Positions 1-64,000 of a stretch of DNA of 64,000 bases are shown here, in pieces. The stretch comes from Mobula birostris. Lineage: Eukaryota. The notes beneath the pieces are model-generated. The model did no database searches, was not told the origin of the DNA, and was given only the letters and a program-made list of their open reading frames with translations. A program made the translations under genes and the position numbers. Each line of letters opens with the position of its first letter. Positions within the stretch are counted from its first letter, which is position 1. The stretch is from assembly GCF_030028105.1 (NCBI RefSeq), contig NC_092374.1, positions 174,926,057 to 174,990,056 on the forward strand. The letters run 5' to 3'.

Positions 1-1704
1 ATCTGCTGCACACAAGCATCTGGGACTACTTCTTTCTCTTTCCTTCTCAATCGAAAGCAGTTAGCTACTACATGTCCAGGTTTCTTACAATAATTATAAA
101 TAATATCAAAATATCTTTCCTTCACATGTCTCCCTTCATCCTTACTTTTCTCAGTAACTTCAGGTTAAATTTCTGGTTTACCTTGACTCTCTGTGCTATT
201 TTTCCTTTTAAAAGTTCTACCTGGAGAAAATTTATTCTTATGAATTAAAGCATACTCATCAGCTAATTTAGCAGTTTCCTGCAATGTAGCAGTGTCCCTT
301 TCATTTAAGTATGTTCTCTCTTCAACAGGGATGCTCCTTTTAAATTCCTCCTGCAAAATCAACTCTTTTAATTTATTATACTCCCCATTCACATTTTTAG
401 AGGAAGCCCATCTCTCAAAACACACAGATTTCTGATAGGCAAATTCTGCATAAGTTTTTTTCCATAGATTTCTTCAAATCTCTGAATCTTTCTCGATACG
501 CTTCCGGAGCCAACTCATATGCCTTTAATATATGCTGTTTAACAATATCATAATCCAGTGCTTGCTCAGCATTTAAAGCTGTATAAACTTGTTGTGCCTT
601 GCCATTAATTACACTTTGTAACATCACTGACCATTGCTCTTTCGGCCACTTTAAACTCAGAGCAATAGTTTCAAAATGCTGGAAATATTTGTCCACTTCA
701 GCTTCATTAAATGGAGGAGCCAAAATAACCTCACGACTAGCAATAAACTGTTTCTTAGAACCAGAAGACTGATTTCCCATCCTTAATTTCTCCATCTCTA
801 GCTCAAATTTCCCCTGGTTTTCAGCTTCTCTTTCTTTAAATTCCCTTACTTTGCTCTCTATCTTCAAATTCCCTTTTTTATGGGCCTCTCTAGCCTCGAA
901 TTCCTTCTCTTTATTTTCAGCTTCTAACCGACTTCTTTCCAAATCAGCTTCTAATTGCTTTAACTTTATTTGTTCAAGATGTAACTGCATTTCCAGATTA
1001 CTCATTGGAAACCTATCTAACACCTCATCATCAAACGTTTTCAAAGTAATATAATGCTCAGCGATTTTTTTTTTGTATTAAAGCCTTTGTGGTATTCTTC
1101 GCAATTCCTCAGACTTACCACCAAAATCCTGATCAAATAATGCAAGTAAGAAAGTTTCTGATACATCCTCAAAATTCGAATCTTGATTTGAGCAATCATG
1201 GGTAACAACCTCATCCTGTACATCAGTCTTTTTAGCCATAGCTCTTGTTACAACACAGGAAGAATCTGTGTTAGAATCCCACTGTGGTTCCTCAGAATTT
1301 GAATTTATTGTCAAATGCACTTCAGGAAAAACTTGTCCACCTGCTAAGTCATTCCCTAACAAAAGAGAAACATCATTCACAGGTAAATTGGATTGTAGTC
1401 CTACTTTAACAACCCCTGTAACTAATCCTGACCTTAAACTTACTCTATGTAAATGTACTGGCATACGGGCACTCCCAACTCATCTTATATAATTTACCTC
1501 ACCAATGTCAGACTCACCACTAAACTTTAGCACACTGTCTAATATTAGTGATTGAGAAGAGCCAGTATCTCTAAGTATTCTTATTGGTACTGAATTGGAT
1601 CCATCTTTCAAGGATACAAATCCTTCGGTTATAAAAGTTTCATATCCCTTTTTAACTTGGTCAGGCTCTGACACATCTTCATTAGTATTTTCTAAACCCT
1701 GTGG
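1..1704 (-). mobile_element. Gmr1-like Gypsy LTR retrotransposon remnant (SCAN-like gag with CCHC knuckle, plus aspartic protease), frameshifted
   Basis: Minus-strand ORFs: RILRDTGSSQSLIL (retropepsin DTG, 1480-1674); PVHLHRVSL...LLLGNDLAGGQV (1078-1464); gag PPFNEAEVDKYFQHFE...YELAPEAYRERF (415-1044) and LILQEEFK...AKLADEY (165-425); YNYCKKPGHVVANC knuckle near 40-100. Confidence 0.85.
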
Positions 1705-2176
1705 AGGAGCAACACCTCATATACCGTCTGGGTAGTCTCCAGCCCCTTGGTATGAACATAGAATTCTCCAACTTCTGGTAATTCCCTCCCCCTCCCTTCC
1801 CCTATCCCTATGTCACTCTGCCCCCTCCCCCAGCTGCCTATCACCTCGCTCATGGTTCTGCCTCCTTCTACCACCCATTGTGTTTTCCCCTATTCCTTCT
1901 TCACCTTTCCTGCCTATCACCTCCCTGCTTCCCCTCCCCCACCCCTTTATCTTTCTCCTTACTGGTTTTTCACCTGGAACCAACCAGCCTTCTCCTTCCC
2001 ACCCTCCCCCCACCTTCTTTATAGGGCCTCTGCCCCTTCCCCCTACAGTCCTGATGAAGGGTTCTGGCCCGAAACATCGACCGATCTTTTCCACGGATGC
2101 TGCCCGACCTGCTGAGTTCCTCCAGCGTGTTGTGAGTGTTGCTTTGACCCGAACATCTGCAGATTATTTTGTGTTT
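1705..2176 (+). mobile_element. Penelope-like element 3' end / pseudo-LTR
   Basis: Encodes the GIY-YIG terminus EQHLIYRLGSLQPLGMNIEFSNF, then a pyrimidine-rich UTR and a hammerhead-like motif; same layout as the Penelope at 24801-27342. Confidence 0.8.
2046..2083 (+). ncRNA. Minimal hammerhead ribozyme motif (partly degenerate)
   Basis: cagtc-CTGATGA-a-ggg ttctgg ccc-GAAA-catc-gacc. Core and stem II intact; the GAAACGTC palindrome is changed to GAAACATC. Confidence 0.6.
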
Positions 2177-2499
2177 ATTGTATATAAATATACTTTGACT
2201 TTGACCCTGGTGACGGTAGGATATCCATTAGCCTCACAGCCTCAGGGAAGAAGCTGTTACATAGCCTGGCAGTGCCTGTGCCAGTGAAAAGAACATGTGG
2301 GACTGCTGTGTGCTAGGGATCATGACAGAGTATAAACTTTGCTGGTCGATAGGACAGAGGGAGTGTCCTGGTTTTATAGGTTTCAATACGTACATTTAAT
2401 GTCAGAGAAATGTATACAAAATACATCCTTGTTTACCCACGAGATCAAATATGTGCTTGCACCCTGAGAATGTAAGAAACAATATACGTACTAGCAATG

Positions 2500-2880
2500 G
2501 GAACAATTCAGAGGAGATTCACCAGGCTACTGTCTGGGTGGGAGGGTTGTCCAGTCCAGGAGGTTAGATAGTTTGTCTCGGCATTCTCTGGAGTTTATAA
2601 GAATGAGGGGTGATTTATTCAAATATATAAGATTGTCAGTAGGTTTGACAAGGTAAATATTGAAACATTTCCCCCAGTAAGAGACACAAACAAGGGGGCA
2701 TAGTTACAAGATAAAGGGCCGGTCCTTTTAAACTGAGGCACACAGAATATTCCTGTCTCTGAGAGTGGTGAATCTTTGGAAGGTGATGGAGGTTGAATGA
2801 ATTTGGATAAAATAATTGATGGCTTCGTGGCCGGGTTTGCAGACGATACAAAGATAAATGAAGGAGCATATAGTGAAACG
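2500..2880 (+). mobile_element. Degenerate CR1 LINE RT fragments
   Basis: cagaggagattcaccagg...ggggtgatttattcaaat and ttgatggcttcgtggccgggtttgcagacgatacaaag (FADDTK) match the CR1 copies elsewhere in the window. Confidence 0.55.
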
Positions 2881-3249
2881 GAATCAGGGTGTCACAACCA
2901 TGGTCTGCACCACCTTGGGTGGAAGTTAGATTCTCCTGGGAAATATTTTGTGAAATTACATTAAAAAGAGTAAAATAGAGCAAAGAGCTCTGTTTAATTA
3001 TACTGTACTCCTGTAAGCCAGTGGGGGTGAATGTAGTTTGGGGAGTCCAGCCCATGTCACTGTGATTCACTGACAGACACCACTCTGATTGCCCCACTGG
3101 GGCCAGCGTTTGCACTCAGCAGATGTGGAGAAAATAAGCCAGAAAGGTCCAAATTCACCCACATTGAGTTGTAAACTTTGTCCTTCCCCAGTTGTTCCTC
3201 CCATCCCTACCTCGTCCTCTTGCTCTGCACTCCTCTGTTAATTGTAAAT

Positions 3250-3780
3250 CTGTCTATTATTGTCACATTTAGCAAGGTACAGTGAAAACCCTGTCTTATA
3301 AATATTAATTCATTACAACAGTGCACTGAGATAGTAGGAGGTAAAACAACAAGAGTGCAGAATAAAGTGTTACAACAGGGCAGTGAAGACAGACAGCAAG
3401 GTGCAGGGTCATAAGGAGGTAGATTGTGAGGTCGACAGTCCCCCTGTCGTACCAGGGGGACGGTCAATTGTCTAAAACAGTGACACAGTCGCTGTTGTTC
3501 TGCCTGCTGGAAGAGCAGCTTTTCAGGCGTTTATATCTCCTGCCCGATGGGAGGGGGAGAAGAGAGAATGTCCTCGGTGGGTGAGGTCTTTGATTATGCT
3601 GACTGCTTTACCGAGGCAGTGAGAAGTGTAGACTGAGTCCGTAGAGTGGAGAATAGTTTCCCTGATGTGCTGAGCTGTGTCCACAACTGTCTGTAGTTTC
3701 ATGTGGCCATGGGCTGAACAGTAGCCATACCAACCAGTGATAAGATGGCGGGTGCTCGGACACAGCAACTTGTAGGAGGC
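3250..3780 (-). mobile_element. Rex1/Babar-type non-LTR retrotransposon 3' fragment
   Basis: Minus ORF 3523-3786 ITGWYGYCSAHGHMKLQTVVDTAQHI...SVYTSHCLGKAVSIIKDLTHRGHSLFS is the typical Rex1 RT C-terminus. Confidence 0.7.
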
Positions 3781-4539
3781 CAACACACAAAGGTGTTGTT
3801 ATCTTTTTTCAACATATTTTCTACAATCACAAGACCCGTCTGGATATTACAAACTTAGAGTATTGCAGATGTGCCCCATCAGTGAGGTGGTTGTTGGTGG
3901 AGAAACTGGCGGAGTTGGATTTGGTGCAGATTGTGTTGCTGTCTGCATCAGATAGACATCGGAGTGGGTGCACGAAGGATTTGTGTATTCTAACAGCGAG
4001 TGTTCATCTTTGTCATTTTTCCTTGCTTGTGGTCACAATACCCTGTTGGACATTGTTAATGTGCAATGTTGCAAATCCAACTCTCAGCATTTTTTGTCGA
4101 ACAGCAGGGGCGGATGGCAGGGAAGCTGTCCGGCCTCGGTTGTAGTTGGAACTGGGCCTCAAGCCGAGGTGTCAGCTGCTTGCAGCCGCCCAGCAGAGAG
4201 ACATCAGAGTCGGTGCATTCCACCAGAGTGCTGGGGGTGGTATGGTGTGACGAACGGTGTGAAGTTGGTGCTTTCCTCTTGTGTTCGCCTGGCAGAAAGG
4301 GAGCTATATGATGTTCAACTGCAGATTGCTGCAACAGTCATGGACTCAGGGTCTTGGATTATATTTTTTCTCTGTGACTATATTTTACTGCTTTCTTATA
4401 TATATGTGCCCTGTGTGCCTCGTGCTGTGTATGACAGTGGGTACACTGTTTTGCAGCTTGGCCCCAGGGTAACACAGTTTCATTTGGCTGTATTCAGGGG
4501 TGTTCATGTGTGGTTGAATGATGATTAAACCTGAACTTT

Positions 4540-4860
4540 TAGAGTGTTTCTGATGTATCTAGAGAGATTCCTTTCCATGGTGCAGCACTGGAAGTTGGTG
4601 AGGGTCAAAGGGGACCTGCCGAACTTCCTTATCCTTTCGGGGAAGTAGAGGCATTGGTGACTGAAGTGGCCATGACCATGAAAGGCTGTTGGTGATGTTC
4701 AGTTCTAGAAACCTTGTCGATTTCAACCCTCCCAACCTCAGCACCATTGACAGAGACAGGACTATATGCACTGACTTGCTTTCTAACGGCCATGACCAGC
4801 TCCTGCTTTACAGATGAAGCAGCCTGTTTGAAAACAGGGGGTGAGGAAGAAGAGGACATA
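4540..4860 (-). mobile_element. Rex1/Babar-type RT fragment
   Basis: SPVSVNGAEVGRVE / KFLELNITNSLSWS-like motifs in the minus-strand ORFs at 4559-4859. Confidence 0.6.
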
Positions 4861-6442
4861 ATCTTGGATGAGAAATATTCTTCATGAGGGTTTCCAGTAG
4901 GGATGGACCAACCTCCAAGTAGAGTGGTTGAGGAGGTGATGAGGGAGTTGAGGGACCTCCTAACTGGCAGGCAGTGGTGAGTTCCATCTCTCCTGTTTAC
5001 CAGACCATCTCTTCCCCATTATGGTGTTCAGTTGGACAGAGCACAAATCTCTGAGCTTCCTGGTCATTGAAACCAGGTGGAGAGGGGTTGGGATGGAGAG
5101 AGAGGGTGGGTGAAACTGACAGATGGAGTAATACTCTCCTTTAGTCATATTCTTTCCTGTAAAAGTTGGATGTAATTCATGTTTATGATTTTCTTGTGAA
5201 TGTTGCTTACCTGATACTTCGTGTCGGTACAAGTAAGCGTTTTATTTTACCTGTGTTTACACATATTTGTGAACGTGACAATAAACCTGACCTTGACCTT
5301 GTTTTATGGTGTCATAGGTCACAGGTTTGCAGGGTTAAAGTGCAGAGGTATTGGCCTCATAGACTGAGTCTCCTTACCTCAGAAAGGATGTACTGGACAC
5401 AGAAGGAGTTCAGCAGAGTTTCAGGAGGCTGCTCCCAGAGCCAGCGGGTTTGCCGAATGAGGAGAGATCGAGCTGACTTGGGCTGTATTCTCCGGACCAC
5501 GAGCGGAGATCTCAGGAAGAAAGTTCCAGCAGGGTTCGACTGGCTGGATGCAGGGAGGAGATTCCCATGGCTGAGTGGACGAGATCGGGCGGCAATCACA
5601 ATAAGAATTGGGATTGGCTGGGCTGGAGGAGAGAAACTTCCATACTGAGAAAGTGATGGGTGTTTGGAAGTCTCTTCAGCAGAGATCAGCTGAGGCTTTG
5701 TCAGCGAGTTTATCTGAGTGTTTGTGATGTACTTAACTCATCGCCATAGCACCGAGAGGGGCTGGGGATGGAGTGTGGATGTTTAGAGGGAGGTGTCGGG
5801 AAGAGAGTTCGGGCAGTCACGGGGAGAAGAAGGACTGAGAGATGGGCAGAGGGAGGGTGGGGATGGTGACGGGGAAGGGAGGAAGGGATGTTAATGGTGT
5901 GGAAGTGGGGAAGGGTTAGGGACTATAATGCAGGGGAGAGTAGTTAGATGTGGCTCCCTTTCCCTCACTTGTGACCATTGTATAATCCTGCCTCTGTTGT
6001 CACCCACCCCAGCCCCTCCCTGTACCTGTACCCTCTGTACTGGAGCTCCCCACCAACCTGTCAGCCCCTGCTACCCTTCCCCCAGGTAATGATTCTGAGA
6101 CAAGGTTTCAGACATGGCCTCCCCTCACCATGTACACGGCCCAGGCTGGGGACAGGGGCACGGACGGGGTAGTGTGAACCTATTACCATGGAGATGGGAA
6201 CAGCAATAGGCTGCTGAGTGAAGATGGCAGCACTCTGCTGTTAGACTCCCTGGAAATCCCCGGTCACCATCCACAGTCCAACCTCTTCCCAGGAGCTGCT
6301 TCTCCCAAACACATGTGGGTATGGATCTAACCCCGCCTCTGATGGTTCAAAGACCTTCTCCGGAAGCCATTTGTCCTCTCCACCATGCATCTTACATGCT
6401 CAGTCTCAGGCTAAAACCTCACAGCCAAGGTTGAGGGTACCA

Positions 6443-6618
6443 GGGAAGAGTGACTGTCCACAGCTCTGTGTCCCTGGATCTGGAATACAGACCAGGATTG
6501 GATCCAGTGTTAGGGAACAGTGACAGGCCACAGCTCTGTGTCCCTGGATCTGGAGTACAGACCAGGATTGGATCCAGTGTTAGGGAACAGTGACTGTCCA
6601 CAGCTCTGTGTCCTCAGG
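6443..6618. repeat. 70-bp tandem repeat, about 2.4 copies
   Basis: Units start tgactgtccacagctctgtgtccctggatctgga at 6451, tgacaggccacagc at 6521 and tgactgtccacagc at 6591. Confidence 0.95.
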
Positions 6619-7049
6619 TCTGGAATAGATTCTGGCATCAGATCTGGGCTCTGGAAAAGCTGTTCTCCTTCTCTATGCTGGTAAACTCCCTCCAGCTGTA
6701 TTGTGTGAAGGTGCATATGAATTGGGAGCAGGAAAGGCCACTCAGCCCTTCCAGCCTGATCTCCTATTCACCTCTGATTGGTTATACCCTCAGTGCTGCA
6801 TTATCCACAACTCCAATAACCTTTCACCTCCTGATAATCGGGTATAACCAATCTCTGCCTTTAATATAAGCCAAGGTTCTGCTTGAGCAGGACTTTCACC
6901 TTATCTTTGTGTTCAATGGGTGACCTATTGTTTGTTAATAACAAACCTTTGTTCTAGATTCTCCCACAAGAGGAAACACCCTCTCCATACCTATCCTGTC
7001 TAGACCTCGCAGGGCCATTTGTGTTTTGTCCGTTGTCTAGCAAGAGGTC

Positions 7050-7575
7050 AAAACCAACATAAAACACAAACAGAGGGTAAATAATAGAGCTACAGTTAGT
7101 GGGAAGTCAGAGGATTGGGAAGATGTTGAAAACCACAGAAGGCAGCTGAAAAGGTCATTAAGAAGGTAAAGATGGAATACAAATGTAAGCTAACCAATAA
7201 TATTGAAAAGGAAACAAAAGTTTCTTCAGATACATAAAGTGTAAAAGAGAGCCGGGAGTGGATATTGGACCACTGGAAAACAATGCTAGAGAGGTAGTAA
7301 CAAGGGACAACAAAATGCCATACGAACTGAATAAGTATTTTGCTTCAGTCTTCACAGTGGATGACACTAGCAATATTGTGGAAGCTCCAGGTGTCAGGGG
7401 TCATGAAGTGTGTGAAGTTACCACAACACGAGAGAAGATTCCTAGGAAATTGAGAGGTCTGAAGGTAGATAAGTCACCTGAACCAGATGATATACACCCC
7501 GAATTCTGAAAGAAGTGGCTGAAGAGATCATGGAGGCATTAATCAATGGGCCAAATGACCTAATTCTGCTCCTGT
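7050..7575 (+). mobile_element. Internally deleted CR1 LINE fragment
   Basis: DIGPLEN...LNKYFASVFTVDD...LKVDKSPEPD, joined directly to the CR1 3' terminus gggccaaatgacctaattctgctcctgtatcttatgg. Confidence 0.8.
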
Positions 7576-9639
7576 ATCTTATGGTCTTAACTCATCTAAA
7601 CTGGTGGACAGGTCCAGCCTGTCCATCACGTGACAACAATTCATCTCCCTCCCCCCACCAACCCACCAATAATTCCAGTCCAATAAACTGAACTGGTTCC
7701 AATGCATTAAAACCTCCCTTACGGACCCCAAATCTGGAGCAATGTAGGAACATTGACAGTAATCTTTCAAGATGTTAGACACAGGAATACTGTAGTGAAA
7801 AGTTTCATAAAATGATAAAGCGCAGAAGGACAAGAAGTGGAAGTAATTACATTAGGCTGGACTGAGGCAAACTCCAGGGAGATCGAGGTAGATTTACAAA
7901 GGAAAAAGCCAAAGTAAATTTCTTATCCAAATATGTATCTCACCATATTCTACCCTGAGATTCACTTTCTTCCAGAATGTCACAATGGAACAAAGAAATA
8001 CAATGAAAATCTCTCCAGAAACACAGACTGACAAAGAACTGATGTGGAAATGAAGACAGACAGTGCAAATACAAAATAACAACAAAATATAAATAAACAA
8101 ACACAGAGAGCGTGAGTTGCAAAGTCCTTGAAAGTGAGTCCATCGGCTGTGGAATCGGTTGATTTGAGGTAACTCATGCTGGTTTAGGAGCCTGATGGTT
8201 GAAGGATAGGGTAATAACTATCCCTAAACCTGGTGTTGGGGGATCTCAGGCTCCTGTCCCTCCTTTCTGATGGCAGCAGTGAGAAGAGAGCATGGACCAG
8301 ATGATGGGGGTCCAGAATGATAGAAGCTTCTTTCCTGTGGTAGCACACCTTTCAGATGTGAGCTCAGTGGTAGGGAGAACTTTGCCTGTGATGCTCTGGG
8401 CTGTATCCACCACATTTTGTAGGCTTACCTACAATGCAAGATAGGTGTAAAGTGAGATGCTGAGAAAGGAGGAAAGGGTGGGAATGGGATTGAAGTATTC
8501 TGAGACACAGTTTGTTTAGGGAAGACAGATGAGAGGAAAGTATTGAGAGTAGAGAAAATGTCCTGGGACTATCAAGGACATAATGTATCTGTTTAGATTT
8601 TGGAAACAGATGGGGTGAGATTTCAGTATTGGGATCTCCTGGAGATTGAAAATGGTGGGGTGTGAGGAGGATGTTGAAAGGCAAATTACTCAAGAAATTG
8701 CAGAGACATGAAAGAGCTTCAGTCTACAGGTAATTGGTATGCTCGTTGTCTGGAACATGCCCTCTTCTTGTTACTAACGTCAGAATGAAACACAAAAGCC
8801 TGAAGACCCACACTCATTGATTCAGGGGCAGCTCCTTCCACTCTGCCAACAGATTTCTGAAAGCTCAATGAACACAATCTCATTATTCCTTTCCTTCCCA
8901 GAGTTTATTTGTTTTTGTAAATTACAATAATTTCGCCCTTTTTTAACTGTACTGCTGCCACAAAGTAACAAGTTTCACATCATTTAAGTTAGTGATAATA
9001 AACCTGATTCTGAATCTGAACTCTGGAATGTTTCTGGCCCAGTGAGGAAGTCTCTTTGCAGGATTTTATTCTGGTAAACAGTTAGACCGAGTTATGCATC
9101 TATCTGTGGGGAACATCCAGTAACTAGTGATCATAATATCATAAAGGGTTTGAATAGCAATGAAAAGGGTCAAGAGGCCACTCCGGAATTCAAATAGTCA
9201 ATTGAATTAAGAAAGATCCAGCCCAGGTAAACTAGAAAGGAAGCTGAGCTAAGGAACTTGCGTGTGCATAATGAGAGGCTTTGCAGTGGAGATGTTTCAC
9301 CTACAGTCTGGGTACATTCCTGTAGAGGGAAGGGAAACTAATGCCAAAGGAGAAAGTCCATGCACCCCAGATCCCTCCATTCATTCACTATGTCCCTCCA
9401 AGCTCGTGTCATACCTTTTGAAATGTAACATGACTCTTTTCCCAGGAATAAATTTCATCCACATCCTCTCCATCCATTCCACCGTCCTCTTATCAACTTC
9501 TTCACAAAATTCACCCCCCAGTTCTGTACAGACTGCAGATTGGACCCCTGTGACTGTGGACCACCAGCTATAGGGAGTGAGGCAGCAGTCAGGAAGAGAG
9601 GATGGTGAGTGAAGATCGGAGAAGGGCAGTGGGGATAAT

Positions 9640-10342
9640 GACTACTAGGTGTGACCTACCCCCTCATACTTCATTTTTGGCTTCCTGCAAGGATCACTCT
9701 CTCCGTGACTCCCTGTTCATGAAGAGAATGGTCCTGCATACCTCTCCACGCTCCCTCCCACACAGCCCGTTGGTCTGTACAGTGAGCTTTCACATTTCAG
9801 GTAATCGGTACCCTCTGTGTTCCCGTCCCATTTTTTTTTTGCATTCTCTCTCCCTTTGTTCACCCCTTCAGCCCCTTTATCCAATTTGCCTCCCTCCTCC
9901 AGCCCGCTCTGACCACACCTGCCCATTGTTTGTGCGTAATAGATAATAACTGGGGGTAAATACATCTATTTACCTGGGGTTCTCCTGCTTTGGCCAACTC
10001 CCCCCCCCCCCACTACTTCTGCCATCTCGTTCCATCTGCCCATCACCCCACCCTCCTATGGTTCTACCTCTCATTTGTCCCTGAACTCCATCGGGCCATT
10101 TCCTCTCCCTTCACCTGGTTCAGCCCGACACGACCAGCCCCTGCCTCACCCTTCGCTCTCGCCTCTCTGAACTGGCTCTGCCCCCTCAGCCCTCTCAATC
10201 TCAGGATACTGACGATCCCTGTCCTTCCACAGAAGCTCACGTACACGAGATGAAGGGTCTCGGCACGAAACCTCGACTGTTCACACTTTTCCACCGATGC
10301 TGCCTGGTCTGCTGACTTCCAGCATTTTGTGTGTGTTGCTTC
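9640..10342 (+). mobile_element. Degenerate Penelope remnant ending about 200 bp upstream of the MHC promoter
   Basis: ggatcactctctccgtgactccctg (DxSLRDSL motif); pLTR-like tail with mutated hammerhead gagatgaagggtctcggcacgaaacctcgactgt (10247-10280) and ...gctgacttccagcattttgtgtgtgttgct. Confidence 0.65.
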
Positions 10343-10515
10343 CACAGAAGCTGCTCGCCCTGCTGATTTGTTTTAATTGGGTTAATTTTCTCCTCCAGCG
10401 TCGTCCTCCCCAGTATGTGTGTCCCAGGATCTCAGTGCCTGTGTCCCCAGGGTCTGGCCCCGGGTCTGTGAAGCGGGACTCCGCCTCTCCCTTGCGTTCC
10501 CACGCTTGTCATGTT

Positions 10516-10587
10516 TGTCCCAGACTCCGCTCACGCCACCCTTCCTGGCAACAGATGACTCCTGCATACGGCTCTTTTTCTGATTGG
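10516..10587 (+). promoter_or_regulatory. MHC S-X-Y promoter module
   Basis: S-like tgtcccagactc 10516-10527; X1 CCTGGCAACAGATG 10544-10557; X2-like TGACTCC 10556-10562; Y box CTGATTGG 10580-10587; TATA-like TTTAAATA 10659-10666; the region is CpG-rich and lies about 260 bp before the leader exon. Confidence 0.8.
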
Positions 10588-10845
10588 ACAGACGCAGACA
10601 CTTGCAATTTAATTTCCAACTGATGAGTTGCGGTCACTCCTGCCCAGAGGCTAATGACTTTAAATAGAGGCAGATTATGTTTAGTCTGGGGGTATCTCGC
10701 GGACTAATCAGCATACAATTCGGGGATGAACTTGACGGGCGTCGCGGAGAGCCCGTGGATCGTTCGGGATCGGTGAGCCGAAGGGTAATGGGATCGTGCT
10801 GTGCAAAGGCGGAGGAGTTGGACCCGCGCTGACCGGGAGGAAATA

Positions 10846-10897
10846 ATGATGCTACGTCTACTACTGCTGGCCCTCCTATGTGGAGGGGTCTCCGGAG
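10846..10897 (+). CDS. MHC class I exon 1 (signal peptide [17 protein letters not shown])
   Basis: Hydrophobic leader with small residues at -3/-1; phase-1 donor g|gtgagt at 10897/10898 fits the exon 2 phase; lies just downstream of the S-X-Y module. Confidence 0.82.
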
Positions 10898-13800
10898 GTG
10901 AGTGAGGTGTCAATGGTCAGCTGGACACTCGGACCCCGGTCGGTCAGTGAGAGGATGGACACAGGGTAACAGTCCCCAGGCAAGGTGTGAGGGTCCCACA
11001 CCACCCAGCCTGAGCTCAGTGGGGATCGGCAGTTCATCTGGTCCGGGTAACTTATGTACCCTTAGGTCTTTCAGTGTTTTGAGCACCTTCTCAGTAACTC
11101 CACTCACTTCTCTCCCTCACACCCTTCAACATCTAGTGTCTAGTGCCTTCCACAGTGGAGACTGATACAAAATACTCATTTAGGAGATTGCAGATGAACT
11201 AAGAATTTTTTACCAGCGGCAAAAGTGGAGGCCAGGTCATTGGGTGTATTTAAGGCAGAGATTGATAGATTCTTGATTGGAAATGGCTTCAAAGGTTATT
11301 GGGAGATGGCTGGGGAGCGGGGCTGAGGATGGCAAAAAAGGATCAGTCATGATTGAATGTCAGAGCAGGCTCGATGGGCCAAATGGCCTAATTCTGCTCC
11401 TATGTCTTATGGGAACCCCTGCAGAGATTGCACATGAATCGTGGCTGAAAGATTATAACTGGGAGCTTAATATCCAAGGATATACATTGTATTGAAAGGA
11501 CAGGCAGGAAGGCAGAGTGGGTGACGTGGCTCTGTTGGTAAAACATAAAATCAAATGATTAGAAAGAGGTGACATAGGATTGGAATCATTGTGGACAGAG
11601 CTGAAGAATTGCAAGGGTCAAAGGAGTTGTATACAGAGCCCCGAACAGTAGTAAGGATGTGGTCTACAAGTTGCAATGGGTGATAGAAAATGCATGCCAA
11701 AAGGGCTTTGTTACAATAGTCATGGAGGATTTCAATATCCAGGTTGACTGGAAAAATCAGGTTGGTGCTAGATTCCAGGAGGAGCAATTTCTCGAATGGC
11801 TTTTTAGAGCAGTTCGCAGCTGAGACCACTAGGAGATCAGCTGTTCTGGGTGTTATGCAATGAACCAGAATTGATTAGAGAGCTTGAGGTAAAAGAACCC
11901 TTTGGGGAAAGTAATCATAATATGATCGGATTCACCTTAAAATTTGAGAAGGACCAGCAAAAGTCAGATCTATCAGTATTATAATGGAGTAAAGGGAATT
12001 ACATGGGCATGAGAAAGGAGCTGGCCAGAATTGATTGGAAAGGAACACAGGCAGGGATGTTGTCAGAGCAATTCAGAAGGCACAGGATATATACATCCCA
12101 AAGAGGAAGGAGTATTGTGAAGGAAAGATGACACAACCGTGGCTAACAAGAGCAGTCAAAGCCAGTGTGAAAGCCAGAGAGGGCATGTAACAGAGCAAAA
12201 TCTTAGCGGGAAGTTAAAGCATTGGGAAGCTTTTAAAAACCAACAGAAGGCAACTAAAAAGTTCTGATTCCAGAGTTCTGAAAAAGGTAGCTGAAGAGAT
12301 TGTGAATGCATTAGTAATTACTTTCAAGAATCACTAAATTCTGGATTGGTTCCAGAAGACTGGAAAATTGCAAATGTCACTCCACTTTTCAAGACGGGAG
12401 AGAGGCTGAAGAAAGAAAGCTATGGGTCAGTTAGTCTGATCTCAGTAGTTGGGAAGATGTTGGGGTCGATAATTAAGGATGTGGTCTCAGTGTACATGAT
12501 AACATAGGCCATAGTCTGCATGGTTTCCTCGAGGGAAAATCTTGCCTGACAAATCTGTTGGACTTCTTTGAAGAAATAACGAACAGGATAAACAAAGGGG
12601 AATCAATTGATGTTGTGTACTTGGATTTTCAGAAGGCCTTCGACAAGGTGCCACACATGAGGCTGCTTAACAAGCTTTGAGCCCATGGTGTTACAGCAAA
12701 GATTCTGGCATGGATAAAGCAGTGGCTGATTGGTAGGAATCAAAGAGTGGGAATAAGGGTGCCTTTTCTTATTGACTGCCGTTGACTAGTAGTGTTGGGG
12801 GTTGCGCTGGGACCAATTCTTTCTACATTGTATGTCAATGATTTAGATGATGGAATTCATGGCTTTGTTGCTAAGTTTGGAGACAATATGAAGATATTTG
12901 GAGGGACAGGTAGTTTTGAGGAAGTAGAGAGGCTAGACTTAGACAGATTTGGAAAATGGGCAAAGAAATGGCAGATGGAATACAGTATGGAGAAGTGTAT
13001 GGTCATGCACTTTGGTAGAAGAAATGAAAGGGTTGATGATTTTCTAAATGGAGAAAAAATACAAAAAAACTGAGGCACAAAGGGACTTGGGAGTCCATGT
13101 GCAGGATTTCCTAAAGGTTAATTTGCTGGTTGAGTTTGTGCTGAGGAAGGCAAATGCGATATTAGCATTAATTTCATAAGGACTAGAATCTAAAAGCAAG
13201 GAAATAATATTGAGACTTTATAAAGCAGTGACTGGCTCTCAGTTGGGGTATTGTGAGCAGTTTTGGGCCCCCTATCTCAAAACAGATGTGCTGAAGTTAG
13301 AGAGGGTTGGAAGCAGGTTCACAAAAATGATTCCAGGATAGAATGGCTTATCAGAAGAAGAGCATTTGATGGTTCTGGGCATGTATTCATGAGAATTCAG
13401 AAGAATGAGGGGTGACCTCATTGAAACTTATCAAATGGTGAAAGGCCTTGATAGAGTGGATGTGGAAAGGATATTCCCTATGCTAGGAGAGTATAAAACC
13501 AGAGGACACAGCCTCAGAATAGAGGGGCATCCTTTTAGAATGGAGATGGGGATGAATTTCTTCAGCCAGAGAGTGGTGAATCTGTGGAATTCTTTGCCAC
13601 AGGCAGCTGTGGAGGCCTAATCCTTCTGTATGCTTAAGCAGAGGCTGATAGATTCTCGATCATTCAGTGCATGAAGAGATTTGGGGAGAAGGCAGGAGAT
13701 CGGGTCTGAGAGGAGATTTGCATCAGCCATGATGAAATGGCAGAGCAGACTCGATTGGCCAAATGGCCTATTTCTGATCCTATATCTTATGGTCTATGGG

Positions 13801-16800
13801 ATCCAGGGTAAGCTAGACAACTGGATACATGATTGGCTCAGTGGTCAGAGATAGAGTGCAACGGTGGACAGTAGATTTTCCAGATTGGAGGCCTGTGACC
13901 TGTGTTGTGTTGCAAGAATAATTTCTGGGACACGTGTCGCTGATCGTGTGTGTTCACAATTTGGATGAGAATGTGGGTGGCAGATGACAACAACACTGGT
14001 GGTGTGGTGGACAGTCAATAATTTCTCTTAAGTTTGAAAAACAAAACAAATAACTGGAGGAAAACAAATAACCGGAGGAACTCAACAAGCCAGGCCAGCT
14101 GTATGTGTAGGTGGGCTAAGAAACAGAGATGAAACTTAACATGGATGTGGTTCATTTTCGGAGGTTGAACCAGGGATGGACTTACACAGTGAATGACAAG
14201 GATTTGCTGAGGAGTGTGGAACAGGAGTACAAATACCCTGTTCCATGAATGTGGCAACTCAGGCAGACAGATAGTTGTACAGGGGTGGTTTCCAGGCTGG
14301 GGATGAACCAGCGTTGGTTTGGTGAATTTCCATAGTTTTATCCTGTGAACCTCCAGGAGCAGCCTAGACCGAGTGTCGAGCAGACCAGAAACAAGAATGG
14401 AGCTGAACAAAAAGTCATCACTTCTGGATTGGTTTATTGCATGGGGTGTTGAAATAACTATTGAGCTTAGATTTGAAAGTCTTTAAGGTACTACTCTCGA
14501 CTGCACAACTAGGTAGTTTGTTCCATGTGTCCACAACTCACTGTGTAAAGAAATTTTTCCTGATGTTAGTCTGAAATCTCCCTTTAACCAGTCTCCACCT
14601 ATGGCTCAGTGTCCTTGTTGGTGGATGAACTCTGAAGGCACAGCTGGCATCCACTTTACTTATGCCCTGAGTCATTTTGAACACTTCGATCATGTCTCCT
14701 CTCATTCTGCGCTACTTAGGTTAAAAAGATTTAATTCTTTCAATCTTTCTTCATAGCTCATACCCTGCAGACCTGGAATGAGTCTGGGTTTCATCCAAGA
14801 TCCAAATTAGGATCCCCTTTCCAGGCCTCAGTTTCTCCTTTCCAGTATCCAATTTTTATCAAATCAAAAGAGATCAAACTCATTGACTCCAACCATATAC
14901 GGTTACTGGAAAATGTAACAGAGTATCTGTTGCCCGCTGCTTCCAACCAAACCATATCGGCGGGCGAGCCTGGGGGAGACAGCAGGTTTTGCCCAACACT
15001 CATCTTGTCCTTTTGTATTTTCCATTTATCTTCTCGGTGTCTTTATTCATTGGCGCCTTCGTGATCGGGTCAGCCAGTCGTTCATATGGGAGTCTCTTTT
15101 CCTTTTTCGATGGGGTTGGCTTGATCAGGGACATCCCAGCCTGAGTACCCATTTTACCTATACTCTTACTGAATTATTAGTACTCTATGCTCTATGTTTC
15201 TATTCTAACTGCGCTTCGTAATCAGCTGATTAGCATAAATGAATATCTGGGCCCCATTAAATTTCATAAAATATTTTGTCTATTAGGTCTAATCTCCTTC
15301 TCCCAGTTTCCTTCTTGTTCTAGCTGGAACTCAGGAACTGGTCACTGGCCAGTTAGGGATGACCTTCCTCACGTCTCACCCCGGTCCTGCTCTTGACTCC
15401 TGTCTTTCAGGGAAGTCTCACAGATAGGGTCTCAAATCCTTCCCGGTGGGCCAATTGCTCGGCCGAGGTTCAATGGGATCCCGTATTTAGAGTTCCCATC
15501 CTTGTTGCCAGAATGTTAGGGAAATTTTATTTCCACATCAGACTCGGACCCATGTATTCAGGAGACCCTTTATTTAATGTTACACAGAGGGCCGTCCCTT
15601 CTGAGAGCAGGAGCTGTGCCTTTGGCTGTAGAGAGGTCCTTTATATATCATACAGGATATGCAAGCAGTATAGTTACACATTTGAACAGGAACTTTAGTG
15701 ATAAAACAGGAGCTTTACCCCAGACATTGTTCAAATGAATACAAACACATAGAAACCCTCGAGTAACATAGTCTTGTGATTTACACACAGTCTTGTGACT
15801 GACACCAGTAGCCAAAAGGGAAGTACCTGATTTTTGCTGGTCTATGCATTAAGCAGTGCAGACATGCAATTCTATAGTCACGCAAAAGTATGAACCCCAA
15901 GTCCGGCAAAATTCCTCTACATTTACATTAAATTTCATCTGCAATTTATCTGCCCGCATCTGGATTTTGTTTAGGTCTAACAGTATTGATTCTGCTGCCT
16001 AAATGTCTGTCCCCCTAATTTTATGCCATCGGCAAACTTTACTAGTTTATTTGTTACGTGCTTATCCAGATCATGAATGTAAATTTAAAAACAGCAGCGG
16101 CCCCATGAACTGTTTGTTCCATGTGGAACCCCACTTTAACGCCTTCTCGGTGTGAAAATTATCCTCTCACCATAACTCTTTTATTTCTGTTTTTGAGCCA
16201 ATTCTGCACCCATTCACACACCTTACTCTGAATCCTACCTCCTGTAATTTGATTATTAGCCTCTCGTGAGGTTCCTTGTCAAAAGGCTTCTAAAAGTCCA
16301 AGTAAATGATATCAACTGTTCTATTGTCATAAATTTTAATTGCCTCTTCACACAACTGCAGCAGAGTAGGGAAACATGGTTTCCCCTTTCTGAACTGATG
16401 CTGGCTTTCTGCTAACATGTGTGTTCTTATCAGCTGCTTTTCAATCTCATTCTTTGTGATTGTTTCCATTAACTTGTGTGTGATACATGTTAACCCTACT
16501 GGTCTATAGTTACCAGGGGCAGTACAGTCACCCCTCTTGTATACTGGGACGATGTTAACCCATTTCAAGACCTCAGGGATCTCACCAGTCTTCAATGACT
16601 TTTGAAAAACACATGTTCGAGGGTTTGTATATATAATCACAGACCTCTTTAAGCACCCTTGGATATATGTTGTCCGGCCCTGGAGATTTATTAACACTCA
16701 ACCTTTTCAGCTGAAGCAGGACCTGACTTTCTAAGATCTCTAAATCACTTTAAACAACTTTATTTTTCTCTACACTTTACTAACATCTTTGCAGCTGAAA

Positions 16801-19800
16801 TCTTTAGCAAAATATGAGTTAAGAATATCCACAATGTTCTTCTCTGCATAATATAACACCCCACTATTATTTCTAATACATTTAACTTCCTTTCCTTTTT
16901 CTGTTAAAGTACTGAAAAAATCTCTTGGGGTCAATCTCAGCATTCATTATCAGCAATATCCTTCTCAACCTGCCTTTTGGCAATCAAGTTTCCCTCTTAG
17001 CTATAACTCACATATTTTCATATGCCCTGCAGTTAACATCATTATTATTCTTTTCTGTATTCATTTATATGGCTGGCTTTTATTCAATAATTTATAGATA
17101 TACTCTCCCAAAAAACTTTGTGATGAACAATGTTACTATATGATCACTCGTTCCTGAAGGCTCAACAACTCCTGTACTCAAAATTCTATCTGATTGTTAT
17201 AGTTGGGAGCTGGATGTCCAAGGTTACGTGTTTTATCACGGGGGTAGGAAGGTAGGCAGAGGGGGTGGCATGCCTCTGCTGGTAAGGAATGGCGTCAAAT
17301 CAGTAGGAGGATATGACATAGGATCAGAAGATGTTGAATCCTTGTGGATTGATTGAAGATACTGCAAGGGTGAAAGGACCCTTATGACAGGTCTCTCAAC
17401 AGTAGCTGTGATGGGGACCACAGATTTCAACGGGAAATAGAAAAGGCATGTCTAAAGGGCCATGTTATCATAGTCATAGGAGATTTTAAAATGCAGGTTA
17501 ATTGGGAAAAGGATCTCAAGAGACCTGAGTTTGCTGAATGCCTATGAGATGGCTTTTCAAAGAGCAGTTTGTCGTTGAGCCTACTAGAGATCAGCTATAC
17601 TGGATTGGGTGTTATGTAATGAACCGGAGATGATGAGGGAGCTTAAGGTAAAAGAACACTTAGGAACCAGTGATCACAATATAATTGAGTTCAACTTGAA
17701 ATTTGATAGGGAGAAAGTAAAGTCTGATGCAGCAGTATTTCACTGGAATAAAGGAAGTTACAGTGGTATGAGAGAGGAGTTGGCCAAAGTAAGTTGGAAG
17801 GAGTTGCTGGCAGGGATGTCAGCAGAGCAGCAATGGCGTGCATTTCTGGGAAAAACGAGGAAGGTTGCAGGACATATGTATTACAAAAATGAAGAAATAC
17901 TCAAATGGGAAAATAGTACAACCATGGCTGACAAGGTTATTGTAAAAGCAAAAGAAAGGGCATACAACAAAGCAAAAATTCGTGGGAAGACAGAGGATTG
18001 AGAAGCTTTTAAATACCTACAGACAGCAACTAAAAAAAAAGCATTAGGAGGAAAAAGATAAAATAAGAAAGCAATATCAAAGTGCTTTCAAGTATGTCAG
18101 CATGGTTTTCTGAAGGGAAATTCTTAGCTGACGAACCTGTTGGAATTCTTTGAGGAGATTACAAGTAGGATGGATAAAGGGGATGCAGTGGATGTTGTAT
18201 ATTTGGACTTTAAGAAGGCCTTTGACAAGGTGCCACACTTGAGGCTGCTTACCAAGTTAAGAGTATTACAGGGAAGTTACTGGCATGGTTAGAGCATTGG
18301 CTGATAGGTAGGAGGCAGAAAACGGGAATAATAGGATCCTTTTCTGGTCAGCTGTCAGTGACTAGTGCTCTGCAAGGGATGGTGTTGGGACCGCTTCTTT
18401 TTATGCTGGATATCAATGACTTAGATGATGGAATAAATGGCTTTGCTGCCAAGTTTGCAGATGATACCATGATTGGTGGGGTCAGGTACTGTTGAGGAAA
18501 TAAGTAGACTGCAGAAGGACAGACAGATTAGGAGAATAAACAAAAAAATGGCAAATGAAATACAGTGTTGGAAAATGCATGGTCATGCGCTTTGGTGGCC
18601 AAAGTAAATGTACAGACTATTTTCTAAATGGGGAGAAAATCCAAAATTCTGAGATGCAAACAAACTTGGGAACCCTAAAGGTTAACTTGCAGTTTCAGTC
18701 CATGGTGAGGAAGGTAAATGCAATGTTAGCATTCATTTCAAGAGGTCTTGAATACAAGAGCAGAGATGTGATGCTGAGGCTTTATAAGACACTGGTGAGG
18801 CCTCACCTTGAGTATTTTGAACAGTTTGGGGTTCATCATCCCAGAAAAGATGTGGTGGCATTGGAGATGGTTCAGAGGAGGTTCACAGGGATGATTCCGG
18901 GAATGAGAGGGTTATCACGTGAGGAACATTTGATGGCTCTGGGCTGTACTCGATGGAATTTCGAAGGATGAGAGGTGATCTCACTGAAGCCTTTTGAATG
19001 TTGTAAGGCCTGGACAGAGTAGATGTGGAAAGGATGTTTCCCAGGGTGGGGGAGTTTAAGATGAGAAAGCACAGCTTTAGGATAGGGGGGCGTCTATTTA
19101 AACGGAGTTGTGGAGAAATTTGTTTCACCAGAGGGTGGTGAGTACATGGAATTTGTTACCACAGGTAGCTGTGGAGGCCAGGCCATTGGGTGTATTTAAG
19201 GCAGAGATTGAAAGTTTCTTGATTGGACATGGCATCAAAGGTTATAGAGAGAAGGATGGGAAGTGGAGCTGAGGAGGGGAAAAGAGGAGCAGCCATGATA
19301 AAATGGTGGAGCAGACTCGATGGGCCAAATGGCCTAATTCTGCTCCTATATCTTATGATCTTATTATGGAATATCAAATCTAGACAGGCCTTCCCTATGT
19401 TGATGCATTTACATACTGGTTCAAAAAACCATCATTCAGTAACTTAATGAATTCACTTTCCTGTAATCCATTAGTCACTGGGTTCTCCCACTGAACATTT
19501 GGGAAATGCAAGTCTCCTGTAGCTGTAACATCACCCTCAGAACTTGTTTTTTCTATATTCTGATAGAGCTGTTTCTTAAACTCACTCTCAGCTTTAGGGT
19601 GTCTATAATATACACCCAGTGTTATTCCTTTATCCTTATAGTTTTCAATTCTCACCCAGATATCATCATTAAGTCTCGATTCATCTCCTATCAGAGCAGC
19701 CTCATGTTTAAATTGTCTCATGTATGAAATCCCTTTTGACTGGGTATCTCTAGAAATAGGTTATTAGCCCTCGCTAACAGGCACCGGACTCCGTGCGGAG

Positions 19801-22800
19801 AAACCCAACTTCTCCGACTTTATGCATCTTTGGCGTATACCCAATCCGTGAGATTGGGATGTCTTGCCCACCCAAACCCCAGTTTGTATGAATGCTGTGA
19901 GATTTACTGCCCCCGCAGTAGCCCGTCGGCATGAAATAACAGATCACACACTGCATACAATTATAAAGAAGTATATTTATGAATGTTAACTTAACCAAAG
20001 AGTTAGTAAAGAAAATAAAGGAAAAAAAACTAAAAGAGCCCATTATAATTAAACAGTCAAATGCACACAGCTTGGAGCTGAAATCTTCCAAAAGCTAAAT
20101 TCACTTATCCTCAGTAGACCTCTGTGCCTTTGCTCCATCAAATTGCATTTCCCATCGCATCGAATCCTACGACTGGTTCTCTCCAGTGTCATCTCTCTTC
20201 ATCTCCCACAGAATGAAGACAAAGACCCACACCAGTGTCAGTCATATAAGCCACTGTCCAGCCTTCTCTAGAACCTTCTCCCCATTCCGCCATCCTGATT
20301 GGACAACCCACATTCTTAAGCATCCCTTATCTTCAACAGTAACCCAAACACTGCTTCTGCAGAAAGACCATTACATGAAATACCCTACAACATTAGCAGT
20401 AAAACCTTTACCAGGGTGTTACACTCTCCATCTGCCAAAGTAGTCATGTCCTCATGACTGAAGTAATTTATCATCCCTTCATTAATAACAGAGTTTTCAA
20501 AGGAATTTTGTGATATCAGGGTCTCCAATCCATTTGTACATGGTAGTGATACCTCACTAGGGGGATAGACACAATACTCTGTTCCCCCAGTATGACATAG
20601 GCCAATCTATCCGGGGGTTTCCAGACTCATTGAGACCCCCTTATCCCAACATCTACTTCTTCAGTTTCACCCACCCCTGGGATCTTTGCTGTCTACCTGG
20701 AGAGTCCTCTCCCTGTCCATTACTCGTGCTTTCCAGCAACTCAGGTTTCCCTATCACTTGGCTGAGCTCAGCTTCATTCCCAGTTACTTCAGAGCCTGGT
20801 CTCCCTTCATTGTCCAGCTGAAGCTTGCCTGTTCACTGCTAGTCCCCCCCCCCACCCCCATTTCATCCACATCAGCGTGGGGAGGAATGGGAATCTGTCC
20901 ATCAATGATTGGGGAGCTTGCACAGGGTAGCATATACCACACCCCCATTTCCTCATCCTCTGCGTACGTATAACATTCAGTGGTTGTCCATTCCAGGCCT
21001 CTCCACAGCTTGTGTCCCACATCACCGCAGAGTCCTCTTACTAGGTGTAGGGTCCACGTCAGGCTCTGGGTCAACTTGTACCTCTTGTCCGGGAGGTAGC
21101 AGATGGTTCCGATGGAGAATCTTGACAGGTCCATTCCCATCCTCTGGTTTCATCTGACAAACTGGTACGTTTGGCATCTCACTCTCCAGTACATAGGGTG
21201 TAGCTGCCCAGCAGTCAGTCAAATTATGCTTCCCATGTAGCCCCAAATTCTTTATGAGAACTCTGTTGCCAGGCATCAGTTGGAAGAAACTAATCTTTTG
21301 ATCATATCCCCTCTTATTTTCTTGATTCTGCTTGGCAGCAGAGACCTCGGCTAGTTCATAAGCCTTTTGCAATTCCCTCGTCATGTCAGACACATACTTA
21401 AGATGGCTCTTCTGTGGGAAATCTATCCCAGCAGTCCCAAACCAGAGGTCAACAGGCAATCTTGCTTCATGCAAAACATCAAATAATATGGCGAATATCC
21501 AGTAGCTTCATCCTGTGTACAGTTGTAGCAGTGGACCAGATGCCAATATGCTGACTCCACTTGCTCTTCTTGCTGATATCCAGGCTTCCGAGCATGTCTG
21601 GCAATGTCCAGTTGTAAACCTCTGCAAATGGGATAAAGGAGTCGGCAGCGTCTCGCCCAGGATACATAGAATGCACAACTTACAGTGCTCTGCAACCTCA
21701 GGGTTCATTTGGGGCCAGTAAAATCGATCTCTGACCAATCCATAGGTCTTGTCAAACCCCAAATAACCTGAATCATCGTGGGGTGATTTAAACACAATCC
21801 TCTGATACTTCTCAAGCAGAACCAAATGGGAACGCCGAGGCCTGTCTGGAGGAGACATGACCCAGTATAGAATCCGGTTCCTCAACTCCAGTTTGTTCCA
21901 CTCTCTCAGCAGTAGAGATACAGCAGGGTAGTTCATCTTTTCAGCTTGGACCATATCCCCTTTCACAACAGCTGACCATACAGTACCTATGAAAGGGTCA
22001 TCATGCTGAGCGGCAGCCACTTCCCCTGGGCTCAACTCAGGCAACTGCTTTGTATTCAGGATGGTTAGGTTGCAGAAAACTTATGGAATGGCACAACCAG
22101 GAGCTCCCAAATGATCTACTGCTCGATCCTGCCCTTGCCTTTCCTCGGACTTCCCTGTGATGGAAAACTGGCACATTGCGATAACTCCAAGTGCTGGAAC
22201 ACACTCCCCATCCATTTCCAGCCCTTCATGCGTACTTCAGGGCAATGTATCTGCATCAATGTCAGGGTCCCCGGCCGGTAGTTCAGGCTGAGGTCATAGG
22301 CAGACAACCCCCCCAACCACCGATAGCCTGTGGCATCCAGTTTTGCCGAGGTCAGGATATAAGTTAATGGATTATTGTCAGTCCTCATCTCAAACTTGGC
22401 ACCATATAGATAGTCACTTAACTTATCCACCACAGCCCATTTCAATGCTAGGAACTCCAATTTGTGCGTGGCATAGTTTTGCTCAGAGTATGATAGACTC
22501 CGGCTGACAAAAACGACAAGTCTCAACCCTGTGCACCAATCCTGATATGGAACACCCCCTAAACCCTCTGAGCTGATGTCTGAATGCAATACATAGGCCA
22601 GTCGGGGGTTTGCAATAGCCAGGACAGGCACTTTCGTCAGCAGATCCTTCAGCAACTGAAAGGCTTCTTCACGTTTTGTATCCCATCTTGCTCCAAAAGG
22701 GTCTGAATGGCTAAGATAAGCATTACCATCTTCTCCTTTCGTCCTCCTCCTTTTCTTCACCAAGGGAAGGTAACAGCACAGAGGATGATTCAAAGGGTGA

Positions 22801-25800
22801 CTCGCTTTTAGTAGTCCTTCTCGAACCTCCGATAGTACCCACAGAATCCAAGAAAGGGCGTAGGCCGATCCTATTCTTGAGCCTTGGCCATGTGGTCACC
22901 GCTTCTATCTTAGACAGACCTGTAGCTACTCCATATCATGAGACTATCTGCCCAACATTAGTTGACAGACATCTTGCAGAACTGGCACTTGTCCAGGGAC
23001 AGTTTTAATCTTTCAGCTTTCAGGTGGCCTAAAACCTTCAAGAGCCTCACTTTGTGCTCTTCCAGGGTGGACCAGAACATTATGAGATCATCCAGGTACA
23101 TCAGCACCTCAAGCAATTTCATATTCCCAACAGTTTTCTCCATGACAGACTGGAAAGTAGCCGGGGCTCTTGATACATCCTGGGGCATCCGTTCAAACTG
23201 GAAGAATCCAACTGGACATATGAATGCCGTCTTCTCTTCATCAGCCTCACTCATAGGTATCTGATAATACCCACTTCTTAGGTTCTGCACACTGAACCAT
23301 TTCACTCCACTCAGGCAGGCCAGTGCGTCCTCGATCCTCGGAACAGTATACTGGTCGGGGACTGTGCCCCGGTTCCGAGTCTGATGGTCAACGCACAGTA
23401 GTACCTTCCCATTATCCTCCCTCATCAACACCATAGGGGACGCATAGAGACTCCAGGACTCAGTGATAATCCCAGCTTCTGCAGATGTTACCGGACTTCC
23501 TCCACCTTGGTGGGTGCCAGTGGCCGAGACCTTTCTCTGAAAGGGGTGTCCTCTGTCACTCAGACGGTGTGGCGAGTGCACTTGGAACAACCCACATCAA
23601 ACTCATCAGTAGAAAAGACATCAAACTTTAACATCACTTCACTCTCCTTTTTCAACTCCCAGGTACTGGGGAGTCACCAGATTTGAATGTCAACTTTCCT
23701 GTTCCTGGAGATTCTCTCTCTCTTGGTTTTCTCACAGGAAAAGTAGGCGTTATATTCACTGGAAAAAGCCATCGGCATTTCCCGCCTGAGGGTGACCTCT
23801 CTCTCCGAAGTGTTCCTGACAATCACTGTCATCCTGTTCACCTGTACAACCGACGGTTCCTACAGTTCAGGCCTCACCAGTACCCCAGCAGGTATGCGTG
23901 ACTCCTCTTCATGGTCTTCCGGATCACCCAACAGGAGCACCCCGGCATTAGGCATTCCGGGAAATCTGGGGTTTCCCGTCACTCTAGCTACTTCCCCAGG
24001 CCGCAGCACGATGGGTTTGTACTGGGTGAACCACACATTTCCTCATATATGCTGATCATCCAGCCTAGGGTGGACGTGCACTTCCTCAAAAGCAACTCTG
24101 AACACAGGGTGAACGGACAAAGTTTACAGAAAGCTCTCACCAACTCTCTCCTTCCAGGCTCCCACTTGTCTCCTCACAATGTGATTATTTATTCCCACAA
24201 GAATTGAAGCTTCACCCTTCTGAACCAGGTCCGGACAAACCAACACTAACGTATCAATGGCCTCAGCTGCCTCTGGACCTCCAGCTTCACTGACAAATAA
24301 CCATCATACGGAGAGTCATTAGTACTAAGGCCCCAGAGCTCTCGGGCACTGACTGGCATCAATGGTAAAAGCGTCAAATACCGGTTGTAGAAGGGGTTTG
24401 TACAGCAGAGTAACCCGAGAACCAAGTATGGCTCCAGCATAAATACTCTCGATCCGTAGGGATACACTGGAGCTTGGCCCCACTAAGCCTTCGGGAAGAG
24501 GGCTTTTCACTTTCATCTTTTCCTTGACACTTTTCCTTGGAACGTATTCCCCCCGAGACGCTAGGCTGTTCCCTCACTGGGTCTCTCCAAAGTTTCCCAA
24601 CTTCCCCTTCTGTGTAAGCAACCGTGGGTTCACTTTCCAATGAATTTCCCATCTTTCACACTCCTGCCTGAAGTGTCCCTGCTCACCACATTTATAACAG
24701 ACAACACCGCTGGCCCCACTTTCCAAGGGACCCCGTTCAATTGGAGCCCTCTGCTCAGTCCGTCCCATCAGTGGGTCCGGATCTCTATCGGCTTCGTCAT
24801 CAAAGTTGCTGGTGAACGCAGCAGGCCAGGTAGCATCTCTAGGAAGAGGTGCAGTCAATGTTTCGGGCCGAGACCCTTCGTCAGGACGAACTGAAGGAAG
24901 AGTTAGTAAGAGATTTGAAAGTGGGAGGGGGAGGGGGAGATCCGAAATGATAGGAGAAGAGAGGAAGGGGAGGGATGGAGACAAGAGCTGGACAGGTGAT
25001 TGGCAAAGGGGATATGAGAGGATCATGGGACAGGAGGTCCAGTGAGAAAGAAAAGCGGGAGGGGGGAAGCCCAGAGGATGGGCAAGGTGTATAGTCAGAG
25101 GGACAGAGGGAGAAAAGGGAGAGTGAGAGAAAGAATGTGTGTATAAAAATAAATAACAGATGGGGTACGAGGGGGAGGTGGGGCATTAGCGGAAGTTAGA
25201 GAAGTCAATGTTCATGCCATCAGGTTGGAGGATACCCAGACGGAATATAAGGTGTTGTTCCTCCAACCTGAGTGTGGCTTCATCTTTACAGTAGATGAGG
25301 CCGTGGATAGACATGTCAGAATGGGAATGGGAATGGGATGTGGAATTAAAATGTGTGGCCACTGGGAGATCCTGCTTTCTCTGGCAGACAGAGCATAGGT
25401 GTTCAGCAAAACGATCTCCCAGTCTGCGTCGGGTCTCGCCAATATATAGAAGGCCACATCGGGAGCACCGGACGCAGTATATCACCCCAGCTGACTCACA
25501 GGTGAAGTGTTGCCTCACCTGGAAGGACTGTCTGGGGCCCTGAATGGTGGTAAGGGAGGAAGTGTAAGGGCATGTGTAGCACTTGTTCCGCTTACAAGGA
25601 TAAGTGCCAGGAGGGAGACCAGTGGGGAGGGATGGGGGGGACGAATGGACAAGGGAGTCGTGTAGGGAGCGATCCCTGCGGAAAGCAGAGGGGGGGGTGG
25701 AGGGAAAGATGTGCTTAGTGGTGGGATCCCGTTGGAGGTGGCAGAAGTTACGGAGAATAATCTGTTGGACCCGGAGGCTGGTGGGGTGGTAGGTGAGGAC

Positions 25801-28800
25801 CAAGGGAACCCTATTCCTAGTGGGGTGGCGGGAGGATGGAGTGAGAGCAGATGTGCGTGAAATGGGGGAGATGCGTTGAGAGCAGAGTTGATAGTGGAGG
25901 AAGGGAAGCCCCTTTCTTTTAAAGAGGATGATATCTCCCTTGTCCTGGAATGAAAAGCCTCATCCTGAGAGCAGATGCGGCGGAGACGGAGGAATTGCGA
26001 GAAGGGGATGGCATTTTTGCAAGAGACAGGGTGAGAAGAGGAATAGTCCAGATAGCTGTGAGAGTCAGTAGGTTTATAGTAGACATCAGTGGATAAGCTG
26101 TCTCCAGAGACAGAGACAGAAAGATCTAGAAAGGGGAGGGAGGTGTCGGAAATGGACCAGGTAAATTTGAGGGCAGGGTGAAAGTTGGAGACAAAATCAA
26201 TAAAGTCAACGAGCTCAGCATGCGTGCAGGAAGCAGCGCCAATGCAGTCGTCGATGTAACGAAGGAAAAGTGGGAGACAGATACCAGAATAGGCACGGAA
26301 CATAGATTGTTCCACAAACCCAACAAAAAGGCAGGCATAGCTAGGACCCATACGGGTGCCCATGGCTACACCTTTAGTTTGGAGGAAGTGGGAGGAGCCA
26401 AAGGAGAAATTATTAAGAGTAAGGACTAATTCCACTAGACGGAGCAGAGTGTTGGTAGAGGGGAAATGATTAGGTCTGGAATCCAAAAAGAAGCGGAGAA
26501 CTTTGAGACCTTCCCAGACGGAATATAAGGTGTTGTTCCTCCAACCTGAGTGTGTCTTCATCTTTACAGTAGAGGAGGCCGTGGATAGACATGTCAGAAT
26601 GGGAATGGGATGTGGAATTAAAATGTGTGGCCACTGGGAGATCCTGCTTTCTCTGGCGGACAGAGCGTAGGTGTTCAGCAAAGTATAAGAAGTATATAAG
26701 GACTGGACATCCATGGTGAAAATAAAGCGGTGGGGGCCGGGGAACTTAAAATCATCGAAAAGTTTAAGAGCGTGAGAAGTGTCACGAACATAGGTAGGAA
26801 GGGATTGAACAAGGGGGGATAAAACCGTGTCGAGGTATGCAGAAACGAGTTCGGTGGGGCAGGAGCAAGCCTCCAACCTGATGGCATGAACATCGACTTC
26901 TCTAACTTCCGCTAATGGCCCACCTCCCCCTCGTACCCCATCCGTTATTTATTTTTATACACACATTCTTTCTCTCTCTCTCCTTTTTCTCCCTCTGTCC
27001 CTCTGAATATACCTCTTGCCCATCCTCTGGGTTCCCCCCTCCCCCTTTTCTTTCTTCCTAGGCCTCCTGTCCCATGATCCTCTCGTATCCCTTTTGCCTA
27101 TCACCTGTCCAGCTCTTGGCTCCATCCCTCCCCCTCCTGTCTTCTATCATTTTGTATCTCCCCCTCCCCCTCCAACTTTCAAATCCCTTACTCACTCTTC
27201 CTTCAGTTAGTCCTGACGAAGGGTCTCGGCCTGAAACGTCGACTGTACCTCTTCCTAGAGATGCTGCCTGGCCTGCTGCGTTCACCAGCAACTTTGATGT
27301 GTGTTGCTTGAATTTCCAGCATCTGCAGAATTCCTGTTGTTTTCGGCTTCGTCATGTTTGCTGGCAGCACCCGCCGATATCAACTGAGATTCCTCAGCTC
27401 TCAAATCTTTCACACAGTCCTACAACCCCTCCCCCCCCCCCCCCGTGTGGCTTTAGGGGTCACTTCAGCAACAGGGCTACCACCGGGGACTGTACCCTGC
27501 TGACGAGTGGTCTCCCGCTCCTCCATCACGTTTTCCTCCTCTCTTAATTCTCTGATCAGCTCGACAAACGAGGGGAGAGGGCGCGTCTTATCGGACATTC
27601 GGAGGCTTCAAGCGATCATGTCTGAGACTGTGCGCCCTCCCCCACTTTGTCCATCCGTAACTGATTCACATCACCAGTGGAATCGCTCCTTTAAGCAACA
27701 CAGCTGTCTCCAGCTGAAAAATGTAGACAGAGAGTTTCTCCCCCTTCTCCTGAAACATGCTTCTAAACACCGTCATAAGCTCCATTCGGCTGCCTGTGGT
27801 GCCAAAAATGTTTTTTAACGCTTGCACGTAGCCCGCGGAAGTAGCTAGGGGGTTCTCGGTCTTTAAGGACCCCACTACCTCAGCAGCCAAACCTCTCAGA
27901 CTCTCTACCGCTCGCTGTCTTTTCACATTATCAGAGCACAGCTACTCATCCAACATCTGAGACGTCTGCTCCCCCCAACCCCCGGTCTCATACTCCTCTT
28001 CCCCCTCGGGGGTGGGCTTCACTCCTAGAAACATTCTCAAGTTACGATAACTCTGAGTCTCCGCAGGTCCACTTTGCCGTTTATCCGCCAGGGACTTAAA
28101 GACCGATACCAGCTCAGAATTTTCACCCCTCGCTGGAGGACAGATTAGACCTTTCGCATCAGACAACACCTTCCCCTCACTCCGCAGAAACGAGAACAAC
28201 TTGACTTTAAAGTCTCCGCCCTCAGCCTCGGGAATCTCGGTCTCCAGTTCGACAGCCTGGGTCACACTCCACTCTTCTCGGAAAGTATGGACCCTCCTCT
28301 CCCGGGACCCCAATGGTTACGTCGGAGTTTATCTGAACTAACACTACATCTACCCCGCCCTCCCTCCCACATTAACACTACATTTTCCCCATCCCCCAGC
28401 TTGATCATCATTATAACTTTCCGAATGCTTTAACAGTCCTTAAAACCCTAATTAACAATTCATCTGGGTTGAAGATTTTCACTCCACACAGAACACAAGC
28501 AGTCTCTTTGAATCACACCAATACTTAATCCCTGCAGCGTCCATAATCACGTAGCAGTTTCCCGGACAATAGTTTGACAAAAGTTTAAACACAAACCCAC
28601 CTATTCAATGAACACAGCATCCAACGAACTCAATCCCGGACGATCCCCCACAGCGAAATCCGTTTTTACTGGGTGTCTCTAACAGCCACCGGACTCCACG
28701 CCGAGACACCCACCTTTCTCTGGCTTCGTACGTCTCGGGTGTATACGACTTTGGTGCAGCCAAATCTGTGAGATTGGCATGTCTCGTCCATCCCGACCCC

Positions 28801-31800
28801 AGTTTGTGTGGATGCTGTGTGATTTACTGCCCCGCAATAGCCCGTTGGCATGAAATAACAGATTGCACTCTCCACACAATTATAAGGAAATATATTTATG
28901 AATGTTAACTTAACCAAAGAGTTAGTAAAGAAAAGAAAGAAAAAAAATCAAAAAGGGCCCATTATAGTTAAACAGTCACATGTTTGCAGTTTGGAGCTGA
29001 AACCTCCCAAAAGCCAAATTCACTGCTCGTTGGTAAACCTCCGTGCCTTTGCTCCATCGAATTGCGTTTTTCCACCACATCAACTCCTATGATTGGTTCT
29101 CTCCAGTGTCGCCCCTCTTCATCTCCAGCCGAACAAAGACAAAGACCTACACCGCTGTCAGTCACAAAGACCTTTCTTCCAGCCTTCCCTCGAACTTTCT
29201 CCCCATTCCGCCATCCTGACTAGATGACCACCTTCCTAAGCATCCCTTATCTTGTGCTTTTACAGAGAGACCATTACATGAAATGCCCTACAGCATTAGC
29301 AGTAAAACCTTCACTAGGGTGTTTTAGGGCTATTCCTCCACCTTTACAATCTTGCTAATCTTTCCTAAGTAAAGTATATCATTTAATACTATATTCATCA
29401 CTGTCCTTTGAGGTCAGCCAGGTTTCAGTTATTATCTCACACTTATTCATATAATTCCAGCTCATTTATTTCATTATTAGTACAGTGATATGCAAAAGTT
29501 TGGGCACCCTGGTCAAAATTTCTGTTACTGTGAATAGCATTTCTTCGGCAGTTTGAATGGGGCACAGCCGCGCAAGCATGTGAAAGTCGGCCCGTGAGAC
29601 AGCGGGAGAGTTTAAAAGTGAACAGATTGAGAAGGGGAAGGTCGTTTCTTCAGCAGTTTGAATGGGGCATGACTGCGCAAGCGCGTGAAAGTCGGCCCGT
29701 GAGACAGTGGGAGAGTTTAAAAAACAAGCAGATTAACAGAGCGGGCATCATAGGAGCGGGCGACAGAGTAGTGGGAGACAGAGTAGGAAGGCTTTGGCTC
29801 GAGAGTCTTCGGCAAGCAGAGGCTGAGGATGAGCTTGCTCCCAGTGAGGTAAGGCCAAGTAAGTTCCTTTAATGACTCTAATTAACCTAGGAGTAGGTAA
29901 TGGATGCAGCAGTTAGGGCAGTCGAGTGCTCTGTTTGCAGTATGTGGGAAGCCAGGGCGAGCACAATTGTTCCTGATGACTACACCTGTAAAGGTGCATC
30001 CAGCTGCAGCTCCTGACAAACCAAGTTAGGGAACTGGAGCTGGAACTGGATGAACTTCGGATCATTCAGGAGGCAGAGGCAGAAATAAACAGGTGTTTCA
30101 GGGAGATAGTCATCCCTAAAAGTCAGGAGGCAGGTAGCTGGGTGACTATCAGGAGAGGGAAGGGGAATAAACAGAATGAGCAGAGCACCCCTGTGGCCGT
30201 TCCCATCAACAATAAGTATATTGTTTTGGATATTGTTGGTGGGGACGACCTACCAGGGACAAGTTGCAGTGGTTGGGTCTCTGGCACCGAGACTGGACCC
30301 TCAGCTCAGATGGGAAGGAGGGAAAAGAGGAGAGCAGTAGTGATAGGGGATTCGATAGTTAAGGGGACAGATAAGAGGTTCTGTGGGAGAGGTCGAGAAT
30401 CCCGGATGGTCTGTTGCCTCCCTGGTGCCAGGGTCTGCGATATTTCAGATCGAGTTCTCGGTATTCTCAAGAGGGAGGGTGACCAGCCAGATGTCGTGGT
30501 CCACGTAGGGACCAGTGAAGTGGATAGGAAGGAGGAGGAGGTCCTGCAAAGAGAGTTCAGGGAGTTAGGTGCAAAGCTGAAGGACAGGACCTCCAGGGTT
30601 GCAATCTCAGGATTGCTACCCGTGCCACGTGCTAGTGAGGCTAGAAATAGGAAGATAATGCAGCTAAATACGTGGCTAAGGAGTTGGTGCAGGAGGGAGG
30701 GTCTCATGTTTCTGGACAATTGAGCCTTGTTCCAGGGAAAGTGGAACCTGTTCTGACGGGACGGGTTACACCTGAACTGGAAGGAGACTGACATCCTTGT
30801 GGGAAAGTTTGCTAGTGCTGCTCCGGGGGGGGGGGGGTTTAAACTAGATTTGCAGGGGGAGGGGAACCACAGTGTTAGAGCAGATAGTGAGGTGGAGGAG
30901 GATAAAGGTCATGCGAGAACTACAAGTATAGTGCATGGAGTAAAGCCAGATCGAACATATAAAGAGGCTTTGAGGAAAGAGAAACAGAATAAGGGGTGTA
31001 AAGGTAGTAAGGTAGAAGGGCTAAGGTGTGTGTACTTCAATGCAAGAAGCATCAGGAACAAAGGTGGTGAACTGAGAGCTTGGATACATACATGGAATTA
31101 TGATGTAGTGGCCATTACAGAGACTTGGCTGGCACCAGGGCAGGAATGGATTCTCAATATTCCTGGATTTCAGTGGTTTAAAAGGGATAGAGAGGGTGGA
31201 AAAAGGGGAGGAGGGGTGGCATTACTGGGCAGGGATACTATTACAGCTAAAGAAAGGGTGGATAATGTAGCAGAATCCTCTTTTGAGTCAGTATGGGTAG
31301 AAGTCAGGAACAGGAAGGGAGCAGTTACTCTATTGGGTATATTCTATAGGCCCCCTGGTAGCAGCAGAGATACAGAGGAGCAGATTGGGAGGCAGATTTT
31401 GGAAAGGTGCAAAAATAACAGGGCTGTTATCATGGGTGACTTTAACTTCCTCTATATTGATTGGCACCTAATTGGTTCCGATGATTTAGACGGAGTAGAG
31501 TTTGTTAAGTGTGTCCAGGATGGATTCCTGTCACAGTATGTTGACAGGCTGACTGGGGGAGTGCCATACTAGATCTAGTATTAGGTAACGAACCGGGTCA
31601 GGTCACAGATCTCTCAGTGGGTGAGCGTCTGGGGGACAGTGACCACCGCTCCCTGGTCTTTAACATTATCATGGAAAAGGATAGAATCAGAGAGGACAGG
31701 AAAACCTTTAATTGGGGAAGGGAAAATTACAAGGATATAAGGCTAGAACTTGCAGGTATAAATTGGGATAATGTTTTTGCAGGGAAATGTACTGTGGACA

Positions 31801-34800
31801 TGTGGTCGATGTTTAGGGATCTCTTGCAGGATGTTAGGGATAAATTTGTCCCGGTGAGGAAGATAAAGAATGGTAGGGTGAAAGAACAATGGATGACAAG
31901 TGAGGTGGAGAATCTAGTCAGGTGGAAGAAGGTAGCATTCATGAGGTTTAGGAAGCAAGGATCAGATGGGTCTATTGAGAAATATAGAGTAGCAAGAAAG
32001 GAGCTTAAGAAGGGGCTGAGAAGAGCAAGAAGGGGGCATGAGAAGGCCTTGGCGAGTAGGGTAAAGGAAAACCCCACGGCATTCTTCAATTATGTGAAGA
32101 ACAAAAGGATGACAGGAGTGAAGATAGGACCGATTAGAGATAAAGGTGGGAAGATGTGCCTGCAGGCTGTGGAAGTGAGTGAGGTCCTCAATGAATACTT
32201 CTCTTCGGTATTCACCAATGAGAGGGAACTTGGTGACGGTGAGGACAATATGAGGGAGGTTGATGTTCTGGAGCATGTTGATATTAAGGGAGAAGAGGTG
32301 TTGGAGTTGTTAAAATACATTAGGACAGATAAGTCCCCGGGGCCTGATGGAATATTCCTCAGGCTGCTCCACAAGGCGAGGGAAGAGATTGCTGAGCCTC
32401 TGGCTAGGATCTTTATGTTCTCGTTGTCTACGGGAATGGTACTGGAGGATTGGAGGGAGGCGAATGTTGTCCCCTTGTTCAAAAAAGGTAGTAGGGATAG
32501 TCCAGGTAGTTATAGACCATTGAGCTGTACGTCTGTGGTGGGAAAGCTGTTGGAAAAGATTCTTAGAGATAGGATCTCTGGGCATTTAGAGAATCATGGT
32601 CTGATTAGGGACAGTCAGCATGGCTTTGTGAAGGGCAGATCATGTCTAACAAGCCTGACAGAGTTCGTTGAGGAGGTAACCAGGCATATCAATGACGGTA
32701 GTGCAGTGGATGTGATCTACATAGATTTTAGTAAGGTATTTGACAAGGTTCCACATGGTAGGCTTATTCAGAAAGTCAGAAGGCATGGGATCCAGGGAAG
32801 TTTGGCCAGGTGCATTCAGAATTGGCTTGCCTGCAGAAGGCAGAGGGTGGTGGTGGAGGGAGTACATTCAAATTGGAGGGTTGTGACTAGTGGTGTCCCA
32901 CAAGGATCGGTTCTGGGACGTCTCCTTTTCGTGATTTTTATTAACGACCTGGATGTGGGGGTAGAAGGGTAGGTTGGCAAGTTTGCAGATGGCACAAAGG
33001 TTGGTGTTGTAGATAGTGTAGAGGATTGTCAAAGATTGCAGAGAGACATTGATAGGATGCAGAAGTGGGCTGAGAAGTGGCAGATGGAGTTCAACCTGGA
33101 GAAGTGTGAGGTGGTACACTTTGGAAAGACAAACTCCAAGGCAGAGTATAAAGTAAATGGCAGGATACTTGGTAGTGTGGAGGAGCAGAGGGATCTGGGG
33201 GTACATGTCCATAGATCCCTGAAAGTTGCCTCACAGGTAGATAGGGTAGTGAAGAAAGCTTATGGGATGTTAGCTTTCATAAGTCGAGGGAAAAAGTTTA
33301 AGAGTCGCGGGGTAATGATGCAACTCTGTAAAACTCTGGTTAGGCCACACTTGGAGTACTGTGTCCAGTTCTGGTCGCCTCACTATAGGAAGGATGTGGA
33401 AGCATTGGAAAGGGTACAGAGGAGATTTATTAGGATGTTGCCTGGTTTAGAGAGTATGCATTATGATCAGAGATTAAGTGAGCTAGGGCTTTACCTTTGG
33501 AGAGAAGGAGGATGAGAGGAGACATGATAAAGTATACAAGATATTAAGAAGAATAGATAGAGTGGACAGCCAGTGCCTCTTCCCCAGGGCACCACTGCTC
33601 AATACAAGAGGACATGGCTTTAAGGTAAGGGGTGGGAAGTTCAAGGAGGATATTAGAGGAAGGTTTTTTACTCAGAGAGTGGTTCGTGCGTGGAATGCAC
33701 TGCCTGAGTCAGTGGTGGAGGCAGATACACTAATGAAATTTAAGAGACTACTAGACAGGTATATGAACGAATTTAAGGTGGGGGGTTATATGGGAGGCAG
33801 GGTTTGAGGGTCAGCACAACATTGTGGGCCAAAGGGCCTATACTGTGCTGTACTGTTCTATGTTCTATGTAAGTGAGTAGAAAATGAACTGATCTCCAAA
33901 AGTCATAAAGTTAAAGATGAAACATTCTTTTCAACATTTTCAGCAAGGTTTGTGTATTATTTTTGTTTTGTACAATTTTAGAGTGAAATAAAGGAAAGGA
34001 GCACCACGCAAAAGTTTGGGCACCGCAAGAGATTTGAGCTCTCAGATAACTCTTGCCAAGTCCTCCGACCTTAATTACCTTGTTAGGGCTATGACTTAAT
34101 CACAGTCATCATTAAGAAAGGCCAGGTGATGAATATTTCAAAGCTTTGTAAATACCCTGACTCTTCAGACCTTGTCCCAACAATCAGCAGCCATGGGCTC
34201 CTCTAAGCAGCTGCCTAGCACTCTGAAAATTAAAATAAATGATGCCCACAAAGCAGGAGAAGGCTATAAGAAGATAGAAAAGTGTTTTCAGGTAGCTGTT
34301 TCCTCAGTTCATAATGTAATTAAGAAATGGCAGTTAACAGGAACGGTGGAGGTCAAGTTGAGGTCTGGAAGACCAAGAAAACTTTCCAAGAGAACTATTC
34401 GTAGGATTCCTAGAATGGCAAATGAAAACCCCCGTTTGACTGCAAAAGACCTTCAGGAAGATTTAGCAGACTCTGGAGTGGTGGTGCACTGTTCTACCGT
34501 GCAGCGACACTTGCACAAATATGACCTTCATGAAAGAGTTATCAGAAGAAAACTTTTCCTGTGTCCTCACCACAGAATTCAGCGTCAGAAGTTTGCAAAG
34601 GAACATCTAAATGAGCCTAATGCATTTTGGAAACAAGTCCTGTGGACTGATGAAGTTAAAATAGAACTTTTTGGTTGCAATGAGAAAAGGTATGTTTGGA
34701 GAAAAAAGGGTGCAGAATTTCATGAAAAGAACACCTCTCCAACTGTTAAGCACGGGGGTGGATCGATCATGCTTTGGGCTTGTGTTGCAGCCAGTGGCAC

Positions 34801-37800
34801 AGGGAACATTTCACTGGTAGAGGGAAGAATTAATTCAAATAAATACCAGCAAATTCTGGAAGCAAACATCACACCGTCTGTAAAAAAGCTGAAGATGAAA
34901 AGAGGATGGCTTCTACAACAGGATAATGATCCTAAACACACCTCAAAATCCACAATGGACTACCTGAAGAGGCGCAAGCTGAAGGTTTTGCCATGGACCT
35001 CACAGTCCCCTGACCTAAACATCATTGAGAATCTGTGGATAGACCTCAAAAGAGCAGTGCATGTGAGACGGCCCAAGAATCTCACAGAACTAGAAACCTT
35101 TTTCAAGGAAGAATGGGCGAAAATCCCCCAAACAAGAATTGAAAGACTCTTAGCTGGCTACAAAAGCATTTACAAGCTGTGATACTTGCCAAAGGGGGTG
35201 TTACTAAGTACTGACCATGCAATGTGCCCAAACTTTTGCTTCGGGCCCTTTTCCCTTTTTGTTATTTTGAAACTGTAAAAGATGGAAATAAAAAAGTAAT
35301 CTTGCTTGAAATATTAAAGAAATGTGTCATCTTTAACTTCATGCCTTTTGGAAATCAGGTCATCTTTTACTCGCTTAGCTATTCACAGTAAAATAAATTT
35401 TGACTGGGGTGCCCAAACTTTTGCATGCCACTGTACTTATTGCATTTATACAGGCCATCCTTCGTCCATTACCTGATATTTTTCATTCAATTCTGACCCA
35501 TGTTTATATTTTTGAAGCCTATAATCAGCTTATGCCCTGATATGTGATTCTCCACTGAAGTGTTTAAACAGTTGAGCCTGGCCTGTCTGGAGTCCCCTGT
35601 CCGCACCACCCCCAACCCATTCCCTAGTTTAACCAGTCCTCAACTAACTGAAGCATGCGTCTGCCCCGTACTCTCGTGGCCCTTCACTACAAGTGCAACC
35701 TGTCCCAGTGGTGCAGGTTCCATTTTCCTCAAAAGATGCCCCAATGTCCCATGAACCTATGGTCCTCTAACCTACACCATGATTTGAGCCACATGTTAAA
35801 TCATCTAATCTCCTCCATCTTAGCTGGACTGGTGTGTGGCACAGCAGAACTTTTGAGAAGACCACCTGGTCAGTTCTGTCCATGAGCATCCCACCTAACT
35901 CTTTAAATTTGTCTCACAGAACTGACAGCCGGCCCTTACCTGTGTCATTTGTTCTGGTGTGGACAATGACGACTGGATCCATCCCAGCTCCGGCCAGCCG
36001 CATATCAACTCATCCAGGGAGGTCTCCTACTTGTGCTTCTGGTACAGGACCCCTTGTCAGTACACACCTGATTCTCAACAACACCCACCCCCCAATAACT
36101 GAGTCTCTACTACCACTACTTTCATTTTACAGGGTTTAGGTTTAGGGTTAGAGACAGTCTGTCCTGCTTACCACCTCAGAGGTTCCATGGTTGTCGTGGA
36201 GCATCACTAGATGTTCAAAATGGTTGGACACTTCCGAGTCTGGAGTTGATGCTCCTGGACACCGTGCATTCTTACTCTGAACTTCCTTCCCACGGTCACC
36301 CACCCGTCTCGTTCTTTCTGGTCTGGAGTCTCAACCCATGGCTCTCTTCAGGTGCACACTATCTCCCTAAAGGACATCTGGAGCACGTCTGCCAATTCTC
36401 TACAACATCACAGGTCAGCTACCTCCTCCTCAAGTTCAATCAGTGTGTTCCAGAGTTGTTGAATTAACTGATGTTTCTTACATGTGAACTCTCCAGGGGA
36501 GTAATTTTCCATGAATCCGAACATAAGACAAGACTGACATTGCAGAGGCTGCATTCTTATTCTTTTAGGGGAAAGAAATAATGAAGATTAAGTGATTATA
36601 TTTATTGATAGTCTTAAAAGTAAGCTACTATTTATACTACTATTCCTACTTTGTTCCCGATGTACAGATAGTGCCTAACACTTAATGTGTACTTGGACCT
36701 TCTTTGGACTTTCTAGATTTGCATTCCCTGATAATTTCACTTTCTCCACCAGTAAGATACACCACAAAGTGACTCCTGGTCCCACCTTGTTAGGCCTACA
36801 ACAACTTCACCACTATCTAACTACTGGCTCGCTTTTTCATCAAAAGCACGCTAAGCGCCTCTATTACTGTTAGTGCTAGCGAACTGCTTATGCAAAAGTG
36901 AATAAAGAGTTTGGCATATTTTCCTTCATTGGTCATGTTACTGAGTACAAGAGTTGAGATGTCATGTATAAGACATTGATGAGAATACATTTGGAAATAT
37001 TGTTTAGCCACCCAGCTATAGGAAGGATACAATTAACCTAGAAATGGTGCAGACAAGATTCACATACAGTTACCAGAACTGGAGGACTTGAGTTACAAGG
37101 AGTGATTGGAGAGGTTGTGACTATTTTCCATGGAGTGAAGGAGAGAGAGGGGTGACTTTATGGATGTTTATAAAATCATGTGGGGCAAAGATAAAGTGGA
37201 TGGTCACAGTCTTTCTCCGAGGGTTGGAGGACGTACGTAGGTAAAGATGAGGAGGGAAAGATATAAAGGGGACCTGAGGCTGTTGAGTATATGGAATGAG
37301 CTGCTTGGGAAAGTGGTAGAAGAGGATATAGTTACAATGTTTAAAAGATGCTTTGGCAGGTACATGTCACAGGCTAGTAGGATATGGGCCTAACACGGGC
37401 AAAAGGATTAGCTCAGGGAGGAACCTTTGCCGTCATGGTTGAATTGAGCCATATGGATGTGTTTCAGCGCTATATGAATCTATGATTTCCCAACTTCTGT
37501 ATTCTGTGCCCTGACCGTTGAGGACTGGAATAGCATATGCCTTCTACACCACCTTGCTACTTTCAAGGAACTATGGATTTGAGCCTCAAATTGACATTTT
37601 CCAATTCCCTACCATTTATTGTATGTGTCCTACCCCGTACCCTTACACGATGGAATTAACTTCCATCATTCAACACACTGCACAACTTTCTATCACATCT
37701 ACAGTGTATCCTACTGCAGCCTTAGACAAACTTCTCCATAACCACACCACCAACTTTCATGTCATCTGCAAAGTTACTTATGAAATCTCTTCAATTTGCA

Positions 37801-40800
37801 TACAAGTCATTATTGTATATTGTAAACAAGGGAGGTCACGGCACTGATCCCTATGGTACAGCACTGGTCACAGACATCCAATCAGCAAAGCAAACCTTCA
37901 CCCTCTGCCTCCAATCACCTAACCAGATGGCCAGTTTCCCTGATCTCATGTGCCATCTTTTTCTGATCCAGACCAACATGAAATCCTTGTCAAATGTCTT
38001 ATCCAAGTCATATACTCAACATCTCCCACCCTGCCTTCATAACCACCTCACAAAATGTTGAAGTTAGTGAGGCAGGATTTCCACAGAGCCCTATTGAATT
38101 TCTCTGATCAGACTCTGTCTATCTAAATTAACATAAGTCCTTTTGTTTTTTTTGCCAATCGCTTCCCTACTTCTGATATGAGACTCTCTGCCCTGTAGTT
38201 ACCAGGACTTTCTCTTCTTGAACGAAGGAACAATTATTCAAAAGCACACCTGTACTTAGTAGAGATACAAATATCTTTGTCTGGGCCCCAGCAATCTTTT
38301 CTCTTGCCTCTCTCTATAACCTAGGTTTATCACTGGCTCTTTCTTTATATTGAAATGCCCAGTATCGCAACACGTTGCACACTGATCTATGACGCTGCCT
38401 GCCATAGTAGTGTAGTGGTTAGCGTGGCATTATCACAGCTCAGGGTGTCAGAATTTGGAGTTCAATCCTGGTCTCCTCTGTAAGGAGTTTGTACATTCTT
38501 TCCGAGGATTGTGTGGGTCTTCTCCAGATGCTCCGGTTTCTTCCTACAGTCCAAAGATACAGAGCCATAAAAAAGTACCACTCAGAAATGGGCCTTTCAG
38601 CCCATCTAGTCCATGCTGAACCATTTAAACTGCTATTCCCATTGACCTGCACTGGGACAATAGCCCTCTATTCACCTACCATCCATGTACCAATCCAAAA
38701 CATGTTAAACATTGACATTGAGTTCGCATTGCCTCACTCCTGCAGGCAGCTCATTCTACACTCTTATTGCCCACTGAGTGAAGAATTCCCCACATGTTCC
38801 CCTTAATCTTTTCACCTTTCACCCTTAACCTATGACCTCTGGTTGTAGTCCCAACCAACCTCAGCGGGAAAAGCCTTCTTGCATTTACCCTATCTATACC
38901 GCTTATAATACCCTATACCTCTATCAAACCTCCCTTCAATTTTCTACATTGCAAGGAATGAGGTCCTAACCTAATCAATCTTTCTTTCTGACTCAGATCC
39001 TCCAGACCCAGTAACGTCCTTATAATTTTTCTTTCAATCCTATTTACATCTTTCCCGTAGGTAGGTGGCCAAAACTGTATTCTAAATTACACCAATGCCT
39101 TGTACAACTTCAACATAACATCTCATCTCCCATACTCAATACTTTGCTTTCTTTACAACCCGATCTACTTGTGATGCCACTTTCAATGAACTATGGACCT
39201 GTATTCCCAGATCCTTTTGTTCAACCACACTCCTCAGTGCCCAGTCTTGGTGTCATCTGCAGATTTGCTGATCCAATTAACCACGCTATTAACCACATGA
39301 TGACAAACAACAATGGATACAACACCGATCTCTGCAGACACCACCCTAGTCACAGGCCTCTAGTCAGAGAGGTAACCATCTACTACCACTCTCAGTCTTC
39401 TCCTACAAAGCCAATGTCTAATCCATTTTACTACCTCATCCTGAATGCTGAGTGACTGAACCTTCTTGACCAATCTGCCATGCAGGACCTTGTCAAATGT
39501 CTTGATAGAGTCCATCCAGTGGTCATTGTAAATTGCCCCATGATTAGGTTTAGGCTCAGATTAAAATCGGGGTAGCCGGTGGTATGACTCAAAGGGCTGG
39601 AACGGCCCTTCCAGAAGAAGATTATCAAAAATTACAGTGGCATCTTGATCAACAGGGCAAATGGTTCAATTAATTCAGATAAGTATTATGTTTTGCAATT
39701 AGAAAGTCAAATCCAGGTACGACTTTCATGGTGAATGGTTTGGAGTGTTTTAGAAGAGGTTGTTGTTGAGAGCCGTCGAGTCATTGCGACCCTATAGATA
39801 GTGTAATTGTCTGTAAGGTTTTCATAGCAATGTATGGAAGTTGATTGCCAGGCCTTTCTTCCGCACAAATACAGCTGCTGCCCAGGTTGGGAGCCAGCAG
39901 GATTCGAACTCAGGATCGGTGCTGATGCCACTACACCACCAGCCGGTTAGAAGAGGTACCTCGGTCTAAAAATACATAATTCCCTGACAGTGGCATCACA
40001 GGTGGGTAGGGTGGTGAAGAAAGGTTTGGGCAGTTAGGCCTTCATCAGTCAAGGCACTGAGTGTAGAAGTTGATTTGTTATTTGCAGAACATTAATGTGG
40101 ATTCATTTGGAGTATTGTCATCTATTTTGGTCATCCTGCTTCAGGAAAGATGCCATTAAACTGTAAAATAGCAGAGGTGATTTATGAGCATGTTGCCTGA
40201 ACTGGAGGGACGGTTATGAAGAGTGACTGGGCAGCTTGGCACTGACCTTAGGAGCATGAGGGGTGATCTTGTTGAGGGGCATAACAAGTAGGAAAGACAA
40301 ATGAGAATTGGTGGATTCTCAGAAGGCCTTTGACAAAGGCTGATTAATAAGATACACGGTATTACAGGAAAGATATGAGCGTAGATAGAGCAAGGGCTGA
40401 TTGGCAGGAGGCGAAGTGTAGGACAGAAGGAATTACTTTCTGTTTGGCTGCTGGTGACTAGTTATGTTCTGTAGGAGTCAGTTTTGGGATGGCTTCTCTT
40501 TACATGGTACGTCACTGATTTGGAATTGATGGTTTGTGGTCAAGTTTGTGAATGATACAAAGGTAGGTGGAGGACTAGAAAATAAAAGCAAGGATATAAT
40601 GTTGAGGCTTTATAAGACACTGGTGAGCCTCACTTGGAGTATTGTGAGCAGTTCTGGGCTCCTTTTTTTAAGAAAGTATGTGCAGACATTGGGGTGGGTT
40701 CAGAGGAGTGTCATAAGAATGATTCTGGGAGTGAAAGGCTGTTTGGGAGTATAAGGAGCGATTGAGTACAAGTGCCGCCTGTCCCACTGTTGCCTCTGGT

Positions 40801-43800
40801 TCTGTCGACTGAGCAACGTCCTGACCATCAATGGAGAGTGTGTCGGACAGTTAGATCCTGTCTCTGCTTTGAACGTGGTTTTCCAGAGACAGCGGCACAA
40901 GGGACAGAGTTCACCCTCTTGTGGGAGATGTAATGCCCCACCTTCTGGACATCCTGTCAGTAACCCCAGGAGCACCTCCCTGTACCCAGGAGTCACTGTG
41001 GGTCAGAGGTGAAGTGAGAAGCACTCTACAGGAGCTGGAAGAGTGCTGCTACTGGTGGGGAACTTGGTGCAAGTTCTCAGCTGCTCTCTCCACTGACAGC
41101 AGGGAGAAACTAAACCAGGCAGGGAGCACAGACTATTGCAGACCGTGACTGGAAGTGTTCCCACCTGTACTGAGCACCTCCCCATCCACCCAGAGACACT
41201 TACCCTGACCTCAGAGAGACACACTGATGATTTAACCCTGTCTGGTCCTGGTGAACGTGTCCTGTTCCATAATCCCGCTCCATCGCTCGGTCCGGGACAC
41301 CACAGCTCCTTCGGGGAACTGCGGACGTGATCAGGGATTTCACCCCCACTATCTTCAGGTGGGGCTCCCATGCCTCGGGATGAGGAGTCAGTCCTGGTTC
41401 ACCGGGTTTGGGATCCTGATTCTCTCAGAGGGGTGGGGTTGGACCCCAGTGTATCAGGGTGCTGGTTTCAGAAATGGCTCCCCCTTGGAACCTGGACTCC
41501 CAACCACTCTGACTCTCTGCTCCAATTCCAGGCTCTCTCTCTCTCCGTTATTTCACCATGGCGGTGACCCCAGGGTCAGGGGTCCCTGAGTTTATGGTGC
41601 TTGGGTACATGGACGAGGAGCAGATCGTTTACTACGACAGTGTGTTGAGATGGACGGTTCCCCGTCAGCAGTGGATGGCGGAGAATCAGGGACCTGACTA
41701 CTGGCAACGGGAGACACAACTCTTTCGGGGCAATGAGCAGGTTTCCAAGGCCAACATCCGGACCGTGATGAGCCAGACCAACCAGACAGGGGGTGAGTGG
41801 TGAACAATGCTGGGGGAAGCAGTGGCTGCAGGGTCTGCACGGGTGTGGGGGTTAGGGAGTGACGGAAAGACCACTCGGGTGAGGGGCTTGTGGGGATTTT
41901 ACAGGGGTGGGAATGGTGGGGTGATGGTCGGGACTGTGCAGGGGTTGGGGGAGGGGGTGACAGCAGGGACTTTGGGGGTGGGGGTGACTATAGGGACCTG
42001 CAGAAGTGAGGACCTAGGGGATGATGGTAGGGCCTGTGTGGAGGTGGTCAAGGAGTGACGGAAAGGAATGTGAGTGAGGGCGGATGAGGGGTGATGGTGG
42101 GGACTGGGTGGGGGTGGGGGAAGGGTGTTACAGTGGGTGCTCAGTGCGGGTGGGGGAGTGATGGTAGGGATTGTGTGGGGGTGATGGTAGGGGCCAGGGA
42201 TGTGGTGGTGGATGATGATGTAGGGGTGGGGGGAAGGGCTGTGTGTGGGTGGGGAAGGGGTGATGGGTGGGACCGTACGGGGGTGGGGTGGGGAGTGATG
42301 ATGGGAACTGTGCAGGAGTGGGAGTCCCAGGATGATAGTAGGGACCAAGCAATAGGAGGGTGGTGGTGGAGACCGTACTGGGGGTGGGGTGTGAGTCACC
42401 GCTGACACCATGTGGGGGTAGGGAGGGAGGTGACGGTCGGAGCAGTGTGGAGGCGGGGATGGGTAACATTAGGGATGGGGGGAGGGGGTTACTTGTGACC
42501 ATGGTTTGGGGAGGTAATGGTAAGAATCCTGGTGTGGTAAGATTGTCATGGAGGGGATCGTGTGAGGGTGGCGGGTCTGGTGTGTACGGACTGTCTGATG
42601 TGTGGTAGAGGTGACAGTAGGGACTGTCTGATAGGTGTAGGTGAAGGAGCAACGGTGGGGACCATGTGGGGGTGACAGTAGGGACTGTGTGGGCGTGAGG
42701 GTAGGGTCCATGCAATATTTCTTCAGCAGTTCGATCAGGGTACGACTGCGCAAGTGTGTGGACATCAGCCAGTGAGAGCAGCGAGGAGGGTTTAAAAGAG
42801 AGAAGGCTTTACAGAGCGGGTGACAGAGTAGAGGGAGACAGAGTAGGAAGGCCTTGGCTCAATGGGGCTTTGGTGACAACGGGTCGAGGCGAGGTAAGCT
42901 GCCTGCGTAGAATTAGAGACCAGAAGTATGTGTCTGAGGCCGTTGGTCTGTGCTGGATGTCAGACATGGGAAGTCCTGGAGACTCCCAGCCTCCCAGATG
43001 GCCACATCTGCACCAGGTGCGTCGAGCTGCAGCTCCTTAGAGACCATGTTAGGGAACTGGAGATGCAGCTCGATGACCTTCGTCTGGTCAGGCAGAGTGA
43101 GGAGGTGATAGATGGGAGCTATAGGCAAGTAGTCACACCGGGGCCACGGGAGACAGACAATTGGGTAACAGTCAGGAGGGGGAAGGGCAAGGGTCCAAGA
43201 CTAGAGCGTACCCCAATGGTTGTCACCTTAACAATAAGTACTCCTGTTTGAGTACTGTGGGAGGAGACAGCCTACCTGGGGGAAGCAACAGTGGCCACGC
43301 CTCTGGCACAGAGTCCAGCCCTGTGGCTCAGAGGGGAGGGAAAGGAAGAGGATGGCAGCAGTGATAGGGGACTCTATAGTTAGGGGTCAGACAGGTGATT
43401 CTGTGGACGCAGGAAAGAAACATGGATGGTCGTTTGCCTCCCAGGTGCCAGGGTCCGGGATGTTTCTGATTGTGTCCACAATATCCTGAAGTGGTAAGGA
43501 GAACAGTCAGAGGTCGTGGTACATATTGGTACCAACGACGGAGGTAGGAAAAGGCAGGAGGTCCTGAAAACAGACTACAGGGAGTTAGGAAGGAAGTTGA
43601 GAAGCAGAACCTCTCAGTAATCTCGGGATTACTACCTGTGCCATGCGACAGTGAGTATAGGAATAGAGGGAAGTGGAGGATAAATATGTGGCTAAGGGAT
43701 TGGAGCAGGGGGCAAGGATTCAGATTTTGGATCATAGGGACCTCTTTTGGGGCAGACGTGACCTGTACAAAAAGGATGGGTTGCACTTGAATCCCGAGGT

Positions 43801-46800
43801 ACCAATATCCTGGCGGGGAGGTTTGCTAAGGCTACTGGGGAGAGTTTAAACTAGGATTGTTGGGGGGTTGGGAACCGAACTGAAGAGAAGGTGGAAGAGG
43901 CGGTTGGCTCACAAATAGAGAAAGCTTGTAGACAGTGCGAGAAGGAGGGCAGGCAGGTGATAGAGAAGGGATGTGCTCAGATCGTTGTTTGAGATGTGTC
44001 TATTTTAATGCAAGGAGTATTATTAACAAAGTGGATGAGCTTAGAGCATGGATCTGTACTTGGAATTATGATGTTGTGGCCATTACAGAGACTTGGATGG
44101 CTCAGGGGCAGGAATGGTTACTTCAAGTGCCAGGCTTTAGATGTTTCAGAAAGGACAGGGAGGGAGGCAAAAGAGGTGGGAGCGTGGCACTGTTGATCAG
44201 AGATAGTGTCACGGCTACAGAAAAGGAGGAAGTCATGGAGGGATTGTCTACAGAGTGTCTATGCGTGGAAGTTATGAACAGAAAGGAGTCAATAACTCTA
44301 ATAGGTGTATTTTATAGACCACCCAACGGTAACAGGGACATGGAGGAGCAGATAGGGAGACAGATTCTGGAAAGGTGTAATAATAACAGGGTTGTCGTGA
44401 TGGGTGATTTTAATTTCCCAAATATTGATTGGCATCTCCCTAGAGCAAGGGCTTTAGATGGGGTGGAGTTTGCTAGGAGCCCTGGCCTCATCCGATTCTT
44501 GTTCTCTCCCTCTCCTTGCCACTTCCCAACAACGTTTGGTGTCATCTCTTGACTATAACATACCCCTTCCCTTTCCACGTGGCATAATTAGGCTGACCAT
44601 TTTTTTTTACCCTAATGCTAGATAGAAGATACGAAGCAGTAACACCAAAGGATGCTGATTATTCTTGATGATGTGGTTGGCACTCTCCTAAATGGACGTG
44701 ATATAGTCATTACTGTCCTTTGACTGCAGCAAGGGGTTTTATGGGTGTCTCGAAGTACGTCATTACAATAAGATTTAATTATCTATTATTGATGGGTGGC
44801 AGTTAGATCTGTCCCAATCCTGCACATGCTGATGGTGGTTAGCAGAATGTGACCCCTTGAAATAGAGCTGCCCTGCCCTTTTGCTCCAGTAGATGTCGCT
44901 GCTGAGGCTGGCCATGCACATGCATCGGGCTGTCATGTCCCAATTTCCATGAAGGCGGATCGGCTCGGGAGTTAAAAGGGAGCCTGTTGATTTTTGTGAA
45001 TGAGCAATTTTATATGAATATATAACCTTGAACTTTGCCTGCATTCTGTAAGTTAGCGCATTTTAATTCGATTTAGCCAAAAAAAGTGCTGCTGTAATAC
45101 ACCGTTTGCGCTTATTGGAGGTCACAAACAGACAGACAGAGCATGAGAGTTTTAGCAGTACAGTATATACATAAGGTTAGTGGGAAGGACCTTAAGAAGG
45201 AAATTAGGAGAGCCAGAAGGGGCCATGAGAAGCACTTGGCGGACAGGATTAAGGAGAACCCCAAGGCATTCTACAAGTATGTGAAGAGCAAGAGGATAAG
45301 ACATGAGAGAATAGGACCAATCAAGTGTGGCAGTGGAAAAGTATGTATGGAACCGGAGGAGATAGCAGAGGTACTTAATGAATACTTTGCTTCAGTATTC
45401 ACCACGGAGAAGGATCTTGGCTCTTGTAGGGATGACTTGCAGTGGACTGAAAAGCTTGAGCATGTAGATATTAAGAAAGAGGATGTGCTGGAGCTTTTGG
45501 AAAGCATCAAGTTGGATAAGTCGCCGGGACCGGATGAGATGTACCTCAGGCTACTGTGTGAGGTGAGGGAGGAGATTGCTGAGCCTCTGGCAATATATTT
45601 GCCTCATCGTTGGGGCCGGGAGAGGTACCAGAGGATTGGAAGATTGCGGATGTTGGTCCCTTATTCAAGAAAGGGAGTAGAGATAGCCCAGGAAATTATA
45701 GACCAATGAGTCTTATCTCAATGGTTGGCAAGTTGATGGAAAAGATCCTGAGAGGCAGGATTTATGAACATTTGGAGATGTATAATATGGTTAAGAATAG
45801 TCAGCATGGCTTTGTCAAGGGCAGGTTGTGCCTTACAAGCCTGATTGAATTTTTTGAGGATGTGACTAAGCACATTGATGAAGGAAGAGCAGTAGATGTA
45901 GGGTATATGGATCTCAGCAAGGCATTTGATAAGGTACCCCATGCAAGGCTTATTGAGAAGGTAAGGAGGCATGGGATCCAAGGGGACATTGCTTTGTGGA
46001 TCCAGAACTGGCTTGCCCACAGAAGGCAAAGAGGGGTTGTAGACAGGTCATATTCTACATGGAGGCCGGTGACCAGTGGTGTGCCTCAGGGTTCTGTTCT
46101 GGGACCCTTACTCTTCGTGATTTTTATAAATGACCTGGATGAGGAAGTGGAGGGTTGGGTTAGTAAATTTGCTGATAACACAAAGGTTGGAGGTGTTGTG
46201 GATAGTGTGGAGGGCTGTCAGAGGTTACAGCGGGACATTGATAGGATGCAAAACTGGGCTGAAAAATGGCAGATGGATTTCAACCCAGATAAATGTGATG
46301 TGGTTCATTTTGTTAGGTCGAATATGCTGGCAGAATATAGTATTAATGGTAAGACTCTTGGAGTGTGGAGGATCAGAGGGATCTTGGGATCCGAGTCCAT
46401 AGGATGCTCAAAGCAGCTGCACAGGTTGACTCTGTGGTTAAGAAGGCATACGGTGCATTGGCCTTCGTCAACCGTAGGACTGAGTTTAGCAGCCGAGAGG
46501 TAATGTTGCAGCTATTTCGGACCCTGGGCAGACCCCACTTGGAGTACTGTGCTCAGTTCAGGATAGATGTGGAAACCATAGAAAGGGTGCAGAGGAGATT
46601 TACAAGGATGTTGCCTGGATTGGGGAGCATGCCTTATGAGAATAGGCTGAGTGAACTCGGCATTTTCTCTTTAGAGCAACGGAGGATGAGAGGTGACCTG
46701 ATAGAGGTGTATAAGATGATGAGAGGCATTGATCGTGTGGATAGTCAGAGGCTTTTTCCCAGGGCTGAAATGGCTAGCACGAGAGGGCACAGTTTTAAGG

Positions 46801-49800
46801 TGCTTGGAAATAGGTATAGAGGAGATGTCAGGGGTAAGTTTCTTATGCAGAGAGTGGTGAGTACGTGGAATGGGCTGCCAGTGACAGTAGTGGAGGCGGA
46901 AACGATAGGCTCATTTAAGAGACTTCTGGATAGGTATATGGAGCTTAGAAAAGTAGAGGGCTATGGGCAACCGTAGGTAATTTCTTAGATAAGGACATGC
47001 TCGGTACAGCTTTGTGGGCCGAAGGGCCTGTATTGGGCTGTAGGTTTTCCATGTTTCTATGTTTCTATGACATGTGTCAGGGTGACAGTAGGTATTGTGT
47101 GACGGTGGCAGTAGGGACTGTGTGACCGTGATGGTAGAGACCGTTGGATGGGTGGGGGAGGTGATGGGGTAAGGGTGTAAAGCTGTGCACCATTGGGATG
47201 TGGTGTTGTTGGGTGTGATGGTGGGGACTGTGAAAGTAATGGTGGGGAATGTTCAATGGGTGGGGAGAAACGGTGGGGAATGTTCAATGGGTCGGGGGTG
47301 ACGGTGGGGAACGTTCGATGGGTGGGGGTGACTGTGGGGAATGTTCGATGGGTGGGGGTGATGGTGGGGAATATTCGATGGGTGGGGGGGTGACTGTGGG
47401 GAATGTTCGATGGGTGGGGGTGACGGTGGGGAATGTTCGATGGGTGGGGGGTGACAGTGGGGAATGTTCGATGGGTGGGGGGTGACTGTGGGGAATGGGT
47501 GGTGGTGATGGTGGGGAATGTTTGATGGTGGGGGTGATGTTGGGGAATGTTCGATGTGTTGGATTGACTGTGGGGAATGTTCGATGGGTGGTGGTGACGG
47601 TGGGGAATGTTTGATGGGTGGGGTGAGTTTAGGATTGTGTAGTGGTGACTGTGAAGATTTACAGGATGGGGAATTTGTATCCTCTTCCCCCTGACAGACA
47701 GTTTGTTCCAGGGATCCACATTTGGCAGCAGATGTATGGCTGTGAGCTCCATGACGACGGGACCACCACCGGGTTCAATCGGTACGCTTGGGACGGGTCA
47801 GACTTCATCGCCTTCGACAAGGATCGGATGGTGTGGGTGACCCCTGTGCCCTGGGGTCAGATCATCAAGGACAAGTGGGATCGGGACACGGCCATGAACC
47901 AGTATTGGAAGGGATACCTGGAGCAGACCTGCATCGAATGGCTGATGAGATACGTCAAGGCCGGGGGGAGTCACCTGAAACCCAGTGAGTGGGGGGTGTG
48001 GTGGAGAACTGTGTGTCTGGGAGAGCTCCCCCCCCCACCCCATCGCCATCTCCTCGCCCCTCCCTTTACCGTCCCCTCACACTTCCTCTCCACGCTCCCC
48101 ATCTGATCACCCCCTGTCTCCTTGCACCCTCTCCCCTTGGCCTCTGTCTATTCATCCTCATTTCCTCGCCCCAATCTCCTCACCTCATCTCTTCATCCCT
48201 TGCCTCCTCACCTCTGTGCCTTTCTCCCCTGTCTCTTCACCTCCCGTCTCTTCAACCTCAATCTCCTCGCTCCCCATCAGGTTGCCCCCCAGTCTTCTCA
48301 CCCCCGTCTCTGTGTTCCCTCCCCCCTCCCCCCTCGTCCTCTCACCCCCCTCCCTCTCCCACTCCTTGCTCTTTCCTCTCCTCCCTCACCGTCTCCTCTC
48401 CCCAATTGCCCTTTCCTTCTCCCCCTCCCCTCCTCTCCCACTTTCACTGTCACCTCTTCACCCCCTTGCTGACTCCTCACCCCCCGCATGTCTCCTCTTC
48501 CCCGTCGCCCTCTGCTCCGCACCTCCTCCTCTCCCCTTTCACAGTCTCCTCTCTGCCCCCTCACCCTCTCCCCTTCCCTTCTCACTGTCTCCTCTCCCCC
48601 CGTTCTCACTGTCTCCTCTCCCCCCTTGCTGCCTCCTCGCCTGCTCACCTTTCCCCCCGCTGTCTGCTTTCCCCCTTGTCCCTCTGCCCCCTCACTGCTT
48701 CCTCTTCATCCCCTCACCATTTCCCCTCCCGTACTCACCGACCTCCCCTCATCCCTGTCTCCTCTCCCCTCACCCCACCTCATCTCCTCTCCCCCACCGG
48801 CCATCTCCTCTCCCCCTTCTCGCTGTCCCCTCTCTGCCCCTCTCCATTTCCTCTCCCAACTCGCCATCTCCTCTCCACCTTGCCTTTAACCTCTTCCCCC
48901 CTCACGGTTTCCCTTCCTCTCTTCCTGTTTCCTCTCCCCCTCATCATTTCCTCTCCCCCCCTTGCTGTCTCCTCCCCTGCTGATTCCCCATCCCCACTTG
49001 CCATTTCCTCTCTCCCTTGCCGTTACCTCCCCCTTGCATTGCCTCTCCCCCTTTGCCCTCCCCTATAACCCCCTTCACCATCTCCTCTTCCTCCCTTGCT
49101 GCCCCCACTCACTGCTTTCTCTCCCACCCCAGATCCCCCCGAAGTCTTGTTCACCGCCTCGAAGGAAAATGGCCACCACCTCTCCTGTGTGGCCACCGGC
49201 TTCTACCCTCAGTCCATCGATGTGACTATTCTGCGGGACGGCCGGATCCTGGAGGAGACCCATTCCCACGGGATCCTCCCCAATCACGACAACACCTACC
49301 AGCTGACCAGGACGGTGCGGGTGGAGCCCACGGACACAGCAAAGTTCTCCTGTCGGGTGGAACACCGGGGTCTCCCCGAGCCCTTCCCGCCCTTCCTGGG
49401 TAAGAGACACTCACTGGTGGGGTGGTACACGGGCAGTGAGAGGGAGGGGGCTTGGCTGACCACAGACCCAGGGCTGGGAGCTGTGATGGTGAGGGGTCAC
49501 TGTTGACCTCTGGTCCAAGAGCACAGTGAGGGGTCACTGTTGACCACAGGCCCAGGAGAGGACAGAGGGAGGAATCAATGATTCTCAGACAGGATGGTTG
49601 GTGGGATGGGAGGGTGTGGGTGGGGTTGGTGAAGGAGAATCGGGGTTAACACTGTCTCTGTCACTGATGTGACTGTTTCTCTGAATCACCAATAGATCCG
49701 AAGCCCAACTCCATCCCAATCTTGGTCATCGCTATAGTTGTGGTCCTGGTGATCCTGGTGATGGTCATCGCTGTTGGTGTTGCCTACAAAAAGAAAGGTA

Positions 49801-51355
49801 GGACAGAAGGGAGTTGGACTGTTCCCCTGGGGAAGGGGGCTTGGGAAGGGTGTATTCCTCAGCGAACCCCATCCCAGTACCCTTGCGTTTCTACACCCAA
49901 GGGTGCCCACATCCAACCCCACCATTCCCCGTCACTTTCCCTTCTCTCAGTATGACAGTATCCATGTTGTCTCTACCACTCACTGCCTCTAAGTGCAGGG
50001 TCATGGAGCAGAAAACAGTATAGCACAGTACCAGCCTCTGGCCCACAAAGTTGCGCTGCCCTCTTAAACTACTCCACTGTCAATCTAACCGTTCCCTCCC
50101 ACAAACCCTCCATTTTTCTTTCATTCATGAGCCTCTTAGATGTCCTTAATGTGTCAGCCTCGACCACCACCCCGAGCAGTGTTCCACACACCCCTCTGAC
50201 ATCCCCGCCCCTGTACTTCCCTTCAATCACCTTACAGGGATGTTCTTTGGTATTAGGCATTGCTTCCCTGGTTAAAAAAAGGTTGGCTGTCCACATTATC
50301 TAAGCCTCTTAACATCTCATCGATAAATGGAAACTTTGTTTTCTACTTTCCCCAGTGCATGAGTCATCGAGTCAGACTGTCTGGAATTAGATCCTTCGGC
50401 CTGACATGCCATTAATGATCACATGTACCTGTATACTCTGATCCCATTTTCTCGCCCTCTCTGACTTACCTGCCTCAGTCTATCTTCAATGATATGAGAG
50501 TCTGCCTTCACTGTTACTTCAGACAGTGTGTTCGATTCCAGCCACCCTCTGGGTTTGGGTGAAACATTCCTTCCTCCGGTCACTCCCAGTGATCTTGCTC
50601 CTCACTGACAGATTCTGATCTTGGACTCCTCTGTTCTGGGAAATCAGTTCCTCCTACCTGCCCCACCTGAGCCTCTCATTACTGTGTGCATCCATACCTG
50701 GTGAACCTGACCAGGGTCAGGGTCAGTATTAGGGTAAATGGTCACTCCAAACCTCCCACTGACCACTCTGTCACACACCAGCTTTGTTCCGTCTCATGGC
50801 CTTACAATGAGTTCGGGCACCTGGTGATCCTGTTGAATGTGTCTCCTTTCACAGCTTGTACCTTGAGTTCTGTTTGATTGGGATTCAGAGCTCACTGGGC
50901 AGGAGATGAATCTATCTGGTTACATGCTGGGGATGTGAGACCCTTCTCATTGACTGTCTCTGTGTTTTACAGCAGGCTGTTTTTCATCAGGGAACAAAGG
51001 CTACAATCCCACCAAAAGTAAGTTCACTGTAAATCACAGCTGGATGGTTGTGTGACATTGTTCATGTTCACTGGGTCTCATCAACAGAACAGGAGTTCAG
51101 TGTTTGTGTGTCATTGTGTGTCACCCTTGTGAGTGTCTCTGTCAGTGTTTGTATGACACCTTTGTGCATGTCTCTGTCGGTGTGTGTGATTATCCGTATA
51201 TACCTGTGTTTGTGCAGTGGTGTATTGTGTGCATGTGGCTGTCTTTGTTTCTCCGTGTCTGCACTGCATTGGTAGTAAATGTTTTCCTGCCTGTCCTTCC
51301 ATTCACAGCTTCTGACAAAGGAGAATCCTCCTCCAACTCCTCTGCCATGGCCTGA
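10846..51355 (+). CDS. MHC class I heavy chain gene, 7 coding exons, 348 aa, reading frame intact (lineage not assigned; nonclassical-like groove)
   Basis: Exons of 52+261+273+267+102+45+47 nt = 1047 nt. All introns are GT-AG and phase 1. Domains: leader, alpha1, alpha2 (C101/C164), Ig-C1 alpha3, TM, and tail ending [21 protein letters not shown]. Confidence 0.92.
11170..13796 (+). mobile_element. CR1 LINE pieces (3' end fragment followed by an APE-RT remnant)
   Basis: Degenerate [24 protein letters not shown]...[14 protein letters not shown]; terminus ggcctatttctgatcctatatcttatgg. Confidence 0.85.
14791..15921 (-). mobile_element. 5' fragment of an LTR element (LTR about 15515-15921, putative PBS, short internal sequence)
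   Basis: Termini tgttag...ctctaca (TG...CA); on the - strand a TATATAAA (15640-15647), then AATAAA (15569-15574), then tggcaacaagatggga resembling a tRNA-Ser(GCU) PBS; interrupts the LINE above. Confidence 0.5.
17200..19364 (+). mobile_element. CR1 LINE (5'-truncated, internally deleted) nested in the antisense LINE
   Basis: APE remnants, [39 protein letters not shown]; tail ggcctaattctgctcctatatcttatgatctt. Confidence 0.85.
19721..20423 (-). repeat. 3' LTR of the Gypsy element
   Basis: Homologous to 28651-29323; outer end cagggtgttaca at 20423. Confidence 0.85.
24853..24888 (-). ncRNA. Minimal hammerhead motif in the left pLTR (cleavage-site region mutated)
   Basis: The - strand reads cgtc-CTGACGA-a-gggtctcggccc-GAAA-catt-gact. 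Confidence 0.55.
27209..27244 (+). ncRNA. Minimal type I hammerhead ribozyme motif with intact core, sense to the MHC pre-mRNA
   Basis: agtc-CTGACGA-agg gtctcgg cct-GAAAC-GTC-gact: stem I agtc/gact, stem II, palindromic ACGT stem III, GUC cleavage triplet at 27238-27240. Confidence 0.75.
28633..28650 (-). other. tRNA-Pro primer-binding site of the Gypsy element
   Basis: The - strand reads tgggggatcgtccgggat, 17/18 to the tRNA-Pro PBS TGGGGGCTCGTCCGGGAT, directly inside the 5' LTR. Confidence 0.85.
28651..29323 (-). repeat. 5' LTR of the Gypsy element
   Basis: Homologous to 19721-20423 and adjacent to the PBS. Confidence 0.85.
29539..33869 (+). mobile_element. Near full-length CR1 LINE (ORF1 zinc finger + SGNH esterase; ORF2 APE-RT) with stops and frameshifts
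   Basis: ORF1 [11 protein letters not shown]...VHVGTSE; ORF2 [29 protein letters not shown]; (tgttcta)n tail. Confidence 0.93.
34193..35182 (+). CDS. Tc1 transposase, DD34E, near intact (1-bp deletion alters the last about 16 aa)
   Basis: Paired-like HTH GEGYKKI...[17 protein letters not shown]; [17 protein letters not shown] with 34 residues between the second D and E; the shifted frame after 35163 reads [14 protein letters not shown]. Confidence 0.88.
   Translation: MGSSKQLPSTLKIKINDAHKAGEGYKKIEKCFQVAVSSVHNVIKKWQLTGTVEVKLRSGRPRKLSKRTIRRIPRMANENPRLTAKDLQEDLADSGVVVHCSTVQRHLHKYDLHERVIRRKLFLCPHHRIQRQKFAKEHLNEPNAFWKQVLWTDEVKIELFGCNEKRYVWRKKGAEFHEKNTSPTVKHGGGSIMLWACVAASGTGNISLVEGRINSNKYQQILEANITPSVKKLKMKRGWLLQQDNDPKHTSKSTMDYLKRRKLKVLPWTSQSPDLNIIENLWIDLKRAVHVRRPKNLTELETFFKEEWAKIPQTRIERLLAGYKSIYKL
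38400..38560 (+). mobile_element. tRNA-derived V-SINE
   Basis: A box gtagtgtagtggttagc, B box gagttcaatcct, then the V-domain-like tgtaaggagtttgtac...tgctccggtttcttcctacagtccaaaga. Confidence 0.75.
39745..39948 (-). mobile_element. tRNA-derived SINE
   Basis: The - strand reads tggtgtagtggcatcagca (A box) ... gagttcgaatcc (B box). Confidence 0.55.
41532..41792 (+). CDS. MHC class I exon 2 (alpha1)
   Basis: ttccag|gc ... ggg g|gtgagt; [37 protein letters not shown]...[11 protein letters not shown]...SQTNQTG, with the N86 glycosylation site NQT. Confidence 0.97.
41800..42715 (+). repeat. G/T-rich low-complexity tract at the start of intron 2
   Basis: Many GGGG(T)G runs and gtgatggt/ggactgtg motifs. 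Confidence 0.8.
42717..47069 (+). mobile_element. CR1 LINE (ORF1 + ORF2) in intron 2, with an unrelated insert at about 44478-45170
   Basis: 5'UTR resembles that of the CR1 at 29539; esterase VIGDSIV; [14 protein letters not shown]; [13 protein letters not shown]; (atgtttct)n tail. Confidence 0.92.
47240..47626 (+). repeat. G-rich minisatellite, about 30-bp unit, about 12 copies
   Basis: Unit ggtggggg(g)tga(c/t)(g/t)gtggggaatgttcgatg; ends about 85 bp before the exon 3 acceptor. Confidence 0.92.
47712..47984 (+). CDS. MHC class I exon 3 (alpha2)
   Basis: ttccag|gg ... ccc a|gtgagt; [13 protein letters not shown]...[12 protein letters not shown]...[15 protein letters not shown]...[15 protein letters not shown]. 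Confidence 0.97.
48020..49130 (+). repeat. Polypyrimidine (C/T-rich) tract filling intron 3
   Basis: About 1.1 kb dominated by cc/ct runs with few purines on the + strand. Confidence 0.9.
49133..49399 (+). CDS. MHC class I exon 4 (alpha3, Ig C1)
   Basis: ccccag|at ... ctg g|gtaaga; [16 protein letters not shown]...[10 protein letters not shown]...[13 protein letters not shown]. Confidence 0.97.
49696..49797 (+). CDS. MHC class I exon 5 (connecting peptide + transmembrane)
   Basis: caatag|at ... aaa g|gtagga; [34 protein letters not shown]. Confidence 0.93.
50973..51017 (+). CDS. MHC class I exon 6 (cytoplasmic; alternative in-frame starts at 50976 and 50991)
   Basis: ttttacag|cag|gctg...aaaa|gtaagt; [15 protein letters not shown], containing the tail tyrosine typical of class I exon 6. 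Confidence 0.85.
51309..51355 (+). CDS. MHC class I exon 7 (cytoplasmic, stop)
   Basis: ttcacag|ct; [15 protein letters not shown]; TGA at 51353-51355 followed by g|gtagga. Confidence 0.88.
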
Positions 51356-51765
51356 GGTAGGAACCGTGTTGGGCTCTGGTCAATGCTGGGCTTCCCAGCT
51401 CTTGTCACTGGAGCTGGAGCTGGTCATTACAGCACAGCCTGGGCACTGAGAAACCCCGGTCTGGAACCAGAACTGTGGGATGGGCTGTAACCAGTCCCCA
51501 CAGCACCTCACCCTGGGAATGGCCTCCTGCTCCGTTCCATTCCAGGGATCCAGTGCCCAGTTTTCATGGTTTGTCATTGGAATTGCTGCTTTTCCAGGGT
51601 TGCCCAGTGTTTTGAGGTGGGGGTGGGAGAGGACTCGGGAGAGTTTGGGGTATGGGGGTGTTGTGGGTGATTTATGGTGGTGGGGGGAGATGGATTTTGT
51701 GGGATGTGTTACGGTTGTGAAGTGGTGGGGAATGGGTTGAATGTATAGATTATGTTGTACTGTTT

Positions 51766-51927
51766 ATTGGGAATTGGAATCACTGGACATTATTCCCAGT
51801 GTTGTGTTGGGGGGGGTGGTTTTAGTCGGTTTCATTGGGAATTGGAATCACTGGACATTATTCCCAGTGTTGTGTTGGGGGGGGGGGGTTTAGTCGGTTT
51901 CATTGGGAATTGGAATCACTGGACATT
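51766..51927. repeat. 68-bp tandem repeat (about 2.4 copies), with a further partial unit near 52830
   Basis: attgggaattggaatcactggacatt starts at 51766, 51834 and 51902; ggggggtggttttagtcggtttcatt recurs at about 52833. Confidence 0.9.
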
Positions 51928-52826
51928 GAACTGAATTGACTTTATTTCTTACATCCCTCACATACATGAGTAAAAATCTTTATGTTACATCTCCATCTAA
52001 ATGTGCCATGTGCAATCATAGTAATTTAAAAATAATTTATAATACCAGTAAATAGAACAGTCAATGTAATATAGAGTACATTCAAATCAGCATGATTTCA
52101 TCAATCTGGTGGTCTGGTGGAAGAAGCTGTCCCGGAGCCTGTAGGTCCTGACGTCTGCTGCGGTGCTGCTTCCCGGATGGTAGCAGCTGGAATAGATTGG
52201 GGTTGGGGTGGCCTGGGTCCCCAATGATCCTACGGGCCCTTTTTACACACCTGTCCTTGTAAATGTCCCGAATCATGGAAGTTCACAACTACAGATGCGC
52301 TGGGCTGTCCACACCACTCTCTGCAGAGTCCTGTGATTGAGGGAGGTACAGTTCCCATACCAGGCAGTGATGCAGCCAGTCAGGATGCTCTCAGTTGTGC
52401 CCCTGTAGAAAGGTCTTTGGATTTGGGGGTCCACACCAAACTTCCTCAACCATCTGAGGTGGAAGAGGTGCTATTGTACTTTCTTCACCACATAGCTGGT
52501 GTGTACAGACCACGTGAGGTCCTCGGTGATGTGGATGCCGAGCAGCTTGAGGTTGTTTACCCTCTCAACCCCAGATCCATTGATGTCTATAGGGGTGAGC
52601 CCGTCTCCATTCCTCCTGTAGTCCACAACCAGCTCCTTTGGTTTTGTGACATTGAGGGAGAGGTTGTTTTCTTGACACCACTGTGTCAAAGAGATGACTT
52701 CTTCCCTGTAGGCACCTCATTATTGTTTGAGATAAGGCCAATCAATGTGGTGTTGTCAGCAAATTCTATTAGCAGATTGGAGCTGTGGGTGATGATATAG
52801 TCATGGGTATACAGGGAGTAGAGGTA
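51928..52826 (-). mobile_element. Rex1/Babar-type LINE 3' portion
   Basis: Minus ORF QWCQENNLSLNVTKPKELVVDYRR...INGSGVERVNNLKLLGIHITEDLTWS and ARRIIGDPGHPNPNLFQLLPSG. Confidence 0.8.
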
Positions 52827-52932
52827 CAGGGTGGGGGGTGGTTTTAGTCGGTTTCATTGTCAGTGTTGGGGAGATTTACTGCTGATGCCTCACTCTATAA
52901 CCATCTCTCCTCGCCCCTCTCCCCCTCTGCAG

Positions 52933-53490
52933 GAAATTCAGTTCCCAGCAGGATATTGATGAAGAAATCTATGGGAACAGAGTGTAATCCTGGGACTCTG
53001 GGTGATTAACGAGATATTCTCCGGGGAAAACTATGATTTATGCTTTGACCATCATGCTTGGGAATACTGATAATTTGCTGAGTCACTGCAGGAGACGGAC
53101 TGTAATGTTGCTTTTCAAAGGAAGCTGAATCACTTTAATGTGTTTGGGATGAAGTGAAGGGGTTTAGTGTGGAACAGCTCTGACCCACAGCTCAGTCCTG
53201 GTCAGCATCTGGAGACTCACAGTTAGGTGAATAGATTTGCTCATTCAGTCAATTTGACTGTTGACCGAGAGTGGCTTCTGGCCCCTGTGAGATGGGAGGG
53301 GAGTGGGTGGCAGGTGCTGAAGTTAAAGTGAGACTTAAACCATGGGCTGTGGGAGTGATTACAGGGAGATCTGGAAACGTGATTTAATGCTGATGTGGGG
53401 AGGGAGAGAGGGAGGGAAGGGTTCATTTGTGCTTCATTGTCCAGGTTTTTTAATCCTGAATCCAAATAAAATCGATGTTTACTCCATCTC
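52933..53490 (+). other. Probable non-coding last exon (3'UTR) of the class I gene
   Basis: Strong acceptor ccatctctcctcgcccctctccccctctgcag|g at 52932; AATAAA at 53465-53470; a donor sits 1 nt after the stop codon. Confidence 0.6.
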
Positions 53491-54324
53491 CCTGTCTGGC
53501 AGTGTTTGTGGTGATGGGAACATTGGAATTTGAAGGATGCAGCCACTAGGACTCTGGACAAAGTGGGAATGATGTGTATTATGGATTTAAGGAGAATCTA
53601 CATTTGTGGGAGGGTGTGGGAGAAGACATGAGGAGTGGTTTCTGTTGAGGCAACAGTGACCAGGGAGAGATCTAGCAAGGCCCAGTAAAACGGTGTCTGG
53701 TACAGTGGTGACTATGTTTCTGAGATGCTCCCAGTTACCTTCTGCGAAGTTGGAAGCCAAGGATTTATGTAATCGCACCATCATACAGAATCAGGTCTAA
53801 TATCAGTGACAATGTTGTGAAATTTGTTGTTTTGTGGCTCCATCCAGACTGTGCTCTGTTCCTGCTGCTGCCATCAGGAAGAAGGTACAGGAGCCTCAGG
53901 ACTCTCACCACCAGGTTTAGTAACGGTTATCACCCCTCAACCTTCAGGCTCTTTAACCAGAGGCGATAACCAACAGGTTTTCATAAGACTTGGGAACAGA
54001 ATTAAGCCATTTGGCCCATCAAGTCTTCTCCATCTTTCAGTCATGGCTGATCCCTTTTTCCACTCCTCAGCCCCATTCCCCAGCCTTCTCCCCATAACCT
54101 TTGATGCCGTGTCCTGTCAAACTCTGCCTTAAATGCACCCAACTACCTTGTCTCTACAGACACATGTGGTAATAAATTTCACAAATTCACCACCCTCTGA
54201 CTAAAGAAATTTCTCTGCATCTCTGTTAAAATGGACACCCCTCTATCCTGAGGCTGTGCTCTCTTGTCCATGACTCCCCCACCATGGGAAACATTTTTTC
54301 CACATCTACTCTGTCTGGCCTTTC

Positions 54325-55543
54325 TGTTACAGTCAGGTCCGCTAACTCCTTGGTTCTGTTGATTTCCTTTTCCCCGTGTTTTGCCTGGCTCCTTGATTGA
54401 GGCACCTGGTCCTCATTCGAACTGGCAACATAAAGATTCCAGCTTACATCTACTCGCTGCTGGTTCATTACCTCAGCAGTGTGGCTATGCTCGTTCCGAG
54501 CCGCCAAGAATAAGGGACTGTCTTCCGAGCTGCCAAGAATTAGGGACTGTCTTCCAGCCAAGTTACAAATGGACTGTCATTGCTTTTGTCATCTAGTGTC
54601 CAGCTGAGTGTTGCTGGCTCCAAGCTGGGATGTGAGTGGTCTGTCGTTGTTTGTTTTTTGTTATCTCGTGTCCAGCTGAGTGTTAATAGACAATAGACAA
54701 TAGGTGCAGAAGTAGACCATTCGGCCCTTCGAGCCTGCACCACCATTCTGAGATCATGGCTGATCATCTACTATCAATACCCGGTTCCTGGCTTGTCCCC
54801 ATAACCCTTGATTCCCCCATCCACTTTCCCCCCTTTGAATCATTCCTTCTCCGGGGGATGAACTGATTTTGCACCTTGTGCATTATTCCCAAGAATCCCT
54901 GCCATTGCTGTTCCACTGTCTTTTCTGCTAGGATATCCGACCAGTCAAGTTTGGCCAGCTCCTCCCTCGTGGCTCCATAGTCTCCTTTGTTCAACTGCAA
55001 TACTGACACTTCCGATCTGCCCTTATCCCTCTCAACTTGCAGATAAAAACATCATATTATGGTCACTACCTCCTAATGGCTCCTTTACTTCAAGATCACT
55101 TATCAAATCCTGTTCATTGCACAACACTAAATCCAGAATAGCCTTATCCCTGGTCGGCTCTCGTACAAGCTGCTCCAAAAATGCATCCCGTAGGCACTCT
55201 ACAAACTCCCTATCCTGGGGTCCAGTACCAACCTGATTTTCCCAGTTCACCTGCGTGTTGCCGGCCATTCTGCCGCTGCTCCTAGCTGGGATGCGAGTGG
55301 TCTGTCATTGTTTTGTTTTGTCGAGTCCGAGTCCCAGTCCAGGTCAAGTCTCCATGTTCCAGTCCAAGTCAAGGCTCTGTGTTCCAGTTCCAGTCCAAGT
55401 CCAAGTCCAAGCTCAGGCTCGGTGGCCAAGTCCAAGCCCAGGCTCTGAGCTCCAGTCTAGTCCAAGTCCAGGCTCCGAGTCCGAGTCTGTCTCCGTGCCT
55501 GTGTCCTGCATTTGGGTCCGCTCCAGTCACGTACATTGCAACA
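54325..55543. mobile_element. Solo LTR with 5-bp TSD, itself containing a CR1 fragment (about 54690-55250)
   Basis: tgttaca...tgcaaca termini; ctttc at 54320-54324 and 55544-55548; internal (agtcca)n-like repeats. Confidence 0.75.
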
Positions 55544-56506
55544 CTTTCAACATTAGAAAGATTTCAACGAGGTTCCCCCTCAACCTCCTAAGTTCCAGTG
55601 AGTACAGACCCAGAGCTATCAAACATTCCTCGTATGATAACCCTTTTATTCCCAGAATCATCCTTGTGAACCTCCTCTGGACCCTCTCCAATGCCAATAC
55701 ATCTTGGATGAGGAGCCCAAAACTGTTCACAATACTCAGGGTGAGGCCTCACCAGTGCCTTATAAAGCCTCAGCAATACATCCCTGCTCTTATATTCTAG
55801 ACCTCTTGAAATGAATGCTAACATTGCATTTGCCTTCCTCACCACCAACTCAACGTGCAAGTTAACCTTTAGAGTGTTCTGCACAAGGACTCCCAAATCC
55901 CTTGGCACCTCAGTTTTCTGGATTTTCTCCCTGTTTAGAATCTAGTCTGCACATTTATTTCCATTACCAAAGTGCATGACCATGCCTTTTCCAACATTAT
56001 ATTTCATTTGCCACTCTCCTGTCCATTCTTCTAATCTGCCTAAGTCTTTCTGCAGCCTACCTGTTCCCTCAACACTACCTACCCCTCCACCCATCTTCAT
56101 ATCACCCGCAAACATGGCAACGAAGCCATCTATTTCATCATCTAATTAATTTATTTACAGCATAAAAAGAAGAGGTCCCAACACTGACCCCTGCCGTCAC
56201 TGGCAGCCAAACAGAAAAAAGATCCTTTCATTCACACTTGCTGCATCCAACCAATCAGCCAATGCTCTAACCATGTTAGTAACTTTCCTGTAATACCATG
56301 GGCTCTTAACTTGGTAAGCAGCCTCGTGTGAGGCACCTTGTCAAAGGCCTTCTGGAAGTCCAAACATACAACATCCACTGCATCCCCTTTATCTATCCTA
56401 CTTATCATCTTAAAGAATTCCAACAGGTTCGTCAGGCAAGATTTTCCCTTATGGAAACCATGCTGACTTTGTCCTATCTTGTCCTGTGTGACCAAGTACT
56501 TCGTTA

Positions 56507-57442
56507 TGTTACGTACCCCGTAACTGGGTTGCCAAACCAGCAGAAATGGACCACTTAGTTGGAGTCTGGATTACTGGAACTAAGAAAGTTTTATTAAAGA
56601 AATAAGTAACACAGTACTCTAATAGTAAGGATGTAAATGCAACAGTTTAGCAATGAATAAACATACATGTACACAGAACTAGGATAATAGGATCAATCAA
56701 GCTCTATCGCAGTCTAGGGGTAAAATGATCAGTCTCAAGTGACGCAGAGTTCAGTTCAGTTTAGTTCAGTTCGCAGTAGTCGCCGTCGTGCCCTTGGAGG
56801 GAGAGAGAATGAATATGCAAATAGGATTCAGACCGACCTTTCTTCTTCGCAGTTAGCTTTCGGTGCGAGCCCTTTTTAATGTCTTCTGAGGTCACCGACT
56901 GTGACCCCTCCGTTCCGGATACGATCGTTCTTCTGCGGTGAACCCGGCACCCAGGCAAGGCGGACACACACACCAGGTACCCGCCGATCGTACCTTCTCA
57001 CCCTATGCGTCTATGGCTGGTCCCGCGACCAGACCTCCAAACTCCCACCAACTTGTGGGGGGGGGGGGAGCACACCGCTTCCAGGGTCTCGTTATCTCGT
57101 GGTGTCATGGTGTGTCGCTCGCCTTAGCGAACCTGTTCCTTTTATCCCCCTGCTGGGGTATCGCCTGTCCATCAAACTTCAAACAGTTCAGGTTCAAAGG
57201 TTTGTCAATACACAGACCGGTGTCTCTTTCCGTTAATCTCTGTTGTCTCTTCATTAACATTTCCAAATGCTGCTCCATTGCCTTACTTATCTCTCTCTCC
57301 TGAAGACAGGTGGCAGATCAACTGATGATCCCACTGGTGATAGCACAGGACAGTTAACATCTTAGTCCATGTGTACTTTGTAACCCTCTTACTTATCTCT
57401 CTTATCGGCATCAATCTTCTGATAACTTGGTCTGTTGTCACA
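56507..57442. mobile_element. Solo LTR (936 bp)
   Basis: tgttacg...tgtcaca termini; flanked by gtta/gtaa; the CR1 sequence resumes on both sides. Confidence 0.75.
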
Positions 57443-60400
57443 GTAACCTCGTCCTTAACAATTGACAACCACTGAGGTGAGGCTAACTAGTCTATAATTT
57501 CCTTTCTGCTGCCTTCCTCCTTTCTTAAATAGTGGAGTGACATTTGCAATTTTCCAGTCCTCTGGCACCATGCCAGAGTCCAACAATTTTTAAAAGATCA
57601 TCACTAATGCCTCCACAATCTCTACCACTACCTCTTTCAGAACCGTAAGGTGCAGTTCAGCTGGTCCAGGTGACTTCTGTATCCTTGGGTCTTACAGATT
57701 TTTTGAGCACCTTCTCCCTTGAAATAGTAACTGCACTTACTTCTCTTCCCTCAAACCCTTCAACATCTGACACACTGCCTGTGTCTTCTACAGTGATGAC
57801 TGATGCAAAATATTCATTTAGTTCACTTGCCATCTCCTTGTCCCCTGTTATTATTTCTCCAGCCTCATTTTCTAGCGGTCCTATATCCACTGTCATCTCT
57901 CTTTCATTTTTTACATACTTGAAAAAGCTTTTTCTATGCACTTTGCTATTGTTTGACAGCTTGCTTTCAGATTTCATCTTTTCCCTCCTATGATTCTTCT
58001 AGTTGTTCTCTGTAGGTTTTTAAAAGCTTCCCAATCCTCTGTCTTCCTGCTGATGTTTGCTTTGTTGTATGCCCTCTCCTTTACTTTTACATTAGCTTTG
58101 ACTTCCCTTGTCAGACATGGTTGTACTATTTTGCCATTTGAGCATGATTATGAGGACACTCAGTCCCCTTTTATTGTCATTTAGTAATGCATGCATTAAG
58201 AAAACACATGACAAACCGACTTAAAAACTAGCAAAAACCACATAATTATAACATATAGTTACAACGGTGCAAAGCAATACCATAATTTGATAAGAACAGA
58301 CCATGGCACAGTAAAAGTCTCAGAGTCTCTCAAAGTCCCATCATCTCACGCAGACGGTAAACCCCCAGCGCCGCCAACTTGCCGATGCAGCATCCCGGAA
58401 GCATCTGACGACAGTTCGACTCTGAGTCCGTCCGAAAAACTCCGAGCCTCCGACCACCTATTTGACACCGAGCACTGAGCAGCATCTCTGCCGAGCGTTT
58501 GAACCCCGGACCCGGCAACAGGCGATACGCAAAGCTAAGGATTTGGGGCCTACATCTCCAGAGATTCTCGATCACACAGTAGCAGTGGCAGCGAAGCAGG
58601 CATTTCAGAAGTTGTTCCAAATGTTCCTCTGCGCTTTCACGGCTGTCCCCATCTTCATTTTTGAAGAAATTCATTTTCTTCATTATCGATCCTGCACCTT
58701 CCTCATTTTTCCTAGAAACTCACACCATTCCTGCCAGCATCTCCTTCCAAATTACTTTGGCCAACTCCTCTCTCACACCACTGTAAGTTCCTGTATTCCA
58801 CTGAAATACTGTTACGTCAGACCTTACTTTCTCCCTATCAAATTTCAAGTTGAACTCAGTCATATTGTGATCACTGGTTCCTAAGCGTTCTTTTATCTTA
58901 ACCTCCCTAATCACCTCCGGTTCATTACATAACACCCAATCCAGTGTATCTGATTCCCCAGTAGGCTCAACAACAAACTGCTCTTTGAAAAGCCATCTGA
59001 TAGGCATTCAACAACTTCACTCTGTTGAGATCCATTTTGAACCCGATTTTCCCAATCGACCTACATGTTAAAATCTCCCATGACTGTCATAACATTGCCC
59101 TTTTGACACGCCTTTTCTATTTCCTGTTGCAGTCTGTGGTCCACATCCCAGTCACTGTTGGGAGGCCTGTATAACTGCTAACAGGTTCCTTTTGCCCTTG
59201 CAATTTCTCAACTCAACCCACAAGGATTCAACATCTTCCAATCCTACGTCACATCTTTTTACTGACCTGATACCATTCTTTACCAGTAGAGCCACATCAC
59301 CCCCTTTGCCAACCTTCCTATCTCTCTGATAAAACGTGTGACCTTTGACATTCAGCTCCCAACTACAACCATCCTTCAGCCACAATTCAGTGATGGCCAC
59401 GACATCATACCTGACAATCTGTAATATTGCAACAGGATTATCCACCTTATTTCTTATACTACACGCATTTAGATAGAACACTTTGAGTACTACATTTGCT
59501 AACCTTTTTGATTTTGCATCCCTAATGCACTGATACTCGCCCTGTTGGCTGCAATTTTGTTCTATTATCTGCCTGCCCTTCCTGACTGTCTGACTGCACG
59601 CTATTTTTGCTCATTTACCGTCTGTCCTATCCCGAGTCCTTTCACTCCAGTTCCCAATGGTTCAGGTGTGTCCCATAACTTTTGAACAGGTCATACCTCC
59701 TCCAGAAGAGATCCCATTGATCCCAGAACCCAGAACCCAAAGCCCTGCCCCCTGCACCAGATTCTCAGCCACGCATTAATTTGCCAAATCATCCTGTTTC
59801 TACCCTCACTGGTGACACAGGCAGCAATCCAGAAATTACTACCCTGGAGTTCCTGCTTCTCAGCTCTCTGCCAGCTCTCTAAATTCTCTCTTCAGGACCT
59901 CTTTGCTTTTCCTTCCCATGCCATTGGTACCAGTATGTACCAAGACATCTAGCTGCACTCCTTCCCTGTCCAATTTGTTGTGAACACAATCTGAGACAGC
60001 CCTGACCCTGGCACCTGGGAGACAACATACCATTCGGATGTCCCGGTCACGTCCACAGAATCCCCTGCCTGTTCCCTGACTACTGAGTCCCCTAACACTA
60101 CCGCTCCCCTCTTCTCCCTCTTTCCCTCTGCACCACAGACCTATGCTCGGTGCTAGTAACCCAGTCTCCGTGGCATTCACCTGGGAGGTCACCCCACCTC
60201 ACAACAGTATCCAAAACAGTATACTAATTATTGAGGGGAACGGCCACAGGGCTGCTCTGTGCTAACTGCCCATTCACACTTCCATTTATCCTGACGGTCA
60301 CCCAGCTACTCGCCTCCCGCAAATTAGTGGTGACTACTTCCCTGTAACTCTGATCGATTATCTCCTCACTCTCCTGTAAAAGATAAAAGTCATCCAGCTG

Positions 60401-62544
60401 CTGCTCCAGATCCCTAACACGGTCTTCCAGAAGCTGCAGCCGGATGCTCTTCACACAGATGTAGTTCCCAGGGAGACTCTGGGCCTCCCAGGACTCCAGC
60501 ATCCAGCATGAAGAATATATAACAGCCGTTTACTACACCAGGTACAGTAAGAGAAACCAAAAGGGAACTTTAACAAAATCTAACCCGGAGCCAAAATCTC
60601 TTTTGAGCCAAAGCCTCATTTAAACCAAAGCTTGACATTCCTACTCTCACCGCTGGCCTACTCCCGATGATGGTCGCCCGGCTTGTCCCTTCTGTACTTT
60701 TAAACAAGCATCACTGACCTGTGAGAAATCTCGTCGCTGTGGCCTGTTCCTGCTGCTGATTGGGCTACTTGTTTAACTTACCTTTAAAAAATATATTTAC
60801 TGTAATTTAGTGATTATTATTATGTTGCTGTCGCAGAACAACAAATTTCACGACAGTGGTATTAAACCAGACTGATATTTATTGTTTATTTATTTAGTAT
60901 TTTCTCAACCTGTGTTCCTTTGCACATTCGTTGTTAGTCTGTCTTGTTGATGCAGTCTTTCATTGATTCTATTGTGTTTTTTAGATTCACTGTGAATCCC
61001 GGCAAGTAAATGAATCTCGGGGTTGTATTTGATAATACATTTATTTTGAACTTTTTTTGACTAGCACTGTGCAATACAGAAAAACAATGATAAATTACGT
61101 TAAGAAATATTCCTCACTCATCTCACAAGTTGTCCTATTTCTAATTATGGGGTTCCTTCACTCAGCCTGTTTCTGTTCCATATTATCAAAGCTTCTTCAG
61201 TCCAGTATTATTCTCCCTTCAATATTACTCTGATCCCCTGTTTCTGCTTCCGGAACAGTGTGTGTGTGGTGGGATTGACATGTGCCCGAGGGTCAGGTTT
61301 GTCACATTACCTGGCAGTCTTACACCACTCCTCCATGGATCCAACGTTATCCATAGCTTCTCCTGTGGCTGTGACTGAATTGCCTTTCCTCCTGTATTTT
61401 CACACCAGGTGGAATGTATAACTGTTGTGGGTTCTACATCTGTTCCATAATGTTAGCCCCTGTCTCTCTGCTCTCAGGCCTTGTAACCAAGTCTTCCCAC
61501 CTTTTATACACACCAGACTCCTCACACCTTCATGATTTTCTTCGTTTACTTTGGGGCCAGAGTTTCTGATCAAAGTGTACAATATCCCGACTCTGCAGGA
61601 CAGTGACACGGTCTATGACCACTATGTCTGTCCTAATCATTAATGACCAATCCACATTATTCCCATTCACTGACACCTAGTCCATAACCTTCTCTGTCTT
61701 GGTTATTCAAGTGCTTCTCAAGGTATTTCTTAAACATTGTGAGTCTGTCTCTCCACCATCCCCCAAGTAGTGTGTTCCAGGCTCCAAACCCTCACCCTCC
61801 GTGTGAACATTCTTCCTCAGATCCCCTCTAAACCTCTCCACCATTTCCTGAACCCCATCTCTCTAGTTTCAGACAAGTTTGCCATGGGCAGGTTTCAAAT
61901 ATGGACGACCCTGTCTTTGCCTGTAATGATTTTGTACCTCTATCATGTCTCCCCTCAGCATCCTCCATTCCAAGGGAAGGGATCTATCCATTCTCTCCTT
62001 CATAACCACACTGCTCCATCACAAACACCACCATGATGGATCTCTGCACCCCGTCCAGTGCGATCTCATCCTTTTCCCCTCCTTGGGGACCACAGATACT
62101 GATGGTATTTCTGAAAATCCCCATGTTTCAGGGTACTTACTGAGAGGGATGGGCCACCTCATCCTGAATCTGGGTCATTCCATAAGAAAGGAACAGAATT
62201 AGGCCATTCGGCCCATCGTCTGTCTGCTCTGCCACTTCATCATGACTGATCCATTTCCCTTTCAGCCCAATCTCCAATCGAACCTCCTCTGTACCCTCTC
62301 CAATGTCAGCACATCTCTCTCAGATAAGGGCCCAAACTGCTCACAATACTCCAGGTAAGACCAGCCCAGTGCCCTATAAAGCCTCAGCATTACATCCTTC
62401 CTTTTATATTCTAGTCCTCTCAAAATAAATGTTCACATTGCATTTGCCTTCCTCACCACCCACCTAACCTGCAAATTAACCTTTAGGGATCCCCGCACGA
62501 GGACTCTCGAGTCCCCTTGCACCTTAGAGTTTTGTCCTCGAGTG

Positions 62545-62769
62545 TGACACCTCCTCCCAAACGACCATGTGTGTGACCTGTCCTCCCCCTGCCCTCAGCT
62601 GTTGTGTTATCACCCCTTCACCGTCCAGTACGTCAGCCCCCTCTGACCCTGCTGTACTCCTCGATGGGAATCCCATCCGGCAGGTGGGACACACAGGTGG
62701 TCTTCCGCCCCCAGCCGAGTCTCCCACCAGGGCCCTCACCTCCCCACTCTGCACCTCAAAGAATACATT
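62545..62769 (-). pseudogene. Decayed TAP-like (ABCB half-transporter) NBD fragment
   Basis: Acceptor tgtttttgcag| then NVFFEVQSGEVRALVGDS(A)GGG/KTTCVSHL.DGIPIEEY (Walker A exon; frameshift and deletion), then a weaker match ADVLDGEGVITQQLRAGGG to the TAP C-terminal AD..VL.GG...THQQL motif. Confidence 0.7.
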
Positions 62770-62783
62770 CTGCAAAAACAGCA

Positions 62784-62870
62784 TGTTTACAATCGAATTC
62801 CAGTTCTTAATTAAAGCGAGACTTTCGTCTTACTTGGCTCTAAGTAAGAACTGGAATTCAATTGTAAACA
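62784..62870. repeat. Inverted repeat, 26-bp arms (1 mismatch), 35-nt spacer
   Basis: tgtttacaatcgaattccagttctta (62784-62809) versus taagaactggaattcaattgtaaaca (62845-62870). Confidence 0.9.
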
Positions 62871-63504
62871 AAGTGGGACAGCAGAAACCTGATTGGATGA
62901 GGACTAACCAATCAGGAGGGATGGACAACAGGGTTAGAAACAGCACCGGACTAGACATCATCATTGCCCCTGACAAAGGTGGTAGAGTTTGTCATCAAAA
63001 CATCAGTTAAAGTCGATACCTGTATCCAGCTGGAGCCAGAGAATAGTTTATTCATCATATACATCGGGAAAGCACCAGATCCATTTTCCATATTAATCAA
63101 CTCCCAGAAAAATTTCACAGCCCACATCCTGGAAGGGCAATCATCCAGAATCTCTCGTCCCCTGTTATGGGCGTCTGGTGCTGCTGGACCAGAGGGTGTG
63201 AGATGGTGACACCAGGTGTCACATGGGGGGCACTAAGTGGGCAAGATAACAGCAACCCTCCCAGGGCCACAACTCTCTCCACTTCCCCACATTCTGGGGG
63301 TCATTACCAGCAGCCAGGAGTAGGCCCAGTAATCACATAACCAATGAGTGCTGTTCAGCCAATGGGGAGGACTGAGATTTGGCAGTTCCGTTCATCTACC
63401 TTCACTGCTTCCCAGAGAGGGACCTGGCACCTCCAGTTGCACTGACATGTTACCTGATCAACACCCTTGGGTCCAGAAACAGCCATTTGAGTCCCTCTCT
63501 CAAT

Positions 63505-63830
63505 CATCGAGAACCCATTACTGTATAGAATCAAATCCTTTGCAGAGTCATATCCAACAGGTTGCTGTCGGTCTCTGTGTTCTTGAATTAGGACAGCTAT
63601 ATGTGTTTCTCATTGACATACAAAGTGAATTGTCCAGCTGTATCAGGGATATTTAATGAGGTTCAGTACGCAATGTCACTTTTAAAGTTTAAAATGCTTT
63701 CAGCTGTTCTTTGTTAAGAATCACAGGGTCATCTGATAACTTCTTGTCCTTCAGCAGAAAGTTGAGCATTAGTCAATTGATCTGCCACTAGTTTGTCAAT
63801 ACATTGATTAGCAATAGTTTCACCTGGCAT
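63505..63830 (-). mobile_element. Retroviral-type pol remnant (RT thumb/connection), degenerate
   Basis: On the - strand: LLKDKKLSDDPVILNKEQLKAF*TLKVTLRTEP, PDTAGQFTLYVNEK, IAVLIQEHRDRQQPVGYDSAKDL, matching the retroviral AF..LK.AL..AP..PD..F.LYV..VL.Q...PV.Y.S pattern. Confidence 0.6.
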
Positions 63831-64000
63831 TGGGTCAATCTTTTTGTTTCATCACGGTCACTCTCACATGAGTGGCTGGGAGCTGTTGTAGAGACAATGT
63901 TGTGTCATCCTGTACCTCCTCCGAGTTCAGACGGTGTCTCTGTACCCAGAGTCCTGTAATTCTGACCATGTGGTGGCACTGTTCACAGAGACCATTCAAT

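Follow-up and report, generated by a model that had tools for sequence, protein, structure and literature searches.

The 64 kb stretch of Mobula birostris DNA analysed here (the window) carries one complete MHC class I gene in seven coding exons on the plus strand (10846-51355), whose exons join into a 1047-nt spliced coding sequence with a translation 100% identical to the M. birostris RefSeq protein XP_072115033.1 (P0153). The gene is already annotated in RefSeq, and the annotated span of 40,510 bp fits these coordinates. Exon 1 (10846-10897), lying within the 100% match to P0153, provides the start codon and a 17-residue signal peptide and ends in a phase-1 gtgagt donor. The two groove domains follow after a long intron: exon 2 (41532-41792) encodes alpha1, with Y7, Y59, N77, T80, Q84 and the N86-Q-T glycosylation site, and exon 3 (47712-47984) encodes alpha2, with W95, C101, Y116, F123, I143, K146, W147, W156, Y159, C164, W167 and Y171. 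Each of these exons is bordered by ag and gt, joins its neighbours in phase 1 and matches Pfam MHC_I (E 2e-21 for exon 2, 7e-24 for exon 3). Downstream, exon 4 (49133-49399) encodes the alpha3 Ig C1-set domain with both of its cysteines (Pfam C1-set E 7e-15), exon 5 (49696-49797) the connecting peptide and transmembrane helix, in agreement with P0153, exon 6 (50973-51017) a 15-residue cytoplasmic segment including a conserved tyrosine (GYNP), and exon 7 (51309-51355) the cytoplasmic end (T plus 14 residues) and the stop codon. The preliminary description had reported an intact class I molecule at 41532-47984; exons 2 and 3 lie exactly there, within a gene that is much larger and likewise intact.

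With MHC_I alpha1 and alpha2 domains, a C1-set domain, a transmembrane helix and a short tail, each domain on an exon of its own and the junctions in phase 1, the gene has the architecture of MHC class I. The cysteines of both disulfides, C101-C164 (YGCEL and EQTCIEW, exon 3) and C203-C259 (LSCVATGF and FSCRVEH, exon 4), are in place, as is the N86 sequon (NQT, exon 2). An AlphaFold2 model of the heavy chain has a mean pLDDT of 89; its best structural match is shark UAA (PDB 6LUP), and next come peptide-binding class I chains of birds and carp along with several MR1 chains. The encoded protein is a membrane-bound MHC class I heavy chain of the beta2-microglobulin type. The sole hint of expression comes from the RefSeq models, which include several isoforms for the ortholog of Mobula hypostoma.

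About 260 bp 5' of the start codon, a putative promoter module of X1, X2-like and Y boxes (CCTGGCAACAGATG, TGACTCC and CTGATTGG) was read by eye at 10516-10590 on the plus strand and may have regulatory function; a TATA-like TTTAAATA lies near 10660, and a simple pattern search found neither ISRE nor kappaB motifs within ~500 bp of the module. The long intronic ORFs are transposable elements. Among them, a decayed LINE in intron 2 (43932-46976, plus strand) retains several ORFs with endonuclease and reverse-transcriptase pieces (Pfam Exo_endo_phos E 2e-13, RVT_1 E 4e-33) and contributes nothing to the class I protein. The Pro/Ser-rich ORFs at 47989-49068 resemble translated simple sequence. 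No second alpha2 or alpha3 exon is present in the 64 kb window.

To place the groove residues, we aligned the protein with HMMER to nurse shark classical Gici-UAA*01 (6LUP) and used HLA numbering. This chain ranks first among the sequence matches of each groove exon (E 2e-25 and 2.5e-36) as well as among the structural matches (55% identity, TM 0.75). Its domains follow the same order as in the window gene, and the two have in common both disulfides, the glycosylation site at N86 and residues Y7, Y59, F123, K146, W147, Y159, W167 and Y171. The retention of these eight residues had been read by eye beforehand and is borne out by the alignment, as is the conserved A pocket, which is complete with all of its tyrosines; N77, T80, Y116 and I124 are present as well. 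The two chains part at four positions noted in the preliminary description. R84 of 6LUP is replaced by Q (MSQTNQTG against SKRTNQTG; codon CAG, 41774-41776) and T143 by I (GQIIKDKW against GEITKNKW; codon ATC, 47864-47866), while W stands at position 95 (47723-47725) in place of Y and at position 156 (47906-47908) in place of T. Thus six of the eight anchors of the peptide termini (Y7, Y59, R/Y84, T143, K146, W147, Y159, Y171) are present, against the eight of a classical molecule.

These substitutions differ in how unusual they are among 229 sampled class I domains. W95 occurs in 34 of the 229 and W156, the commonest residue at its position, in 63, and both are frequent among ordinary shark UAA sequences; although the two tryptophans are real, we therefore rejected them as special features. 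The earlier suggestion of a rebuilt F pocket is also overstated, since K146, W147, N77, T80, Y116, F123 and I124 all remain. The combination at 84 and 143 is rarer. Among the 78 domains that keep the six other anchors, R84/T143 is found in 63 and R/Y84 with T143 in 66, Q84/T143 in four, and Q84/I143 in three, all of them from the Mobula locus of the window gene. Nevertheless, only 66 of the 229 domains hold the full set of eight, so partial anchor loss is common in class I genes of every vertebrate class.

The same residues bear on whether the groove might hold a non-peptide ligand, a lipid or small metabolite, in the manner of CD1/UFA or MR1. Bulky aromatics at 95 and 156, the hydrophobic Ile at 143 and the good scores of the alpha1 exon against MR1 chains would fit such a ligand, but the gene has lost neither K146 and W147 nor any tyrosine of the A pocket, the groove is rich in polar residues (E63, N70, N77, Q97, N114), the tryptophans are of the kind found in ordinary shark UAA, and the best match in both sequence and structure is a peptide-binding shark UAA. 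We consider a non-peptide ligand highly improbable.

Phylogenetic analysis answers the question of lineage that the preliminary description had left open. In a careful maximum-likelihood tree the window gene falls in a batoid UAA-type clade (support 100/100), whereas 6LUP falls in the shark UAA clade, and within the batoid clade it belongs to a stingray-only expansion (99/98). Membership of the shark UBA family was rejected, as the UBA clade (100/99) excludes the gene. The older class Ib lineages (UCA, UDA, UEA, UFA, UGA) are an unlikely home, given the nesting within the UAA-type clade and the 50-55% identity to shark UAA. A second tree of alpha1-alpha2, from which column 84 and one K column were omitted, joins the window gene to its M. 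hypostoma ortholog (100/96), then to Hypanus (98/87) and Hemitrygon (91/84). Q84 is present in all four orthologs; the M. hypostoma protein, ~90% identical, also has I143, W95 and W156, while those of Hypanus and Hemitrygon combine Q84 with T143, so that among orthologs I143 is common to the two Mobula species only. By this distribution, Q84 goes far back among stingrays, and I143 is specific to Mobula. Furthermore, because the M. hypostoma ortholog keeps all four residues, the gene is a distinct locus and not a set of classical alleles. In a 90% identity cluster M. birostris is represented by a single sequence, the other members being isoforms from M. hypostoma, and a second database search with P0153 found no further Mobula alleles or transcript-derived relatives. 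Our literature search on batoid class I turned up no account of the window gene.

Including the window gene, M. birostris has at least five UAA-type genes (P0153, P0159, P0160, P0169/P0274, P0001), and other class I paralogs lie on the chromosome of the window gene (accession series XP_072115027-033, 210 Mb contig). The other Mobula paralogs keep eight anchors, and one pair is far more divergent in the groove: P0160/P0273, with 8/8 anchors, differs at 34 of 175 alpha1-alpha2 positions between the species, compared with 17 of 175 for the window gene. On these sequences the pair makes the better classical candidate, which bears on the possibility that the window gene is itself a functional classical MHC-Ia gene of Mobula whose Q84 and I143 hold the peptide C-terminus in a lineage-specific manner but with full competence. 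Its position in the UAA-type clade, complete A pocket, K146 and W147, cytoplasmic tail of classical type (GYNP tyrosine, 11-residue end), putative X/Y-box promoter, and greater divergence between Mobula species in the helices (11/78) than in the sheets (6/97) would all agree with a classical role. However, the gene has only six of the eight defining anchors, while P0160/P0273 has all of them and about twice the groove divergence. Linkage adds little: a degenerate ABCB/TAP-like Walker-A fragment lies 11 kb downstream of the gene (62527-62784, minus strand) and might be taken for a trace of TAP, but it matches ABCB nucleotide-binding domains weakly (E 0.01) and is without the Walker A lysine, so we gave it no weight in judging linkage, and the 64 kb window is devoid of intact TAP and PSMB genes. 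A classical role is thus quite unlikely. The earlier label of a nonclassical or specialised molecule is the likelier one, because the locus is separate, its orthologs share Q84 and Mobula has paralogs with eight anchors; the status itself we infer from these comparisons.

The rates of change raise a further alternative, namely that the gene is a redundant copy that drifts because constraint is relaxed; Q84 and I143 would then be tolerated as near-neutral transitions without specialised function, and the gene would perhaps be on its way to becoming a pseudogene. The 17/175 differences in alpha1-alpha2 between the Mobula species stand against 5/175 in the conserved P0159 group, and the 11/91 in alpha3 against 4/91. 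Moreover, the alpha3 domain of the window gene differs as much from its M. hypostoma ortholog as from its paralogs (likewise 11/91), which points to fast evolution or mixing by gene conversion and fits relaxed constraint too. Anchors also erode differently in each ortholog: Hemitrygon has Y7 changed to H and W167 to R, Mobula has I143, and no single fixed groove design is therefore conserved at the locus. Arg to Gln needs a single transition, and Q84 turns up again in other duplicated class I genes, namely those of Heterodontus (P0178) and Heptranchias (P0200), one turtle and one lizard. Against drift, M. birostris has all seven exons, the splice sites, four cysteines, the glycosylation site and a tail of classical type in intact form, the ortholog models of M. 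hypostoma, Hemitrygon and Hypanus are full-length, Q84 has been maintained across two stingray families, and the model folds at high confidence. We regard drift as possible but rather unlikely.

We therefore favour, with modest confidence, a nonclassical, 'MHC-Ia-like' stingray paralog derived from UAA that probably still binds peptides and has a weakened C-terminal clamp. Extra 'MHC-Ia-like' genes near the MHC-Ia gene have been mentioned for elasmobranchs as unpublished data, surrounded by zinc-finger genes (Verissimo et al. 2023, PMC10751288). That paper gives neither sequences nor a description of the groove, so the comparison is by description: the window gene agrees in being UAA-like and one of several paralogs per stingray genome, and differs in its surroundings, all reading frames of the 64 kb window being free of C2H2 zinc-finger motifs. 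Shark UBA (Heterodontus AAC60348 / O19480) is likewise a UAA-derived and expanded nonclassical family, and T143I is the rule there (11 of 13 sampled members); UBA members, however, have A/S59, mostly R146, and R84, where the window gene has Y59, K146 and Q84. As the gene also lies outside the UBA clade, its I143 is convergent. A precedent for a nonclassical gene in the UAA-type clade beside the classical gene of the same species is the nurse shark 'non-classical MHC class I antigen' AAL59854 (P0180), which is a shark-specific duplicate with all eight anchors and not an ortholog. The cytoplasmic tail is of the same type as that of Triakis UAA (P0034).

As a duplicate of a classical UAA-type gene within an expansion found only in stingrays (Myliobatiformes), the favoured paralog most likely still binds peptides, with its A pocket complete and most of the C-terminal network (K146, W147, N77, T80) remaining. 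R/Y84, T143 and K146 are class I-specific binders of the peptide main chain (PMC8236899); the C-terminal carboxylate is held by T143, K146 and Y84, and when Y84 and K146 move, the groove opens and the peptide can extend at its C-terminus (PMC10917088). In the favoured paralog this three-point clamp would have been reduced in two steps, Arg84 giving way to the shorter Gln in the common stingray ancestor of the locus and Thr143 to Ile in the Mobula lineage, where its hydrogen bond would no longer be possible. Ile cannot hydrogen-bond, while Gln at 84 can still donate a hydrogen bond; T143I would thus be the only clear loss of contact, and Gln84 may stand in functionally for Arg84, in which case the effect could be small. 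Otherwise, a weaker or more permissive grip on the peptide C-terminus and less need for a free carboxylate would be expected, C-terminal overhang might be tolerated, and the molecule would act alongside paralogs with the full anchor set.

Contacts at 84, 143 and 146 also decide closure of the groove end in HLA-A*02:01 and H-2Kd, where C-terminal extension involves a Tyr84 flip and a Lys146 lift (PMC10917088). In these mammalian molecules the residues are unaltered and change conformation, whereas substitution in the window gene may hard-wire a similar state; by analogy, the open form should become more favourable with a smaller residue at 84 and no T143 bond. A stronger version would have an old, stingray-wide Q84 locus in which the further loss of T143 in Mobula, convergent with shark UBA, leaves the carboxylate clamp reduced to K146, yielding a naturally open-ended groove for long or C-terminally overhanging peptides with perhaps less dependence on TAP and trimming. 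We think this version unlikely.

As it stands, the window gene is probably an ordinary-looking nonclassical paralog, a modest and not a surprising result. Among living animals with an MHC, cartilaginous fish are the oldest group, and the gene bears on the evolutionary question of how class I duplicates depart from the classical role. It offers a dated, two-step example in an otherwise classical-looking molecule, with R84Q common to manta and whiptail stingrays followed by T143I in Mobula, the latter also the rule in the independent UBA family of sharks. Should the altered clamp affect the length of bound peptides or what is required at their C-terminus, the locus would provide a natural test of the roles of residues 84 and 143.

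The two exons singled out in the preliminary description, exon 2 (41532-41792, +; Pfam MHC_I, E 2e-21) and exon 3 (47712-47984, +; Pfam MHC_I, E 7e-24), are real, with ag/gt borders and phase-1 junctions. They belong to a seven-exon MHC class I heavy-chain gene that further comprises a leader exon 30.6 kb upstream of exon 2 (10846-10897, +), an alpha3 exon (49133-49399, +; Pfam C1-set, E 7e-15), a transmembrane exon (49696-49797, +) and two cytoplasmic exons (50973-51017 and 51309-51355, both +); a pattern scan of the whole 64 kb window finds a single alpha2 and a single alpha3 exon. Spliced, the coding sequence is 1047 nt long and its translation is exactly protein P0153, RefSeq XP_072115033.1, titled 'class I histocompatibility antigen, F10 alpha chain-like [Mobula birostris]'. 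The annotated gene also spans the same 40,510 bp (10846-51355); the gene is thus intact and already has an automatic annotation. Upstream of the leader lies a putative X1 / X2-like / Y-box module (10516-10590, +). Its X1 box is a near-identical copy of the RFX site of MHC promoters, and a TGACTCC element and a CTGATTGG Y box come after it; simple patterns picked up neither ISRE nor kappaB motifs near this module.

Transposable elements crowd the introns. Intron 2 carries a decayed LINE; the 30.6 kb length of intron 1 is largely owed to LINE and LTR-type insertions, namely a further LINE that includes an RT frame (29992-33512, +) and, on the strand opposite to the gene, the pol remains of an LTR retrotransposon (RT-RNase H; 21025-26948, -). 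Intron 1 also holds an uninterrupted Tc1/Sleeping-Beauty-type transposase frame of 349 aa (34133-35179, +; HTH_Tnp_Tc3_2, HTH_SB, DDE_3), which may represent a recently active DNA transposon copy. Introns 2 and 3 contain G/T-rich and C/T-rich simple sequence (41807-42800 and 47057-49070), and the Pro/Ser/His-rich open frames there, which reach 359 aa and occur on either strand, were rejected as spurious. Convergent with the gene, an ABCB-type nucleotide-binding-domain fragment surrounds a Walker A site (VGDSAGGG, no lysine) at 62527-62784 (-); it matches ABCB1/ABCB4 at E 0.01 only, and a 'TAP-like' label is therefore not established.

HMMER alignment to 6LUP, the nurse shark classical class I structure (Gici-UAA*01), bears out the residues originally read by eye. 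Relative to 6LUP, the groove shows R84Q (MSQTNQTG vs SKRTNQTG), T143I (GQIIKDKW vs GEITKNKW), Y95W and T156W, and it keeps Y7, Y59, K146, W147, Y159, W167, Y171, F123, N77, T80 and Y116 (HLA numbering). Among 229 sampled and aligned class I alpha1-alpha2 domains, however, W95 occurs in 34 and W156 in 63, tryptophan being the commonest residue at 156; the two tryptophans, although present, are thus ordinary and carry no weight in the argument first built on them. Where the other six peptide-termini anchors are kept (78 of the 229), the 84/143 states are R/T in 63 domains, Y/T in three, Q/T in four and Q/I in three, the last all from the Mobula locus described here. Q84 also appears in class I duplicates of Heterodontus (P0178) and Heptranchias (P0200), one turtle and one lizard, a recurrence that fits an easy single-transition change.

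The C-terminal carboxylate of the peptide is held by T143, K146 and Y84, or R84 outside mammals (PMC10917088; PMC8236899), and the groove opens to C-terminally extended peptides when Y84 rotates and K146 is lifted (PMC10917088). Gln84 is shorter but can still donate a hydrogen bond, which Ile143 cannot. With the whole A pocket present and K146, W147, N77 and T80 still in place, we would expect a peptide binder whose C-terminal clamp is weakened and more permissive, instead of the 'rebuilt F pocket' initially proposed. An AlphaFold2 model (pLDDT 89, pTM 0.73) has standard class I topology and 6LUP as its closest structural match; the ranks below are mostly bird and carp peptide-binding class I chains, and MR1 chains enter from rank 11. 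A non-peptide ligand seems very improbable to us.

In a careful maximum-likelihood tree of 56 sequences, the phylogeny that the preliminary description had proposed, the gene falls within a batoid UAA-type clade (100/100). The stingray group inside it (98/95) splits into a small conserved group of P0159, P0272 and P0161 (100/100) and a stingray-only expansion of 16 sequences (99/98) that includes our gene. A clade around Heterodontus O19480 is separate (100/99); it corresponds to the UBA family described by Bartl et al. (1997; cited in PMC12562908). From this topology we infer a UAA-derived paralog. As such, the gene fits the 'additional MHC-Ia-like genes' mentioned as unpublished by Verissimo et al. 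2023 (PMC10751288), even though the 64 kb window shows no zinc-finger genes around it. Sampled UBA-clade sequences (P0182 and others) keep R84, Y159 and Y171, and I143 is the normal state there (11 of 13). I143 in these sharks is paired with A/S59 and mostly R146, whereas in the Mobula gene it accompanies Y59 and K146, so the Mobula change is convergent.

The order of the two changes can be read from the orthologs. In an alpha1-alpha2 tree built without column 84, the gene pairs with its M. hypostoma counterpart (100/96), and Hypanus P0156 (98/87) and Hemitrygon P0155 (91/84) join in turn. Q84 is present in all four proteins, and the AU test does not reject a single origin of Q84 for every batoid sequence that has it (p-AU 0.33), so Q84 predates the mobulid/dasyatid split; both dasyatid orthologs have T143, so I143 arose on the Mobula branch. 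The M. hypostoma ortholog (P0269/P0270) is full-length, 88-90% identical, and shares Q84, I143, W95 and W156. The Hemitrygon ortholog additionally carries H in place of Y7 and R in place of W167. Relaxed drift is the main rival reading, though an unlikely one.

A genuinely classical role, which descent from UAA might suggest, is less likely still. When M. birostris is compared with M. hypostoma at the amino-acid level, the gene (P0153/P0270; six of eight anchors) differs at 17/175 alpha1-alpha2 and 11/91 alpha3 positions, and the pair P0160/P0273, on small unplaced scaffolds, at 34/175 and 11/91 with all eight anchors; the latter looks like the better classical candidate. While its alpha1-alpha2 is clearly orthologous with P0270, the alpha3 of our gene is equally distant (11/91) from P0270 and from the paralogs P0160 and P0001 (a tandem-cassette gene), which suggests that exon 4 evolves fast, or that paralogs exchange it through gene conversion or concerted evolution. 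Taken as a whole, the reading of a nonclassical or specialised molecule is supported in part, in the form of a UAA-derived nonclassical or 'Ia-like' paralog; the residue observations behind it stand.

Outside the window, class I proteins with at least two alpha1-alpha2-alpha3 cassettes per chain are predicted in several batoid genomes: P0001 (M. birostris, 654 aa), P0151 and P0286 (Hypanus) and P0287 (Pristis). In P0001, both cassettes seen have R84 and T143.

A second stingray UAA-type gene, also outside the window, is represented by P0159 (M. birostris), P0272 (M. hypostoma), P0161 (Hemitrygon) and P0285 (Hypanus). It keeps all eight anchors, lacks the tyrosine-bearing cytoplasmic exon, and has a groove almost frozen across three genera, with 0-1 differences in 36 alpha1-helix positions, even against Hemitrygon and Hypanus, 0-3 in 42 of the alpha2 helix and 7-11/91 in alpha3; P0159 and P0272 differ at 5/175 alpha1-alpha2 and 4/91 alpha3 positions. 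A groove conserved to this degree is reminiscent of MR1 or the teleost Z lineage, and this group may be of greater interest than the gene described here, which itself would offer a loss of C-terminal contacts in two steps that can be dated, Q84 and then I143.

Follow-up and report, generated by a model that had tools for sequence, protein, structure and literature searches.

How did a stretch of DNA resembling part of a TAP transporter gene come to lie beside a class I gene of the manta ray (Mobula birostris), and does it represent a gene, the remains of one or a chance resemblance? The stretch sits on the minus strand near the end of the 64,000 nt of DNA analysed here (C6:174926057-174990056; hereafter the window), and the class I gene of the window occupies the plus strand, with alpha1 at ~41.56 kb, alpha2 at ~47.7 kb, alpha3 at ~49.1-49.4 kb and the membrane exon at ~49.7 kb. 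An initial annotation proposed that a phase-0 acceptor, a frameshifted Walker-A exon and, fused directly to it, the last TAP exon together formed a collapsed TAP duplicate, convergent with the class I gene at a distance of about 11 kb. All of the strings that it reported for the minus-strand piece are indeed present in the sequence, and the strands are opposed, with 11-13 kb between the piece and the 3′ part of the class I gene; yet convergence is only part of the picture, as neighbouring dead exons lie on the other strand.

The acceptor and the Walker-A exon behind it proved to be real. On the minus strand, the last 15 nt of an intron (62770..62784; a pyrimidine tract and a CAG acceptor, ...ctgtttttgcag, identified by blastn against TAP1 and TAP2) run into a phase-0 exon start, ttttgcag|AAT GTA TTC..., and hence into a dead TAP Walker-A exon at 62654..62769, which translations, alignment and tblastn show to retain 116 nt of the original 174. 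Positions 62769-62704 read in a single frame as NVFFEVQSGEVRALVGDSAGGG; after a change of frame, the minus strand continues as (R)KTTCVSHLPDGIPIEEY and ends at 62654. A DNA search of the manta genome with 62680-62784 returned three matches (C6:174678759-861, C6:174562100-194 and the unplaced contig C4593; 87-88% identity, E 1e-24 to 1e-27), each of them the Walker-A exon of a TAP gene that is intact and has multiple exons. Across the 114 nt that remain, the relic exon is 91.2% identical to that of TAP1 and 90.4% identical to that of TAP2, the blastn match extending to 62784 for the former and to 62776 for the latter. At the protein level, its first 22 residues align with the manta exon at z = 15 against shuffled sequences, and manta TAP exon peptides recover it by tblastn (E 1e-6). 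Even the acceptor, cag|AAT GTA TTC TTT, lines up nucleotide by nucleotide with cag|AAC GTG TCC TTT of TAP1 and cag|AAT GTG TCC TTT of TAP2, i.e. the relic preserves the conserved exon structure in which the Walker-A exon starts in phase 0 at N/G-V/L-S/T-F. Other ABCB loci in the same genome reach just 43-51% amino-acid identity to the Walker-A exon. Judged by its sequence, the fragment is derived from TAP and from no other ABC transporter, its sole close DNA relatives in the genome being the TAP1 and TAP2 Walker-A exons; the best match is not a non-TAP ABC transporter, the outcome that the initial annotation had itself named as contradicting its reading.

Some searches did point elsewhere. When the frame-1 peptide was compared with solved structures, the zinc fingers of PRDM9 (E 0.003) and, more distantly, ABCB1 (E 0.08) were returned; Pfam gave no match for this peptide, and a shifted frame at 62635-62709 yielded a sub-threshold zinc-finger hint (E 0.1). 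An explanation by chance likeness or by membership of another family (say, a C2H2 zinc finger that has decayed and is read in frame 1, or some other ABCB transporter) would nonetheless have to account for 87-91% DNA identity to TAP exons over 105-131 nt, at E values as small as 1e-27 for a genome of 4 Gb, and for the intact paralogous exon, which per domain matches TAP1 (63 bits), ABCB9 (60 bits) and TAP2 (55 bits) best among solved structures rather than ABCB1. We regard this explanation as having next to no chance of being correct. The zinc-finger reading in particular was rejected, as the string in question arises solely from reading past the frameshift.

The matched genes themselves are live and nearby. 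Exon-wise searches recovered complete multi-exon genes for TAP1 (gene A; C6:174642446-174698106, minus strand) and TAP2 (gene B; C6:174531117-174587041, plus strand), which are arranged tail to tail on the same chromosome as the relic, ~310 kb and ~430 kb away from it, respectively. To name them, TAP2-type reference proteins (P0001, P0016, P0135 and P0150) were taken from a whole-library protein search with the 58-residue exon, the matches of which were mostly two-domain ABCB proteins; for P0001 (residues 1-590), the best match among half-transporters is TAP2. Against human proteins, the membrane-domain exon of gene A scores 54 bits with TAP1, 35 with ABCB9 and 29 with TAP2, and its linker exon scores 62.9 bits with TAP1 vs 59.8 with TAP2. 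Gene B scores 60.5 bits with TAP2 vs 52.4 with TAP1, and its membrane domain is much nearer to the fish TAP2-type reference P0001. In both genes, as on C4593, the Walker-A exon is open and 174 nt long, starts with cag|AAy GTG TCC TTT, encodes NVSFEVRSGEVTALVG-(P-loop)-KTTCVSLLQRFYQPQSGQILLDGIPIEEYEHK.YHRK and is followed by a GT donor; the P-loop is GASAAGKT in TAP1 and GHTGGGKT in TAP2. The TAP1 copy on contig C4593 carries a Walker-A exon that is 98% identical.

Comparison of the two live genes revealed an unexpected similarity of their own. Their Walker-A exons are 94.3% identical in DNA, with differences falling mostly in the P-loop codons, and the following ~80 nt of intron are ~93% identical; outside this stretch, the introns upstream bear no relation to each other, and identity drops to just 66-72% in the two exons that follow. 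The pattern is that of a clear gene-conversion tract comprising the Walker-A exon and ~80 nt of intron (TAP1 side, L002:1330-1588, i.e. C6:174678588-174678846; TAP2 side, L005:1508-1765, i.e. C6:174562107-174562365), and nothing relevant to such homogenisation of TAP1 and TAP2 exons was found in the literature searched. Precisely where the tract ends, the TAP1 intron contains a partial second copy of the 3′ half of the exon, ACCACCTGTGTG...CCCAGCAAG|gt (L002:1280-1340; C6:174678538-174678598). This copy is also present in C4593 and absent from TAP2, and it shares with the relic an AGCA motif and the same 36-nt deletion between TCCTGC repeats; a search of this TAP1 intron for tandem repeats found none.

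For the relic, the tract has two consequences. First, the divergence of this exon cannot be used to date it. Second, the relic resists assignment to TAP1 or TAP2, the live exons having become alike by gene conversion: where these differ, the relic sides with TAP1 at five sites and with TAP2 at four, and its 15 nt of intron lean to TAP1.

Aligned to its paralogs, the live TAP1 and TAP2 exons, the relic displays four lesions. The first, an insertion of 2 nt within 62702-62712, lies between the glycines of the P-loop and the codon for lysine; here the relic reads GGGGGCGGAAG and TAP1 reads GCGGGG-AAG. The second is a 36-nt deletion (12 codons) at 62680-62686, lying between TCCTGC direct repeats, through which QRFYQPQSGQIL was lost. 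Third, homology stops abruptly at 62654/62653, meaning that the final 24 nt of the exon and its donor are gone. Fourth, on the upstream side only 15 nt of intron retain TAP homology, which breaks off at 62784. The frame change seen in the initial annotation thus corresponds to the 2-nt insertion; that 36 nt are deleted, and that the final 24 nt are missing along with the donor, had gone unnoticed. Compared with the live manta genes, then, the relic has the same exon and the same phase-0 acceptor and lacks an intact P-loop, QRFYQPQSGQIL and the GT donor; no intact in-frame Walker A (GxxGxGK[ST]) remains. Nor did a tblastn search over 94 kb with the full set of manta TAP1 and TAP2 exon peptides find a Q-loop, signature, Walker B or H-loop exon downstream on the minus strand. 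With an intron remnant and an acceptor retained, disabling lesions and live parents on the same chromosome, the relic has the features of an unprocessed pseudogene: the Walker-A piece is a dead pseudogene fragment without function.

The second half of the proposed fusion fared differently. Beyond the end of the exon homology lies a G-rich unique tail (62534..62653, minus strand) that contains ADVLDGEGVITQQLRAGGG, and it is this part (62545-62640) that had been read as the last TAP exon, joined directly to the Walker-A exon in a collapsed duplicate. By eye, and with two gaps permitted, ADVLDGEGVITQQLRAGGG can be aligned with ADRIVVLEGGKVVEEGAPQQLQEKG of manta TAP1. Gapped local alignment, however, places this resemblance at chance level: against the TAP1 last exon, the protein score has a z of 0.30 and is equalled by 35% of shuffles, and across the last exons of manta TAP1, TAP2 and the four TAP2-type proteins z ranges from -0.4 to +0.3. 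DNA alignment to the manta TAP1 and TAP2 last exons gives z values of -0.2 and -0.5, tblastn with TAP last-exon peptides finds nothing at the tail and the 136-nt stretch occurs nowhere else in the 4-Gb genome. Had a remnant been no older than the adjoining exon part, which is 91% identical, a DNA comparison would have revealed it readily. That the two exons were directly fused is therefore hardly credible, and the tail has no detectable TAP homology. The initial annotation had allowed that the C-terminal similarity might fall away independently of the Walker A, which is what happened. The tail does bear a weak likeness to the G-rich TAP1 intron downstream of the partial exon copy (z 3.6), too slight to identify it by, and a MAFFT alignment of the two was unconvincing.

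More of a TAP gene exists just outside the window. The initial annotation had advised a search beyond 64 kb, and a tblastn search of the window and a further 30 kb, with every exon peptide of manta TAP1 and TAP2 as query, detected two dead exons ~3 kb from the Walker-A relic, albeit on the plus strand, the minus strand yielding none. One is a Q-loop exon of TAP2 type at window-equivalent 65776-65934 (within region L013:1741-1934, which corresponds to 65741-65934), the other a signature/Walker-B exon, likewise of TAP2 type, at 66190-66303 (L013:2190-2303). The tblastn E values of the latter are 3e-12 to TAP2 and 3e-10 to TAP1; compared with solved structures, the Q-loop piece matches TAP2 alone at E below 0.01 (E 0.002), and the sole other genomic DNA match of the signature exon is the TAP2 exon, at 74%. 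Both are dead: an acceptor AG has become GG, a 35-nt stretch is tandemly duplicated, QEP has changed to QEL, one codon is missing, a TGA stop has arisen, LSGGQ reads ISEGR and a donor is lost. They are 25-36% diverged, vs 9% for the Walker-A piece. A last TAP exon or a membrane-domain exon was not found by tblastn in the window and the 30 kb beyond, and DNA searches with both plus-strand exons as queries found no further pseudo-TAP2 copies in the genome.

Two further features of this region were noted. A minisatellite with units of ~110-145 nt lies directly upstream of the plus-strand dead exons (window-equivalent 65415-65735). In addition, a Walker-A-like match on the minus strand at window-equivalent 65077-64943 (tblastn E 0.016) was rejected, since at the DNA level it is not similar to the exon (z 0.2); its reading frame resembles what we take to be transposon ORF tails common in fish genomes.

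The dead exons are embedded in a cluster of class I genes. On the plus strand of C6, class I alpha2 exons are located at 174913444, 174973767 (the gene of the window), 175023591/175027330/175031070 and 175050868. Class I has thus multiplied: no fewer than six alpha2 exons fall inside 140 kb, and the dead TAP exons lie between two class I genes, with alpha2 exons on both sides on the same chromosome. The resulting order is class I (plus), TAP relic (minus), TAP2 relic (plus) and class I (plus). A comparable TAP remnant was not found by tblastn in the first 1-41 kb of the window, i.e. between the upstream class I copy and that of the window. The suggestion that the locus would be MHC-linked is borne out by its location among UAA-type class I genes on the chromosome that carries TAP1 and TAP2.

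Taken together, the fragment is very likely the relic of a TAP (ABCB2/3) copy in the class Ia region, and the two dead TAP2-type exons beside it very likely record a duplication of TAP alongside class I. TAP sequence would once have been duplicated together with class I genes, after which the extra transporter copy or copies would have decayed and the live TAP1/TAP2 pair, 0.3-0.4 Mb away, been kept. The Walker-A exon copy was inactivated by the 2-nt insertion, the 36-nt deletion and truncation, and is boxed in by transposable elements. What the DNA itself makes plain is the homology to TAP, the set of lesions, the dead exons close by and a location among class I paralogs. For the origin, we infer that all three remnants stem from a block duplication with class I, and that they were probably left by co-duplication of TAP with class I. 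Part of the initial reading survives in this form: the piece is TAP-derived and dead, although the proposed collapsed gene structure does not hold and the resemblance to a last exon is a product of chance. The idea that a class I plus TAP block was duplicated and its transporter then decayed gains from the two additional dead TAP2-type exons 3 kb away, which lend further support to a duplication that included TAP sequence, even if the block origin itself is deduced.

Not everything speaks for a common origin of the three remnants. The Walker-A piece runs on the strand opposite to that of the other two and is 9% diverged, as compared with their 25-36%, so that a common age is not evident. Its low divergence is explicable by gene conversion, yet equally compatible with a later, separate origin. 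Accordingly, the Walker-A piece might be a young copy of ~130 nt that was pasted from live TAP1 or TAP2, by break repair or ectopic conversion/insertion, and then acquired small lesions. Beyond strand and divergence, the sharp ends of homology on both sides (62784 and 62654) would fit such an event, as would the 36-nt deletion and the AGCA motif that the piece has in common with the partial exon copy in the TAP1 intron. Each of these points has a counterpart. Both homology ends lie at transposon or rearranged sequence, which could truncate an old exon equally well; a 36-nt deletion between 6-nt direct repeats could recur by slippage; and gene conversion keeps the exon copies alike, including ~80 nt of intron, which removes the argument from dating. 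Above all, it would be a striking coincidence for a pasted copy to land by chance 3 kb from the very exons that come next in a TAP gene. We therefore consider an independent pasting event unlikely, and prefer decay of a TAP copy duplicated together with class I.

If TAP was indeed co-duplicated with class I, two routes could account for the difference in strand. In route (a), a single TAP2 would have been duplicated and its Walker-A exon locally inverted. This would explain the 3-kb spacing of what are consecutive exons, in line with the live genes, where the distance is 0.8 kb (TAP1) and 5.3 kb (TAP2). The exon is bracketed by an inverted pair of 82 nt (75.6%; 60952-61028 and 64542-64623), which is too weak to serve as evidence for a flip. 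In route (b), the remnants would mark a head-to-head junction of two tandem units (TAP2 > class I > < TAP1), at which a pseudo-TAP1 on the minus strand meets a pseudo-TAP2 on the plus strand. The order and strands of the relics fit such units, as does contig C4593, in which TAP1 is followed by class I on the other strand. A lean towards TAP1 can be seen in the 15 nt of intron, in part of the P-loop and in the 36-nt deletion common with the TAP1 intron copy. On the other hand, several additional deletions would be required, as would a coincidence in which the exons complement one another. The identification of the Walker-A relic as pseudo-TAP1 and of the plus-strand exons as pseudo-TAP2, meeting at the junction of tandem units, is a tentative proposal that we think rather doubtful.

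Relics of this type have a precedent. In the MHC of the saltwater crocodile, pseudo-TAP2 copies are interleaved with class I genes and pseudogenes; these copies contain stops and deletions, one of them is without membrane-domain exons and the authors interpreted them as pseudogenised duplicates (PMC4263668). In both animals, the extra TAP copies adjoin duplicated class I genes. However, the crocodile copies keep 7-12 exons (PMC4263668), whereas the manta has three exon remnants on opposite strands, one in the window and two outside. In elasmobranchs, the class Ia region has been described as a tight linkage of class Ia, psmb8, psmb9, tap1 and tap2 as single copies (Verissimo et al. 2023, PMC10751288), a report in which no TAP remnants are described and the word pseudogene is not used. 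The manta relic agrees with this organisation in lying on one chromosome with TAP1 and TAP2, 0.3-0.4 Mb from them and among UAA-type class I genes, and departs from it in that class I has multiplied and dead TAP exons are located between two of the copies. It is therefore a known kind of relic, a pseudo-TAP beside class I, which is unreported for this lineage in the literature searched and ordinary as biology.

As an evolutionary marker, the relic is of modest value: it indicates that the class I expansion near TAP1 and TAP2 took in TAP sequence, of which one pair was kept. With a single TAP1/TAP2 pair kept, several class I paralogs, including the altered-clamp gene of the window, share one transporter pair, which bears on the idea of class I and TAP co-evolving as linked units. 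Should orthologous remnants exist in other rays, they would provide a means to date the class I duplications. If the tandem-unit route were true, the expansion of UAA-type class I genes in the stingray lineage would represent an en-bloc duplication of a complete presentation unit with subsequent loss of the extra transporters—a datable record, in the oldest jawed-vertebrate lineage, of a class I/TAP linkage that was made and then pruned. For researchers of TAP evolution, the TAP1/TAP2 gene-conversion tract may be of more interest than the relic.

Among runs recorded as RNA, none contains the stretch. Expression was addressed with contigs of four runs over 62300-63300; the label of these runs as RNA is a guess, and contigs are unable to show absence. 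No contig from these four presumed RNA runs covers the relic's own sequence in this interval, coverage being confined to the flanking repeats. One contig (run X4) touches 62654-62684 and runs on into ...CGTTTCTATCAGCCCCAGTCGGGACAGAT, the 36 nt that are absent from the relic, and therefore comes from a live TAP gene; the exon form with QRFYQPQSGQIL is present in RNA-type contigs. These data hint weakly at a silent relic.

The flanking repeats are conspicuous in their own right. At the upstream limit of TAP homology, an interspersed hairpin element (62784..62900) adjoins the intron remnant, its 34-nt inverted arms (62784-62817 and 62837-62870) being 91% complementary. Dozens of copies of this element occur genome-wide at 95-98% identity and many RNA-type contigs lie over 62837-62945; it looks like a young small element that is active or was recently so. 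The other flank of the relic is an interspersed repeat (62280..62533) with several matches of 75-82% inside the TAP1 and TAP2 regions and very high contig depth at 62368-62470.

Comparison of the main chromosome with the unplaced contig revealed differences in the live TAP region. In C4593:13983-109044, a class I alpha2 exon is found on the opposite strand 22.7 kb past the last exon of the TAP1 copy, whereas between TAP2 and TAP1 on the main chromosome (C6:174587041-174698106) there is no class I exon. Moreover, the intron before the TAP1 signature exon measures 27 kb on the main chromosome vs 46 kb on C4593. This mismatch reflects either structurally different MHC haplotypes or an assembly problem.

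Finally, the signature/Walker-B exon of manta TAP1 (L021:171-329; C6:174650171-174650329) encodes the signature LSEGQ and the Walker B LILEDATS. Canonical ABC domains carry Asp-Glu at the place in Walker B where manta TAP1 has Glu-Asp. These motifs suggest that the TAP1-side ATP site of the manta is degenerate, as it is in mammals, but by way of other residues.
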